From contig JALHOH010000002.1 in assembly GCA_022843095.1 (NCBI GenBank), positions 120,001-152,000 on the forward strand: DNA of 32,000 nucleotides. Reading direction: 5' to 3'. Positions 1 through 32,000 of this stretch are shown here, piece by piece (within the stretch, counting starts at the first letter, position 1; each line of letters opens with the position of its first letter). The notes below the pieces were generated by a model. It did no database searches and was not told the DNA's origin. It was given only the letters and a program-made list of their open reading frames with translations. The stretch comes from Candidatus Saccharimonadota bacterium (GTDB taxonomy: Bacteria > Patescibacteriota > Patescibacteriia > 2-12-FULL-60-25). The translations under genes and the position numbers were made by a program.

Positions 1-1
1 T

Positions 2-1021
2 CATCGCGCGTTGTTTAAGGCGGATGATGAGATGTTGTCGTACAAGCTCGTTCGCGCCTACTACCGGTCTTGGATGCAGCCAGAAACTTGGGGGGCGCAC
101 CATCGCGAAATGGCGTTGCAGATGGTAGGGATCCACGAAACGATCCTGCGCCAGCTCAAGCATCCCTACGCGCAAAAGTTCAGTACGGCTGTGAAACCCT
201 GGGCGACCTCATTGCGTGTGCTTGTAGAGGCGCTAGATGAAAAGCCGGAAGATGCACGTGTGCTGCTTGGCAAGCCAGAGTCGCTGCTTGCTGCGGTGAC
301 GCGCGTTTCGGAACGCAATTATCAAGAGGCGAAGCAAAAATTGAAGCGCGGGATGGTGCGCGCCATGATCTATTTGTTTATCACAAAGACGTTGTTTGCG
401 ATCGCGATCGAGATGCCATTCGAGCAGATTGTCTATAAGCACATCGACCGGTTCGCGTTGCTGGTAAATATTCTGTTTCCGCCGATTTTAATGTGGATCG
501 TGGCATCCCTCATCCGCGTTCCGGGAAAAGATAACACCGAACGGATTGCGCAGGGGGTAAACGAACTGCTGACGGCAGAAGGCCCTCTTGGACGCGAAAT
601 CAAAATCGTTCCAAAGCGTCGTGGATTGTCCGGATTCTTTTTCCAATTCATTTACGCCTTCACGTTCGCCTTATCCTTTGGTTTGGTCATTTGGGGGTTG
701 TGGGCGCTCAAGTTTACGGCCGTTTCCATGGGGATTTTTCTGTTCTTTTTGTGCGTTGTGAGTTTTTTTGCCTTCCGTTTGCGCGTTTCCGCTCGTGAAT
801 ATGTGATTGTGGAAAAAACAGCCTCCACCGGCGCCTTGATGGTCGATTTTTTCGCGCTTCCTATTCTACGCGCCGGACAATGGCTTTCGAACTCGATTTC
901 TCGCATCAACGTGTTTATTTTTATCTTCGATTTTATCATCGAAGCCCCACTCAAATTGTTCCTTAATATCCTGGAAGAATGGTTCGCGTTCATGAAGGAG
1001 CGCAAGGAAGAGCTGCAATAA
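2..1021 (+). CDS. Multi-pass membrane protein of unknown function, 5' end cut by window edge
   Basis: The frame is open from base 2; track ORF 11..1021 starts at an internal TTG. A soluble N-terminal part is followed by several long hydrophobic segments (GMVRAMIYLFITKTLFAIAIEM, FALLVNILFPPILMWIVASLI, FFFQFIYAFTFALSFGLVIWGLWAL, MGIFLFFLCVVSFFAF). No family recognised. Confidence 0.6.
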   Translation, partial: HRALFKADDEMLSYKLVRAYYRSWMQPETWGAHHREMALQMVGIHETILRQLKHPYAQKFSTAVKPWATSLRVLVEALDEKPEDARVLLGKPESLLAAVTRVSERNYQEAKQKLKRGMVRAMIYLFITKTLFAIAIEMPFEQIVYKHIDRFALLVNILFPPILMWIVASLIRVPGKDNTERIAQGVNELLTAEGPLGREIKIVPKRRGLSGFFFQFIYAFTFALSFGLVIWGLWALKFTAVSMGIFLFFLCVVSFFAFRLRVSAREYVIVEKTASTGALMVDFFALPILRAGQWLSNSISRINVFIFIFDFIIEAPLKLFLNILEEWFAFMKERKEELQ

Positions 1022-1030
1022 CCGCCGTTC

Positions 1031-1747
1031 GTGCGGTATGCTAAGGTCATGACCTGGCCTTCTCGCGCAACGTGGCTGCGTATCATCGTCGGCGTGTTGT
1101 GGATGACGCTGATTGTGTGGACGTACGAAATCTTGCGGCATCTAGGGGTGCCGATCCGACTGTTACCGCATTTTTTGCGCACAGAACTGCAGCACGCTGG
1201 ACTCTTTGCGCCGGGGATGCTGGTCGTCGCGTATGTGGCGGCGACCGTCATCCCGTTTCCGACCGCCGCGCTTGCGGTGATCGCTGGGACGGTATTTGGT
1301 CCGGTGTGGGGGAGCCTTGTCGCGCTCATCGGGCTGAATGTGGCTTCTGCGGTCAGTTTTTACATCGGGCGTTTTTTTGGTCGGCATTTCGTGAGTACGC
1401 ATGAACACGGGTGGATCAAACGGCTGGATGACCTTATGGCAGAGCAAGGAGCGCTCCTGGTCCTGCTGATGCGCCTGGTGTTTATGCCGTTTGATTACGT
1501 GAGTCTTGGATCAGGCATGACGCGCATTTCTTTTCGCCAGTACATGTTGGGAACGGTGCTGGGGTCGTTGCCGAACACGATCACGTTTGTTGTGCTGGGC
1601 GATGCATTCGCCGACCCGCGGACCTGGATCTTTTTTGTCATTCTCCTTGCCGTCACATTCGTCCTGGCTGGGGTCGCGTTTCATTCCCCCTGGGCAAAAT
1701 CCCATATTTTTCGTAAAACGAAGGAAAGTCCTTTTGAGCAAACCTGA
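1031..1747 (+). CDS. TVP38/TMEM64-type (DedA superfamily, SNARE-associated domain) membrane protein
   Basis: The core VIPFPTAALAVIAGTVFGPVWGSLVALIGLNVASAVSFYIGRFFGRHFV ... LLMRLVFMPFDYVSLGSGMTRISF is typical of the DedA/TVP38 family. The start could be GTG 1031 or ATG 1049. Confidence 0.75.
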   Translation: MRYAKVMTWPSRATWLRIIVGVLWMTLIVWTYEILRHLGVPIRLLPHFLRTELQHAGLFAPGMLVVAYVAATVIPFPTAALAVIAGTVFGPVWGSLVALIGLNVASAVSFYIGRFFGRHFVSTHEHGWIKRLDDLMAEQGALLVLLMRLVFMPFDYVSLGSGMTRISFRQYMLGTVLGSLPNTITFVVLGDAFADPRTWIFFVILLAVTFVLAGVAFHSPWAKSHIFRKTKESPFEQT

Positions 1748-1752
1748 TCTCC

Positions 1753-2874
1753 ATGTTTACCCTCCATTCCACTTCGTCCAAAAGCGCCGCCCGTCGTGGT
1801 GCGCTTGCGACTCCGCACGGCACCTTGCAGACGCCGTTTTTTATGCCGATCGCCACAAAAGGCGCGGTCAAAACCCTGTCGTCGTTTGATGTGGAACGGC
1901 TTGGATCACCCATTCTGCTTTCCAATACGTACCATCTTTGGTTGCGACCTGGGATGGAGGTCATGCAAGCCATGGGCGGATTGCATCGGTTGATGGAGTG
2001 GCAGGGGGCGATTTTGACCGATTCCGGCGGATTTCAGGTGTTTAGTCTGCAGGGATTGCGTAAGCTCAAGCCAGAAGGGGTGACGTTTCAGTCGCATATC
2101 GACGGCGCCAAGCTCGAACTGACCCCGGAGAAATGCATGGAGATTCAGCGCGTGATTGGGAGTGATATTTGCATGGTGCTGGATGTCTGTACGGAATTGC
2201 CGGCAACGCCAAAAAAGTTGGAAGAGGCGCTTGTTTTGACCAAGGCCTGGGCCAAGCGCAGTAAAGATCGGTTTTTGGAAACGCGCGAAGGATCGTTTAA
2301 TCCGGGCGCGCAGCTGTTTGGTATCGTGCAGGGCGGAACGGATCCGGAATTACGCCGTCGAAGCGCCCAGGATCTGACGGACATCGGATTTGATGGCTAC
2401 GCAATCGGGGGGCTTTCGGTCGGGGAGCCTCATGAAGAGGCGTGCAAGACGTTGGATGCGATGATGGATCGGTTGCCGACGGATCGTCCCCGGTACTTTA
2501 TGGGCGGCGCACAGCCGCATGAAATCGTGGCGTATGTTCAGCGTGGCGTGGATATGTTTGATTGCGTCCTCCCGACACGCAATGCGCGTCATGGGTTGAT
2601 CTATCGCTTTGTCCATGACGATCTTACGCGTCCGGATTTTTACGAGACGATCCATGTCACGAACGAAAAATGGAAAATGTCCGGAGAGCGCCTGATCACG
2701 GGCACGCACACGGCTGCGGATGACGAGCTCGCTCGGTACACCATGGGTTACCTGCGTCATCTTTTTTCTGTAGAGGAGATGCTGGGGATGCGTCTTGCAA
2801 CCATGATCAACATTCGATTTTACTTGGAGCTGATGGAGCGCGTGCGCCGAGGGGTAGAGGAGGGAAGCATGTAA
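1753..2874 (+). CDS. tgt: Queuine/preQ1 tRNA-ribosyltransferase (tRNA-guanine transglycosylase), Zn-site-less variant
   Basis: Hallmark Tgt motifs are present: LQTPFFMPIATKG, ILTDSGGFQVFS, LDVCTE, FGIVQGG, GYAIGGLSVGE, RPRYFMGG, VDMFDCVLPTRNARHG, YLRHL. The C-terminal CxCxxC...H zinc ligands are all substituted (see findings). Confidence 0.9.
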   Translation: MFTLHSTSSKSAARRGALATPHGTLQTPFFMPIATKGAVKTLSSFDVERLGSPILLSNTYHLWLRPGMEVMQAMGGLHRLMEWQGAILTDSGGFQVFSLQGLRKLKPEGVTFQSHIDGAKLELTPEKCMEIQRVIGSDICMVLDVCTELPATPKKLEEALVLTKAWAKRSKDRFLETREGSFNPGAQLFGIVQGGTDPELRRRSAQDLTDIGFDGYAIGGLSVGEPHEEACKTLDAMMDRLPTDRPRYFMGGAQPHEIVAYVQRGVDMFDCVLPTRNARHGLIYRFVHDDLTRPDFYETIHVTNEKWKMSGERLITGTHTAADDELARYTMGYLRHLFSVEEMLGMRLATMINIRFYLELMERVRRGVEEGSM

Positions 2875-2882
2875 GTGTAGGA

Positions 2883-2911
2883 TTGACACTGTGAAAGAGG
2901 TGTAGTACAGA
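2883..2911 (+). promoter_or_regulatory. Sigma70-like promoter: TTGACA - 17 nt - TACAGA
   Basis: TTGACA lies at 2883-2888 and TACAGA at 2906-2911, with a 17-nt spacer. A GGAGA Shine-Dalgarno at 2936-2940 sits 6 nt before ATG 2947. Confidence 0.45.
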
Positions 2912-2946
2912 GACCACGCACTGTTTTGGAAAGAAGGAGAGTTGAG

Positions 2947-3501
2947 ATGGAGATACTTTCGATGGGGACAACGGCTCTTCCTTGGGAGGATGTGCGCACC
3001 CAGCGCATTCGACGAGAGATCAAGTATTTTGAGGAGGTGTTTGGTGAATTGAATACCGGCGGCTCTCCACCCATGGCGGCACAGCGGTACCTTGTCTTGG
3101 TCATCGGACAGAATCTTTGCACCGAAGAGGTCGCAGATTTGGACAGATCGCCCATCCGTAAATTGCTTGCGCCACGCACGAAACGAGGGGAGAAGGTCAC
3201 GCACGCAACCATTCAGGAGGCGGTTGGTCTCCTAGCCGCGCTCCCGGAGGTCCCTGCGTCGCTCGAAGAAGCAGCACTTGTAGGACTCGCGAGCCGATTT
3301 TTTCCGCCACCGCATCGGCAGAAAACGGAGAATTTGAAAGAGATCGTTCCGTACCTGTGGTGCGGGAAGCGAAAGATTTTTGCGAGCGCTCAGCGCGCGC
3401 TTCTCAAGATCCCACCAAGGTTCACGAGGAAGGATCCGATTTTCCATTCTCAATGGGACGGCTATACCCGTTTTCTTCTGCGCGTAGTACGCGAGGAATG
3501 A
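2947..3501 (+). CDS. Hypothetical protein (184 aa)
   Basis: ATG 2947 is preceded by a GGAGA SD and by its own promoter. The ORF fills the tgt to DUF218 gap and is followed by the hairpin repeat at 3511-3566 in terminator orientation. No family recognised. Confidence 0.55.
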   Translation: MEILSMGTTALPWEDVRTQRIRREIKYFEEVFGELNTGGSPPMAAQRYLVLVIGQNLCTEEVADLDRSPIRKLLAPRTKRGEKVTHATIQEAVGLLAALPEVPASLEEAALVGLASRFFPPPHRQKTENLKEIVPYLWCGKRKIFASAQRALLKIPPRFTRKDPIFHSQWDGYTRFLLRVVREE

Positions 3502-3510
3502 GTTTCGATG

Positions 3511-3566
3511 GCCCACCAATGGTCGAGCATACGGCTCGGACTCGCGTTGGTGGGTGTTTTGATAAG
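3511..3566 (+). repeat. Hairpin repeat element, copy H1 (inverted relative to H2/H3), terminator-like
   Basis: CCCACCAA (3512-3519) pairs with TTGGTGGG (3547-3554), with an inner CGAGC/GCTCG stem, followed by TGTTTTGATAAG. The reverse complement matches the 7744-7800 and 15555-15612 elements over most of its length. Confidence 0.65.
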
Positions 3567-3594
3567 AAAACTCCCCCATGAGGAGGTGGAGGAG

Positions 3595-4320
3595 TTAGTA
3601 GTCCGGCGGGGCGATATCGCCGCGTGCGGAGTAGTGAAGGATGCGGGCGTATTCGCTGTAGAGGCGTGCGGCAAGTGCAGGATGGGTGTGCCATCGATCC
3701 GGGTGCAGCAACGCGTCCAGCGCAGCGTATCCGCCAACGTCTGCTGCCACTTGGGCAAGGACACTGGAGGTGTTGTAGACGAGATGACCAACCTGCAGGT
3801 GGGGCGCGAGCTTCTTTACGGTCAGCCGACACCGCGCCGTATGCGCGCGATGAGAGAGGATGATCACCGAGCGCGGGGTCATCCCTTGATCATGCACGTG
3901 CAGAAGTCCATTGCGGATTTCATCCCGCGTATTATCTCCCGTCTCTTCGACGAAGAGCGCATCTTCCGGCACGCCGAGCGTGCAGAGTGCACGCATCGCC
4001 TCCCGCGCATAGCTCGTGCCGTCCTGGTAGAACGTTTCGCCTGCGCGGCCGGTGCACAGAATGCGCTTCACTCGTCGTGCATGCCAGGCGTCGGCGGCGA
4101 TCGAAAAGTCGCGCGAGCGACAGCCGACCACAAGCAGCAGGTCCGCCTCGGAAAGCGTCGGATGCGCGAGAAGAAGCGCGCCAATCCGAGACAGTGCATC
4201 GGGGGAGAGATCCGCAGGCGGCGGAATCTCCCGGGGAAGTTCTCGCGTCGCAAGAAACTCCTGATAGGTGGGAGGAAGCGGCGCGGGTGCCGATTCCGCC
4301 GTTTGAGGGTCATCGTCCAA
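3595..4320 (-). CDS. DUF218 / YdcF-like (SanA-ElyC superfamily) protein
   Basis: 241-aa ORF. The pattern LLLVVGCRSRD ... ILCTGRAGE ... VEETGDNTRDEI ... VIILSHRAHTARC resembles the DUF218 core. A second DUF218-type gene lies at 23343-23966. Confidence 0.55.
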   Translation of the reverse strand: MDDDPQTAESAPAPLPPTYQEFLATRELPREIPPPADLSPDALSRIGALLLAHPTLSEADLLLVVGCRSRDFSIAADAWHARRVKRILCTGRAGETFYQDGTSYAREAMRALCTLGVPEDALFVEETGDNTRDEIRNGLLHVHDQGMTPRSVIILSHRAHTARCRLTVKKLAPHLQVGHLVYNTSSVLAQVAADVGGYAALDALLHPDRWHTHPALAARLYSEYARILHYSARGDIAPPDY

Positions 4321-4405
4321 AGGTGCCTCCGTGGGTCACATCGTCCTGGAACATGATGTCTCCGTCAAGATGACAGATGTGCGCATACCCGTCACAATCT
4401 CCGCC

Positions 4406-7375
4406 ATGGAATCTTTGCTTGAGAATCTGAACGCCGCACAGGCTGCGGCGGTGACCCATGAAACCGGGCCGCTTTTGATCGTTGCCGGTGCGGGGACGGG
4501 GAAGACCACGGTGTTGACCCGTCGGTATGCCCATTTGCTTACGCACGGCAAAACGCCGGACGGAAAGTCGCTCAAGCCGGAACATGTCCTGGCCGTGACG
4601 TTTACCGAAAAAGCCGCAGGGGAGTTGGAAGATCGTGTGCTGCAACTTTTGCCGACTGGCACCTACGACTTTTGGATTCACACGTTTCACGGGTTTTGCC
4701 AACGCGTTTTGGAGGCGCATGCGCTGGAGATCGGGTTGCCGAATGAATTTAAGCTGGTGACACCGACGGATGCGTGGCTTTTGTTGCGTCGTCATACGCA
4801 CGAACTTCCGTTGAACCACTATCGCCCGCTTGGGAATCCGAATAAGTTTTTGCGTGGGCTTCTTTCGCATATTTCCAAAGCGAAGGACGAAGGGGTGACG
4901 CCCGAGCAGTATCTCGCGTTTGTGCAGAATGCTGTCCTGGACGGGGATGCCGAAGCGGCGGCCGGGGAGAAGGCGCGTCTGCAGGAAATTGCGGATCTGT
5001 ATTTTTTCTATCGTAAATTGCTGTTGGAAGAATCGGCCTTGGATTTTGGGGATCTGATTTTGGAGACGCTCCGCCTGTTTCGTGAACGCCCTGCTATTTT
5101 GGCGCAGTATCGCAAGCAATTCCGGTATGTGTTGGTGGACGAGTTTCAGGACACTAACTGGGCGCAATATGAGCTGATCAAACTCTTGGCGGGGACGGAG
5201 CGGAATCTTACGGTCGTCGGTGATGATGACCAGGCGATCTACAAGTTTCGTGGGGCGTCGCTTGCCAACATTTTGCAGTTCCGTGATGACTTTCCGGATG
5301 CGCGGACCGTGGCGCTGACGCAAAACTATCGGTCGTTTCGCGAGATTTTGGATGTGGCGTACGGCTTCATTAAAAAGAACGACCCGAATCGGTTGGAAGT
5401 GCGTCTTGCGGATACAGGGCTTTCCAAACAATTAGAGGCGATGCGGGGAGAGGGGGCGCGGATCCAGGTGAAGTGGCAAAAGACGGTGGATGATGAGGCG
5501 GATGCCGTGGCAGAAGAGATCAAACGCAAAAAGCAGGAAGAACCGGAAACACGGTGGGATGCGTTTGCGGTGTTGGTGCGTTCAAACGATAGCGCTGAGC
5601 CGTTTGTCCGAGCGTTTGAACGGCATGGGATCCCGTTTCAGTTCATGGCGTTGCGTGGGTTGTATGCAAAGCCCATCGTGTTGGATTTGATTGCGATGCT
5701 CTCCCTCGCCGATGGGTATCATGAAAGCAGTGCTGTGTGGCGTGTGCTTGCGATGCCCTGTTACGCCATGGGGGCAAAGGATATGGCAGAGCTTGTGCAT
5801 CATGCGAATCGCAAAGGCATTCCGTTGTGGTCGGCGGTCAAGAATGCGTCGTATCGGTTGCCGGAAACGCAGGTGTCCGAAGCAGGAATGAAGATCGCGG
5901 CAAAAATCGTGCAGGATGCGGATGGATTGGGGGAGGCGGCGCGACGCGAGCCACCGATGCGCGTGCTTCAACTCGCGTTGGATAAGTCGTTGTACTTAAA
6001 AACCGTGTTGAGTTGGGGAGAATCCGAAAAACGAGAGGCGATCCAGCATTTAAACGGGCTGGCAGATCGGATCAAGCGCTACGAACGTTCCACGCACGGG
6101 CCAACGCTGCGCGGATTCTTGGAGGAATTCCGTTTGGAGGTGGATTCCGGGGAGGAAGGGGCGTTGGATGCGGATCCGGAAGCCGGGCCGGAATTAGTGA
6201 AGATCCTGACCGTCCATGCGGCAAAAGGGTTGGAGTGGAAACATGTGTACTTGGTTTCGCTTGTGGAACAGCGGTTTCCGTCCCGGGCACGACCGGACGC
6301 CATTCCTTTGCCGGCGGGGTTGATTCAAGAGCGATTGCCTGAAGGTGATTTGCACCTGGAAGAAGAGCGCCGGTTGTTTTACGTGGCACTTACGCGGGCG
6401 CGCGATACGTTGACGCTCACGGGAGCTGTGAACTACGGCGGGACGCGTGACAAAAAGCCGTCGCCGTTTTTGGCAGAGGCGGGATTTGAGGTGCAGGTCG
6501 AAGCCGTACGGGGAGAGGATGCGCGTGGGCTTGAGCTTGCGCCACAGGTGGAAGAGGCGGATCCATTGCGACCGCATTTCGAGCTCAAACGACGGTTTAG
6601 CTTTACCCAGCTTGCCGCGTTTCGAAAATGTCCGTTGCAGTATAAATTTGCGCACCTGTATCGCATCCCGATTTTGGGGTCGTATCAAAAAAGTTTCGGG
6701 CAATCCGTCCACTTGGCGTTTCAGCGGATTTTGGAGATGCACAAATTGCGGACAAGCGCCGTGCAAGCTTCCTTGTTTGGAGGAGGGGCCGTCGAGGGAG
6801 GCTATCGGTCGCCCGGCGGGTTTACGGTGTCCGAAGAAGAGGCGGTGGAGTTGTTTGAAGACGCCTGGATTGATGAATGGTACCCAGATCGCCGGACGCA
6901 TGATGAATACTGGGCCAAGGGCAAGGCGGCGCTCAAGACATTTTGGCGCGCCTGCGCGGAACGGGCCCCAGACGTCGTCGAAATCGAAAAGGATTTTACG
7001 TTGTTGCTTGGCCAGCATTCCATCAAGGGAAAGATCGACCGCGTGGATCGCGTCCCAGACGGGTCGGTCGAAGTGTTGGACTATAAAACCGGCACCGCCA
7101 AAGAAGAATTGGGAACGGAAGATAAAGAGCAGCTTTGGTTGTACCAGATTGCCCTGGAAGAGCGGGGAGTCACTGTGTCTCGATTGGCGTACTGGTACGT
7201 GATCGACGGGGAGTTTCGGGAGGTGGAGCCGCTGAAAGAAAAGAAGCGCGCGGAATTCTTGGAGAAGCTGACCGAACGCATGGACGGGATTTTGCGGAGC
7301 GAGTTCCAGCCCACACCAGAGCCGTTTACCTGTAAGTTCTGCGACTTCAAAAACATCTGCGAGTTCCGAAAGTAA
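4406..7375 (+). CDS. UvrD/PcrA-family ATP-dependent DNA helicase fused to a C-terminal Cas4/AddB-like 4-Cys PD-(D/E)XK nuclease
   Basis: Helicase motifs: LNAAQAAAV, AGAGTGKTT (Walker A), VLVDEFQDTN, VVGDDDQAIYKFRGA, QNYRS, TVHAAKGLEWKHVYL, RRLFYVALTRA. Nuclease: FRKCPLQYKF ... GKIDRVDRV ... VEVLDYKTG ... FTCKFCDFKNIC. The start was chosen at ATG 4406 (MESLLENLNAAQ); GTG 4331 and ATG 4370 are alternatives. Confidence 0.9.
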   Translation: MESLLENLNAAQAAAVTHETGPLLIVAGAGTGKTTVLTRRYAHLLTHGKTPDGKSLKPEHVLAVTFTEKAAGELEDRVLQLLPTGTYDFWIHTFHGFCQRVLEAHALEIGLPNEFKLVTPTDAWLLLRRHTHELPLNHYRPLGNPNKFLRGLLSHISKAKDEGVTPEQYLAFVQNAVLDGDAEAAAGEKARLQEIADLYFFYRKLLLEESALDFGDLILETLRLFRERPAILAQYRKQFRYVLVDEFQDTNWAQYELIKLLAGTERNLTVVGDDDQAIYKFRGASLANILQFRDDFPDARTVALTQNYRSFREILDVAYGFIKKNDPNRLEVRLADTGLSKQLEAMRGEGARIQVKWQKTVDDEADAVAEEIKRKKQEEPETRWDAFAVLVRSNDSAEPFVRAFERHGIPFQFMALRGLYAKPIVLDLIAMLSLADGYHESSAVWRVLAMPCYAMGAKDMAELVHHANRKGIPLWSAVKNASYRLPETQVSEAGMKIAAKIVQDADGLGEAARREPPMRVLQLALDKSLYLKTVLSWGESEKREAIQHLNGLADRIKRYERSTHGPTLRGFLEEFRLEVDSGEEGALDADPEAGPELVKILTVHAAKGLEWKHVYLVSLVEQRFPSRARPDAIPLPAGLIQERLPEGDLHLEEERRLFYVALTRARDTLTLTGAVNYGGTRDKKPSPFLAEAGFEVQVEAVRGEDARGLELAPQVEEADPLRPHFELKRRFSFTQLAAFRKCPLQYKFAHLYRIPILGSYQKSFGQSVHLAFQRILEMHKLRTSAVQASLFGGGAVEGGYRSPGGFTVSEEEAVELFEDAWIDEWYPDRRTHDEYWAKGKAALKTFWRACAERAPDVVEIEKDFTLLLGQHSIKGKIDRVDRVPDGSVEVLDYKTGTAKEELGTEDKEQLWLYQIALEERGVTVSRLAYWYVIDGEFREVEPLKEKKRAEFLEKLTERMDGILRSEFQPTPEPFTCKFCDFKNICEFRK

Positions 7376-7387
7376 CGATCCTACATC

Positions 7388-7402
7388 ATTTTGCGACGCA
7401 AG
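7388..7402 (+). promoter_or_regulatory. Palindrome-containing motif ATTTTGCGACGCAAG (candidate operator), copy 1
   Basis: Exact 15-mer, also present on the minus strand at 28051-28065 and 28410-28424. The core TTGCGACGCAA is a 5-1-5 palindrome. It lies 45 nt upstream of ATG 7447. Confidence 0.45.
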
Positions 7403-7446
7403 CCGATGTTTAGACAGTCCAAGGTGCAACACGTACACTCACGCGT

Positions 7447-7737
7447 ATGTTTCAGCCCATCCGACGCATTTTGCCACAGGCCGTGCAATCCCACGGTCTT
7501 GGGGAGCAGATTACGACCACGCGGGTGCTGCAGGTGGCGCAGGAGGTGTGTCGGCGATTGTTTGGGGAGGAGAAGGCGGTGTTTTTTGAGCCGCTCTCGT
7601 TTGCGGCGGGGCAGCTAAAAATTAAAGCGCGGGGAGGCGCCGCGGCGCAGGAGTTGGTCACACGCGAAATCGCCTTCGTCAACGAGGTCAATCGCACGCT
7701 CGGCGAGCGCAAAGTGATCAAGATGCTGGTGGTATAG
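7447..7737 (+). CDS. DUF721 domain protein (DciA-like small protein)
   Basis: 96 aa. The pattern ILPQAV..HGLGEQI...VLQVAQEV..RLFGEE......PLSFAAGQLKIKARGGAAAQEL..RE..FVNEVN..LGE.KV matches the usual DUF721 layout. Confidence 0.6.
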   Translation: MFQPIRRILPQAVQSHGLGEQITTTRVLQVAQEVCRRLFGEEKAVFFEPLSFAAGQLKIKARGGAAAQELVTREIAFVNEVNRTLGERKVIKMLVV

Positions 7738-7743
7738 AAACTG

Positions 7744-7800
7744 GAAATCAAACACCCACCAACGCGAGTCCGAGCCGTGTGCTCGGGGCGTGGTGGGGTT
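7744..7800 (-). repeat. Hairpin repeat element, copy H2; intrinsic-terminator-like for the small ORF at 7810-8088
   Basis: GAAATCAAACACCCACCAACGCGAGTCCGAGCCGTGTGCTCGGGGCGTGGTGGGGTT. Outer stem CCCACCA/TGGTGGG plus CGC/GCG; inner stem CCGAGC/GCTCGG. On the minus strand it is followed by GUGUUUGAUUUCC. By eye it differs from H3 by one substitution and one 1-nt indel. Confidence 0.7.
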
Positions 7801-7809
7801 GCATTCGCG

Positions 7810-8088
7810 CTAGCGAGTGGAAGGGTATGCGACAAATGTTCGGTTGTCGCTGGACTTGATGAGAGGGTATCGCCTCCCATCCGGGGCTTGTTCGAACCCT
7901 GCGAGGTACTCGCCTTTGGCCAGAGAAAGTGCTCCAGCGTCGTTGCAAGCGTCCTCGATCATTCGATGCGTCAGATACCCAGAAGCATCGCGGTGCGCTT
8001 GACGCTTATCTTCTCGCAATTCTGCCAAGGCTCGTGCGTACTCTTCGCTGTTTTCAGGGGACAAAAGAGATTGCTCTTGTTTCGTCAT
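7810..8088 (-). CDS. Small protein, paralog A of a three-member family (92 aa, unknown function)
   Basis: ATG 8088 is preceded by GGAGGAGGG. The block SGYLTHRMIEDACNDAGALSLAKGEYLAGFEQAPDGRRYPLIKSSDNRTFVAY aligns with AGYLVHQAREDSLFATGAINPGDEISGYEQKPDGGSYPIISTQDGATYVLY of 15627-15863 and with DLIDAGEIDTSKGEYLARFDLSGDRLVFEIF of 13667-13900. Confidence 0.7.
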   Translation of the reverse strand: MTKQEQSLLSPENSEEYARALAELREDKRQAHRDASGYLTHRMIEDACNDAGALSLAKGEYLAGFEQAPDGRRYPLIKSSDNRTFVAYPSTR

Positions 8089-8118
8089 TGATCCCTCCTC
8101 CAAAAATGTACAATCGTA

Positions 8119-8147
8119 AATCTAGCGTATTTTGGGGATTTTGTCAA
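8119..8147 (-). promoter_or_regulatory. Consensus promoter TTGACA - 17 nt - TAGATT (cassette copy A)
   Basis: Minus strand reads ccccTTGACAaaatccccaaaatacgcTAGATTtacgattgtacatttttGGAGGAGGG. About 60 bp is shared with 13901-13962 and 15864-15918. Confidence 0.7.
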
Positions 8148-8217
8148 GGGGTGAGGGGCGAAGGAACGCGTTTCGTTTTCTGCGTAGAATCTTCGCGTGT
8201 GATACACTTCCTCATAG

Positions 8218-8607
8218 ATGACCTTTGCGTTGTTTTGCGCACTCATGGGAGTGACCTCGCTCTTGGCTTGGGGCGGTTGGGCGTACGTGATTTTTCTCAT
8301 TGACCCCTATGAAGCCGGTGCCCCGGGGCTTGCGCTGTTTTATATCACGTTGTTTGCGGCCCTGATCGGAACGTTTTCGTTGTTGGGGTTGCTGTATCGC
8401 ATCAAGTGGCTTGGACGTTCGCAGGTGTTGCTTCGTGAAGTGATGGTCGCGGTTCGTCATGGGGTGATGTTCGCGGCGGTCAGCGTCGTGTCGCTCGCGC
8501 TTGCCTCGCAGAATCTACTGACGTGGTGGAATGTGCTTGCGCTCTTCATCGTCACGGCGGTGGTAGAATATGGGTTTTTGTTGGTGCAGGAAGGACGAAG
8601 ACAATAA
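8218..8607 (+). CDS. Small integral membrane protein (129 aa, about 4 TM segments)
   Basis: Four hydrophobic stretches (ALFCALMGVTSLLAWGGWAYVIFLI, LALFYITLFAALIGTFSLLGLLY, GVMFAAVSVVSLALA, WWNVLALFIVTAVVEYGFLLV). It lies directly upstream of mreB. Confidence 0.6.
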   Translation: MTFALFCALMGVTSLLAWGGWAYVIFLIDPYEAGAPGLALFYITLFAALIGTFSLLGLLYRIKWLGRSQVLLREVMVAVRHGVMFAAVSVVSLALASQNLLTWWNVLALFIVTAVVEYGFLLVQEGRRQ

Positions 8608-8674
8608 TCCACGGGCGCGCTTTGACTTCCCCCTCCGCGGTTGTCACAGTTCCGGTTGAATTCCATCTCCCTGT

Positions 8675-9721
8675 ATGATCGGTTCTCTTTTTCGGCATTT
8701 CACCAAACAAATCGGCATCGATTTGGGGACGTCGCACACCATCGTGTACGTCAAAGGCAAGGGAATCGTCATCAACGAGTCCTCCGTGGTCGCGATTAAC
8801 CGCCGAACGGGGCAGGTGATGGCGGTCGGCGAAGAGGCACGCGGAATGCTGGGCAAAACGCCGCCGCATATCCAGGTGACCAAGCCATTGCAACGCGGGA
8901 TCATCGCGGATTTTGAGGTCACCGAAAAAATGATCCGTTATTTTTTTGATAAAGTGCACGACGACCATTCCCTGGTCATTCCGCGTCCGCGGGTGGTCGT
9001 CTCTGTCCCATTGGACGTGACGGAAGTCGAGCGAAAAGCCGTGTCAGACGCAACCACCGCCGCCGGCGCGCGAGAAGTGCTGCTTGTGGAAGAGCCGATC
9101 GCCGCCGCAATTGGCGCCGGCCTTGCGATCAGCGAATCCGTTGGAAACATGGTGGTGAACATCGGTGGAGGGACGACCGAAATCGCCGTGATCTCGTTGA
9201 ACGGGGTTGTCACGGCAAAAAGCATCTCCATCGCAGGGGATGAGCTCAACAAAAACATCGTCCAATACGCGCGTGACGTGTTTAATCTTTTGCTTGGAGA
9301 TCGTGTCGCGGAAGAGATCAAAATCGCCATCGGATCGGCGGTCGAGCTTGAAGAGCGGATGGAAACGTCCATGCGTGGTCGTGACTTGTTGTCGGGGTTG
9401 CCACGCGAAATCATGGTGAACGATGCGCAGATTCGCGAGGCGCTTGGGCGGAGTGTCAAAGCGATCGTGGAACATGTGAAATCGATTTTGGAGACCACGC
9501 CGCCTGAATTGGTGGCGGACATCTATCAGCGCGGGATTGTGCTGACCGGTGGCGGTGCGCTCCTGCGGGGGTTGGACGCCGCGATCTCGCGTGGAACGGG
9601 GTTGCCGGTCCGTGTCGCCGATGATCCAGCAACGGCGGTGGTGCGCGGATGCGGAGCGCTGTTGGATCTGCCAAAATTGCTTGAAGACGTTGCCTATCCC
9701 GCAACCGAGCGCATGACGTAA
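8675..9721 (+). CDS. mreB: Rod-shape-determining actin homolog MreB
   Basis: IGIDLGTSHTIVYVKGKGIVINESSVVA, KPLQRGIIADFE, VVVSVPLDVTEVERKAV, LLVEEPIAAAIGAG, VVNIGGGTTEIAVISL, GIVLTGGGALLRGLD. Confidence 0.95.
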   Translation: MIGSLFRHFTKQIGIDLGTSHTIVYVKGKGIVINESSVVAINRRTGQVMAVGEEARGMLGKTPPHIQVTKPLQRGIIADFEVTEKMIRYFFDKVHDDHSLVIPRPRVVVSVPLDVTEVERKAVSDATTAAGAREVLLVEEPIAAAIGAGLAISESVGNMVVNIGGGTTEIAVISLNGVVTAKSISIAGDELNKNIVQYARDVFNLLLGDRVAEEIKIAIGSAVELEERMETSMRGRDLLSGLPREIMVNDAQIREALGRSVKAIVEHVKSILETTPPELVADIYQRGIVLTGGGALLRGLDAAISRGTGLPVRVADDPATAVVRGCGALLDLPKLLEDVAYPATERMT

Positions 9722-9730
9722 GGTGCTTGT

Positions 9731-10540
9731 ATGAAGCCGTATCAGCGATGGTCGCTTGTTGTTTTGGCCGTCGTGGGCGGACTTTTTGTGTTGGTCGTGG
9801 GTGTTCTGCGGCCGCTGACCTCGCGGGTGCGGCAATGGTTTGTCCCGGTGACCGGCGTCTTGGCAGAAACGGCGCAGCAGCTGAATCAGACCTACGAGGA
9901 ACGCGCCGGGGTCCGAGACCATACCGTCGAAGAATTGGAGGCGCGTGTGACCGCGCTTGCCGTGGACTATGTTCGTCTGCGGGCGCTGGAAGAAGAGAAT
10001 GCCAACTTGCGAGCGCAGGCGAAGTTTTTAAACGACTCTGGCTTCGAAAGCGTGGGCGCGCGCGTCATCAACCGCGATATTCGCGAAGGACGTTCGTTGC
10101 TTACGGTCGATCGTGGCACCAAAGATGGCGTCGAGGTTGGTCAGGCGGTCGTGACGCGTGAAGGGGTTTTTGTGGGGAAGATTACCGAAGTGACAGAACG
10201 CATCTCTGTGATTTTATTGCTGACAGATCCAAAATCCCGTGTCGCGGCGGCGCTTGCGGATGCGACGGGTCTCTCGGGGATCGTGGAAGGCCGGGGGAAC
10301 GGAGCCGCGCAGCTTACGTATATCCCGGCGAATACGCCGATAGCGCGCGATCGGATTATTTTAACGGCAGGGACCGAAGAGAAGGTGCCGGGGAATCTGC
10401 CCTTTGCGCTTGTAAACGCCGTGGAAGGCAAACCAAACGATCCCTTTTTATCCGCGATCTTGGAACCGCTTGTCCCGCTCGAACGATTGGCGTTCGTGTC
10501 GATTCTGCGTCCGGCGGCGCTTGGTCCCATCCGGGAGTAA
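9731..10540 (+). CDS. mreC: Rod-shape-determining protein MreC
   Basis: N-terminal TM segment, then a coiled coil (LRALEEENANLRAQ), then VDRGTKDGVEVGQAVVTREGVFVGKITEV...SVILLLTDPKSRV. Positioned after mreB. Confidence 0.85.
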   Translation: MKPYQRWSLVVLAVVGGLFVLVVGVLRPLTSRVRQWFVPVTGVLAETAQQLNQTYEERAGVRDHTVEELEARVTALAVDYVRLRALEEENANLRAQAKFLNDSGFESVGARVINRDIREGRSLLTVDRGTKDGVEVGQAVVTREGVFVGKITEVTERISVILLLTDPKSRVAAALADATGLSGIVEGRGNGAAQLTYIPANTPIARDRIILTAGTEEKVPGNLPFALVNAVEGKPNDPFLSAILEPLVPLERLAFVSILRPAALGPIRE

Positions 10541-10546
10541 TGGCGT

Positions 10547-11071
10547 ATGTTACGCGTGTTTGCGTTATTGCTCGCCGCGTTCCTGCTTGCCTGTGTCGAG
10601 TGGGCATTTGTCCCATTTTTGCCACCGTTTTTGCGCGTCCATCCAGGACTTCCCGTGGTGGTGATGCTCGCCGTCACGACGCGTCGACGTTGGAGCACGG
10701 CATTCGCGCTGGCCTTCGGCGTCACGGTGGATTTGTTGTCGGTCGCGCGGCTTGAGCTTGCCACGGTGCGGATGGTTGCCATTGCGGTGTTCGTCCAACT
10801 CGTGCTTCGGTATATCCTGACCAACCGCTCTGTTTACGCGGTGGTTGCCCTGGGATTGGTCGCGCGGATTGTAGATTGGGTGCTGGTGCGTCTTGGAACC
10901 GTCATCGCGTCCGTTCTGGAAAGCACCTGGTTTGGGCCTGCTGTAGAAACCGCCTGGGTGCAGCAACTTTTGTGGGACGGATTTTTATTGATCTGGCTGT
11001 TCATTTTTTTCGCAACCTTCACGCAACGACTGACCAAAGCACGTTCTTGGACCGGATATGCCGACGACTAA
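10547..11071 (+). CDS. mreD: Rod-shape-determining protein MreD (polytopic membrane protein)
   Basis: 174-aa multi-TM protein in the canonical position between mreC and the PBP2 gene. The call rests mainly on context and hydrophobicity. Confidence 0.6.
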   Translation: MLRVFALLLAAFLLACVEWAFVPFLPPFLRVHPGLPVVVMLAVTTRRRWSTAFALAFGVTVDLLSVARLELATVRMVAIAVFVQLVLRYILTNRSVYAVVALGLVARIVDWVLVRLGTVIASVLESTWFGPAVETAWVQQLLWDGFLLIWLFIFFATFTQRLTKARSWTGYADD

Positions 11072-12992
11072 CCAGCGCTACTTTACCCCCGGACCGGCGC
11101 GTCCGGATTTGCGCGTGCAAGACGTGGGGTCGTTGGATGTGCGTCAGGAGGTATTGTATGAAGAGCAGCAGACGCGCATCACGCATCGGCCGTTGTATGT
11201 GGGGACGGCGTTTTCTCCTCGACGGTTTTTGATGGCCGGGATCGGATGCGCCGTGCTTTTGGTGGCGCTCATGGGTCGCGCGTTTTCGATGCAAATCCTG
11301 GACCAAGAAGCGTTTGCGGCGCTTGCGGATAACAATCGTCTGCGCACTATTCCCGAGTGGCCAAGAAGAGGCATCATCCGCGATCGCCAAGGGGCAATCC
11401 TTGCAGATAATACGACGCGCTTTCAGGTGTTGTTGACCCCGCGAGATGTGCCACAAGCGCCGGATGATCAGCAGATCATTCTGGGAAACGCCGCGCGGTT
11501 GCTTGGGATCTCGATCCGAGATTTGGATCCGCTGGTGCATGTGACGGGGACGGCGCGAGATGAACCGGTGCTCGTGGCAGACCAGGTGGGATATGCGCAG
11601 GCCATGGCGTTTGCCATTGAGGAGCCGGAATTGCCGGGCTTTCGCCTGATCGTCCGTCCGCGCCGGCGTTACCCGTTGAGCGAGCACATCCCCAGTCTTT
11701 CACACGTGCTTGGGTATGTGGGACGCATTTCGGAAGAGGAATACGGTCGGTTGCGCGCGCAGGATTATCGCCGCGCGGATGAGTTGGGAAAAACGGGGAT
11801 CGAACGCGCGTATGAGTCGGCGCTACGCGGAACGATGGGAAAGGAGACGCGCGAGGTGGATGCACGCGGACGCGCAAAGGCGACCGTCGGGCGAGAACCT
11901 GCCGTGGATGGACAGGACATTGTGTTGTCCTTGGATGCTGAACTACAAGAACGTGCCGAAAAGGCGTTGCGTGCGGGACTTGTCACAGCAAAGACCACAC
12001 GCGGTGCCGTGATCGCTATGGATCCGCGAGATGGGTCCGTGCTCGCCGCGGTGTCGTGGCCTGCGTACAACAACAACCAGTTTGCGGGGAGTGTGAGCTC
12101 CACGGTGTATCGCGCGTTGGTGCAGAATCCGGACCAGCCGTTGTTTCCGCGTGCCTGGGCAGGGACCTATCCGTCCGGTTCGACAGTGAAGATCGTGATG
12201 AGTGCGGCGGCGCTTGCGGAGAAGATCATTACGCCGAACACGACGGTGCATTCGACGGGAGGGATTCGGTTGGGTCCGTGGTTTTTTCCGGACTGGAAAG
12301 CGGGTGGGCACGGGGTCGTGAATGTGAAGGGCGCAATCGCGTGGTCCGTGAACACCTTCTTCTACACGATCGGCGGAGGTACGGAGGCCTTTCAGGGTCT
12401 TGGGATCGATCGGATGGAGGCGTGGCTCCGCGCGTTTGGGATGGGCGAGAAGACGGGAATCGATGTGGCGGGAGAAGGAACGGGATTCGTTCCGTCCAAG
12501 GCGTGGAAGGAGCGCGTCAAAAAGGTGAAGTGGTTTGTCGGGGATTCGTACAACCTCTCCATCGGCCAGGGAGATTTGTTGGTGACGCCGCTTCAAGTCG
12601 CGCTTTACACCTCGATGATCGCGAACGGCGGATATCGCGTGACCCCGCACGTCTCAAAACAGGGTGTGCCTCGGCCGGAACATCCTGTGGTCAGCCAAGA
12701 CGTGTTACAGGTTGTCCGGGATGGGATGCGAGAAACGGTGACGGTGGGGTCTGGGCGCGCGCTTGCAACCATGGCGTTCCCGGTGTCTGGAAAAACGGGG
12801 ACGGCACAGTGGAACTCAAATAAGAATACGCACGCCTGGTTTACGGCGTTTGCGCCGTCGCCGTCTCCGGAGGTGGTTGTGACCGTGCTTTTGGAAGAAG
12901 GGGGAGAAGGGTCTGCTGTCGCGGTGCCGGTTGCGCGCCAGGTGCTTGAGGCCTGGTGGTCGCTTCGGGAGGCGCGGGGAGGGAGTTTTTAG
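11058..12992 (+). CDS. mrdA: Penicillin-binding protein 2 (elongation-specific transpeptidase)
   Basis: TM anchor, a PBP dimerisation region, then the transpeptidase motifs SGSTVK (SxxK), SVN (SxN) and KTGTAQ (KTG). Follows mreBCD. Confidence 0.88.
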   Translation: MPTTNQRYFTPGPARPDLRVQDVGSLDVRQEVLYEEQQTRITHRPLYVGTAFSPRRFLMAGIGCAVLLVALMGRAFSMQILDQEAFAALADNNRLRTIPEWPRRGIIRDRQGAILADNTTRFQVLLTPRDVPQAPDDQQIILGNAARLLGISIRDLDPLVHVTGTARDEPVLVADQVGYAQAMAFAIEEPELPGFRLIVRPRRRYPLSEHIPSLSHVLGYVGRISEEEYGRLRAQDYRRADELGKTGIERAYESALRGTMGKETREVDARGRAKATVGREPAVDGQDIVLSLDAELQERAEKALRAGLVTAKTTRGAVIAMDPRDGSVLAAVSWPAYNNNQFAGSVSSTVYRALVQNPDQPLFPRAWAGTYPSGSTVKIVMSAAALAEKIITPNTTVHSTGGIRLGPWFFPDWKAGGHGVVNVKGAIAWSVNTFFYTIGGGTEAFQGLGIDRMEAWLRAFGMGEKTGIDVAGEGTGFVPSKAWKERVKKVKWFVGDSYNLSIGQGDLLVTPLQVALYTSMIANGGYRVTPHVSKQGVPRPEHPVVSQDVLQVVRDGMRETVTVGSGRALATMAFPVSGKTGTAQWNSNKNTHAWFTAFAPSPSPEVVVTVLLEEGGEGSAVAVPVARQVLEAWWSLREARGGSF

Positions 12993-12996
12993 CCCG

Positions 12997-13026
12997 TTGA
13001 CATCGTTTTGAGCGTATAGGTATTCT
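12997..13026 (+). promoter_or_regulatory. Sigma70-like promoter TTGACA - 18 nt - TATTCT upstream of greA
   Basis: TTGACA at 12997-13002 and TATTCT at 13021-13026. Confidence 0.5.
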
Positions 13027-13088
13027 AGGATCAGTCGTCATTGCGCGGTCCTCCCGCGTTTTTCATTCCCTTTCTCTTTCGCATTCGT

Positions 13089-13559
13089 ATGGCCAACGTC
13101 CAATACGTCTCCGCCGAACGGCTGGAGCTCCTCAAGCAAGAACTTAAAGAACTGAAGACGGTGAAGCGCAAGGAGCTGGTCGAGCGGATCGAGGCGGCAA
13201 AGGCGTTGGGCGATCTGTCTGAGAACGCGGAATACCATGAAGCCAAGGATGCGATGTCGCTGCTGGAAGGGCGCATCTTTGAACTGGATGAATTGTTCAA
13301 GAACGTCCAGGTGATCGAAGCGCCAGCGGCCGGGGACAAAACGGGGAACGTGCGTGTGGGTTCGACGGTGAAGGTCGAAGTGAACGGTAAAGAAAAAACG
13401 TTCCAGATTGTGGGATCGAACGAAGCGGATCCACTCACGGGCAAGATCTCCAATGAATCACCCATCGGAAGCGCGCTCTTGGGATCCAAGGCAGGAGAGG
13501 CGGTGGAGGTGACGACGCCAGGTGGCACGACCGTGTACACCATCAAACACGTGGAATAA
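13089..13559 (+). CDS. greA: Transcription elongation factor GreA
   Basis: The start MANVQYVSAERLELLKQELKELK...ALGDLSENAEYHEAKD...VRVGSTVKV is a typical GreA N-terminal coiled coil plus C-terminal FKBP-like domain. The track ORF begins upstream at 13041 with a non-ATG codon. Confidence 0.92.
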   Translation: MANVQYVSAERLELLKQELKELKTVKRKELVERIEAAKALGDLSENAEYHEAKDAMSLLEGRIFELDELFKNVQVIEAPAAGDKTGNVRVGSTVKVEVNGKEKTFQIVGSNEADPLTGKISNESPIGSALLGSKAGEAVEVTTPGGTTVYTIKHVE

Positions 13560-13560
13560 C

Positions 13561-13592
13561 AAAAAAGCCCCCTCTGTCATGGAGGGGTTTTG
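13561..13592 (+). terminator. Rho-independent terminator after greA
   Basis: AAAAAAG CCCCTC tgtcatg GAGGGG TTTTG: a 6-bp GC stem, a 7-nt loop and a T-run. The upstream A-run makes it potentially bidirectional. Confidence 0.75.
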
Positions 13593-13648
13593 AAAATCAA
13601 ATACCCCGCCGATCTACACGCACGTATTGCGTCTAGTCTCGGACGGGG
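13593..13648 (-). terminator. Divergent member of the hairpin element, downstream of small ORF B
   Basis: On the minus strand CCCCGTCCGA ... TCGGCGGGG is followed by TATTTGATTTTCAAAA. This is the same trailing G(U/G)UUUGAUUUUC box as at 7744-7760 and 15555-15570. Confidence 0.5.
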
Positions 13649-13666
13649 CTTAGCTTCAAAGAGAGT

Positions 13667-13900
13667 TTACTCTTTTTCTTCCGCTTGTTCCTTCGTGGGG
13701 CGGAAGATCTCGAAAACGAGGCGATCACCAGAGAGATCAAAGCGGGCAAGGTACTCGCCCTTGCTTGTGTCAATCTCTCCTGCGTCGATGAGATCCCTCT
13801 CTGCCATCTGTTTGGCAAAAAGCGGTGCAGCCTCCGTGTTTGCTTGCAACCGTCGCCTCTGCACGCTCTTCAACCACTCCTCATGCTCTGGGTCACTCAT
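13667..13900 (-). CDS. Small protein, paralog B of the three-member family (77 aa)
   Basis: ATG 13900 is preceded by GGAGGAGGGTGAG, with the same promoter and 5'UTR as copies A and C. It shares the DAG..(x)..KGEYLA(R/G)F block with paralog A. Confidence 0.65.
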   Translation of the reverse strand: MSDPEHEEWLKSVQRRRLQANTEAAPLFAKQMAERDLIDAGEIDTSKGEYLARFDLSGDRLVFEIFRPTKEQAEEKE

Positions 13901-13930
13901 CTCACCCTCCTCCAAAAAAGTACAATCGTA

Positions 13931-13959
13931 AATCTAGCGGATTTTGGGGATTTTGTCAA
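13931..13959 (-). promoter_or_regulatory. Consensus promoter TTGACA - 17 nt - TAGATT (cassette copy B)
   Basis: tgtcaa at 13954-13959 and aatcta at 13931-13936 on the plus strand, with a 17-nt spacer. Confidence 0.7.
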
Positions 13960-14047
13960 GGGGGAAGCGAGAAGAGGCGTAATGCGAGGGGGACGGGAAT
14001 CCTGGTTGTTTGCGCCCGGGCTTCTTCGCTGGCATGATGGCGTGCAT
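13960..14047 (+). promoter_or_regulatory. Conserved leader shared by lysS and serS (function unknown)
   Basis: Aligned by eye to 15915-16014, this region has identical blocks of 24, 34 and 11 nt. They are separated by three substitutions and one divergent 11-nt block, and the similarity ends at the start codons. Confidence 0.5.
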
Positions 14048-15541
14048 ATGTTGGATGAACGTTCTGTACGGTTAGAGAAGCTCGCAGCCTTGCGCGAGAC
14101 AGGGATCGAGCCCTATGCCACGGATCCACGTCGCACCGCCTTGATTCAGGAGGCGCAGGCGTCATTTGAAGCGTGGATGACCGAGGCGAAAGAGCTGACC
14201 TTTGCCGGACGCATTCGCACCATTCGCGTCCATGGCGGGATGATGTTTGCAGACTTGGAGGATGAATCCGGGAAGATGCAGTTGGCATTTAAGGTGGACG
14301 AGATCGGGGAGGAGCTATTTAACCGGTTCCGCGACCGGATGGATCCGGGAGATATCGTGGAGGCGACGGGGGTGTTGTTTTTGACCAAGCGTGGGGAGCG
14401 TTCGCTTGGGGTGAAAGGGTGGCGTCCGCTTGCGAAGGCGTTGCTGCCGTTGCCGGAAAAGTGGCATGGGCTTCAGGACGTGGAAACGCGGTCCCGAGAA
14501 CGTGAGCTGGATCTATTGTCTAACCCAGAGGTGAAGCGCCGGTTTTTGGTGCGTAGCAAGATGGTGGCGGCGATGCGTGCGTTTTTGGATGCGCGTGCCT
14601 TTATCGAGGTGGAAACGCCGATGCTGCACCCGATTGCCGGAGGCGCAAACGCCAAACCATTCGTGACCCATCACAATGCGCTGGATGCCGACTTCTTTTT
14701 GCGCATTGCGCCGGAGCTCTATCTCAAGCGATTGGTGGTCGGAGGATTTGAGAAGGTGTTTGAGATCGCGCGTTGTTTTCGGAACGAAGGGATTGACTAT
14801 GCGCACAACCCGGAGTTCACGCAGATCGAATTGTACTGGGCGTATGCGGACAAGGACGCGTTTTTGGGATTCTTGGAAGAGATGATGGTGCACATGATTC
14901 GCGAGGCGACGGGAGGGCTTGAGGTGATCCAGGAGGAAAAGACGCTGCACTTCCAGTTGCCGTGGCCAAAAGTGACGTTCCGCGATGCGATCCACACGGC
15001 CTGCGGGATCGACATTGATGCGCTGGCGACGCCTAGCGAGGTTGTGGCCGCCGCGACGCGCGTGGGGCTTAAAATCGATTTCTCACGGTGTATCGGGCTT
15101 GGGGAGCACCTGGATGAGCTGTACAAAAAAACGGCGCGTCCTGCGATGCGTCGTCCGACGTGGGTGCTGGACTATCCGATCGAACTCAAGCCACTCGCCA
15201 ATCGGAAGCCGGGTGATCCGACCAAGGCAGCGGTGGCACAGCTGGTGGTCGAAGGCGCGGAGGTCGTGAATGCCTACTACCACGAATTGCATGATCCGCT
15301 GGATCAGCGTGAACGGTTTGAGCAACAACAGTCGTTGCGCGAACAGGGGAGCGAAGAGGCGCAGGCGATGGATGAAGGCTTTTTGCGCGCCTTGGAACAT
15401 GGGATGCCACCCACCTGCGGGATGGGAATGGGGATCGACCGATTGGCGGCGCTCGTCACGGGGAGTCCAAACCTCAAAGAGGTGATCCTGTTCCCCACGT
15501 TGCGTCCAGAAGGCGCAACCAGCGAAGAAAACAAGGCCTAA
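14048..15541 (+). CDS. lysS: Lysine--tRNA ligase (class II)
   Basis: MLDERSVRLEKLAALRETGIEPY..., an OB anticodon-binding region, then class II motifs: FIEVETPMLHPIAGGANAKPF, FRNEGIDYAHNPEFTQIELY, GMGMGIDRL. The track ORF start at 13685 runs through the divergent small gene and promoter and is not used. Confidence 0.93.
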   Translation: MLDERSVRLEKLAALRETGIEPYATDPRRTALIQEAQASFEAWMTEAKELTFAGRIRTIRVHGGMMFADLEDESGKMQLAFKVDEIGEELFNRFRDRMDPGDIVEATGVLFLTKRGERSLGVKGWRPLAKALLPLPEKWHGLQDVETRSRERELDLLSNPEVKRRFLVRSKMVAAMRAFLDARAFIEVETPMLHPIAGGANAKPFVTHHNALDADFFLRIAPELYLKRLVVGGFEKVFEIARCFRNEGIDYAHNPEFTQIELYWAYADKDAFLGFLEEMMVHMIREATGGLEVIQEEKTLHFQLPWPKVTFRDAIHTACGIDIDALATPSEVVAAATRVGLKIDFSRCIGLGEHLDELYKKTARPAMRRPTWVLDYPIELKPLANRKPGDPTKAAVAQLVVEGAEVVNAYYHELHDPLDQRERFEQQQSLREQGSEEAQAMDEGFLRALEHGMPPTCGMGMGIDRLAALVTGSPNLKEVILFPTLRPEGATSEENKA

Positions 15542-15554
15542 CCGCCTTGTTTTT

Positions 15555-15612
15555 TGAAAATCAAACACCCACCAACGCGAGTCCGAGCCGTGTGCTCGTG
15601 GCGTGGTGGGGT
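15555..15612 (-). repeat. Hairpin repeat element, copy H3; terminator-like for the small ORF at 15627-15863
   Basis: GAAAATCAAACACCCACCAACGCGAGTCCGAGCCGTGTGCTCGTGGCGTGGTGGGGTT. On the minus strand the hairpin is followed by GUGUUUGAUUUUCAAAAAA. Confidence 0.7.
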
Positions 15613-15626
15613 TGCGCCGTCAGGGG

Positions 15627-15863
15627 TTAGCCTGAGGCAGTGGGAGCTTGGTACAGGACATACGTCGCTCCGTCTTGTGTTGAAATGATGGGATAACTGC
15701 CCCCATCAGGTTTCTGTTCGTAGCCAGAGATCTCGTCTCCGGGGTTGATCGCACCTGTTGCAAAGAGACTGTCCTCCCTGGCCTGATGAACGAGATACCC
15801 TGCAGCAGTACGGTCCGCAGCGCGGTAGATGGCTCGGAGACGTGCGTTTTTTTGGACACTCAT
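15627..15863 (-). CDS. Small protein, paralog C of the three-member family (78 aa)
   Basis: ATG 15863 is preceded by GGAGGAGGGTTTCTC. The sequence MSVQKNARLRAIYRAADRTAAGYLVHQAREDSLFATGAINPGDEISGYEQKPDGGSYPIISTQDGATYVLYQAPTASG aligns with paralog A. Confidence 0.7.
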   Translation of the reverse strand: MSVQKNARLRAIYRAADRTAAGYLVHQAREDSLFATGAINPGDEISGYEQKPDGGSYPIISTQDGATYVLYQAPTASG

Positions 15864-15885
15864 GAGAAACCCTCCTCCAAAAAAG

Positions 15886-15914
15886 TACAATCGTAAATCT
15901 ACCGGATTTTGGGG
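15886..15914 (-). promoter_or_regulatory. Consensus promoter TTGACA - 17 nt - TAGATT (cassette copy C)
   Basis: tgtcaa at 15909-15914 and aatcta at 15886-15891 on the plus strand, with a 17-nt spacer. Confidence 0.7.
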
Positions 15915-16014
15915 ATTTTGTCAAGGGGGAAGCGAGAAGAGGTGTAGCGCGAGGGGGACGGGAATCCTGGTTGTTTGCGCCCTTTTTGCGGCGCTGGCAT
16001 GATGACCCACATCT
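15915..16014 (+). promoter_or_regulatory. Conserved leader shared by serS and lysS (function unknown)
   Basis: See 13960-14047. The common sequence is GGGGGAAGCGAGAAGAGG.GTA..GCGAGGGGGACGGGAATCCTGGTTGTTTGCGCCC ... CTGGCATGATG. Confidence 0.5.
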
Positions 16015-17283
16015 ATGCTGGACCCAAAATATATCCGCGAACATGCGGAGGAGATCAAAACGAACGTGGCGCGTCGCGGGGTTGCGGTGGATGTGGATGC
16101 GTTTCTTGCGTTGGATGCGGACCGTTTGGCGATGCTCCAGGCCGTGGAAGCGCTACGTAAAGAGCGCAACCAGGTCGCCGAGCAGATGAAATCCGCGTCG
16201 GCGGAGGCGCGTCCGGCGTTGATTGAGCAGGGCAAGCAGCTCAAAGAAACGCTCGCCTCCAAAGAAGATGGGCTTGCGCTGCTCGAGGCAGAATGGCGTG
16301 CGCGTTTGCTCACGATCCCAAACCTGACGCATCCGGACGCGCCGGTCGGGAACACCGATGCGGACAACAAAGAGGTGGCGCAGGTCGGGACCATCCGGAA
16401 GCTCGCGTCGCCAAAATCTCATGTGGAATTGGCGGCAAAACATGATCTCATCGATTTTGAACGTGGGGCAAAAGTGGCGGGCGCGAAGTTTTATTTTTTG
16501 AAGGGCAAGCTTACGCTATTGGAGCAAGCGCTCATTAACTGGGCGTTGCAGGAATTGGTGAAGGAGGGGTATCAGCCCATCTCGACGCCGGATTTGGCAA
16601 AAGATGACGTGTTGGTGGGGACGGGATTTAACCCGCGCGGTCCGGAAACGCAGATTTATTCCATCGAGAACTCGGATCTTTCGCTCATCGGGACGGCAGA
16701 GATCACGCTTGGGGGCTTGCACAAGGATGAGGTGTTGGATGAAGCGCAATTGCCACTCAAGTACGCCGGGATTTCGCACTGCTATCGCACCGAAGCCGGG
16801 ACGTATGGCAAGGAATCCTACGGGCTGTATCGCGTCCACCAGTTTTCCAAGGTGGAGATGTTTGTGTATGCGGCGCCGTGGCAATCCAACGCCGTGCATG
16901 CGGAACTGCGTCGCATCGAGGAGATGTTGTTTACGAAGCTCGGCATTCCGTATCGCGTGGTCGATATTTGCACCGGAGATCTTGGCGGGCCGGCCTACCG
17001 CAAGTGGGATTTGGAAGCGTGGATGTGGGGGCGTGGCAACGGAAGCGGCGATTGGGGGGAAGTGACCAGCACGTCCAACTGCACTGACTATCAGGCGCGC
17101 CGATTGAACTGCAAGGTGCGTAAACAGGACGGTTCCATCGAATTTGTGCACACGTTGAATGGAACGGCGGTCTCGCTTGCCCGGTGTTTGATCGCTCTGC
17201 TCGAAAATCACCAGCAAGAAGACGGGAGCATCGCGGTGCCAGAATGTTTGCGTCCGTTTTGTGGGTTTGATCGCATTGGCTAA
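16015..17283 (+). CDS. serS: Serine--tRNA ligase
   Basis: MLDPKYIREHAEEIK..., a long N-terminal coiled-coil arm, then class II motifs: YAGISHCYRTEAG, FSKVEMF, TLNGTAVSLARCLIALLENHQ. Confidence 0.95.
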   Translation: MLDPKYIREHAEEIKTNVARRGVAVDVDAFLALDADRLAMLQAVEALRKERNQVAEQMKSASAEARPALIEQGKQLKETLASKEDGLALLEAEWRARLLTIPNLTHPDAPVGNTDADNKEVAQVGTIRKLASPKSHVELAAKHDLIDFERGAKVAGAKFYFLKGKLTLLEQALINWALQELVKEGYQPISTPDLAKDDVLVGTGFNPRGPETQIYSIENSDLSLIGTAEITLGGLHKDEVLDEAQLPLKYAGISHCYRTEAGTYGKESYGLYRVHQFSKVEMFVYAAPWQSNAVHAELRRIEEMLFTKLGIPYRVVDICTGDLGGPAYRKWDLEAWMWGRGNGSGDWGEVTSTSNCTDYQARRLNCKVRKQDGSIEFVHTLNGTAVSLARCLIALLENHQQEDGSIAVPECLRPFCGFDRIG

Positions 17284-17289
17284 CCCGGT

Positions 17290-18432
17290 ATGCCTCGCCA
17301 CAAGACCTGGGTGGAGGTCAGCAAACGCGCGCTCCTTGCAAATTACGAGGCGATGCGCGCGCTTGTCGCCCCGACACAGGTCATGGCGGTCGTGAAGGCA
17401 AACGCGTACGGCCATGGACTTGTAGAGGTCGCCTCAGCGCTGCAGGACGCGCAGGTGCCTTGGTTTGGCGTGGATTGGGCCGACGAAGCGCTGACGCTTC
17501 GGGCGAACGGGATTTCTGCCAAGATTCTGGTGCTTGGATACACCCCCGCCGAGCGGATGAAAGAATTGGTGGACGCGGAGATCTCGTTTGTCGTGTACAC
17601 GCAAGCCATGTTGGAAGCTGCGAGCGCCGCCGGGAACGCGGCGGGGAAGCGGGCACGCATCCATCTGAAAGTCGAAACCGGATTGCATCGCCAAGGGATT
17701 GGGCTTACGGAATTTGAGGCGTTTGTCGATCGAGCGTTGATGCTAACGCACGTCGAAATTGAGGGGATCTCCACGCACTACGCAAACATCGAAGATACGG
17801 AAGATGCATCGTATGCCACGCAACAACTTAAGGCGTTCCAGCGTGCCAACAGTATTTTACGACGCAAGACAGAAGGGCGCCCGCTGGTTGCTCATACGGC
17901 GTGCAGTGCCGCGGCGGCGCTCTTTCCTGAAACACGGTTTGATGTGGTGCGCGAGGGGATTATGTTGTACGGACTGTGGTCCAGCGAACGCACGGAACGC
18001 GCGGCAAAACGCGCACACCTGGATCTTGCTCTGGAACCTGTTTTAACGTGGAAAACGATTGTGGCACAGGTAAAACCCGTCAAAGCAGGTGAACCGGTGA
18101 GTTACGGCCTCACAGAACGGATGGTACGGGATGGATCCATCGCGGTGCTTCCCATCGGCTATGCGGACGGATTTGATCGCGTCGGGATGTCGGGGAAGGG
18201 GACGGTGCTGATTCGTGGACAGCGATGCAAGGTGATCGGACGTGTCTGTATGAATATGTGCATGGTCGACGTGTCACACGTGGAGGGGGCAGAAGAGGGG
18301 GACGAAGTGGTACTGCTTGGGACGCAAGGAAACAACCAAATTACGGCCGAAGAGCTGGCAGCACAGTGCGAAACCATCGCCTACGAAATCGTGGCGCGCA
18401 TCAATCCGTTGTTTCCGCGTACAATAATGTAA
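17290..18432 (+). CDS. alr: Alanine racemase
   Basis: The PLP-lysine motif AVVKANAYGHG is present, with later VREGIMLYGLWS and VSYG...IAVLPIGYADG. Length is typical. Confidence 0.9.
   Translation: MPRHKTWVEVSKRALLANYEAMRALVAPTQVMAVVKANAYGHGLVEVASALQDAQVPWFGVDWADEALTLRANGISAKILVLGYTPAERMKELVDAEISFVVYTQAMLEAASAAGNAAGKRARIHLKVETGLHRQGIGLTEFEAFVDRALMLTHVEIEGISTHYANIEDTEDASYATQQLKAFQRANSILRRKTEGRPLVAHTACSAAAALFPETRFDVVREGIMLYGLWSSERTERAAKRAHLDLALEPVLTWKTIVAQVKPVKAGEPVSYGLTERMVRDGSIAVLPIGYADGFDRVGMSGKGTVLIRGQRCKVIGRVCMNMCMVDVSHVEGAEEGDEVVLLGTQGNNQITAEELAAQCETIAYEIVARINPLFPRTIM
17848..17868 (+). repeat. 21-nt perfect direct repeat, copy 1 (inside alr)
   Basis: AACAGTATTTTACGACGCAAG is identical to 18435-18455 and contains the A-variant of the ATTTTGCGACGCAAG motif. 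Confidence 0.8.
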
Positions 18433-18434
18433 AG

Positions 18435-18455
18435 AACAGTATTTTACGACGCAAG
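18435..18455 (+). repeat. 21-nt perfect direct repeat, copy 2 (3 nt after the alr stop codon)
   Basis: AACAGTATTTTACGACGCAAG. It is followed by TCGT, which forms the hairpin ACGAC-GCAA-GTCGT (GNRA loop). Confidence 0.8.
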
Positions 18456-18536
18456 TCGTGGAAAAAAACCTCAAAAACAAAGAAGTAGAAAAAGTACCCG
18501 GCAATCGGAATCCCTGATAAACTAGGGGACAAGTCT

Positions 18537-19355
18537 ATGGCGGCACGGGAACATCCACGCGCAGTAAATTCCACCCCAAAACGAATCATCCTGGCGTTGT
18601 TTGGCGTCGGCGCGTTGATCGGTTGGTATTACGTGCTGATGATCAGTGACCTGTTTGCGGTGAAGGGGATAGAGGCGAGCGGACTCAAGACGCTGAGTCG
18701 TTATGACGTGGAAAGGGAAGTGCTGACCTACTTGGATACGCGAACGGGATGGCGGCCTTGGCACGCACGTCATCAGTGGTTCGTGGAAGGAGGGGCGTTA
18801 AAGGCGTTTCTTGAAGATCAGTTGTTTGTAGAACGCGTGGATATCGTATCCATCAAAAATATTTTACGACTCAACATCGTCGAGCGCGCAAGTAAGGTGA
18901 TCTTCTACTCACATAAACAGTATTACTGGGCCGATGCGCATGGCATCGTAACAGAGGAGATGCCTCTGGAAGAACGTAAGTTGGCGCAAGCGCGCATTCT
19001 TGGTCAGCGTCAGGCGCAATCCACGGATCCGCCGCTTATCCATCAAGACCTGGATGATTTGATTGATGTTGGATATCGCATCACCGACGCCAAAACCATG
19101 CGGCGTTGGATTGAAATCGTTTCTGATCTACAGCGTGCAGGTATTTTGTACCGCGAGTTTATACCGCCACGAGGAACCAGTACGAATGCCGGGTTTATTT
19201 CGCATGACGGTCATCGTGTCGTCTTTGATCTCACATCGCCACTGACACCACAGTTCGATACGTACGTGACCTGGCGTGAATCCAAGGAAGGTCGATCGAT
19301 TGAGGCGAAACAGGTCGATATACGCATCCCAGGCAAAATCTACCTCCAACCATAG
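18537..19355 (+). CDS. FtsQ/DivIB-like cell-division protein (TM anchor plus POTRA-like domain)
   Basis: N-terminal TM segment (IILALFGVGALIGWYYVLMI), then VKGIEASGLKTLSRYDVEREVLTYLD, which resembles a POTRA start. The gene neighbours alr in a cell-envelope context. Confidence 0.5.
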   Translation: MAAREHPRAVNSTPKRIILALFGVGALIGWYYVLMISDLFAVKGIEASGLKTLSRYDVEREVLTYLDTRTGWRPWHARHQWFVEGGALKAFLEDQLFVERVDIVSIKNILRLNIVERASKVIFYSHKQYYWADAHGIVTEEMPLEERKLAQARILGQRQAQSTDPPLIHQDLDDLIDVGYRITDAKTMRRWIEIVSDLQRAGILYREFIPPRGTSTNAGFISHDGHRVVFDLTSPLTPQFDTYVTWRESKEGRSIEAKQVDIRIPGKIYLQP

Positions 19356-19736
19356 GTATGCTGATACCTTGGTTTTGCTATAAACGATTTTAAAGCCTCG
19401 TCCAAAATCGGCGTTTAGGCGCTTCATGGAAGCGCACGGTCTCATTGGCATTCATCAGGAATAAAAGAGAAAGAAACAGTCATACGCAGCAACAACGCGT
19501 AATTGTAAAATCATGGTTACAAGAAGCGTAGAAGGAAAGAAAAGAAACGATTACTTACAGGTGAAACGTACGAAGAAGTGCGGAGGAGGTGAGAATACAC
19601 GCAAAGGGAAAGATGGGTTAATACAGGCTTATTTCCTTTTAAAAACCCCCTATGTGTCGTAGAAGATATATTGTGCGACACATAATGGAAAACCTCTTTT
19701 TCACCTTGGAGTGATCAAATCCACTTCCCTCCTCTC

Positions 19737-21536
19737 TTACGGAAGTTGAATCGTACCCGTTTTTCCATTCAGCGTAATCATCCCGTCCATTGGAATCTGA
19801 TCGAATCCGCGCACACCAAAGACAGCGGGAATGGTTCGCTCACGACATTGGATCGCGCCATGGCTTAACGCGCTTCCATAGCGCGCCACAATCCCTGCGA
19901 TCCTACCAAACGCGCTAAACCATTCTGGAGTAAACGCCTCGACCACCAGGATCATCCCCGGCTCTCTAGGTACTTCATGTGGAGACGCTGGCATCCAAAT
20001 ACGTCCAGACACGATTCCAGACGACACACCGACTCCATAGATCCCCTCCTCTTCCCTCTTTGGGGTGGCGAGCGGATCCGCAAGCGTTTCTTTCGTGATC
20101 GAATCCGGCGGAATACACGTGTCCGGAAAAGGATTCCTCCATCGCGTCCGCGTTTCGTGGAGACCGATCAACCAGGGTGAGAGCAACGCTTTGACATCCT
20201 CGCGCGCAATCGCAAGCCATTGCTGATACGACCCGTGCGTCGGTGTCTCTGGGGTAAAGCGTGGCGCGGGAAAGGCTTCCAGATCAAAAGACCCCATCCG
20301 TGATGGCAATACGCTATGTGAAAGCCAATGCGTCCGCCATGCCGCCACTTCCTCCTGCCACGGGGCTTGTGCATGCATCTGTCGTGTGGCCTGAGCAAGG
20401 AGCGCAATGGTGGCGTAGATGCGCAGAACGGCAGGAGAAATCCCCTCCAGTCGCTGTGCAAACGTCCCGGTCCCCTCGCTTGCGAGAGGCGTGTCATGAT
20501 ACAGCGTATACAACGCCTCCCGACACAGCGCAGAAAGACGTAACGCAAATCGCCACCCTCCAAAAATCCGTGCTGCAAAGCCAAACGGATCTTCCGTCTT
20601 GTCGATGTAGACCTGCCCAAATGCCGGCACCAAAAATTGTTCCGCACGCGTGGAATCAAAGGTCATTCCCAATTGCGTCGCTGCTTGTGCAAAAGCGCCC
20701 TCTGGACGATAGAGGTGCTGGAGAACACGAAACGCATCCGGTGAGCATCCATGCGGATACGTTTCTGCGTAAAGTGTGCGATCAAGCGCAATATCCTTCT
20801 TCGCTGCACCGTATCGCATGAGACGCGCCGTCTCGCGCTCAACGGGATTCTCCGCCGGGACCGGTGTGGTGATGGGTCGCGCTTGAAGCCACCAGATTTT
20901 TCTTCCATCAAACGTCCACTCAATATCCAGCGGCGTTTGGTAGACCGTTTCAAGGGTAAACGCGAGCGCGGCCAGTCGCCATCCGGTTTCTCGTGGAAGG
21001 CACGTTTCCTCGGGGACCAGCATCGTTCCATCTTCCCAGCACAACCACCGTTCTGGCGTCGCGGTGCCACCTACAATCCCTTCCGCCGTCCCTTCGTCCG
21101 CGTCGATCACCAAGAGACGACCGTAATCGCGTGTAGGATGACGGGTAAACGCAACGCCGGAGCAGATCCCATGAACGTAGCGCTGGACGATAAACGCCAT
21201 GCGATCCGTCGCAGGCGATGCCGAAATGAGTTCTCGGATCGTGTTTGGGATATCCTTTGCAGCAACGCGCAGCGCCGAACGATACATCCCGGCAAAGCTC
21301 TTGGTAGCACCGTCTTCGTTGGCTGCCGAGCTCCGAACCACGAATAAGCCATCTTCCAGGCGTTTTAGGGCTTGCGCGACCTTCGCGTCGAAGTCATGTT
21401 CCTGCCAGGCGTTTGGCGGTACGATAAACCCGTCAGGAACCGTAGCGCCCGCCTGGATCAGCCGCATTAAGCCATACGCCTTTCCGCCGTAATCCATTGA
21501 CGGTACGTCCGTTAGCAAAGGAAATGAGTTCATCAC
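19737..21536 (-). CDS. PEP-utilising enzyme family protein (PPDK_N ATP-grasp-like N-domain plus phosphohistidine swivel domain)
   Basis: The N-terminus YGGKAYGLMRLIQAGATVPDGFIVP ... FVVRSSAANEDG..SFAGMY matches the PEP/pyruvate-binding (PPDK_N) domain. The C-terminus GVGVSSGIVSGRIW...GMILVVEAFTPEW...IAGIVARYGSALSHGAIQCRERTIPAV matches the mobile His domain. No C-terminal TIM-barrel PEP-binding domain is present. Confidence 0.8.
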   Translation of the reverse strand: MMNSFPLLTDVPSMDYGGKAYGLMRLIQAGATVPDGFIVPPNAWQEHDFDAKVAQALKRLEDGLFVVRSSAANEDGATKSFAGMYRSALRVAAKDIPNTIRELISASPATDRMAFIVQRYVHGICSGVAFTRHPTRDYGRLLVIDADEGTAEGIVGGTATPERWLCWEDGTMLVPEETCLPRETGWRLAALAFTLETVYQTPLDIEWTFDGRKIWWLQARPITTPVPAENPVERETARLMRYGAAKKDIALDRTLYAETYPHGCSPDAFRVLQHLYRPEGAFAQAATQLGMTFDSTRAEQFLVPAFGQVYIDKTEDPFGFAARIFGGWRFALRLSALCREALYTLYHDTPLASEGTGTFAQRLEGISPAVLRIYATIALLAQATRQMHAQAPWQEEVAAWRTHWLSHSVLPSRMGSFDLEAFPAPRFTPETPTHGSYQQWLAIAREDVKALLSPWLIGLHETRTRWRNPFPDTCIPPDSITKETLADPLATPKREEEGIYGVGVSSGIVSGRIWMPASPHEVPREPGMILVVEAFTPEWFSAFGRIAGIVARYGSALSHGAIQCRERTIPAVFGVRGFDQIPMDGMITLNGKTGTIQLP

Positions 21537-22657
21537 CTTCTATGGTACGCGTTTTTTTCCTCCTCGTCTTGCTATGCATGCCGTTTCCCGCCCTGGCGAT
21601 CCCCTCGCCGGATTTTTTGGGTCCCGTGTTGGCCTGGGTTGCGGCCATGACGGGGATTGTGACTGCGGGAATTGGTGTGGCGTTTTCGGCGGCACGACGC
21701 GCCTTTGCATCATGGAAGATTTCGCGAGCAACGTGGATCTTGGGCGGAGTGAGCGTTGCGGCGTGTGCGTTCGTGCTGGTTTTGATCGCAGGGGCATTCC
21801 GATATCAATCGTTCATGGAGGCGTATCATCGATCTGTCGCGAGCATCTGGCCAACCAATCCTCCGGTTGTAACCACCTCAAGCACTATCCCTCTTCCCAA
21901 CCCATCGGCAACGATCGGGCCCATCTCTTCGCGTGTTTCTTCTACAAAATTGCTGGTACCCACCCAGATCTTGCGAGACGTCACAGCAGACCCCTCTTGG
22001 ACAGATCAGGTCACCGTTTTGGATATTCGCGAACCCGAAGAACGGCTGATCGGATACATCCCCGTCACGACCACGCGCATTCGCTATGGAGATCTTGTAC
22101 ACGGCGCAACGTCCACCCTTCCATTGGATCGCGACATTTTGGTGATCTGCTGGACCAGTATGCGTGGCTCCGAGATTGCGACCTGGCTTAGAACGCATGG
22201 CTATTCCCGTGCCTTTGCCATTGAAGGCGGTCTTCAAGGAGATGAGTCTCACGAAATCACGGGATGGATTGATGCGGGACTGCCCTGGCAGGGAGATGAT
22301 CGCTGGTCGGCGCGGTTTGTGAATTTTGAGTACCTCACGCGTGCCGAGGCAGAACAACTGCAAGATTCGGGCGCGATTATTCTGGATCTTCGTGAAGAGA
22401 CGTCATTTGCCAAAGGACATCTGCGTGGCGCGGTGAGTCTGCCGATCCGGGAGCAATCTACGCAAGAAATTGAGACAACGATCGCGACGCTTACGCCCAA
22501 AAAACCGCTGCTTGTGTATTGCAGCGGGTGGGTAGACTGTTTTTATGGCCGCGTGATTGGCGAACGTTTAAAAGCGCGCGGCTGGGACTACCGTGTTCCC
22601 TATCGCGACAGGCCGGATGGAACGTGGATGCAGACGCGTCCCATGGAATCCTCTTAG
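21524..22657 (+). CDS. Membrane-anchored tandem rhodanese-domain protein
   Basis: A signal/TM region (MVRVFFLLVLLCMPFPALA plus two further TM segments) precedes two rhodanese-like modules: VLDIREPEERLIGYIP...ILVICWTSMRGSEIATWLRTHGY and IILDLREETSFAKGHLRGAVSLP...LLVYCSGWVDCFYG. The start is ambiguous among 21497, 21524 and 21542. Confidence 0.75.
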   Translation: MSSSPSMVRVFFLLVLLCMPFPALAIPSPDFLGPVLAWVAAMTGIVTAGIGVAFSAARRAFASWKISRATWILGGVSVAACAFVLVLIAGAFRYQSFMEAYHRSVASIWPTNPPVVTTSSTIPLPNPSATIGPISSRVSSTKLLVPTQILRDVTADPSWTDQVTVLDIREPEERLIGYIPVTTTRIRYGDLVHGATSTLPLDRDILVICWTSMRGSEIATWLRTHGYSRAFAIEGGLQGDESHEITGWIDAGLPWQGDDRWSARFVNFEYLTRAEAEQLQDSGAIILDLREETSFAKGHLRGAVSLPIREQSTQEIETTIATLTPKKPLLVYCSGWVDCFYGRVIGERLKARGWDYRVPYRDRPDGTWMQTRPMESS

Positions 22658-23226
22658 TAACGCGGGACGTCGTGGCACCCTCGGCATCGCGCTTCGTAAA
22701 ACTCATCCCCGCCCACCAGGATGATCGGCGCGTCATAAGGCGCAGGCTGCATTCGGATCAGACGCTGCGTCCGCGTCGCTGCCGCCCCGCATTTGACGCA
22801 CACGGCCGAAAGCTTGCTGACATGGTCTGCCACGGCCAAAAGTTGTGCCATGACGGGAAATGGTTCACCACGAAAATCCGTGTCCAGACCCGCCACGATC
22901 ACCTGCTTTCCGCCATGCACGAGCGCCTGGACAACATCCACGATGGCCGGATCAAAAAACTGCGCTTCCTCGATCCCCACCACCCGGTGGGTTTCTTGCA
23001 CATGCTGCAAAATTTCCCCGCTATCCTTTACGGTGATGGCATCGATTTCCCGTCCATCTTTGGATTGCACCTTCATGGGAGGTGTCCGCGTGTCGATCAT
23101 GGAATTAAAAACGACCACGGGGAGCCGCGCGATCGTGGCGCGACGCAACCGACGGATAAGCTCTTCGCTTTTGCCGGAAGACATGCATCCGGCGATGACG
23201 TCCAAAGATCCTGCAGGCGTTGGCAT
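22654..23226 (-). CDS. tdk: Thymidine kinase
   Basis: SLDVIAGCMSSGKSEELIRRLRR (P-loop), GIEEAQFF, then the C-terminal zinc motif CVKCG...CRGCH. ATG 23226 is preferred over the track TTG at 23238. Confidence 0.92.
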   Translation of the reverse strand: MPTPAGSLDVIAGCMSSGKSEELIRRLRRATIARLPVVVFNSMIDTRTPPMKVQSKDGREIDAITVKDSGEILQHVQETHRVVGIEEAQFFDPAIVDVVQALVHGGKQVIVAGLDTDFRGEPFPVMAQLLAVADHVSKLSAVCVKCGAAATRTQRLIRMQPAPYDAPIILVGGDEFYEARCRGCHDVPRY

Positions 23227-23342
23227 ACGATTAATCAAGATGGCTGTTCAGCCAGGGAAACAACGCAATAGTGACGACGACGGCGCCGATAATGAACCCG
23301 ACAGACGTCATCGAAAGAAGTAGGTCGATCAATCGGTCGACA

Positions 23343-23966
23343 TTAATTGCCAGCATAGGTAACGGGAGGTGTTGGTTCCATGACATGAATATCCCACCAT
23401 GCTTTTACGCTACTTGCCAGGTCGCGCGCCGTAAAGAACACGATGCGCTGATAGGCCTGGCGATCCGCCGGAACGCCCTGCACCCGATCCATAAAATGCC
23501 CACAAAGGTAGAGTGCGCGGCCAAGATGGAATCGCTGTGTCACAACCAACGCTTCCCCGATCGAAAATTCTTGTTTAGCACGCTTGCAGCTTTCGTAGGT
23601 GCGATAGCCGTGTCCATCTACCAAGATGTCTTCTGCCGGGACACCGGACTCTTCCGCCAGTTTTTTCATGGCCGCCACTTCGTTCGTGTGAAACTTCCCA
23701 TCATCGCCGGTCATGAGCAGTTTTTTCGCCTTCCCCAGCTTGTAAAGCTCAACTCCGGTGGCAACACGATCCACAAGCGCGTCGGAGGCCGTACCATCGG
23801 TTTTGACGCTTGCGCCAAGCACGATGGCGATCGGAAACGCGTCCGCTTCCGCCGGCTTCGCGCGGATGGCGTCGGCATAGATCCATTGGACCTGAAACAC
23901 CATCCCGGCGAGACCAACGCCAACGAGGAGCACGAGGAGCGTGAGGGTGCGAATCAATCGGCGCAT
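23343..23966 (-). CDS. SanA-like / DUF218 (ElyC-YdcF superfamily) membrane-anchored protein
   Basis: N-terminal TM segment, then AIVLGASVKTDGTASDALVDRVATGVELYKLGKAKKLLMTGDDG...NEVAAMKKLAEESGVPAEDILVDGHGYRTYES...VVTQRFHLGRALY, which is typical SanA. Confidence 0.8.
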   Translation of the reverse strand: MRRLIRTLTLLVLLVGVGLAGMVFQVQWIYADAIRAKPAEADAFPIAIVLGASVKTDGTASDALVDRVATGVELYKLGKAKKLLMTGDDGKFHTNEVAAMKKLAEESGVPAEDILVDGHGYRTYESCKRAKQEFSIGEALVVTQRFHLGRALYLCGHFMDRVQGVPADRQAYQRIVFFTARDLASSVKAWWDIHVMEPTPPVTYAGN

Positions 23967-23969
23967 AGG

Positions 23970-25013
23970 CTATTCATCCCCTTCCGGCTTATCCACGAGG
24001 CTTGGTTGGTAGGCATTCCCCTGCCCGGTGATGCGCAAAAAATCCTTGTCGATCAGGGCGTAATCCTTGGTGGCCAAGTTGTACTGATTCACGACCGTTC
24101 CCAGATGCTTGCCAACGCTATCAAAGTGCTGTTGATACTGGGCAAGATGACGCTGGAGGTCCCCAATGCGTTTTTGCAGCTGCTGCGTCTGCTCTTCGAT
24201 CTGCAACGCTTTCAATCCCTGCAACACCGTCTGAAGATATGCCGCAAACGACGTTGGGGAGACGACCATGACATGATACTTGGACGCCGCGACCTGCAAG
24301 ATACTCTCGGTATCCCCGGTTGCCGCCCCGATTTTGTTGATCAACAAATCGTAGTACAGCGCTTCATGCGGGATAAACATGAACGCAAACTCCAATGTCC
24401 CCTCCTCTGGACGGATGTATTTGGACGTTTCCTTGATGCGTTCTTTTAGGTCGTTGATAAACGCTTTTTCATACCGCGCGCGCTCTTCGGGCTTTTCTTC
24501 TTGTACCAGCCGGTTGTAATTTTCCAGGCTGAATTTTGAGTCCACGGGGATGATCTTGTCCTTCACAAAGACAACGGCGTCGACGATGTTGCCATCCCGA
24601 AACTTGTATTGCATTTGATACTGTTCCGGGGAGAACACGTTCCGCAAAAGCGTTTCTAGATAGTATTCCCCCAAAATGCCGCGTTGCTTTGGATTGGTCA
24701 GGATACGCTGAAGATTCTCGAGCTGACCCGAGTAGGACAAAATTTGTTTACTGGTCTCCTCTAGCCGAACGATGCGTTCCGAGACATCCCGAACGGTACT
24801 GCTTAGCTGGAAGCTGGACGTTTGCTGGTGCCGGACGGATTCCTGAGACGTTTGGCGTAGTTCGCTGGCCAGCGCTTCGACGCGTTGCTGAATCAAGACC
24901 AGCGCCTGCGGGTCAATTTGGGGAGGAGGCGTAGTTTGGCGGCTTTTCCACACCAAGACTGCCACCAGCAAAAAGCCCAAAATAACGACGATTAAGAGGA
25001 CGGGATCAGACAT
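23970..25013 (-). CDS. rmuC: DNA recombination protein RmuC
   Basis: N-terminal TM segment, a long coiled coil, then the RmuC core FRDGNIVDAVVF...IIPVDSKFSLENY...FAFMFIPHEALYYDLL...KYHVMVVSPTSFAAYLQTV. Confidence 0.85.
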   Translation of the reverse strand: MSDPVLLIVVILGFLLVAVLVWKSRQTTPPPQIDPQALVLIQQRVEALASELRQTSQESVRHQQTSSFQLSSTVRDVSERIVRLEETSKQILSYSGQLENLQRILTNPKQRGILGEYYLETLLRNVFSPEQYQMQYKFRDGNIVDAVVFVKDKIIPVDSKFSLENYNRLVQEEKPEERARYEKAFINDLKERIKETSKYIRPEEGTLEFAFMFIPHEALYYDLLINKIGAATGDTESILQVAASKYHVMVVSPTSFAAYLQTVLQGLKALQIEEQTQQLQKRIGDLQRHLAQYQQHFDSVGKHLGTVVNQYNLATKDYALIDKDFLRITGQGNAYQPSLVDKPEGDE

Positions 25014-25158
25014 AGAAAAGGCTTCCGTAGCGTATCAAGGACGGCTGGGCTTGCACAGGCGCGGAAACCTCGGTAGGTTGCGCCTTGCCGTGGATTTATC
25101 CACATTTCCGCGACACGCCCAGACATGGTATTGTCGCGAACAATAATTCTCCCTACGT

Positions 25159-25455
25159 ATGATGGCCTATAATCTCAACACCTCGACCGTAGACGAGGAG
25201 CTCGAACAAGAAGGATTCAGCATCCAGGATCTTGATGCCAAGCCCTCCAAGGATGACGATGAGGATGAAGAAGAAGTGGTAAAGGAAGGGTTGGAAGATG
25301 AAGAGGTCGATGGTGCGGAAAAGAAGGAAGCGACCGTTGAAGAAGAGGACGAGGAAGACTCCGACGACGATCTAAAACGCCTCGAACGCATGGCCGAAAA
25401 GGTCGGGATCGATGAAGACATGCTGAACCTCTCGGAAGAAGAGGAAAGTATCTAA
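25159..25455 (+). CDS. Small, extremely acidic protein (98 aa, Asp/Glu-rich)
   Basis: Contains runs such as DDDEDEEEVVKEGLEDEEVDG and VEEEDEEDSDDD. A hairpin terminator follows directly. The antisense ORFs are Ser-rich mirror artefacts. Confidence 0.6.
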   Translation: MMAYNLNTSTVDEELEQEGFSIQDLDAKPSKDDDEDEEEVVKEGLEDEEVDGAEKKEATVEEEDEEDSDDDLKRLERMAEKVGIDEDMLNLSEEEESI

Positions 25456-25456
25456 G

Positions 25457-25490
25457 CAAAAAACAACGCCCGTGTGGCGTTGTTTATTTA
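25457..25490. terminator. Bidirectional rho-independent terminator
   Basis: AAACAACGCC cgtgt GGCGTTGTTT (10-bp stem, 25461-25485) is flanked by an A-run on the left and ATTTAT on the right. On the minus strand it is followed by TTTTTGCTT. It overlaps the stop codon of 25484-25789. Confidence 0.75.
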
Positions 25491-25789
25491 TAGCCGATAT
25501 ACCTGAGATCCGATGGATTTCCTCTTCTTAAATCCCGTAAAGAAAAGATCACATTCGAGTAATCCATTCGAATCACGCCCTTCCCAATTTGTATCAGATG
25601 CCCCATACAACGCTCGTGAGCATCGCAGTGGAATTCCATCCGTGCACGGGTTTTAGGAAAGTTGACCAAATCTTCCCTCAGCAATATAAGCAAGGATCGT
25701 TCGGAGAAACGACCCCCTAGACTGTCAATCTTTTCTCGTAACCCGGGCGGTCCAATAATCACCCATAGACCATTCACTCCTCTGCTCAT
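25484..25789 (-). CDS. Hypothetical protein (101 aa) with a His/Cys cluster, immediately downstream of the long ORF-poor transcript
   Basis: There is a strong SD (AGAGAGGAGGTTCGC-ATG). The sequence contains FHCDAHERCMGH. The terminator follows directly. No family recognised. Confidence 0.6.
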   Translation of the reverse strand: MSRGVNGLWVIIGPPGLREKIDSLGGRFSERSLLILLREDLVNFPKTRARMEFHCDAHERCMGHLIQIGKGVIRMDYSNVIFSLRDLRRGNPSDLRYIGYK

Positions 25790-26766
25790 GCGAACCTCCT
25801 CTCTTTAAAGACCAGCGGGGCTGATCTGTACAGGGAGAAGCATGTGAGCGGCACATGCACCGTGGAATACATCCTCCTTACGTCTAGCCCAGCCGGCTTT
25901 TGTGTAGACCTCCTCGTAGGTCGCCTAGCTGCAAACCTGCTTCGCAGGTCGCCCACCGCCTTGAGGTCCCTTTGGGTCGGGAGGGGAAAGCAGATTGCTT
26001 AGCAGAGTCCCTTGGCAGAGTCCCTTTGGAGAGGGGGTCCCTGGGTGCTTCGCGCTGGAGATGGCCTGTAGCCACTACTCGTTGCGATCCCTTTGGCGGA
26101 GGTTATGACTAGAGTGTGAATGCAGCAGATGAAAGAATCATCAGCCCGTAAGGGGTCTCGGTGATCAAAGGCATCGTCGCGACCGAGATGTAGCCCAGCC
26201 ATCAAATAGGGAGACCTGAGTCCTGTACGCGCCAGGTTCGAGATGGCACTCGGCCATTCCCCTACTCGCCAACTTCGGGGAATAGCAGCTCGAACGTGTC
26301 GAGTCATTCGTACAGCACTCTTCGGACGTTTCTTTCCGTCCGCGTGGGGTGCCTGTTGATGAGTGTTGGTGCGGACGGGTGCTACGGCACCCGTCCCCCT
26401 TCCCTCACACAGATCCCTTCCGCCCCAGAGCCAGGTCTTTGGCTTGGGCATAGCATCGAGGCGAACGGTTCGCGCCTCACCAAGGAGAGGACCCCTTAGT
26501 CAGACGCGAACCGTCGAGGGAAAAGGTTCCACGCCGCCGCTCAGCCATCCTGTGGGGATTTCCCCTCCGGAGAAGGCGGGTACAAGACAGAATGCGTGCG
26601 CACGGGGGAGAACGGAAGGATCGCCGCCCGAAAGCGTTGATCCCCTTTTCTTTCGAAAAGGCTCAAATCCCATTACAAAAAGGAGGGTCTGCAACCGGCT
26701 TCCGCCGACAACATCACCTCCTCCCTGCTGTGAAGCGTGAAGAACTTCTCCTTCGCCTCATCAACA
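25790..26766 (-). ncRNA. Candidate large structured non-coding RNA or very long structured leader (unclassified)
   Basis: About 980 nt lie downstream of a consensus promoter with only short, compositionally odd ORFs in all six frames. Many perfect stems are present: a 10-bp stem at 26373-26396, CCUUUUC-GAAA-GAAAAGG at 26644-26661, GGUUCGCG/CGCGAACC, and the long-range pair GGGCUGAU/AUCAGCCC (25817-25824 with 26139-26146). GNRA and UUCG loops and G-U pairs work only on the minus strand. Confidence 0.4.
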
Positions 26767-26772
26767 AGAAGC

Positions 26773-26801
26773 AGAATACGGCAGAATAAAATGTTTGTCA
26801 A
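26773..26801 (-). promoter_or_regulatory. Consensus promoter TTGACA - 17 nt - TATTCT
   Basis: Minus strand reads TTGACAaacattttattctgccgTATTCT, inside an AT-rich patch (26770-26900). Confidence 0.6.
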
Positions 26802-26895
26802 GTCTTTGTTTACATTAGTATTAAAATTATCTAATTCTACTTATTTTTTTATAAAAAACTGTCGAAATATACGGACGTTTATGAACATAGAGGAA

Positions 26896-26931
26896 CGAAA
26901 AAACGCGCCGTCCCCTCCGGGAGCAGCGCGT
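26896..26931 (-). terminator. Rho-independent terminator (minus strand)
   Basis: Minus strand reads ACGCGCtgCTCCCggaGGGGacgGCGCGT followed by TTTTTTCGTT. Confidence 0.6.
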
Positions 26932-27092
26932 CTTTGTTAGTACATAATCAGGAGGTAGCAGAGCCAGTTAAGCGACTGTGCATGCCCCTGAATCATGTGT
27001 TGGATGGTTGCCATACATGATTGGTCGTGCGGGAAGCCCGGGCGACAGTAGGAATAAAGGGGCGATGTTCTCTACCCCATCATGGGGGAGAA
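26896..27092 (-). ncRNA. Candidate small RNA (about 190 nt) bounded by its own promoter and terminator
   Basis: The promoter at 27099-27127 and the terminator at 26896-26931 delimit it. Internal hairpins include AATCATGT/ACATGATT (26991-27022) and CCCC-atcat-GGGG (27075-27087). It contains a CCUCCU anti-SD-like box. No ORF has an SD. Confidence 0.35.
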
Positions 27093-27098
27093 CGGGAG

Positions 27099-27127
27099 AG
27101 GCTATCCCAAAATGACAGGTTTGTCAA
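27099..27127 (-). promoter_or_regulatory. Promoter TTGACA - 17 nt - TAGCCT
   Basis: Minus strand reads cccgTTGACAaacctgtcattttgggaTAGCCT, located just downstream of the terminator of the 27202-28008 gene. Confidence 0.5.
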
Positions 27128-27142
27128 CGGGGAGACCTTATC

Positions 27143-27174
27143 AAATGAAAAAGGAAGGCAGAGTTGCCTTCCTT
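27143..27174 (-). terminator. Rho-independent terminator of the 27202-28008 gene
   Basis: AAGGAAGGCA gagt TGCCTTCCTT is a 10-bp stem. On the minus strand it is followed by TTTTCATTTG. Confidence 0.7.
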
Positions 27175-27201
27175 TGAGGACACGTGGGGAGAACCGAAGC
27201 T

Positions 27202-28008
27202 CTACCCGCGCTCCTCGAGCCTGCAGACGTGGCACGCCATCTTGAGACCGTGGTGGTCTCGGTAGACGTACGCTGACCCCGTGGGATGGCGGTGCGCCCG
27301 CTCGAAACGGGTCGCCATCGAGACCGGCGCCGCGTCGAGCAGCGTCTCCCGGATCTCTTCGTAGAGACCCAGGAGCCAGATCTGCTCGGACTTCGTGAGC
27401 TCCTTCATCTGGCGACCGCTCGCGCGATCGAACCAGAAGAACCGCTCACCGACACGGCCCGGGACGCGCGTCCCGCACCGCGCCCACGCGGCGTCGAGCA
27501 GCGCGCCGCGCTCCTCACCCGCCCGGCCGTAGGCCGTGGGGAGGAGCGACGTCGACTTCGGCTTCTCGTGGAAACGGAGGATCCCCTCCTCGTCCATGTA
27601 AAAGCCGGACACCGGGTACGACTGGAGGAACTTCGTCCCATCCAGGGCGTCCCGGCCGTGGTATCGCCGGTACCACGCGCCGACGTAGGTGTCGGCCGGG
27701 AACGCCTGGCAGAACGCGGCGTACACCACGCCCCAAGCCTTCCCGACCTGCGCGCGCATCCAGCGCCTCACCACATTGCCGCGGAAGGACACGTCCCTTC
27801 GCGCCGGCATCCGCCGCGGGTCCACCTTCCCCTCGAGGATGGTCGTCTTGATGAACGTCTCATCCTCGAGCTTCGAAGTCATGGAGACGACGCGGCATCC
27901 GCGCACCCAGGCCTTCGCCTGGTGACGCTCGCGCCGCCGCTCCTCGCGGCCGAACGCACGACCGTACCGGCTCGTGCGACCCCCCTCCAACGCCTTCTGC
28001 AATCCCAT
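27202..28008 (-). CDS. Orphan protein (268 aa) with C/G-ending codon usage unlike the core genes
   Basis: The long ORF has a protein-like composition rich in W/Y/F (GAWYRRYHGRDALDG, FFWFDRASGRQMKELTKSEQIWLLGLYEEIRE). Start ATG 28008 (MGLQKALEGG) is preferred over the track TTG at 28062, which lies inside the palindromic motif. The antisense ORF 27286-28095 is an Arg/Pro-rich artefact. Confidence 0.6.
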   Translation of the reverse strand: MGLQKALEGGRTSRYGRAFGREERRRERHQAKAWVRGCRVVSMTSKLEDETFIKTTILEGKVDPRRMPARRDVSFRGNVVRRWMRAQVGKAWGVVYAAFCQAFPADTYVGAWYRRYHGRDALDGTKFLQSYPVSGFYMDEEGILRFHEKPKSTSLLPTAYGRAGEERGALLDAAWARCGTRVPGRVGERFFWFDRASGRQMKELTKSEQIWLLGLYEEIRETLLDAAPVSMATRFERAHRHPTGSAYVYRDHHGLKMACHVCRLEERG

Positions 28009-28040
28009 TTTACCCTTCCCTTCTCTGTGGTTTTTTACCG

Positions 28041-28065
28041 TTTGCGACCACTTGCGTCGCAAAAT
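28041..28065 (-). promoter_or_regulatory. ATTTTGCGACGCAAG motif (copy 2) overlapping an 8-7-8 inverted repeat TTTGCGAC-N7-GTCGCAAA
   Basis: The motif is the reverse complement of 28051-28065. The inverted-repeat arms are 28041-28048 and 28056-28063. It lies about 40 nt upstream of ATG 28008. Confidence 0.45.
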
Positions 28066-28154
28066 ATTTTTTCTACTAATCCTGCAGGACGCTGAATGAT
28101 GAATTCAACGCCCATTTGAATTCCCATCTACGTTGCCGATGGGGAGGCGAAGTG

Positions 28155-28385
28155 TTACTTCCAGAGACCCTGCACCATCCTTTTGAACCCCGTGATGACC
28201 AGGGCGAGGATTAATGCTGAGGCGAGTAGATGTTCCGCGATGGGAAACACCTCCTTCCAGGCGGCCTGGAATCCTCCTTCACGGTTGAATGCCGCCAAGA
28301 CGACGGCAATTGCAACTGTGATAATCCCCACTTTTTGATACAGGGCGGTGTTTGAACCCCCCTTTCCCTTCTTCTGTGCTGCCAT
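28155..28385 (-). CDS. Small membrane protein (76 aa, 2 TM segments)
   Basis: GGAGG lies 4 nt before ATG 28385. Sequence: MAAQKKGKGGSNTALYQKVGIITVAIAVVLAAF...LLASALILALVITGF. The longer track ORF (to 28811) overlaps the next gene in another frame and is rejected. Confidence 0.55.
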   Translation of the reverse strand: MAAQKKGKGGSNTALYQKVGIITVAIAVVLAAFNREGGFQAAWKEVFPIAEHLLASALILALVITGFKRMVQGLWK

Positions 28386-28409
28386 GAGACCTCCACACGA
28401 CGTATCACT

Positions 28410-28424
28410 TCTTGCGTCGCAAAA
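28410..28424 (-). promoter_or_regulatory. ATTTTGCGACGCAAG motif, copy 3
   Basis: Exact 15-mer on the minus strand, 25 nt upstream of ATG 28385. Confidence 0.45.
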
Positions 28425-28483
28425 TGTTACACCGTGTGGAAGTGCCGTTCTCGTTGCTGAACGGCAAGCAGTTCCCCTTCTTC

Positions 28484-28759
28484 CTAGGGTGGCGCCGGAG
28501 GCTTCCCCCAGGGCGTCCAGAGAAATCTCCAGAACGCCACGAGCTTCCCCCAGATCGCTCCAAGAAGCCACAGAAGTGGCTTCCAAACCACCCAGACCAG
28601 GATGACCCCGATCAGGACCGTCCCCCACTTGAAGGGGGCTGAGAAGAGATCCCCTGCCTTGCTCGACGCACCGAACACGGCAAGGAGCACGACCACGGTG
28701 ATCCACACCGCGGTCGCCAGAGCGAGGCCATTGAGAATGAGTTCGAGGAATGCCTCCAT
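28484..28759 (-). CDS. Small Trp-rich membrane protein (91 aa, about 3 TM segments)
   Basis: The SD AGGAGGGG precedes ATG 28759. Sequence: LELILNGLALATAVWITVVVLLAVF, WGTVLIGVILVWVVWKPLLWLLGAIWGKLVAFWRFLW. Confidence 0.6.
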   Translation of the reverse strand: MEAFLELILNGLALATAVWITVVVLLAVFGASSKAGDLFSAPFKWGTVLIGVILVWVVWKPLLWLLGAIWGKLVAFWRFLWTPWGKPPAPP

Positions 28760-28793
28760 GGCATCCCCTCCTTTCTGCTGGTTGACCCAGCAA

Positions 28794-28827
28794 CTTTTTA
28801 GAGCGATCCAACGATCCCTCTAAAAAG
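28794..28827. promoter_or_regulatory. Perfect 10-bp inverted repeat with 14-nt spacer in the 5'UTR of the membrane-protein operon
   Basis: CTTTTTAGAG (28794-28803) and CTCTAAAAAG (28818-28827) form the arms. The spacer contains the direct repeat CGATCC x2. It lies between the promoter at 28873-28901 and ATG 28759. Confidence 0.5.
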
Positions 28828-28872
28828 CCGCATGATCAATAAAAACTGGGCGGTTCTGTAAGTGGAAACAGG

Positions 28873-28901
28873 AATATACGAGATTATTCCTTTTTTGTCA
28901 A
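28873..28901 (-). promoter_or_regulatory. Consensus promoter TTGACA - 17 nt - TATATT
   Basis: Minus strand reads ggcTTGACAaaaaaggaataatctcgTATATT, in an AT-rich patch. Confidence 0.6.
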
Positions 28902-29011
28902 GCCTAAGTAGACACTATTTTCAAAAAACAAGAAGTTCAGATTTATTGGCCTTTTTTAAAAATCGTCCCGAGAGACCAAAAAATGGAGTTTTCTTAAACG
29001 TATACCAACGA

Positions 29012-29040
29012 TTGACAATTTTGTTTATTTCTGCTAGAGT
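29012..29040 (+). promoter_or_regulatory. Consensus promoter TTGACA - 17 nt - TAGAGT
   Basis: TTGACA at 29012-29017 and TAGAGT at 29035-29040. It is divergent from the 28873-28901 promoter, about 110 bp away. Confidence 0.6.
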
Positions 29041-29046
29041 GCAGAC

Positions 29047-29584
29047 ACGCTCAAAAACCAGGTGTTCCAGGGCAGACGTCGACGATGGATCCGCATCTTC
29101 GACGCCCGGTCTGGAAATGGCCAGAACACGCGCAGATCTCTGCGTAGGGCTAGATAGGCAATCAGCCTGTGACGGCGCCCTGCAGTGGACGATGCGTATC
29201 GGGAAAGGAGGTCCGCATCGGTGGACCATGGTGAAAATCAAAAAATGGCGACGAGACCACTCGCCGTCCTCTGCACGCCCATGCCGATCGGGATATCCGG
29301 CGGCGCGAGCGTGCGGAAGTATCAAAAAAATGAGGAGGGAGTCGACACGCTCGTCTCCCCCCTTTGCATCTTGTCGCACAGTGCAGGGAGTCCTCTCCCT
29401 GCACAAAGCGATCTAGATCGGCCGAGTCTGACACCGCCGCTTCAGCGGCTTGTCCAAGACTCGGCCGAATGCGCCCACCCCTGCGTCGCGAAGTTCGCGG
29501 CCGGCCACGTGGAGGCCTAACATGTTGGGCGGCGGCACCTGATCCACCCCCGGTAGCAATACGGCTACCGGGGTTCTTTTTTTT
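29047..29584 (+). ncRNA. Candidate structured non-coding RNA (about 540 nt) bounded by a consensus promoter and a strong terminator
   Basis: No ORF here has an SD, and the overlapping track ORFs are Arg/Ser/Pro-rich. Perfect 10-bp stems occur at GTGCAGGGAG-tcct-CTCCCTGCAC (about 29380-29403) and GGCCGAGTCT...AGACTCGGCC (about 29419-29465), the latter enclosing GCCGC-ttca-GCGGC. Several further 5-6-bp stems are present. Confidence 0.45.
29548..29584 (+). terminator. Strong rho-independent terminator
   Basis: CCCCGGTAGC aatacg GCTACCGGGG is followed by TTCTTTTTTTT. The T-run overlaps the stop codon of the convergent TrmB-family gene. Confidence 0.8.
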
Positions 29585-30326
29585 ACTTCATCCGCGCATG
29601 GCACGTCTCCATGTAGTCAAACATGGCGCGCATAGTCTCAACCAGGTCGATGCTTTCGATGATCACTGAAATTTGCTTACCTTTATACGTGGATAACGCG
29701 ACACGATTACCATAAACAAAGACATGTCCAGAAAAACGCATCGTGTCCGGTAAACGAAAAACTTCCACTGTTTGTGTGACAGGTTTTATTTCTTGTTCTT
29801 TTGCGAACAAGAACGTCCTCATTTTTGGAGAAAACTTTCGTATCATATCTCCAAATGACTGAAGTGTGCTCCGTGGAATATACTTCAGCAACTCATCCAA
29901 ATTTCCGAATTCATCGATGTACGGCGTTTTGGAGCGTAATACGTCTTCTTGAATCGCCTTCATCGCCTCTGGACCCTCAAACATCTTTACAACCGGTTTT
30001 TCTCCCCGCTGCACAAGCTTCAGCTCGTGGACGGATGCCTCTACTTCGCGCAACGTCGCCTCCATCTGCTTCACACGTGCATGCACGAACGAAGACAACC
30101 GTTCCGGCGATTCCGCCTGAAACAACTTCTTCTTCCCCTTCTCCACCGAACTCATGAGACCGACCCGCGTAAGCGATTCAATAACGGCGTAGGTGGTCAC
30201 GCGAGAGACCTTCGCCTTCTTTGCTAGCACCTGCACCGTAGACGCCCCAAGCTCAAGCGCAGAAAGATACACCTGCGCTTCGCTTTCCGAAAACCCCATG
30301 GAACGTAATGTTTTGACCCATTGCAT
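29583..30326 (-). CDS. TrmB-family (winged-helix) transcriptional regulator
   Basis: From ATG 30326: MQWVKTLRSMGFSESEAQVYLSALELGASTVQVLAKKAKVSRVTTYAVIESLTRVGLMSSVEKGKKKLF, a typical TrmB N-terminal HTH. The upstream extension of the track ORF (to 30536) overlaps the divergent gene and is not used. Confidence 0.75.
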   Translation of the reverse strand: MQWVKTLRSMGFSESEAQVYLSALELGASTVQVLAKKAKVSRVTTYAVIESLTRVGLMSSVEKGKKKLFQAESPERLSSFVHARVKQMEATLREVEASVHELKLVQRGEKPVVKMFEGPEAMKAIQEDVLRSKTPYIDEFGNLDELLKYIPRSTLQSFGDMIRKFSPKMRTFLFAKEQEIKPVTQTVEVFRLPDTMRFSGHVFVYGNRVALSTYKGKQISVIIESIDLVETMRAMFDYMETCHARMK

Positions 30327-30419
30327 ATACAGAGGATCATATCGCGTTCTCCCCGCAAAGGATAGTCTCCCCATTGACCAATCTTCGGTTTCTTGCTTCT
30401 CTTTCTGCAGGAGGAACCC

Positions 30420-30866
30420 ATGGAAAACCCGCCTCGTTTCTTTCTCCATCAGAACATGGTCCCAGCCGCGCTCCGCGACGGCATCCAACGCCTGTTCGGC
30501 CTTCCGAACTTCGACCCGCTCCCCTCTATCGAGCATCCGCCGCAGTACCTCATCGTCTGCGTGAAGCTCGCCGAGCTTCCCTGCACCTACCCCCTGAACG
30601 TCCGGGGGTTCGAGGAGCGTCCGATGGGATCAAGCGACGGCCGTGCCTTCAAACGGGAGCTCCAGGATGCGCTGAAGGACGGCCTTGTGACGACGCAGGC
30701 CACGAGGGAGCACTACCGCTTCTCCGTCGTGGATCGTGGCACCGAGGCGGTCTTCGAGCTCGTGCTGGGTACCTTTGACCCGGACACGAACGTCCGGACA
30801 CCCGCAACCAAGCTCGTCTCCCTTCACCTTCTCTGCAAGGGACTGGTCTCCATCCCGATGCTCTAA
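30420..30866 (+). CDS. Orphan protein (148 aa) with C-ending codon bias
   Basis: GGAGG lies 5 nt before ATG 30420. The codon run ctc gcc gag ctt ccc tgc acc tac ccc ctg aac gtc cgg ggg ttc gag gag differs from the core genes' preference for gtg, ttg, gat and ttt. A terminator follows. Confidence 0.55.
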   Translation: MENPPRFFLHQNMVPAALRDGIQRLFGLPNFDPLPSIEHPPQYLIVCVKLAELPCTYPLNVRGFEERPMGSSDGRAFKRELQDALKDGLVTTQATREHYRFSVVDRGTEAVFELVLGTFDPDTNVRTPATKLVSLHLLCKGLVSIPML

Positions 30867-30867
30867 C

Positions 30868-30904
30868 CAAAACCCCCGCCAACTTGCGGGGGTTTCTTTG
30901 TTTT
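30868..30904. terminator. Bidirectional rho-independent terminator
   Basis: CCAAAA CCCCCGC caactt GCGGGGG TTTCTTTGTTTT lies between the convergent 30420-30866 gene and the RNR gene. Confidence 0.8.
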
Positions 30905-30913
30905 ACTCTCACT

Positions 30914-32000
30914 TCATTGGCACACCGCGCATTCTTCCGTCGCGATATCTCGCTTTTGCGTCTCCTGCGTGATCTTTGTTGCCTCAATAGGCGCGCTGGA
31001 ACGGAGGTAGTAAAGCGACTTCATTCCCAGTTTCCATGCAAGCAGGTGCACATCATGCAGATATTTCCCCGAGATCGGCGTCTGGAAGAACAGGTTGATG
31101 GACTGCGCCTGATCGATCCACGGCTGGCGATCCGCCGCCTGCTGCACGATCTCGCGCATATTCATCTCATACGCCGTTCGGAACACTTTGCGCTCTTCCT
31201 CGGACAGCCCCGGCACATTGATGACGCTCCCCTTGTCCGCGATGATCTGCTTCCACACCTCCGGCGCATTCATCCCTTTCTTCGCAAGCAGTTGATCGAG
31301 GTACTTGTTTTTGACAAGGAAACTCCCCGACAACGTCTTCTGCAAATACGCGTTCCCCGAGATGGGCTCGACGCACGGTGTCGCCTCCCCACAGATAAAC
31401 GCCGTAGACGCGGTTGGCTGGACACTCGTCACATACGTGTTGCGACGCGTGCCTCCATCCAACGGAAGTCCGCGTTCCTTCCCCAGCCGTTCGGACGCCT
31501 TCCGCGCATACGTCCCGATCCGTTCAAAGATCTGCTTGTTGATGAGCCGTGCCTGCAAACTTTCAAACGGCACCATCTTGGACATGAGATAGCCGTGGTA
31601 TCCCATCACCCCAAGCCCGATGGAACGTTCGTGCTTCACGGAATTGATGGACTTTCTATATTCCACCCCATCCGCCATCTCGCAAAACGTGTCCAAGTTG
31701 TTATCCAACGCCTTCACACACAAATAGGCGATCTCCTCGACCTCATCTTTCCATTCCTCAAACGTTTCGAGGTTCAAGTTTCCCAGACAGCACACCGCCG
31801 TACGATCGTTCGTCGTGGGCAACACGATTTCGGTGCAAAGGTTGCTTTGACGCACAAACAGCCCCTTCTCCTGATGGTGCGCCGGCACCGCCTTGTTCAC
31901 GGTATCGATAAACAAGAGATACGGCTCCCCGGTTTCTGCACGGATCGTCAGGATCTTGCGCCAGATGTCGAGCGCCGGAAGTTCCTTTGTGACGGTCTGA
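30914..32000 (-). CDS. Ribonucleoside-diphosphate reductase alpha subunit, class I (NrdA/NrdE type), 5' part outside the window
   Basis: SNLCTEIVLPT (catalytic Cys loop), GLGVMGYHG, SLYYLRS (class I Tyr-Tyr pair) and the C-terminal CAVCQ redox pair. The frame stays open to base 32000 (..ETGEPYLLFIDTVN..). Confidence 0.88.
   Translation of the reverse strand, partial: QTVTKELPALDIWRKILTIRAETGEPYLLFIDTVNKAVPAHHQEKGLFVRQSNLCTEIVLPTTNDRTAVCCLGNLNLETFEEWKDEVEEIAYLCVKALDNNLDTFCEMADGVEYRKSINSVKHERSIGLGVMGYHGYLMSKMVPFESLQARLINKQIFERIGTYARKASERLGKERGLPLDGGTRRNTYVTSVQPTASTAFICGEATPCVEPISGNAYLQKTLSGSFLVKNKYLDQLLAKKGMNAPEVWKQIIADKGSVINVPGLSEEERKVFRTAYEMNMREIVQQAADRQPWIDQAQSINLFFQTPISGKYLHDVHLLAWKLGMKSLYYLRSSAPIEATKITQETQKRDIATEECAVCQ

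Follow-up and report, generated by a model that had tools for sequence, protein, structure and literature searches.

Three short units occupy the minus strand between conserved housekeeping genes of the window (the whole 32,000-nt stretch of DNA analysed here). Unit A (7738..8217) is a 480-nt insertion that reaches from the dciA stop codon (7737) to the start of a conserved gene X (8218), unit B (13560..14047), an insertion of 488 nt, separates the greA stop (13559) from the lysS start (14048), and unit C (15542..16014), an insertion of 473 nt, separates the lysS stop (15541) from the serS start (16015). Unit B forms a divergent pair with lysS, and unit C a divergent pair with serS and a convergent one with lysS. 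Each has its own promoter, Shine–Dalgarno (SD) sequence, paralogous ORF and terminator-like hairpin in a monocistronic layout, as read from the sequence, with activity predicted. The original prediction of three loci with one architecture was borne out, as promoter, SD, ORF, hairpin and a 3′ box are found in every unit.

In the two nearest genomes (L001 and L002), which are roughly equidistant from each other and from the window's lineage, the genes TGT-AddA-DciA-X-MreBCD-PBP2-GreA-LysS-SerS-Alr form one co-directional array, with the same order and strand as in the window. The gaps at the unit sites of L001 measure 12 nt (dciA|X), 12 nt (greA|lysS) and 5 nt (lysS|serS), and the greA|lysS gap of L002 measures 11 nt. 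The L002 dciA|X gap is occupied by a different, MITE-like element. A family-profile search found no member of the protein family in the examined DNA of either genome. As the relatives' gaps are 5–12 nt at all three sites, the units are best read as antisense insertions of ∼480 nt in the window's lineage, while losses in L001 and L002 could in principle account for the absence there. Two copies had been noted to lie back to back with aminoacyl-tRNA synthetase genes. The divergent pairs B/lysS and C/serS confirm the arrangement, and insertion of the units into the conserved greA-lysS-serS operon explains it, rather than any demonstrated functional link to the synthetases.

The best conserved part of the units is a 60-nt block that contains the promoter, 5′UTR and SD and spans CCCC-TTGACA to GGAGGAGGG. 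On the minus strand it lies at 8092..8151 in unit A (−35 TTGACA, 8142-8147; −10 TAGATT, 8119-8124; SD GGAGGAGGG, 8093-8101), at 13904..13963 in unit B (−35, 13954-13959; −10, 13931-13936; SD, 13905-13913) and at 15869..15928 in unit C (−35, 15919-15924; −10, 15896-15901; SD, 15870-15878). Pairwise identity over the block is 93–98% (A-B 0.95, A-C 0.93, B-C 0.98), and its 40-nt core TTGACAAAATCCCCAAAATCCGCTAGATTTACGATTGTAC has three minus-strand copies with at most one mismatch (8108-8147, 13920-13959 and 15885-15924), where shuffled sequences give an expectation of 0. The −35, 17-nt spacer, −10 and very strong SD that had been claimed are present in all three blocks, although the end originally given for copy C (15914) is too short to include its −35. 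TTGACA-17-TAGATT scores 10/12 as a sigma-70-type promoter in each unit; the three are among the best four such matches in 7000-17500 and tie only with a site before greA.

The leader is short and U-rich, and an ATG follows the perfect SD by 5–8 nt in all three units. The SD:anti-SD duplex of the units has a predicted energy of −12.5 kcal/mol, compared with +0.5 to −7 for conserved neighbours; the conserved neighbour genes in the window are without an SD, whereas the units carry GGAGGAGGG. A leaderless style occurs in the same genome, with TAGACA-17-TACACT ending 7 nt before the dciA ATG. Exact-pattern scans for the 60-nt block came back empty from 185,579 reference genomes, from the JGI metagenomes and from IMG/VR.

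The coding sequences behave very differently from this block. ORF A (7810..8088, minus strand) encodes 92 aa, ORF B (13667..13900, minus) encodes 77 aa of an ‘AAPL...GEYLA.F’ subtype, and ORF C (15627..15863, minus) encodes 78 aa of the subtype of A (‘AAGYL.H ... PDG..YP.I’). Their DNA is 0.52 (A-B), 0.55 (A-C) and 0.50 (B-C) identical, which agrees with the earlier claim that coding regions had diverged far more than the regulatory block (50–55% versus 93–98%), and identity falls steeply at the ORF boundaries. At the protein level, BLASTP relates A to C (1e-17, 43% identity over 67 aa) and A to B (6e-8, 28% identity). The proteins had been called clearly related, which is correct for these two pairs and for the one family profile that all three match, but the direct B-C comparison by BLASTP is not significant. 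Differences between A and C per codon position are 0.49, 0.41 and 0.67, and the NG86 estimates are dN 0.62 and dS 1.96 (dN/dS ∼0.3).

The family is new, rare and uncharacterised, and consists of small, mostly acidic, cytoplasmic proteins. About 20–35 homologues are known elsewhere, mostly as tandem pairs, and a profile run against 1.84 billion representative proteins gave ∼20 true relatives, which share the motif ADR.AA[GP].L..Q.AED.L..AG.ID...GEYL. In L082, L086, L088, L089 and L091, two or three paralogs stand behind one TTGACA-17 promoter, and L081 has two tandem family copies, each with the same ∼95-nt leader. No accessory gene was found in common between the window and the other family loci. 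Searches with back-translated patterns yielded no confirmed relative of the family, either in JGI metagenome contigs or in IMG/VR, and neither whole-unit blastn nor tblastn with protein A gave a match in phages and plasmids.

The AlphaFold models are confident, with pLDDT 83 for ORF A (helix 15-50 and three strands) and 84 for ORF B (helix 4-39 and a β-hairpin), and predict a plan common to both, i.e. a long N-terminal helix followed by a β-hairpin or three-stranded sheet. Structure prediction had been proposed as a check, and here it returned good models with no fold match: the best Foldseek E-values were 0.26 (PDB), 0.11 (BFVD) and 1.3 (PDB, model of B), none significant. Sequence searches of Pfam, NCBIfam, PHROGs, PADLOC and PDB likewise gave 0 matches at curated thresholds, so that the initial failure to recognise a known family holds across all of these resources. 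A type II toxin–antitoxin or defence module was considered and rejected, since the units are monocistronic, lie among housekeeping genes and have 0 PADLOC matches.

These data also bear on whether the units encode proteins at all. Conserved ends around a variable centre are known from some sRNA families, and the ORFs are short and without a known domain; the units might then be non-coding RNA genes or carry chance ORFs, with the conserved ends defining an sRNA family that has a variable middle. However, the substitutions are coding-like (dN/dS as above), homologues with the conserved motif occur at the protein level on unrelated contigs, the AlphaFold models are confident and a perfect SD precedes each ATG at the spacing given. 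Rfam gave 0 matches over the whole window at gathering scores and 0 over 7400-16300 even at E ≤ 1, and a tRNA search found none. We regard the RNA reading as extremely improbable; the three ORFs are genuine genes. Among overlapping frames, plus-strand ORFs over the units (e.g. 13590-13931 and 7777-8091) were set aside because only the minus-strand ORFs fit the family profile, and a 71-aa ORF through promoter A (8085-8300) was rejected as it overlaps gene X and has no family-profile match.

Downstream of each ORF is a GC-rich hairpin followed by a box, (G/A)TTTGATTT(T/C)C, in agreement with the original prediction for all three units. In unit A, the hairpin with its GTTTGATTTCC box (7742..7802, minus strand) resembles an intrinsic terminator and is 97% identical over 61 nt to its counterpart in unit C. 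The 3′ region of unit B (13561..13650, minus) has a first hairpin (13603-13650), the box ATTTGATTTTCAAAA (13588-13602) and, at 13561-13587, a second hairpin with its own T-run, while that of unit C (15528..15615, minus) has the hairpin and GTTTGATTTTC box at 15555-15615 and a perfect 10-bp stem formed by 15528-15537 and 15544-15553. The hairpin of B is unlike that of A and C in sequence, with the same architecture and box; identity over the whole 3′ region is 0.59 (A-B), 0.88 (A-C) and 0.60 (B-C). Fold z-scores are −2.8 to −5.7. In the terminator scan, stems 7754-7769 and 15567-15582 run into GTTTGATTT and stem 13569-13587 runs into GCTTTTTTGT, i.e. a GC-rich stem-loop with a U-rich tract directly after it, and termination is predicted on this basis. 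The second hairpin of unit B also reads as a putative plus-strand terminator for greA, and one arm of the 10-bp stem of unit C consists of the last lysS codons, so that this stem is terminator-like on both strands.

A third copy of the A/C hairpin lies at 3512..3559 on the plus strand and was recovered by nhmmer (E 5e-10), an inverted-repeat scan and blastn. It is 88% identical over 48 nt, with a 36-nt core at 97%, and begins 10 nt past the stop of an unrelated, SD-led ORF of 184 aa (2947-3501). As the hairpin also follows an unrelated gene, the A/C terminator-like hairpin is a reusable module, of which the 32-kb window has three copies; a scan of IMG/VR with its core gave 0 matches.

On the other side of the promoter block, units B and C share ∼75 nt more (S1), giving 136 nt at 92% identity overall. 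The near-identical block of ∼60 nt in the original prediction was correct, but between B and C the sharing runs ∼75 nt further upstream, to the synthetase start codons. S1 lies at 13964..14039 in unit B and at 15929..16004 in unit C and contains, on the plus strand, TTGCGC, a 17-nt spacer and TGgCATGAT. In B, TTGCGC is at 14010-14015 and the −10 at 14033-14038, which leaves 9 nt to the lysS ATG; in C, TTGCGC is at 15975-15980 and TGgCATGAT at 15998-16003, which leaves 11 nt to the serS ATG. The site scores 8/12 (4/6 per hexamer), which is below the scan threshold. It is a candidate outward promoter that may give a near-leaderless lysS mRNA, and in unit C it can be read as a candidate promoter toward serS. 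By segment, S1 identity is 0.85 for B-C, and the upstream part of unit A is 48–49% identical to it (A-B 0.49, A-C 0.48). No hairpin was found at the right (upstream) end of B and C, where folds are like those of shuffled sequences (z = 0.4, 1.0, −0.4 and 0.0).

The groupings given by these segments conflict, with S1 pairing B with C and the 3′ hairpin and coding sequence pairing A with C. The regulatory modules behave as a mosaic and not as one piece. Moreover, with dS of ∼2 against 3–7% divergence of the flanks, plain duplication followed by drift cannot yield the pattern, as the original prediction had argued when it called the pattern the opposite of what duplication and drift would give. 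It had left selection, gene conversion and a mobile cassette as explanations. The synteny, the candidate outward promoter, the contrast in SD use, the homologues elsewhere and the third hairpin copy go beyond that prediction. These differ in whether the near-identity of the flanks reflects constraint, copying or movement.

Constraint can be examined at orthologous loci of the family. Between L082 and L091, promoter plus leader are 79% identical, the leader 66% and the terminator 75%, compared with 84% and 69% for the coding sequences. Since the pace of divergence is about equal in these flanks and in the coding sequences, the near-identity within the window suggests recent copying rather than constraint. 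Under pure purifying selection, the units would be old and the block and hairpin near-invariant, because each base is needed, for example in an operator for a dedicated regulator together with a translational control element. The spacer of the block holds a direct repeat, CAAAATCC-C-CAAAATCC, which could be a binding site, the L082 and L091 family promoters have TTGACAAAA...AAAT..GCTA in common with the block of the window, and the steep drop in identity at the ORF boundaries would also be expected. However, a similar promoter, TTGACAAAA-A-rich-TAGATT, also precedes an unrelated gene in L091, so the likeness across genomes looks like a lineage-wide promoter style, which weakens it as proof of a specific operator. 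The B hairpin shows that this sequence is free to differ, and S1 is 85–92% identical between B and C, yet matches the equivalent stretch of A at only 48–49%. Together with the divergence of orthologous promoters and leaders, these results make selection by itself highly doubtful, and conversion or reuse of modules is favoured over it.

Movement of the whole unit is the other possibility. A unit of ∼480 nt, with its outward and inward promoters, cargo ORF and terminator, could be a non-autonomous mobile cassette moved in trans by a recombinase or transposase, with the ORFs as cargo alleles drawn from a pool and the conserved ends needed for mobility. The insertions are of similar size and lie where two genes of a conserved array meet, and they have a common 3′ end motif, TG(A/G)AAATCAAA(C/T)ACCC on the plus strand, directly after the stop codons of the neighbours. 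S1 ends a few nucleotides from the apparent ancestral spacer that precedes the ATGs of lysS and serS, the MITE-like element of L002 suggests that the dciA|X site accepts insertions, and GIY-YIG mini-genes are found near family loci in L081 and L082. Against this, the three units have no inverted repeat in common and no flanking direct repeats that would mark a target-site duplication, B and C are without a right-end hairpin, no transposase or integrase was seen among the larger window ORFs scanned, and the database scans described above returned neither an exact copy of the block nor a blast match of the unit in phages or plasmids. The modules do not move as one, and unit A is without the S1 sequence. 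We consider such a cassette possible but unlikely. The mobile-cassette idea of the original prediction is partly supported in that the units are insertions relative to L001 and L002 and the terminator module is reused, but not by any IS or MITE sign: its concern that the block is the end of a known element found no support from repeats, duplications, a transposase or copies elsewhere. A further version is a small, non-autonomous and polarity-neutral insertion cassette of an undescribed kind, in an uncultured and probably Patescibacteria-like lineage. It would land antisense between genes of essential operons, with its own strong promoter and an SD of a type that the host genes do not use, two-sided termination and an outward promoter at its end that restores expression of the host gene downstream; the proteins would be selfish or host-modulating cargo, and the shared promoter and terminator would belong to their vehicle instead of having arisen by gene conversion. 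This we hold to be decidedly unlikely.

Known element types fit only in part. No phage signature was found. A MITE was rejected for want of inverted repeats shared by the units, and an IS200/IS605-derived PATE, which would have subterminal hairpins at both ends, fits poorly, the hairpin being at the 3′ end only. An integron gene cassette, i.e. a promoterless ORF with attC in an integrase-linked array behind a common promoter, was also rejected because the units carry promoters of their own and lie scattered, and the larger ORFs scanned include no integrase domain. The 3′ box contains TTGAT, which was considered as a target of ISDra2-type elements, but the order of hairpin and target does not fit and the second hairpin is missing. 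Insertion sequences with outward-facing promoters are similar in that the inserted DNA ends in a predicted promoter-like site facing lysS and serS; unlike them, the units are without transposase, inverted repeats or target duplication.

REP-type elements are palindromic, occur in many copies and are linked to a RAYT-type transposase. The A/C hairpin resembles them as an imperfect palindrome just after stop codons on either strand, terminator-like, with at least three copies in 32 kb and also present after an unrelated gene. REP, Correia and ERIC-type repeated extragenic elements carrying promoters or terminators are named in an account of putative mobile promoters (Matus-Garcia, Nijveen and van Passel 2012, as summarised in PMC3575422); unlike Correia and ERIC elements, the promoter block is no palindrome, and its ends are not inverted repeats.

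In that account, mobile promoters are highly similar upstream DNA before dissimilar coding DNA in the same genome, with no known mobile element, at a threshold of ≥80% identity over ≥50 nt in an upstream range of −150 to −50, and their origin is left open between recent duplication and selection (PMC3575422). Our block exceeds this identity for all pairs (93–98% over 60 nt, and 92% over 136 nt for B-C), lying at about −5 to −70 and only partially overlapping the −150 to −50 range, and the coding DNA is only 50–55% identical, low enough to get through a nucleotide filter, but the proteins are distant paralogs with 28–43% aa identity. By the same account of mobile promoters, the downstream genes there are unrelated, whereas here they belong to one family; here, too, reuse takes in the −10, the whole 5′UTR, the SD, a terminator module and the divergent-side extension, and the units have been inserted into a conserved operon. 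The Borrelia erp (‘upstream homology box’) lipoprotein genes have diverse coding sequences with conserved promoter and operator DNA, are co-expressed and are thought to descend from a single promoter/leader that became linked to a variety of coding sequences (PMC10016077). The family here is similarly paralogous, diverse in coding sequence and conserved in promoter. However, erp genes are allelic in position and are carried by multiple cp32 prophage plasmids that are near-identical, their conserved part reaches into the signal peptide and their regulators are known (PMC10016077), whereas the units are chromosomal and dispersed among housekeeping genes, and the proteins are cytoplasmic with no sequence relation.

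Taken together, we consider it probable that near-identical regulatory DNA was recently copied between anciently diverged, dispersed paralogs that had been inserted in this lineage; the regulatory modules are far younger than the genes beside them. The copied modules would be the promoter/5′UTR/SD block (A, B and C), S1 (B and C) and the hairpin (A, C and the unrelated gene). Judging from the identity pattern, short-tract gene conversion or recombination is the most likely route, with the diverged coding sequences acting as barriers to copying; that the tracts stop near both ORF ends could also reflect selection. Such copying would give the three paralogs equally high transcription and translation under one common control, and this shared control would replace the co-expression that relatives get from two or three paralogs per operon. 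Matched expression of the paralogs would fit proteins that work together, perhaps as hetero-oligomers, as the operon arrangement elsewhere suggests. Each insertion would cut the ancestral operon, and since S1 brings a new putative outward promoter near the lysS and serS starts, the essential downstream genes may stay expressed.

Regulatory copying between old paralogs is interesting but not unprecedented. If our preferred explanation of recent copying is true, the window would hold an unusually clean natural case of it, in which coding sequences are kept apart while the copied DNA covers promoter, leader, ribosome-binding site and terminator. It would also mean that expression can stay matched across a split gene family even when no operon holds it together, and that insertions into essential operons are tolerable when they carry a replacement promoter. 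If active, the 60-nt block would provide a strong, ready-to-use expression signal for uncultured small-genome bacteria of this sort. The proteins form a new and very rare family with a few dozen members known among billions of sequences, and their fold is predicted with confidence but has found no match. The family appears built for high expression where the window's conserved genes are without an SD. In uncultured small-genome bacteria it is on that account a candidate for proteomic and functional work.

One common layout recurs at three minus-strand loci of the window, the small-gene units A (7742–8151), B (13560–14047) and C (15542–16014). Each has the same block, in which CCCC-TTGACA, a 17-nt spacer, TAGATT and a U-rich leader of ~25 nt lead up to GGAGGAGGG, and the Shine–Dalgarno sequence (SD) lies 5–8 nt before the start of a small ORF: ORF A (7810–8088, 92 aa), ORF B (13667–13900, 77 aa) or ORF C (15627–15863, 78 aa), all on the minus strand. 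The 40-nt promoter core (minus strand, 8108–8147 in A, 13920–13959 in B and 15885–15924 in C) differs by at most one mismatch among the copies, and occurs three times in the window compared to none in shuffles. A simple sigma-70 scan of 7000–17500 gave the three unit sites its top score, 10/12, matched only by the site before greA. The 3′ side of every ORF carries a GC-rich hairpin followed by a (G/A)TTTGATTT(T/C)C tract, which is terminator-like by scan. The hairpins of A and C are 97% identical over 61 nt; that of B differs from them in sequence, though not in layout or box. In B and C, ~75 nt upstream of the −35 are also common, giving 136 nt at 92%. Three similarly built units had been described in the original prediction, and this description held: the 60-nt block is 93–98% identical among the copies, with coding DNA at 50–55%.

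The same prediction took the three proteins to be related. Formal alignment bore this out for A with C (BLASTP 1e-17, 43% identity) and A with B (6e-8, 28% identity), but B and C gave no direct match in the pairwise comparison. Differences between A and C by codon position are 0.49, 0.41 and 0.67, and the NG86 estimates are dN 0.62 and dS 1.96, with pS at 0.70, near saturation; this pattern points to an old pair under purifying selection. A profile of the three proteins retrieved 25 matches from 1.84 billion representative proteins, ~20 of which are small proteins with ADR.AA[GP].L..Q.AED.L..AG.ID...GEYL....DG; the remainder were rejected as repeat-protein false positives. Word-indexed searches of 5.8 billion clusters yielded just 13–14 family members, all of them unnamed and lacking any Pfam domain. 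ORFs A, B and C are thus genuine genes, and the family to which they belong is real, though rare. Four longer members of 205–224 aa exist (P0008, P0016, P0018 and P0021), and the majority of members are acidic and hydrophilic. AlphaFold models built on the family alignments show a helix (15–50) and three strands for A (pLDDT 83), and a helix (4–39) and a β-hairpin for B (pLDDT 84). No significant match was found for the proteins in Pfam, NCBIfam, PHROGs, PADLOC or PDB sequences, nor for the models by Foldseek against PDB and BFVD.

The segments of the units do not tell one history. The upstream extension toward lysS or serS (S1) is 0.85 identical between B and C compared to 0.49 for A–B and 0.48 for A–C, and so pairs B with C. 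The coding DNA (A–B 0.52, A–C 0.55, B–C 0.50) and the 3′ region with its hairpin and box (0.59, 0.88 and 0.60) pair A with C, in conflict with S1. The promoter/5′UTR/SD block (S2) is nearly the same throughout, at 0.95, 0.93 and 0.98. At dS ~2 neutral flanks are expected to be unalignable, but the observed flanks differ at only 2–7% of sites. The regulatory modules are younger than the genes and act as separate pieces. For calibration we took two metagenomic contigs that are related to each other, L082 and L091, and compared their orthologous family loci: promoter and leader are 79%, internal leader 66% and terminator 75% identical. For the two coding sequences the values are 84% and 69%, and this comparable range suggests that in the family the flanking DNA normally diverges at about the pace of the genes. 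Near-identity of the flanks within the window would therefore be best explained by recent copying between loci, either by short-tract gene conversion or by module reuse.

The earlier interpretation is thus supported in part: copying of regulatory modules is supported, an IS or MITE origin is not. The units gave no sign of being a MITE or PATE, as shared inverted repeats, a right-end hairpin and a target duplication were all looked for and not found. They were ruled out as a known RNA, with no Rfam match, and as an integron cassette, because they are scattered and every one carries a promoter of its own. Exact-pattern scans for the block in reference genomes, JGI metagenomes and IMG/VR, and whole-unit blastn against phages and plasmids, found no copy. 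The units may have a dedicated mobility mechanism, our reading covering only the 32-kb window of the source genome.

The genes around the units, all on the plus strand, are TGT, AddA, DciA, X (a conserved protein of 129 aa), MreB, MreC, MreD, PBP2, GreA, LysS, SerS and Alr. The two closest genomes found via LysS, L001 (66% identity) and L002 (62%), are uncultured MAGs, the latter labelled Patescibacteria group, and both have the array genes in the window's order and strand. Where L001 has gaps of 12 nt (dciA/X), 12 nt (greA/lysS) and 5 nt (lysS/serS), the window has 480 nt with unit A, 488 nt with unit B and 473 nt with unit C; the greA–lysS gap in L002 is 11 nt. No family members are detectable in the L001 and L002 loci. 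With all three lineages at roughly the same distance from one another, a gain on the window's branch would be a more parsimonious account than precise loss several times over. The last few bases before the lysS and serS ATGs in the window still resemble the L001 spacers. Relative to these two genomes, the units are thus antisense insertions within a conserved, essential operon array. At the site of unit A, L002 has a MITE-like element between dciA and X (~4300–4500), whose inverted arms of ~34 nt match perfectly (GGGCTCCGTTGGACAAGTATTTTTTGTCCTACAG ... reverse complement). Insertions may be especially frequent at this junction.

A third copy of the A/C hairpin lies on the plus strand at 3512–3559 (nhmmer E 5e-10; 88% identity, 97% over a 36-nt core). 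It begins 10 nt past the stop codon of an unrelated ORF of 184 aa (2947–3501, plus strand), which has its own promoter-like TTGACA-17-TACAGA (~2884–2912) and its own SD, AAGGAGAG. Because the copy follows an unrelated gene, the A/C hairpin is likely a reusable REP-like terminator module, not private to the small-gene unit. The 184-aa ORF sits in an insertion (2875–4330) that separates TGT from AddA; in L001 these two genes are direct neighbours. This lineage-specific insertion includes a second ORF of no known function, extending beyond the hairpin to 4356. Its annotated ATG at 3508 is just 5′ of the hairpin, so that its N-terminal codons would cross the hairpin, and the real start is therefore probably further downstream. 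Neither ORF has a Pfam or PADLOC match.

The units also differ from their host genes in initiation signals. Conserved plus-strand genes of the array (starting, for example, at 1753, 7447, 8675, 14048, 16015 and 17290) are essentially without an SD, with duplexes of +0.5 to −7 kcal/mol against a generic anti-SD sequence, compared to −12.5 kcal/mol in all three units. A promoter-like TAGACA-17-TACACT ends 7 nt 5′ of the dciA ATG, and several conserved genes start 7–11 nt past a −10-like hexamer. The near absence of SDs, together with such hexamers before ATGs, suggests that SD-independent or leaderless initiation may be the norm in the source genome. Other strong SDs in the window occur only at non-conserved small ORFs (2947, 25789 and 28759). 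SD-led ORFs on the minus strand lie at 25484–25789 (101 aa), 28484–28759 (91 aa, hydrophobic, possibly membrane) and 28155–28385 (76 aa), the first two with duplexes of −15 to −16 kcal/mol; none of the three has a Pfam match or the 60-nt block. On the plus strand, S1 of B and C contains TTGCGC, a 17-nt spacer and TGgCATGAT, leaving 9 nt to the ATG of lysS and 11 nt to that of serS. The hexamers are the same in both units and 9 nt of the spacer between them are replaced. We infer that this site is a candidate outward promoter: an antisense, terminator-bearing insertion would cut the old operon, and this promoter would keep lysS and serS expressed afterwards.

Conceptually, the case comes closest to putative mobile promoters (promoter reuse; PMC3575422) and to the Borrelia erp family, whose 'upstream homology box' is conserved promoter/operator DNA 5′ of diverse, co-expressed paralogous coding regions (PMC10016077). 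For the A/C hairpin, the closest are REP-type extragenic palindromes. Unlike all of these, the window case joins a reused promoter, leader and SD with a terminator and a divergent-side extension, and its modules surround old paralogs of a new family, as antisense insertions in an essential operon, with a strong SD where the genome's core genes have none.

Several features were observed at family loci on other contigs. A leader motif, GC.CTGCTCGATGGTCGGGT.G.GGCA.CAGG..., precedes family genes in the unrelated contigs L081 (9560–9653 and 9905–10000, before two tandem copies with the same ~95-nt leader) and L084 (8600–8683); it matches no Rfam family and may be a conserved cis-regulatory RNA. CTTTGT.T.CGATTGTGTCTCCC is repeated in intergenic spacers before downstream operon paralogs (L091 3010–3080 and 3365–3437; L082 3865–3936). 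Its CGATTGT core is also present in the window 5′UTR (ACGATTGTAC), either as a shared leader element or by chance. Free-standing GIY-YIG mini-genes (64–96 aa) lie near family loci in L081 (4499–4789, 8141–8335 and 8520–8786) and L082 (4245–4496), with none found among the scanned window ORFs. L081 also has an arginyl-tRNA synthetase in two adjacent ORFs, the catalytic part (1287–1883) and the DALR anticodon-binding part (1889–2518), reflecting either a frameshift or a truly split gene. In the lineage of L084 (7708–13440) and L085, a 77-aa member and a 205-aa protein with an N-terminal family domain follow an ECF sigma-factor gene, along with 346-aa and 938-aa proteins of no known function. Translation-related genes (aaRS genes, infA and ribosomal-protein operons, tRNA genes) are often nearby, in the window (lysS, serS), L092 (3430–4905), L081, L082, L086, L089, L090 and, by eye only, L091; this recurs in about 5 of 8 lineages and may be chance, given small genomes.

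Elsewhere, paralogs are usually grouped in twos or threes within an operon that has a single TTGACA-17 promoter in front (L082, L086, L088, L089 and L091). The neighbours vary (infA and ribosomal protein genes, tRNA genes, GluRS, RuvC/YebC, LexA, an ECF sigma factor), with no partner gene conserved across the family loci or in common with the window. This operon habit suggests that the paralogs act together, and our working guess is that they are abundant, oligomerising small cytoplasmic proteins. With the same promoter, leader and SD, the dispersed paralogs of the window would therefore be predicted to have matched expression.

Follow-up and report, generated by a model that had tools for sequence, protein, structure and literature searches.

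The segment between positions 25457 and 30904 of the 32-kb stretch of DNA that we analysed (the window) does not form one island. We consider it probable that three components account for it: a conserved module formed by a TrmB-family regulator gene and a convergent ORF-less unit (unit B), a variable slot holding cargo genes, and a separate orphan gene between the RNR gene and TrmB. This reading draws on synteny, composition shifts, presence or absence between strains, predicted RNA structure and the enrichment of a mini-ORF. An earlier note on this DNA had described a mosaic segment rich in consensus promoters and ORF-less units, an observation that composition, promoter counts and folding all confirmed; its interpretation was correct only in part, as no single island is present. 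The features of the locus are listed in Table 1.

Table 1. Features of the segment between the acidic-protein gene and the RNR gene
Feature	Position	Strand	Remarks
Terminator hairpin 3' of acidic-protein gene	25461..25485		10-bp stem, T-run on - strand
101-aa ORFan, coding status uncertain	25484..25789	-	strong SD, GAGGAGG-N5-ATG; GC3 0.46
Strain-variable cassette, 1.4 kb	25490..26891	-	own promoter to terminator; terminal repeats absent
Unit A, predicted G+C-rich ORF-poor leader RNA, ~980 nt	25790..26766	-	
Cassette promoter, TTGACA-17-TATTCT	26773..26801	-	consensus; in 24% GC patch
Unit C, predicted ORF-less transcript, ~195 nt	26897..27092	-	promoter 27127-27099 to terminator hairpin 26935-26903
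o27202, 268-aa orphan	27202..28008	-	GC 0.69, GC3 0.90; terminator 27175-27150
76-aa two-helix membrane protein	28155..28385	-	SD GGAGG-N4-ATG
91-aa membrane protein, first gene of cargo operon	28484..28759	-	
Back-to-back promoters	28873..29040	both	111 nt apart; 28901->28873 (-) cargo, 29012->29040 (+) unit B
Unit B, predicted highly structured ORF-less RNA, ~535 nt	29046..29582	+	convergent with TrmB; position conserved in relatives
SD and 6-codon mini-ORF, GGAGG-N6-ATG TTG GGC GGC GGC ACC TGA	29511..29542	+	in unit B
Intrinsic terminator of unit B	29548..29573	+	common to TrmB 3' end
TrmB-family HTH regulator, core gene	29583..30374	-	homologues match from residue 55-77 of long ORF ending 30536
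148-aa orphan between RNR and TrmB	30420..30866	+	GC3 0.81; terminator 30870-30895 directly after

Composition, promoters and boundaries

The overall GC content of the segment (0.556) equals that of the window (0.558), so the segment is a mosaic with no uniform shift. Among the 22 core genes of the window, GC3 averaged 0.648 (sd 0.043, range 0.553–0.731); TrmB, at 0.557, fell within this range, and the cargo genes lay 3 to 6 sd off the core. The bias to C- and G-ending codons that the earlier note had reported for two ORFs was real, with GC3 values of 0.900 for ORF 27202-28008 and 0.812 for ORF 30420-30866, and values of 0.783 and 0.461 were obtained for ORFs 28484-28759 and 25484-25789. The AT-rich intergenic patches were equally real (GC 0.24 at 26800-26899 and 0.32 at 28900-28999).

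The promoter pattern TTGACA-N17/18-TAnnnT occurred eight times in the window, where 0.15 occurrences were expected, and a looser form, TTGACA-N17/18-TA, nine times. The segment was said to hold five of nine such promoters; the strong enrichment stands, but the segment contains four of the eight or nine, at 26801(-), 27127(-), 28901(-) and 29012(+). The two flanking terminators, proposed to be bidirectional, exist as G+C-rich hairpins with T-runs at 25461-25485 and 30870-30895, but each passed the T-run rule on one strand only, and bidirectional action is plausible but just half supported.

Searches of Pfam, PHROG, NCBIfam and PADLOC gave no match for any ORF of the segment except TrmB, integrases and recombinases included; no tRNA or tmRNA attachment site was found within the 32-kb window, and no direct repeats flank the segment, in agreement with what had been noted by eye. 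A classical integrative genomic island or prophage was rejected on these grounds. Two island-like properties were nevertheless present: composition departs from that of the core, and presence varies from strain to strain, a 1.4-kb cassette being missing in strain L001. All proteins of the segment but TrmB were orphans in database searches.

TrmB and its convergent unit in relatives

The proposed TrmB-type regulator was confirmed by an N-terminal winged-helix domain (PF01978; E=1.1e-12; score 48 bits, cut-off 25.6), which 205 TrmB homologues (E<1e-20) also carry. Equivalence to the sugar-sensing TrmB/TrmBL1 proteins was rejected, as the NCBIfam equivalog models scored 24–29 bits against cut-offs of 600–650 and matched the N-terminal 130 residues only.

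Relatives (RmuC 62–69% identical) carry the RNR gene, TrmB, an ORF-less unit that converges on TrmB, the acidic-protein gene and then RmuC; this order was seen in L004-L009, L018, L024, L026, L011/L029 and L056/57. Other genes flank the locus in L051-55, L060 and L062, yet TrmB retains an ORF-less downstream gap. The RNR gene stands directly beside the acidic-protein gene and RmuC, with TrmB absent, in two relatives (L003 and L031); most relatives hold TrmB and the ORF-less unit in between. The claim that the segment is accessory and has no conserved genes was overturned, as TrmB adjoins the RNR gene, RmuC or both in at least 12 related loci. Since TrmB and the convergent unit keep their position, we regard 29012-30374 as core; the description of a hypervariable locus fits 25490-28901, where content is wholly different among relatives, but not this part. 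Codon changes in TrmB between our sequence and that of a second strain (L001, 98–99% identical, represented by short Logan assemblies) were synonymous in 11 cases and nonsynonymous in two, and the gene is under purifying selection.

A single old and domesticated horizontal acquisition, spanning all of 25457-30904 between rmuC and the RNR gene, is very improbable. Such an event would suit the mosaic composition, the orphan status of every protein but TrmB and the arrangement in L003 and L031; it is already contradicted for 29012-30374 by the shared position of TrmB and its adjoining unit in most relatives and by the selection on TrmB. The remainder is neither old nor stable, because it differs between strains that are 98–99% identical, and the parts are unlike one another in composition (GC3 0.46, 0.64, 0.78, 0.90 and 0.81). 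The 148-aa orphan, which relatives lack and strain 2 has, is a small insertion of its own between the RNR gene and TrmB.

The variable slot

From the unit B promoter to the acidic-protein gene, the locus forms a variable slot of 0.5–4.6 kb across relatives, and the gap from TrmB to RmuC measures 0.46–3.3 kb in relatives compared with 4.6 kb here. The content in this genome comprises two small membrane proteins, the 268-aa orphan o27202, the 195-nt RNA unit C and the 1.4-kb cassette, and slot genes of relatives likewise deviate in composition from the core genes of their own genomes. The hairpin at 25461-25485 is the left edge of both the slot and the cassette: identity with strain 2 stops at 25489, and some 40 unrelated nt replace the cassette in that strain.

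Within the cassette, the 101-aa ORFan ranked last in the window for codon adaptation and matched only itself among 5.8 billion proteins. Three CCAAAGGGAC motifs occur in unit A, as does a 13-codon mini-ORF bearing an SD (26714-26673); the unit folded better than its shuffles (z -5.8 and -2.65 for the - and + strands, respectively). Unit C, with z -4.5, is also found in strain 2, where one substitution falls in a stem, with pairing kept, and three fall in loops. All three ORF-less units of the earlier note exist and, unit B (z -9.1) included, fold better than shuffled sequences. Rfam 15 returned no match at or above the gathering threshold in the window, units A, B and C included, and only terminator-type chance matches at E<=5; in 19 related loci the sole match was one tRNA.

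The two tiny membrane proteins are both hydrophobic, as had been proposed (KD19 maxima of 2.5 and 2.2). In strain 2 the gene of the 76-aa protein carries a 145-nt deletion (28206-28350), and that of the 91-aa protein differs by 8%, with 11 synonymous and six nonsynonymous codon changes. For o27202 the counts were six synonymous and eight nonsynonymous, against 19 and none for RmuC. Judged by this strain comparison, the cargo genes evolve under relaxed constraint, so an old, domesticated acquisition does not fit them.

The small, uncharacterized family of o27202 is marked by the motifs RRWLxxQVGRxWDxVY and YVDExGILR, and searches of Pfam, PHROG and PDB with o27202 gave no match. Distant relatives of o27202 occur on IMG/VR viral contigs of 46–480 kb, one of them beside HNH-like and ligase-like ORFs. 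These viral relatives, the two small membrane proteins and the foreign composition would be in keeping with the cargo at 28901-27150 being a phage remnant or 'moron', in which two holin-like membrane proteins and a phage-family protein outlasted a lost prophage. We regard this origin as quite unlikely, since integrase, att repeats, structural genes and PHROG matches are all absent, tblastn and blastn against 50,697 phage records found nothing, the viral homologues are weakly similar (only 23–25% identical), and high-GC relatives from within this bacterial clade (GC3 ~0.9) could have donated the genes just as plausibly.

In the composite arrangement that we favour, the slot would extend from the promoter of unit B to the terminator that belongs to the conserved pair of acidic-protein and RmuC genes. 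A divergent promoter pair downstream of TrmB is also present in relatives, and here the promoter back to back with that of unit B reads into the slot, so anything landing there should be expressed. The cargo may have arrived by horizontal transfer and, because no integrase is involved, we infer fixation through recombination between terminator-bounded intergenic sites. The slot resembles integrase-free genomic islets and hot spots, in which variable, compositionally deviant orphans lie between syntenic core genes, are present or absent between strains, and lack integrase, tRNA and repeats. Unlike known islets, it is tiny (0.5–4.6 kb), terminator-bounded and fed by a resident consensus promoter, and it adjoins a position-conserved RNA of predicted structure in a reduced CPR genome. 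The locus suggests that reduced genomes keep promoter-equipped slots for trying foreign or newly arisen genes, with turnover visible even between strains 98–99% identical.

Unit B and its mini-ORF

The units adjacent to TrmB in relatives had folding z-scores of -2.6 to -8.2, the inferred transcript strand always being the better folded, and core genes had scores near zero. It should be noted that z was low throughout 26100-29700, even for the coding mRNA of o27202 (-8.3) and the antisense strand of that gene, and predicted structure is thus no specific mark of the RNA units. In strain L001, 87 nt of unit B are deleted and one of its hairpins is inverted; outside the inverted hairpin, about six to eight of ten stem substitutions keep G-U or G-C pairing on the + strand. 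The 62-codon ORF inside the unit shows nonsynonymous changes only and has lost its stop codon in the strain comparison. The 3' 130 nt match strain 2 without a single difference, as against 4–5% divergence elsewhere in the unit. Evidence of covariation is thin: three alignable sequences of 86% identity gave 14 compensated pairs and many broken ones, and one strain pair supplied the stem substitutions above. Attempts to align units across lineages failed, and units of different lineages may be analogous fillers of one position; a consensus promoter and a terminator are retained in every lineage.

A strict mini-ORF, defined as an SD followed by an ATG-initiated ORF of no more than six codons, was found with 4–6 codons in 9 of the 12 TrmB-adjacent units, compared with 0.19 of 12 in shuffles and none of 12 in reverse complements; the pattern was spotted after inspecting the sequences, and some of the 12 units are mutually related. 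Three units failed the strict rule (the L008 group, L026 and L054), and looser fits occurred in L059 (GAGG-type SD, six codons) and L062 (seven codons). No peptide is common to different unit groups. The mini-ORF of unit B ends 5 nt before the terminator stem, inside the 130-nt identical stretch. By prediction the GGAGG is base-paired for the most part (mean unpaired probability 0.21, unit mean 0.38), so that it could represent a strand of a conserved helix rather than a ribosome-binding site.

In the composite that we consider probable, the module is a conserved one of an Uhrbacteria-like CPR lineage: a TrmB gene with, directly downstream and convergent, an ORF-less RNA that has a strong promoter, a terminator, a high degree of predicted folding and an SD, AUG and mini-ORF of 4–6 codons. 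Unit B would work as an RNA, and ribosome loading at the mini-ORF might remodel or stabilize it; in this genome, the mini-ORF ribosome could also govern terminator read-through into antisense TrmB. Only tentatively do we propose a further step, in which Uhrbacteria-like CPR bacteria would carry an undescribed two-gene module whose convergent structured RNA of 0.3–1.4 kb evolves too fast for alignment. With the same reserve, this RNA would always keep a consensus promoter, a terminator and a sequestered SD, AUG and mini-ORF of 4–6 codons and would form a ribosome-engaging class, translation-sensing or ribosome-stabilized, the divergent partner promoter serving as an expression port for newly acquired genes.

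It is unlikely, in our view, that the ORF-less units have no function as RNAs and amount to hairpin-rich filler, to genes in decay or to by-products of the divergent promoters, with the SD-ATG-stop motif an eroded gene stump or a helix arm. This could explain why sequence is unconserved between lineages, why strains show fast modular turnover such as the deletion and inversion above, why the SD is mostly predicted paired, and why z is also low over coding cargo; the distance of 270–350 nt from mini-ORF to unit end in 9–10 units is also close to the size of a small gene. Independent erosion to 4–6 codons in at least seven non-alignable lineages would nevertheless be improbable, and the more stable folding of the transcript strand, the stem substitutions that keep + strand pairing, the promoters and terminators kept in every lineage and the perfectly conserved 3' end all speak against it.

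A narrower possibility is that unit B is a translation-sensing attenuator, the mini-ORF ribosome blocking the terminator so that antisense read-through lowers TrmB expression. The geometry in the window fits, the mini-ORF and terminator part is identical between strains, and unit and TrmB converge in every lineage. We consider this role quite unlikely, because that convergence leaves no sense gene downstream under control, and the mini-ORF lies 270–350 nt upstream of the terminal hairpin in most relatives, so the geometry is not general. The erm and cat leader peptides and the lambda bar minigenes likewise combine an SD with a very short ORF, and the encoded peptides are unconserved. Unit B resembles leader-peptide attenuators and minigenes in this and, in the window, in the stop codon beside the terminator hairpin; it differs from both in lacking a downstream gene of the same orientation, in the placing of the mini-ORF deep in a long RNA of predicted structure and, in most relatives, in its distance from the terminator.

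Unit B and its counterparts recall the large structured bacterial non-coding RNAs OLE, GOLLD, ROOL, HEARO and raiA: they span several hundred nt, lack ORFs, are predicted to be highly structured, are confined to one lineage and have their own promoter and terminator. They differ in having no Rfam match, in a sequence that is unconserved across lineages and conserved in those classes, in the SD-AUG mini-ORF and in the link to a TrmB-family gene. CPR bacteria have tiny genomes and, to our knowledge, hardly any of their non-coding RNA has been explored; the locus suggests that a TrmB regulator known from hundreds of Patescibacteria is accompanied by a large RNA, structured by prediction, that lies outside the RNA family libraries. 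If the mini-ORF is truly ribosome-bound, it would represent a new way to couple RNA structure or stability to translation.

Hairpin-rich DNA between convergent genes, with hairpin deletion and inversion between strains, is also reminiscent of REP and BIME palindromes. Unlike these, the hairpins of units A, B and C are unique, forming no repeated family in the 32-kb window (a single window, and so a weak test), and unit B has its own consensus promoter, folds asymmetrically between strands and preserves G-U pairs on one strand through its stem substitutions.

Composition and gene order of the segment

Almost all of the features described in the earlier note were found in the segment (25457-30904), including the terminator hairpins that bound it, AT-rich patches of down to 24% and 32% GC, and two tiny membrane proteins, both hydrophobic. 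The deviant codon usage claimed for two ORFs was also borne out, with a GC3 of 0.900 for the orphan o27202 and 0.812 for the orphan o30420, against a mean of 0.648 (sd 0.043, range 0.553-0.731) for a core reference of 22 genes. GC3 was 0.783 in o28484 and 0.461 in o25484; that of the gene for the TrmB regulator (0.557) is within the core range. Because the overall GC content of the segment equals that of the window (0.558), the segment is a mosaic with no uniform shift. The promoter consensus TTGACA-N17/18-TAnnnT occurs eight times in the window, against 0.15 expected, and a looser form nine times. Consensus promoters do lie in the segment, as had been claimed, but they number four and not five; three of those outside it belong to one repeated promoter family. 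The segment contains no integrase and is without flanking repeats, no tRNA was found in the window (ARAGORN), and TrmB was the sole domain found in the segment, which is, as previously argued, no classical island.

The source is a Candidate Phyla Radiation (CPR) bacterium of an isolated lineage. The nearest RmuC relatives are 62-69% identical; among them are MAGs of Candidatus Uhrbacteria and Patescibacteria, several under the wrong label 'Gammaproteobacteria'. The TrmB homologues are assigned by their sources to Uhrbacteria or Patescibacteria. No RmuC of >75% identity was found in GTDB representatives or JGI metagenomes, and the nearest TrmB homologue is 60% identical, in both cases excepting two short Logan contigs (L001 and L058, run SRR31730576), whose DNA is 95-99% identical to the window and which we call strain 2.

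Relatives have in common the order RNR, TrmB, gap, acidic-protein gene (divergent from RmuC) and RmuC, and TrmB is therefore part of the syntenic core. Between the two strains, TrmB shows 11 synonymous and two nonsynonymous codon changes, and RmuC 19 and none. The acidic protein adjoining RmuC is also kept in relatives; two of them (L003 and L031) are without TrmB. The TrmB-to-RmuC gap measures 0.46 kb in L002, ~1-2.2 kb in others, 3.3 kb in L026 and 4.6 kb in the window, and sensitive blastn and tblastn of window positions 25014-29583 against relatives gave no match except the acidic gene. o30420 is a lineage-specific insertion that separates RNR from TrmB; in relatives, the distance between these two genes is 60-330 nt. 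The earlier suggestion of an old domesticated acquisition or a hypervariable locus is thus supported in part: TrmB is syntenic core, and it is the content of the slot (unit B promoter to acidic-protein gene) that differs among relatives and strains. We regard the locus as a variant of an integrase-free variable locus, with a candidate undescribed RNA class inside. The RNR gene (class I large subunit) runs in frame past the window end, and the 333-aa ORF listed for it covers just the C-terminal half.

Coordinates of features in the window and in relatives
Feature	Position	Strand	Remarks
CCCACCAACGCGAGTCCGAGCC...GGTGGG hairpins	3512-3559; 7742-7802; 15555-15615	both	48-61 nt
TTGACAAAATCCCCAAAATCCGCTAGATT promoter copies	8072-8151; 13884-13963; 15849-15928	-
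Folded tile	13501-13800		z -6.3
A(A/G)TATTTT(A/G)CGACGCAAG motif	17847-17880; 18434-18467; 18854-18887	+
A(A/G)TATTTT(A/G)CGACGCAAG motif	28051-28068; 28411-28428	-
Terminator hairpins bounding the segment	25461-25485; 30870-30895
o25484	25484-25789	-	101-aa ORFan
Cassette	25490-26891	-	absent from strain 2
Unit A	25790-26766	-	ORF-less
Repeats in unit A	25966-26096	-	CCAAAGGGAC x3; 13-nt tandem CTTAGCAGAGTCC/CTTGGCAGAGTCC
Cassette promoter	26801->26773	-	consensus
Unit C	26897-27092	-	ORF-less
Hairpin beside cassette	26903-26935
o27202	27202-28008	-	268-aa orphan
o28484	28484-28759	-	91-aa membrane protein
Back-to-back promoters	28901; 29012	-; +
Unit B	29046-29582	+	ORF-less
Deletion in unit B, strain 2	29245-29331		87 nt
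Hairpin with inverted core, strain 2	29418-29468
Mini-ORF	29522-29542	+	MLGGGT; in unit B
TrmB	29583-30374	-	convergent with unit B
o30420	30420-30866	+	148-aa orphan
RNR	30914-32000	-
TrmB-TROVE/Ro60 region, L051-L053	5783-7941
Slot orphan, L006	8417-9469
Slot orphan, L009	8386-9456
Slot orphan, L007	307-1320

ORF-less units beside TrmB

Nearly every relative carries ORF-less sequence directly downstream of TrmB, with a promoter of the form TTGACAAA...TGnTAnnnT pointing at TrmB; the units so defined measure 330-1400 nt. This pairing is kept despite other flanking genes, for example SMC/TROVE (L051-L053), DUF6847 (L054/L055) and CCA-adding enzyme (L060/L062). The units are therefore tied to TrmB rather than to RNR or RmuC. 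In many relatives, a further consensus promoter stands back to back with the first at a distance of ~130 nt; the window shares this arrangement. In the transcript orientation, all nine units tested folded better than shuffled sequences (z -2.6 to -8.2), and always better than their own reverse complements. The units form about ten groups that can be aligned neither with each other nor with unit B; MAFFT of all units gave no meaningful alignment, and a hidden conserved small protein was rejected, as six-frame peptides held nothing common across lineages. Homology between the groups is for these reasons undemonstrated; the conservation is one of position and organisation.

In L051-L053, the nearest TrmB homologue is followed by ~2.1 kb that have no called genes and contain divergent consensus promoters; a TROVE/Ro60 gene comes next. 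Y RNAs are ligands of Ro60 proteins; Y RNA models gave no score at the gathering threshold in these loci.

In the window, unit B is bounded by a consensus promoter with an extended -10 and by a strong terminator, and has a fold z of -9.1. The values are -5.8 for unit A (-2.65 on the opposite strand) and -4.5 for unit C. Tiled z-scores were about zero across 1-25500 and consistently negative across 26100-29700, a stretch that takes in the coding o27202 mRNA (-8.3) and the antisense strand; predicted structure therefore marks the whole cargo region, and not the RNA units alone. No Rfam family was detected in the segment at the gathering threshold or at E<=5, none matched the units of relatives, and IMG/VR contained no exact 24-mer of unit A or unit B. 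RNase P RNA, tmRNA, 6S RNA and SRP RNA were rejected as identities of unit B, since no model scored and the signature motifs are absent. We found no account of a TrmB-linked RNA in CPR in the literature. The GGA-containing repeats of unit A recall, by analogy, protein-titrating RNAs of the CsrB/RsmY type.

Between the strains, ~6-8 of 10 unit B substitutions that fall in predicted stems, the inverted hairpin excepted, leave the bases paired, in most cases as G-U on the + strand, against a chance expectation of about one third to one half. The readable 62-codon ORF of unit B is not a protein gene, because its changes are exclusively nonsynonymous and its stop is shifted. In the L006/L008/L009 group, compensatory changes affect 14 of 143 predicted pairs (four in the terminator) and many pairs are broken; these compensatory changes are suggestive of selection on the RNA, but not decisive.

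The units also contain a mini-ORF with the layout GGAGG(C), 4-9 nt, ATG, 4-6 codons, stop. Under a strict rule it was present in 9 of 12 representative units, compared with 0.19 of 12 in dinucleotide shuffles and 0 of 12 reverse complements. The statistic is strong, with the reservation that the pattern was spotted post hoc and that some units are related. The peptides in relatives are MASDK, MVSEN, MACGDP, MFETDH, MGHGGH, MTGFH, MAGHTG, MVSGG, MGCG and MGGGCG; recoding is unlikely, because all three stop codons are used. The mini-ORF of most relatives lies 270-350 nt from the end of the unit. In the window, its stop sits 5 nt ahead of the terminator stem, and the surrounding 130 nt are identical between strains, with the remainder of unit B 4-5% divergent. 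The mini-ORF SD is usually predicted to be paired (mean unpaired probability 0.21 versus 0.38 for the unit), which would fit a ribosome-binding site that is sequestered as well as a helix with a purely structural role.

On the best-supported view, TrmB and a structured RNA form a conserved pair, next to which lies a promoter-fed, terminator-bounded slot. We infer that the units function as RNAs. Our favoured hypothesis is that the fold or stability of unit B RNA responds to ribosome loading at the mini-ORF, which in this genome could also set read-through into antisense TrmB. Our confidence in this hypothesis is low, since relatives do not generally share the geometry.

Cargo genes and strain-level turnover

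Among 5.8 billion clustered proteins, o27202 matched only itself. A full HMMER scan gave 11 weak relatives (E 2e-6 to 1e-3, 227-285 aa) with the common motifs RRWLxxQVGRxWDxVY and YVDExGILR; one of these, P0010, was left out of the refined alignment as a repeat-protein false positive. A pattern scan also detected the family in four viral contigs of IMG/VR, which range from about 10 to 480 kb; one member adjoins HNH-like and ligase-like ORFs. Profile searches of o27202 against Pfam, PHROG and PDB sequences gave no match, nor did tblastn against phages and plasmids, nor Foldseek of its AlphaFold2 model (pLDDT 62) against PDB at E<=0.001. At 0.90, its GC3 equals that of L006 and L009, which are high-GC bacteria of the same clade, a likeness on which the donor could be either a CPR relative or a phage of such a bacterium.

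In relatives, too, the slot genes depart in composition from the core genes of the same genome. At the slot position of o27202, the high-GC relatives L006, L009 and L007 carry another orphan (337-356 aa, mutually 38% identical) without a Pfam match; the high-GC orphan of L006 was rejected as a relative of o27202, the two proteins being unrelated. The orphans of the segment had no match in Pfam, PHROGs, PADLOC or NCBIfam. No relative of o25484 was found. For o30420, tblastn gave no match among phages and plasmids, and a 15-billion-protein collection does not contain the exact sequence. The segment as a whole matched no phage or plasmid by blastn.

Strain 2 lacks the 1.4-kb cassette and has ~40 unrelated nt instead, between the acidic-gene terminator and the hairpin beside the cassette. 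The cassette is complete, with a consensus promoter, a ~980-nt ORF-poor leader, o25484 with a strong SD, and a terminator. No terminal repeats were found in it, and a group I or group II intron, retron, IS element or MITE was rejected, as RT, transposase and Rfam intron matches were likewise missing. In strain 2, the gene for the 76-aa membrane protein has also lost 145 nt internally, and the deletion in unit B removes two hairpins between two ATCAAAAAA repeats. o27202 shows 6 synonymous and 8 nonsynonymous changes between the strains, and o28484 11 and 6; to judge from these changes, the cargo genes are under relaxed constraint. On the best-supported view, the slot rapidly gains and loses RNA cassettes and genes, foreign or newly arisen, without a dedicated recombinase; insertion would likely proceed by homologous or illegitimate recombination following DNA uptake.

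Repeats elsewhere in the window

The three TTGACAAAATCCCCAAAATCCGCTAGATT consensus promoters have the same 5' UTR and GGAGGAGGG SD, and each drives a small ORF (92, 77 and 78 aa; common motifs KGEYLA.F and GYEQ.PDG) wedged antisense among + strand core genes; these ORFs had no Pfam match. The G+C-rich hairpin CCCACCAACGCGAGTCCGAGCC...GGTGGG resembles a shared terminator element. Outside the segment, fold z was strongest in a single tile (see table). The motif A(A/G)TATTTT(A/G)CGACGCAAG, present in five copies that all point to the downstream gene, can fold into a GCAA-looped hairpin and may be an operator or RNA element; two copies lie 43 nt upstream of the o27202 start codon and 26 nt upstream of that of the 76-aa membrane protein.

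Follow-up and report, generated by a model that had tools for sequence, protein, structure and literature searches.

A candidate accessory RNA gene with a compact predicted 5′ domain on a strain-specific cassette of a Patescibacteria genome

Between positions 25790 and 26766 of the window analysed here, a 32,000-nucleotide stretch of a Candidatus Saccharimonadota genome, a sequence-only reading proposed a large structured RNA of about 980 nt, transcribed from the minus strand, packed with helices and devoid of convincing open reading frames. The locus raises the question of whether this DNA specifies an RNA gene at all, how much of the predicted transcript is structured and which known RNA, if any, it resembles. 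The neighbouring genes, encoding RmuC and a DUF218 protein, together with 21 related loci, place the window in a clade of Patescibacteria (CPR); RmuC identity to the 21 loci is at most 68%. Gene order in these relatives runs RNR, trmB, a variable stretch of 0.46–2.2 kb, an acidic-protein gene and rmuC. The corresponding trmB-rmuC slot of the window measures 4.6 kb, giving a range of 0.46 to 4.6 kb across the set, and none of the genes of the island that occupies it in the window was present in the relatives' loci.

The proposed unit has well-marked ends. Its promoter, a sigma-70-type TTGACA-N17-TATTCT element at 26773–26801 on the minus strand, had been noticed by eye and was recovered by a promoter scan. 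Seven copies of the pattern TTGACA-N17-TANNNT were counted in the 32-kb window, where 0.06 are expected and no shuffle reached this number, and each of them stands at the head of a transcription unit. An AT-rich tract extends upstream of the element to about 26870. At the distal end lies the intrinsic terminator of the unit, previously put near 25457–25490 and here located at 25485–25461 (minus strand). This terminator is also present in a sister strain, represented by contig L001, and is common to the unit and the convergent acidic-protein gene (25159–25455, plus strand). The terminator of a preceding small unit, identified from sequence and fold at 26893–26925 (minus strand) and likewise conserved in L001, marks the left border of the strain-specific cassette and shields it from transcription arriving from upstream. 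Promoter, own terminator and the terminator of the preceding unit together delimit an insulated unit of about 1.3 kb with a promoter at its head and a terminator at its end, from 26766 to 25461 on the minus strand.

Coding tests are consistent with the earlier view that the region lacks a convincing ORF, with codon usage, 3-nt periodicity and stop counts all in agreement. Log-odds of codon usage, computed with 14 long genes of the window as the training set, are below zero in all six frames across 25460–27170; per codon, the 150-aa ORF scores −0.27 and an antisense 125-aa ORF −0.33, compared with +0.13 to +0.35 for real genes. Periodicity of 3 nt is absent from the region (P=0.19) and significant at P<0.001 in every real gene of the comparison, among them the neighbouring orphan genes, namely p268 and two small membrane proteins. 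The best minus-strand frame carries four stops across 25790–26770, two of them within 26757–25789, a number that is not unusual given a mean minimum of 6.1 in shuffled sequences and a probability of 0.06 for a minimum of three or fewer. The two stops within 26757–25789 are one TGA and one TAA, and a recoded gene was rejected because a single reassignment leaves the frame closed. A six-frame query built by concatenating stop-free segments of at least 30 aa (pseudo-blastx) found no protein similarity at E≤1 among 5.8 billion protein clusters, and the six-frame translation returned nothing relevant from Pfam at E≤1. The sequence-only reading had itself raised the prospect of a decayed pseudogene; the relatives hold no intact ORF, and neither periodicity nor protein similarity was found. 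The non-coding, promoter-driven, minus-strand interpretation is therefore upheld by promoter, terminator and coding tests, for a transcript that is itself predicted.

The same tests bear on the 101-codon ORF at 25484–25789 (minus strand), which had been taken for a gene downstream of the RNA and is better regarded as doubtful. It has no coding signature (−0.07 per codon; periodicity P=0.54). It matches only itself among 5.8 billion protein clusters and nothing in Pfam, and an exhaustive HMMER search of 1.84 billion representative proteins added only two repeat artefacts, P0003 and P0004. Both are tandem-repeat junk with scores inflated by the repeats, and the idea that the ORF is a P-loop fragment ("IIGPPG") was discarded. 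A single-sequence AlphaFold model of the 101-aa product is poor (pLDDT 51). The ORF does possess a Shine-Dalgarno sequence, AGAGAGGAGG, 7 nt before its AUG; in both MFE and centroid structures this element pairs with CUUCUCCCU to form a hairpin at 25796–25840 (minus strand). The last seven codons and the stop lie in or beyond a GTATA repeat at the cassette junction, described below. Judged by these sequence properties, the entire unit, the 101-codon ORF probably included, is non-coding.

Folding against shuffled sequences divides the transcript in two. The claim of a helix-packed region of about 1 kb is borne out for the 5′ part (z=−6.5) and fails for 26353–25790 (z=−1.7, 6 of 100 shuffles being equally good); correspondingly, the large structured RNA of about 980 nt contracts to a 5′ domain of about 415 nt, with ordinary folding in the remainder. 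The domain, about 413 nt at 26354–26766 (minus strand), extends from the predicted transcription start to the distal partner of a helix here called P1. Folded as a 426-nt segment (26770–26345), the minus strand reaches an MFE of −207 kcal/mol with z=−5.6 to −6.5, a stability equalled by none of 100 shuffles, versus −173 kcal/mol and z=−3.0 for the plus strand, so that the minus strand is the more stable by 34 kcal/mol. MFE and centroid structures of the domain almost coincide, and 22 of its 147 pairs (15%) are G-U. For the full 981 nt, z is −4.05 on the minus strand versus −2.31 on the plus strand. Sliding windows of 200 nt give z of −3 to −4.7 in 26200–26800 and near 0 in 25700–26200, on a background of −0.44 (sd 1.5). 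Ensemble diversity is unremarkable, at the 15th percentile of the shuffles.

Helix P1, a perfect 10-bp pairing of 26757–26766 with 26354–26363, begins at the predicted transcription start and closes the domain. When the domain is folded alone, P1 forms with a probability of 0.97; this value falls to 0.30 once the whole 977 nt are included and to about 0 for the full transcript, and the modelled helix is thus plausible co-transcriptionally yet not robust. P1 is nonetheless a better long-range helix than the 8-bp closing pair suggested previously (near 25818–25825 and 26140–26147), which occurs at about chance level in 1 kb.

Within P1, the hairpins named by the sequence-only reading at 26373–26396, 26644–26661, about 26625–26636 (UUCG) and 26465–26514 were confirmed, all on the minus strand. 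Following the predicted transcript from its 5′ end, a long hairpin at 26669–26734 (minus strand) pairs GGGAGGAGG with CCCUCCUUUUU in MFE and centroid structures and encloses both a GGAA-capped stem (26694–26709), located by the tetraloop scan, and a 13-codon mini-ORF (26715–26674). A perfect 7-bp hairpin with a GAAA loop lies at 26644–26661 and is followed by the C(UUCG)G hairpin at about 26625–26636, both supported by fold and tetraloop scan. The 21-bp hairpin at 26465–26514, found also as inverted repeat I1 in the repeat search, contains three mismatches at the DNA level, two of which turn into G-U pairs in the minus-strand RNA and not on the plus strand. The last, at 26373–26396, is a perfect 10-bp hairpin, GGACGGGUGC-CGUA-GCACCCGUCC, seen in both repeat search and fold. 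GNRA and UUCG tetraloops had been said to exist in the minus-strand reading alone; over the whole region there are four GNRA/UNCG hairpins on each strand, and the asymmetry is confined to the 5′ domain, where the minus strand has four versus 0.7 expected (P=0.002) and the plus strand two.

Strongly negative folding z-scores are found throughout the island (26200–29600), the coding p268 gene included, which lowers confidence in the 5′ domain; its folding signal may be partly compositional. The G1/C3 codon periodicity of GC-rich genes may contribute to the island-wide values; the 5′ domain lacks such periodicity.

The 3′ tail (25790–26353, minus strand) is structured at chance level, as given above for its 564 nt, and carries short repeats. 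The element CCAAAGGGA occurs three times, at 26087–26096, 26020–26029 and 25966–25975, and a 13-nt tandem duplication occupies 25998–26023. AAGGGA is present in five copies versus 0.44 expected; total GGA, at 27 versus 24 expected, is not enriched. Sponge RNAs of the CsrB/RsmZ type expose many GGA motifs in hairpin loops. A CsrA-sponge interpretation of the repeated CCAAAGGGA was rejected, since pairing is predicted for most of the GGA cores, with mean unpaired probabilities of 0.02–0.34. A search of viral contigs for the triple motif returned only unrelated tandem repeats.

Comparison with the sister strain shows the unit to be a presence/absence polymorphism between close strains. The Logan contig L001 (SRR31730576) carries an RmuC identical to that of the window and matches window positions 27453–26892 and 25489–23918 at about 98% identity. 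In place of the 1402 bases of the window between them (25490–26891, minus strand), comprising the AT-rich promoter region, the RNA and the 101-codon ORF, it has 42 unrelated bases, and this unique filler indicates an indel and not an assembly collapse. Absence from a 98%-identical strain marks the unit as dispensable accessory DNA and not as a conserved RNA class. A possible 5-bp GTATA stands at both junctions, reading CGTCC GTATA|TTTCG on the left and CTCAG|GTATA TCGG on the right, and the empty site in L001 reads GTCCCG GTATA CCGG. The 20 or so bases adjoining the junctions also differ from L001, a pattern that looks less like clean transposition than like replacement of the cassette through recombination within the flanking terminators. 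Transposon ends were sought and set aside, no terminal inverted repeats being found, and integron attC sites were dismissed because the flanking terminators, compared by eye, do not fit the R″/R′ consensus.

Searches for relatives of the unit were uniformly negative. The Rfam comparison called for by the sequence-only reading gave no family match at any threshold: Rfam 15 returned no matches at gathering thresholds over the whole window, and with lax filters (25300–27300, 26330–26780 and 25780–26360) only chance-level scores of 11–20 bits, versus cut-offs of 35–100 bits. Among other curated Rfam families (raiA, RNase P, tmRNA, 6S, SRP, riboswitches and ribozymes), the unit fits none. The search for homologues, also advised at the outset, was run on related loci and on phage, plasmid, viral and metagenome sets and found none. 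Specifically, nhmmer and blastn detected no similarity to the region in the 21 related CPR loci, and neither the cassette nor the island has nucleotide similarity to phage (50,697 records) or plasmid collections. An exact 20-mer scan of metagenome contigs, based on the 26373–26396 hairpin, retrieved only unrelated terminator hairpins. Exact patterns from the cassette motifs had no match in IMG/VR viral contigs and degenerate patterns only unrelated sequences, and exact-protein look-ups of the neighbouring genes yielded nothing beyond L001. A covariance model of the relatives' non-coding block, R1, found no match in the window. The unit is, on current sequence comparisons, new in the sense of matching nothing known, a novelty that rests on one sequence.

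Judged by covariance models, the unit is none of GOLLD, ROOL, OLE, HEARO or the introns, which the sequence-only reading had entertained, and the comparison with these systems is one of likeness. ROOL and GOLLD are large, ornate RNAs of prophages and phages (PMC12286853, PMC5737381), located on prophage or phage DNA and often beside tRNA islands (PMC12286853). The unit shares with them a predicted multi-hairpin RNA of large size (over 400 nt) and unassigned function, carried on accessory, horizontally moving DNA and lacking an associated protein. It differs in having no covariance-model match, no tRNA in 32 kb and no phage genes nearby, and, whereas those classes are defined by covariation across hundreds of sequences, it shows no conservation. 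By analogy, the unit would in its behaviour most resemble mobile-DNA RNAs of the ROOL/GOLLD type, yet covariance models, genomic setting and conservation all separate it from them. OLE is a core RNA of extremophilic Firmicutes, conserved and expressed at high levels, and has protein partners dedicated to it (PMC3413148). The unit is similar in size range and hairpin-rich appearance, but it has no model match, is strain-specific, resides in a CPR genome and is accompanied by no partner genes.

Next to HEARO or omega RNAs lies a gene for IscB/TnpB (RuvC, OrfB_Zn_ribbon) or for TnpA, intact or as a remnant. The unit recalls the omega RNAs of IscB-TnpB (IS200/IS605) elements and HEARO in being a structured RNA in a small inserted element with a possible GTATA at its junctions. 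Here, however, there is no model match and no IscB, TnpB or TnpA remnant in any frame of the unit, no subterminal hairpin ends were identified, and the flanks differ from the empty site beyond what a clean insertion leaves. Group II introns of class C insert after intrinsic terminators, and the unit, a structured RNA of several hundred nt, does lie directly downstream of a terminator hairpin. It differs from such introns in showing no match to domain V/VI or D1-D4 models even at E≤10, in having no reverse-transcriptase ORF or remnant in any frame and in possessing its own promoter. A further comparison is with the lineage-specific non-coding units of 0.5–0.8 kb between trmB and rmuC in relatives (L004–L009 and L018), which share the promoter type, the lack of an ORF and the variable locus. 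These units are convergent with trmB, though; their positional match in the window is 29012–29590 (plus strand) and not the cassette, to which they have no sequence or covariance-model similarity.

The account that we tentatively prefer, held with reserve, is an accessory non-coding RNA gene that is exchanged horizontally and whose functional part is a compact 5′ domain, followed by an unconstrained tail. The unit would then be the final cassette in an island specific to the lineage, which occupies the variable trmB-rmuC slot of a Patescibacteria (CPR) genome; the cassette would have been gained, or lost from the sister strain, through recombination in the conserved flanking terminators, with the possible GTATA marking the site. 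Its RNA would fold co-transcriptionally into the closed, multi-hairpin 5′ domain, which may act as a stand-alone structured RNA, like the large accessory RNAs on mobile DNA and not like a protein leader; the 3′ 560 nt and the ORF would form a tail under little constraint that extends as far as the nearest terminator. Against this stand the single sequence, which by its nature offers no covariation or evidence of selection on structure, and the sister strain, which does without the unit and so shows it to be dispensable. P1 is unstable in the full-length ensemble, whose diversity is unremarkable, and the negative z-scores that span the island, coding p268 included, mean that the signal may be partly compositional. 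The perfect pairing of several stems would be expected of young palindromes, or of palindromes at the DNA level, no less than of old RNA helices, and the short duplications of the 3′ half are typical of unconstrained DNA. Much of the same evidence favours non-functional foreign or relic DNA in a recombination hot spot, with a promoter-like site that is there by chance or acquired and with folding as a by-product of composition (purine/pyrimidine tracts, local palindromes). Such inert DNA would be orphan at every level, absent from the sister strain, strongly negative in z together with the whole island and its coding sequence, unstructured and marked by slippage-type repeats in its 3′ half and without a robust P1, all of which is observed, and we consider it nearly as likely as the accessory RNA gene. 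It accounts poorly for a promoter motif that is otherwise found only at unit starts and is preceded by an AT-rich tract, for terminators that bracket the unit neatly, for folding that is more stable on the transcribed strand by 34 kcal/mol and for the enrichment of tetraloops. Inert DNA amounting to 1.4 kb is, moreover, uncommon in CPR genomes, which are compact.

Three other explanations were weighed. The single promoter and single terminator enclosing both RNA and ORF, and the good Shine-Dalgarno AGAGAGGAGG paired with the upstream CUUCUCCCU, would fit a long structured 5′ leader controlling a young orphan 101-aa protein, the ribosome-binding sequence being sequestered in the 25796–25840 hairpin and released on some signal. 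This is unlikely: the ORF, unlike the neighbouring orphan genes, has neither codon-usage nor period-3 signal, no homologue of it was found, its structure model is of low confidence, and it crosses the cassette junction into flanking DNA. ORFs of 100–150 codons also occur in the clearly non-coding part, and to our knowledge a leader of 980 nt has little precedent. We disfavour more strongly still, as quite improbable, a decayed pseudogene of a protein-coding or transposase/TnpB-type mobile-element gene, for which one might cite the minus-strand frame with only four stops across 25790–26770 and the possible 5-bp GTATA at both junctions. Four stops are not unusual beside the shuffles; there is no period-3 signal, no protein similarity at E≤1 in any frame, no Pfam domain remnant and no terminal inverted repeat. 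Least probable of all is an assembly chimera in the source genome. Although the segment occurs in only one public assembly, its GC content is near that of the host, its promoter type is the host's own, the junctions fall in the spacer between two terminators, and the sister strain shows a unique filler of 42 bases of its own instead of a simple join.

The orphan gene p268 belongs to an island in which two further non-coding units lie, one of about 200 nt at 26893–27092 and one of about 540 nt at 29045–29590 (plus strand; z=−9.8), the latter with positional counterparts in six related genomes. The locus thus holds three promoter-driven non-coding units and may be a more promising lead than the cassette. 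A bolder proposal, which we regard as doubtful, is that 26354–26766 is the first example of a novel class of structured RNAs that stand alone and travel on exchangeable CPR/Patescibacteria cassettes, part of an "RNA island" with the units at 26893–27092 and 29045–29590, and that the trmB-rmuC slot is a nursery of fast-evolving accessory RNA genes. At present, the finding is of value mainly because it draws attention to a variable locus at which non-coding units with promoters recur in this clade. Should the 5′ domain work as an RNA, it would provide a small candidate (about 415 nt), bounded by promoter and helix, for probing or cryo-EM. It would also mean that strains of CPR bacteria, tiny and dependent on hosts, exchange genes for large structured RNAs as accessory cargo, which, if true, would resemble the carriage of ROOL and GOLLD by phages.

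A second non-coding unit, in which no coding signal was seen, lies at 29012-29590 on the plus strand of the window. It is headed by a TTGACA-N17-TAGAGT promoter (29012-29040), from which a predicted ~540 nt runs to the terminator common to trmB. Its predicted fold (MFE -264 kcal/mol, z=-9.8, equaled by 0 of 100 shuffles) is far stronger than that of the main promoter-to-terminator unit on the minus strand, and searches of Pfam and Rfam with the sequence gave no match. Directly upstream of the main unit is a smaller one of the same kind (26893-27127, minus strand), in which a TTGACA-N17-TAGCCT promoter (27127-27099) and a terminator (26925-26893) delimit a predicted transcript of ~200 nt that folds with z=-4.0 and contains no plausible ORF. 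This small unit is 98% conserved, with 5 substitutions, in the contig of a closely related sister strain.

Three protein genes, all on the minus strand and all with a clear coding signature, belong to the island, the lineage-specific DNA between trmB and rmuC. One encodes a 268-aa protein, p268 (27202-28008), and the other two encode small predicted membrane proteins (28155-28385 and 28484-28759); none has a match in Pfam. A search of 5.8 billion protein clusters found no homologue of p268, the gene for which has a GC content of 62-69% versus about 55% for the host. The p268 mRNA, too, is predicted to fold, with z of -3 to -5.7.

The window also holds two families of repeated intergenic sequence. 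Members of one (80-136 nt; 8072-8151, 13884-14039 and 15849-16004) carry the promoter TTGACAAAATCCCCAAAAT...TAGATT, and members of the other, which form hairpins (48-61 nt; 3512-3559, 7742-7802 and 15555-15615), occur in both orientations. In addition, the 5' end of the main unit's predicted transcript (26754-26771) is complementary at 16 of 18 positions to 31532-31549, a segment inside the ribonucleotide-reductase mRNA, which is likewise encoded on the minus strand. The window contains many matches of comparable length (26 inverted pairs were listed), and this complementarity is therefore probably due to chance.

The 20-mer ACGGGTGCCGTAGCACCCGT, drawn from the perfect 10-bp hairpin of the main unit (26373-26396), recurs in metagenome contigs as a terminator hairpin in antisense. 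It is followed in five of them (L024, L026, L027, L031 and L032) by a common ribosome-binding region, GGACCAAAGGGAGGA, the combined stretch being a conserved intergenic sequence of another lineage. Apart from the hairpin, it has no relation to the main unit.

Within one CPR sub-clade, a non-coding block of ~560 nt is conserved at 77-79% identity, with near-invariant cores (L006 3860-4400; L008 840-1375; L009 3830-4375; L007 1-205). Its predicted helices show some compensatory changes, and it is absent from Rfam. A covariance model built from the block, R1, found no copy in the window or the other relatives. Each of six related CPR genomes has a TTGACA-N17-TAnnnT promoter 0.5-0.8 kb past the end of trmB, on the minus strand of the locus (L004 ~4930, L005 ~5526, L006 ~4371, L008 ~1355, L009 ~4355 and L018 ~5520), aimed back toward trmB over a stretch without an ORF. 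This architecture is the same as that of 29012-29590 in the window; conservation extends to the position but not to the sequence.

Follow-up and report, generated by a model that had tools for sequence, protein, structure and literature searches.

The window analyzed here is a stretch of 32,000 nucleotides of DNA. It contains a segment of about 540 nt, bracketed by a promoter and a terminator, in which an earlier note had seen no credible ORF and had proposed a large non-coding RNA. The questions raised by this locus are whether the segment is an RNA gene at all, and whether such an RNA would be purely non-coding. Almost nothing is known about the regulatory RNAs of the CPR/Patescibacteria, the genomes of which are small and gene-dense.

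Boundaries and genomic context of the unit

The unit is headed on the + strand by a σ70-type promoter (29012–29040) with TTGACA at 29012–29017, a 17-nt spacer, and TAGAGT at 29035–29040, as the earlier note had described. In a consensus scan, this near-consensus promoter matches at 10 of 12 positions, and TG at 29032–29033 makes an extended −10 element. With a start assumed to lie 7 nt past the −10 box, the predicted transcript spans about 538 nt (29047–29584, + strand). It would end at an intrinsic terminator (29548–29584, + strand) formed by the stem-loop CCCCGGTAGC-aatacg-GCTACCGGGG at 29548–29573, with a 6-nt loop and a stem of 10 pairs, eight of which are G–C, and by a T-run extending to 29584. 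The hairpin had been called very strong, and it is indeed the strongest terminator returned by the consensus scan within the 6-kb neighborhood. On the − strand the hairpin is without a T-run, and the terminator therefore looks unidirectional.

The terminator T-run overlaps by 2 nt the stop codon of a convergent gene (29583–30536, − strand), which confirms the overlap claimed beforehand. This gene encodes a TrmB-like winged-helix regulator that matches Pfam PF01978 (E = 1e-12) and PDB entry 3qph. Translation probably begins in fact at M70 (30329), because the homologues align from residue 56–72 onward. On the other side, the divergent promoter of the membrane-protein genes (TTGACA-17-TATATT) was found at 28873–28901 on the − strand, 110 bp from the unit promoter, where it had been announced. 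The window also holds housekeeping genes: TGT, an AddA-like helicase-nuclease, MreBC, PBP2, GreA, two aminoacyl-tRNA synthetases, Alr, RmuC, and RNR. The relatives of the TrmB-like protein are from metagenome-assembled genomes of Candidatus Uhrbacteria, Parcubacteria and the 'Patescibacteria group'. All are CPR genomes and the identity is at most 60%, indicating that the source is a CPR bacterium almost without sequenced close relatives.

Folding of the predicted RNA

The minimum free energy computed for 29046–29584 is −264.1 kcal/mol. Dinucleotide shuffles reach −205.0 ± 7.4 kcal/mol, which corresponds to a z-score of −8.0; repeat shuffle runs gave z-scores of −8.5 and −9.7. Ten coding pieces of 538 nt from the same window gave values between −1.3 and +1.8, so the excess structure is not a genome-wide property. 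By these folding calculations, the secondary structure of the unit is well beyond chance. The reverse complement folds about equally well (z = −8.3), and the strand assignment is thus based on the promoter, the T-run and a short ORF presented below.

From 5′ to 3′ on the + strand, the unit consists of a domain with several hairpins (29047–29244); a block of two hairpins of 87 nt (29245–29331), flanked by the A-rich direct repeats ATCAAAAAA(A)T; a hairpin GAGGAGGGAG...CUCCCCCCUU (29332–29364); a perfect 10-bp hairpin GTGCAGGGAG-tcct-CTCCCTGCAC (29381–29404), read in the sequence; a long hairpin GGCCGAGTCT...AGACTCGGCC with an inner GCCGC-ttca-GCGGC (29420–29466); and a 3′ domain (29448–29584) comprising a hairpin at about 29485–29501, a Shine-Dalgarno (SD) motif, the short ORF, and the terminator. 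The two 10-bp stems pointed out earlier are both in the sequence, the second being shifted by 1 nt from the place given for it. A helix pairing CCAGGUG (29059–29065) with CACCUG (29536–29541) is predicted to close the whole RNA.

Divergence from a sister strain

A HMMER search with a 111-aa ORF of the unit gave one true match, P0124, which led to L019, a 2.9-kb contig of a sister strain (Logan run SRR31730576). L019 carries the one alignable homologue of the unit, and statistical covariation support is thus lacking for any single helix. The TrmB-like coding sequences are 98.3% identical (16 of 951 nt differ, dN/dS of 0.09), and the dN/dS of a 91-aa membrane gene is 0.22; third-position differences are about 4% and 14%, respectively. 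The promoter of the unit is the same but for one spacer base, the terminator is shared, the closing helix is predicted in L019 too, and the L019 unit folds with a z-score of −8.4.

There are seven substitutions in the approximately 197 nt of the conserved 5′ domain, about 24% difference in the middle of the unit, and none in the 137 nt of the 3′ domain. The two-hairpin block is absent from L019 and appears dispensable. Pairing in the hairpin 29332–29364 is maintained or bettered by four changes, which convert one mismatch to A–U, another to G–C, a G–C pair to G·U, and a G·U pair to G–C. In the hairpin 29381–29404, one pair becomes U·G and another a C·A mismatch. The interior of the long hairpin (29430–29456) is inverted: a minus-strand blastn match aligns L019 1658–1708 with window 29468–29418 and, by reading, the reverse complement of 29430–29456 matches L019 at 22 of 27 positions. 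Such an inversion keeps the RNA hairpin and would swap nine residues of any protein. Outside the inverted block, eight stem substitutions preserve pairing, all via G·U, and three break it; several of the L019 changes turn mismatches into pairs. Taken as a whole, the changes between the window and L019 look like the evolution of RNA hairpins.

Syntenic units in other Patescibacteria

Twelve independent TrmB-like loci with DNA were compared (L001–L005, L007, L011, L013, L015–L017, and L020; regulator identity of 48–60%). A scan of metagenomes yielded only two loci. A thirteenth relative, P0109, is without DNA and stands outside this count. The strains around L007, L011 and L013 are mutually 98–100% identical and hence uninformative.

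In all twelve loci, an opposite-strand promoter TTGACA-17-TAnnnT, an ORF-poor unit of 270–885 nt, and a hairpin with a T-run by the regulator stop codon were read from the sequences. The scan tool confirmed the promoter-unit-terminator layout in L001, L013, and L019, with promoters of the same TTGACA-17-TAnnnT form heading the syntenic units of L001 and L013. The divergent promoter pair recurs in these same three loci. The gap between the regulator gene and the unit is 140–560 nt in L007 and L011, compared with the 2-nt overlap in the window. Every unit among the twelve relatives is structured, with z-scores from −3.1 to −9.3. The description of an autonomous, exceptionally structured promoter-to-terminator unit is supported, and the same layout and position were found in every relative examined.

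The convergent TrmB-like gene adjoins the unit in 13 of 13 loci. The other neighbors vary by locus (RNR, SMC, HisRS, CCA-adding enzyme), so that it is the regulator and the unit that are linked as a pair. Gene order is shared with the window over a wider range in L013, which has RNR, the TrmB-like gene, the unit, an acidic protein, RmuC, and Alr further on. No sequence likeness between the unit and the related loci was found with blastn and nhmmer, no meaningful alignment of the syntenic units was obtained with MAFFT, and an all-versus-all comparison of their six-frame peptides returned only noise (best E-value of 0.011).

The lack of any sequence common to units of different lineages is what would be expected if the segment were non-functional, a palindrome-rich spacer with a shared terminator and a fortuitous promoter, and the hairpin indels and inversion between close strains also fit unstable palindromic DNA. 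This explanation is very improbable. Despite gene-dense genomes, the unit is retained with a near-consensus promoter in every sampled lineage, its 3′ 137 nt are invariant in L019 while flanking synonymous sites have diverged, and the short ORF described in the next section recurs far above chance. The unit is instead very probably, as judged from its sequence features, a real and heavily folded RNA gene of about 540 nt belonging to an uncultivated Patescibacteria (CPR) bacterium.

A glycine-rich mini-ORF preceded by a Shine-Dalgarno motif

The absence of a credible ORF, as the earlier note had it, does not hold. A mini-ORF of six codons, ATG TTG GGC GGC GGC ACC TGA (MLGGGT), had been overlooked at 29522–29542 on the + strand. 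It is preceded by an SD motif, GGAGG (29511–29515, + strand), 6 nt upstream of the ATG, and 5 nt separate the end of its stop codon from the terminator stem. Three of its six codons are Gly, and Gly-rich mini-ORFs recur in 12 of the 13 units. The peptides are MGGGCG (L001), MGGYGG (L002), MIFEGIGGR (L003), MGGFGITCD (L004), MGGGAGK (L005), MGCG (L007), MGIG (L011, with a weak SD), MVSGG (L013), MGAGGGI (L015), MGGNFGISC... (L017, 21 aa), and MGGYSGF (L020); the unit of L016 has no mini-ORF.

A strict criterion called for one of GGAG, GAGG and AGGA between −14 and −4, followed by an ATG and by no more than nine codons, two or more of them Gly. Ten of the 13 units contain such an ORF, and 12 do under a relaxed version. 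Among the first 12 units, nine have a strictly defined one, compared with 0.043 expected, and 0–1% of each unit's shuffles do (8 of 1000 for the window unit). Over 254 kb, both strands considered, 11 such ORFs were counted, nine of which lie within units on the predicted strand; the one at 29522–29542 is the only such ORF on either strand of the 32-kb window. As the criterion was set after the first examples had been seen, the sole prospective test is L020, which was fetched once the criterion was fixed. The single match in its 6.75 kb is the mini-ORF given above, in the convergent unit, about 90 nt upstream of the terminator.

The SD-preceded Gly-rich mini-ORF is, in the sequences compared, the single feature common to the units. 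Its conservation suggests that ribosomes probably bind or translate the RNA, which would then not be purely non-coding. Of the original proposal of a large non-coding RNA, the structured RNA unit is thus retained and its purely non-coding nature is not, since the mini-ORF with its SD is conserved.

It could be argued that GGAGG-N6-AUG-GGN-GGN is an untranslated motif of a non-coding structured RNA, a site for a protein or the 30S subunit or a pairing element, with stop codons that are incidental. The very strong structure of the unit would agree with this, as would the ability of CC-AUG-GG and of the C-rich and G-rich flanks to form hairpins with the AUG in the loop; in the window, the small hairpin GCCUAA-CAUG-UUGGGC is predicted to present the AUG in this way. 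The shortness and the variability of the peptides also speak against an obvious function at the peptide level. This possibility is nevertheless rather unlikely, given three features of the mini-ORFs. An in-frame stop codon occurs within nine codons in 10 of 11 mini-ORFs, compared with 38% when every ATG-initiated ORF of the units is counted, although this test is partly circular. The spacing between the SD and the ATG is canonical (5–7 nt). Finally, Gly is kept while the third codon position varies, as seen between the mini-ORFs of L004 and L017, which differ by the synonymous third-position changes GGC/GGA, GGA/GGC, and TGC/TGT.

A protein sponge of the CsrB/RsmZ type was considered and rejected, because GGA motifs are not enriched: the counts of GGA, AGGA and GGAG are within about one standard deviation of those of shuffles in nearly all units. 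This also makes a CsrB-like form of a non-coding RNA unlikely. The reading of UGA as Gly (genetic code 25) was dropped as well, as the stop codons of the mini-ORFs mix TGA, TAA, and TAG, and read-through would enter the terminator.

A common structural context of the SD and AUG was sought across units, with inconsistent results. The distance from the mini-ORF to the 3′ end varies from 42 to 268 nt, and long-range pairing of the mini-ORF is predicted in the window, in L001, and partly in L002 only.

The 99-codon ORF and other candidate ORFs

Three ORFs had been listed in the segment and dismissed (28862–29416, 29185–29520, and 29364–29669). They are present as described, except that 29185–29520 had been said to lack an SD, whereas an AAGGAGG (29205–29211, + strand), kept in L019, lies 9 nt upstream of an in-frame GTG at 29221. 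From this GTG, a doubtful coding frame of 99 codons (29221–29520, + strand) runs to a TAA at 29518–29520, which ends 1 nt before the ATG of the mini-ORF. A 26-codon ORF starting at ATG 29330, which had been singled out for checking, loses its start codon in L019.

The unit might accordingly be taken for the mRNA of a small, fast-evolving, probably disordered 99-aa protein coupled to the mini-ORF, with RNA structure being secondary. Besides the SD-like motif and the close succession of the two frames, it may be put in favor of a protein that 29221–29520 stays open in L019 despite an in-frame 87-nt indel and the 27-nt inversion, that its dN/dS relative to L019 is 0.42 whereas the two alternative frames have values of 1.50 and 0.86, that its codon-usage log-odds are the best of the frames (+0.13), and that the L019 version, P0124, was predicted by the gene caller. 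Several of these same measures weaken the case when set beside those of real genes. The codon score lies in the low tail of the distribution (0.32 ± 0.11), and the substitutions per codon position are [9,14,18], against [2,2,12] for the TrmB-like gene, with a third-position bias that is not significant. P0124 is only 72% identical while the TrmB-like coding sequence differs at 16 of 951 nt, and searches of 1.84 billion representatives and 5.8 billion clusters brought up no other homologue. A protein encoded by this frame would need to survive the loss of 29 residues and the replacement of nine consecutive ones. No match was found in Pfam, and the AlphaFold2 model has no confident fold (pLDDT of 42, pTM of 0.23). 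A comparable ORF ending just upstream of the mini-ORF is present in the window only, other units showing neither such an ORF nor peptide likeness. The weak coding-like signals make a small protein conceivable but doubtful, and a unit serving mainly as its mRNA is decidedly unlikely.

Comparison with known RNAs and peptide systems

The unit matches no curated RNA family. As the earlier note had advised, it was compared with Rfam: no family of Rfam 15 reaches its gathering threshold in the window, OLE, GOLLD, ROOL, HEARO, raiA, 6S, RNase P, and tmRNA included, and none does in nine related loci. When region 25000–30000 was searched in E-value mode, the top-scoring match within the unit was to NsiR1, on the terminator, with 24.5 bits for a threshold of 39, which is noise. 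ARAGORN detected no tRNA and no tmRNA in the window. The unit matches no protein family in Pfam and homologue searches, and no second copy or internal repeats of it were found within the 32 kb. Viral contigs scanned with the TrmB-like alignment gave nothing, as did a search for further close relatives via the membrane protein. The literature on Patescibacteria non-coding RNAs, on TrmB in Patescibacteria and on mini-ORF sRNAs yielded nothing on this unit.

The unit resembles dual-function sRNAs, attenuators and minigene RNAs, but for every known family open to checking it falls short of the defining tests. Dual-function sRNAs (SgrS/SgrT, RNAIII/δ-haemolysin, SR1/SR1P) are likewise stand-alone, structured, and endowed with a small SD-preceded ORF. 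Consensus scans give the unit a promoter and a terminator of its own, as they do in L019 and the relatives. However, the ORFs of these sRNAs have 26–45 aa of conserved sequence, whereas those of the units have 4–9 codons and are conserved as Gly-rich only; the unit exceeds them in length and has no known base-pairing target. OLE, GOLLD, ROOL, HEARO, and raiA share with the unit a length of several hundred nucleotides, many helices, their own promoter and terminator, and an occurrence in poorly studied lineages. They differ by a conserved core fold, the units considered here being unalignable across lineages and without covariance-model match, and an embedded translated mini-ORF is not the defining trait of any of these classes.

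Leader-peptide attenuators (trpL, hisL, pheL) also contain a tiny ORF rich in a single residue, and the stop codon 5 nt before the terminator in the window is reminiscent of them. In contrast, the unit is not followed by structural genes on the same strand, the next gene being convergent. Its ORF comes after some 475 nt of structured RNA, and the ORFs of the relatives lie 94–268 nt from the terminator (about 90 nt in L020). In minigenes, such as that of the 23S rRNA E-peptide pentapeptide and bar of phage λ, an SD, a start codon and a few codons are likewise found within structured RNA, and it is the act of translation that matters, not a folded product. These minigenes follow other peptide rules and belong to rRNA or phage transcripts instead of a dedicated regulator-linked unit. 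The tmRNA is also structured, several hundred nucleotides long, and provided with one short internal frame, but ARAGORN and Rfam detect no tRNA-like domain in the unit, and its frame has an SD and an AUG and encodes no degradation tag. The type I antitoxins RatA and SR4 are likewise convergent to a protein gene with which they share the terminator region; the overlap of the unit is only 2 nt, and its partner is a regulator, not a toxin.

Strictly linked as it is to the convergent TrmB-like gene, whatever the other neighbors, the unit recalls Rgg/SHP or RRNPP cassettes, in which a peptide gene adjoins its regulator, an adjacency found in 13 of 13 loci. By this logic, the Gly-rich peptide of 4–9 residues would be a signal and the ligand of the TrmB-like regulator, and the similarity of the L004 and L017 peptides could be invoked in support. 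Known signaling pro-peptides have 15–50 aa and need export and processing. The peptides of the units have 4–9 aa (21 in L017), no export signal and a sequence barely conserved past Gly, and the regulator is a winged-helix protein of the TrmB type instead of one with a peptide-binding repeat domain. A peptide signal would also leave the structured carrier of 270–885 nt unexplained. Such a cassette is improbable.

Proposed model

It is proposed with middling confidence, equally open to doubt and to belief, that 29047–29584 (+ strand) belongs to a fast-evolving, previously undescribed class of structured RNAs that would engage ribosomes via the mini-ORF. Members of this class would occur in Patescibacteria, always convergent to and directly downstream of a TrmB-like regulator gene. 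They would be defined by their layout, not by sequence: a σ70 promoter, 270–885 nt of structure, a terminator abutting the regulator gene, and a ribosome-binding site with a Gly ORF of 4–9 codons. Sequence turnover beside a constant regulator points to a function deriving from general structure and from the ribosome-binding mini-ORF.

In this model, the unit would be a ribosome-engaging regulatory RNA of the dual-function type, in which the hairpin scaffold may provide transcript stability and the function would center on the mini-ORF. In the window, the fold is predicted to be closed by helices in which the 5′ end and 29173–29180 are the partners of the mini-ORF's Gly and stop codons. With the mini-ORF embedded in these helices and its stop codon 5 nt from the terminator stem, a ribosome translating or terminating there would open the fold as a whole and mask the 5′ half of the terminator stem. 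Translation status, and possibly the supply of Gly-tRNA, may then set the conformation of the RNA or the extent of read-through in antisense to the trmB-like gene. As both the position of the mini-ORF and its pairing vary among units, occlusion of the terminator cannot be the mechanism of the whole class. The transcription, translation, and regulatory output assumed in this scheme are inferred from the DNA.

A broader and more tentative idea, to be taken as speculation, is that Patescibacteria possess a conserved module of two genes, in which a TrmB-like regulator is paired with a hairpin-armored RNA that is convergent to it, highly expressed, and built around a Gly-rich ORF of 4–9 codons. It might be a new kind of ribosome-gated RNA, perhaps a sensor of translation or Gly-tRNA, or a source of micro-peptides, in bacteria relying on a host for their amino acids. 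If transcription and translation are confirmed, the unit would represent a new class among the few RNAs that work by the translation of a few codons, and the regulator, the RNA and the divergent promoters would together offer a handle on gene control in an uncultivated phylum. Alignment-based searches would miss this class of RNA, which is found by combining synteny with the motif test.

Divergent promoters of the TrmB-like loci

At two loci, the divergent promoters flank a short palindrome with a G+C clamp, GGCTCTATTGAGCC in the related locus L013 (6253–6266) and GCCAATTTATTGGC in L019, a 2.9-kb contig of a sister strain (1265–1278); between the divergent promoters of the window (28901–29012) it is degenerate. 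This palindrome could be an operator for the TrmB-like regulator.

At L007 (6950–7940), the divergent promoter drives a predicted RNA that starts with a ...TTCGATGCTGACGA... motif. This start is common to L007, L002, L011 and L015, where it lies upstream of the structured-RNA unit convergent to the TrmB-like gene, and in all four the motif is closed by a helix pairing the 5' and 3' ends. As a TROVE/Ro60 gene adjoins the divergent RNA in L007–L010, these RNAs may be Y-RNA-like partners. They had no match in Rfam.

The start of the TrmB-like gene

Homologues of the 317-residue TrmB-like ORF begin at M70 (30329) and lack anything matching its first 69 or so codons. A G+C-rich ORF of 157 codons occupies the opposite strand (30393–30866) and looks like a real gene. 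It terminates at a hairpin terminator (30870–30895) common to it and the RNR gene.

Other structured segments of the window

Folding energies were compared with those of dinucleotide shuffles, negative z values denoting greater stability. A promoter on the minus strand (26801–26773) precedes about 1 kb of ORF-poor sequence (25690–26766, minus strand) that folds with a z of -4.9. This sequence leads into a small ORF preceded by a Shine-Dalgarno sequence (about 25490–25789, minus strand), and has the look of a very long structured leader. The short, ORF-poor segment 26896–27175, which covers another unit flagged in the earlier note, also folds well above chance (z -5.1), and contains no Gly-rich mini-ORF of the kind found inside the units.

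The block at 27202–28062 has a G+C content of 69%, long ORFs on both strands (286 residues on the minus, 269 on the plus) and a z of -8.9. Neither ORF had a Pfam match. The block is kept in L019 (97%), and a minus-strand terminator (27175–27150) stands beside it. Horizontal acquisition of a gene, a further structured RNA, or a combination of the two could account for it. In the small membrane-protein region, 145 nt (28206–28350) are missing from L019; the surrounding region (28160–28480, minus strand) folds with a z of -4.8.

Boundaries and repeats

A gene for a small, extremely acidic (Asp/Glu-rich) protein, with its own terminator, is present in the window (25160–25455, approximate coordinates and tentative frame), L002 (about 6540–6900) and L013 (6821–7111). 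In all three it marks the distal limit of the ORF-poor island, which spans about 4.1 kb in the window and about 1.1 kb in L013.

In the related locus L001, the minus strand of 7950–9300 carries about six copies of the hairpin TCCCTCTCGAccTTCATCaaTTGATGAAaaGCGGGAGGGAA, spaced roughly 300 nt apart and interspersed with small G+C-rich ORFs. A block, GGGTGGCACGCCACTTCTTTCGGGGGTTCTGTCAGACGG..., is likewise duplicated there. This repeat array adjoins the TrmB-like gene and its unit.
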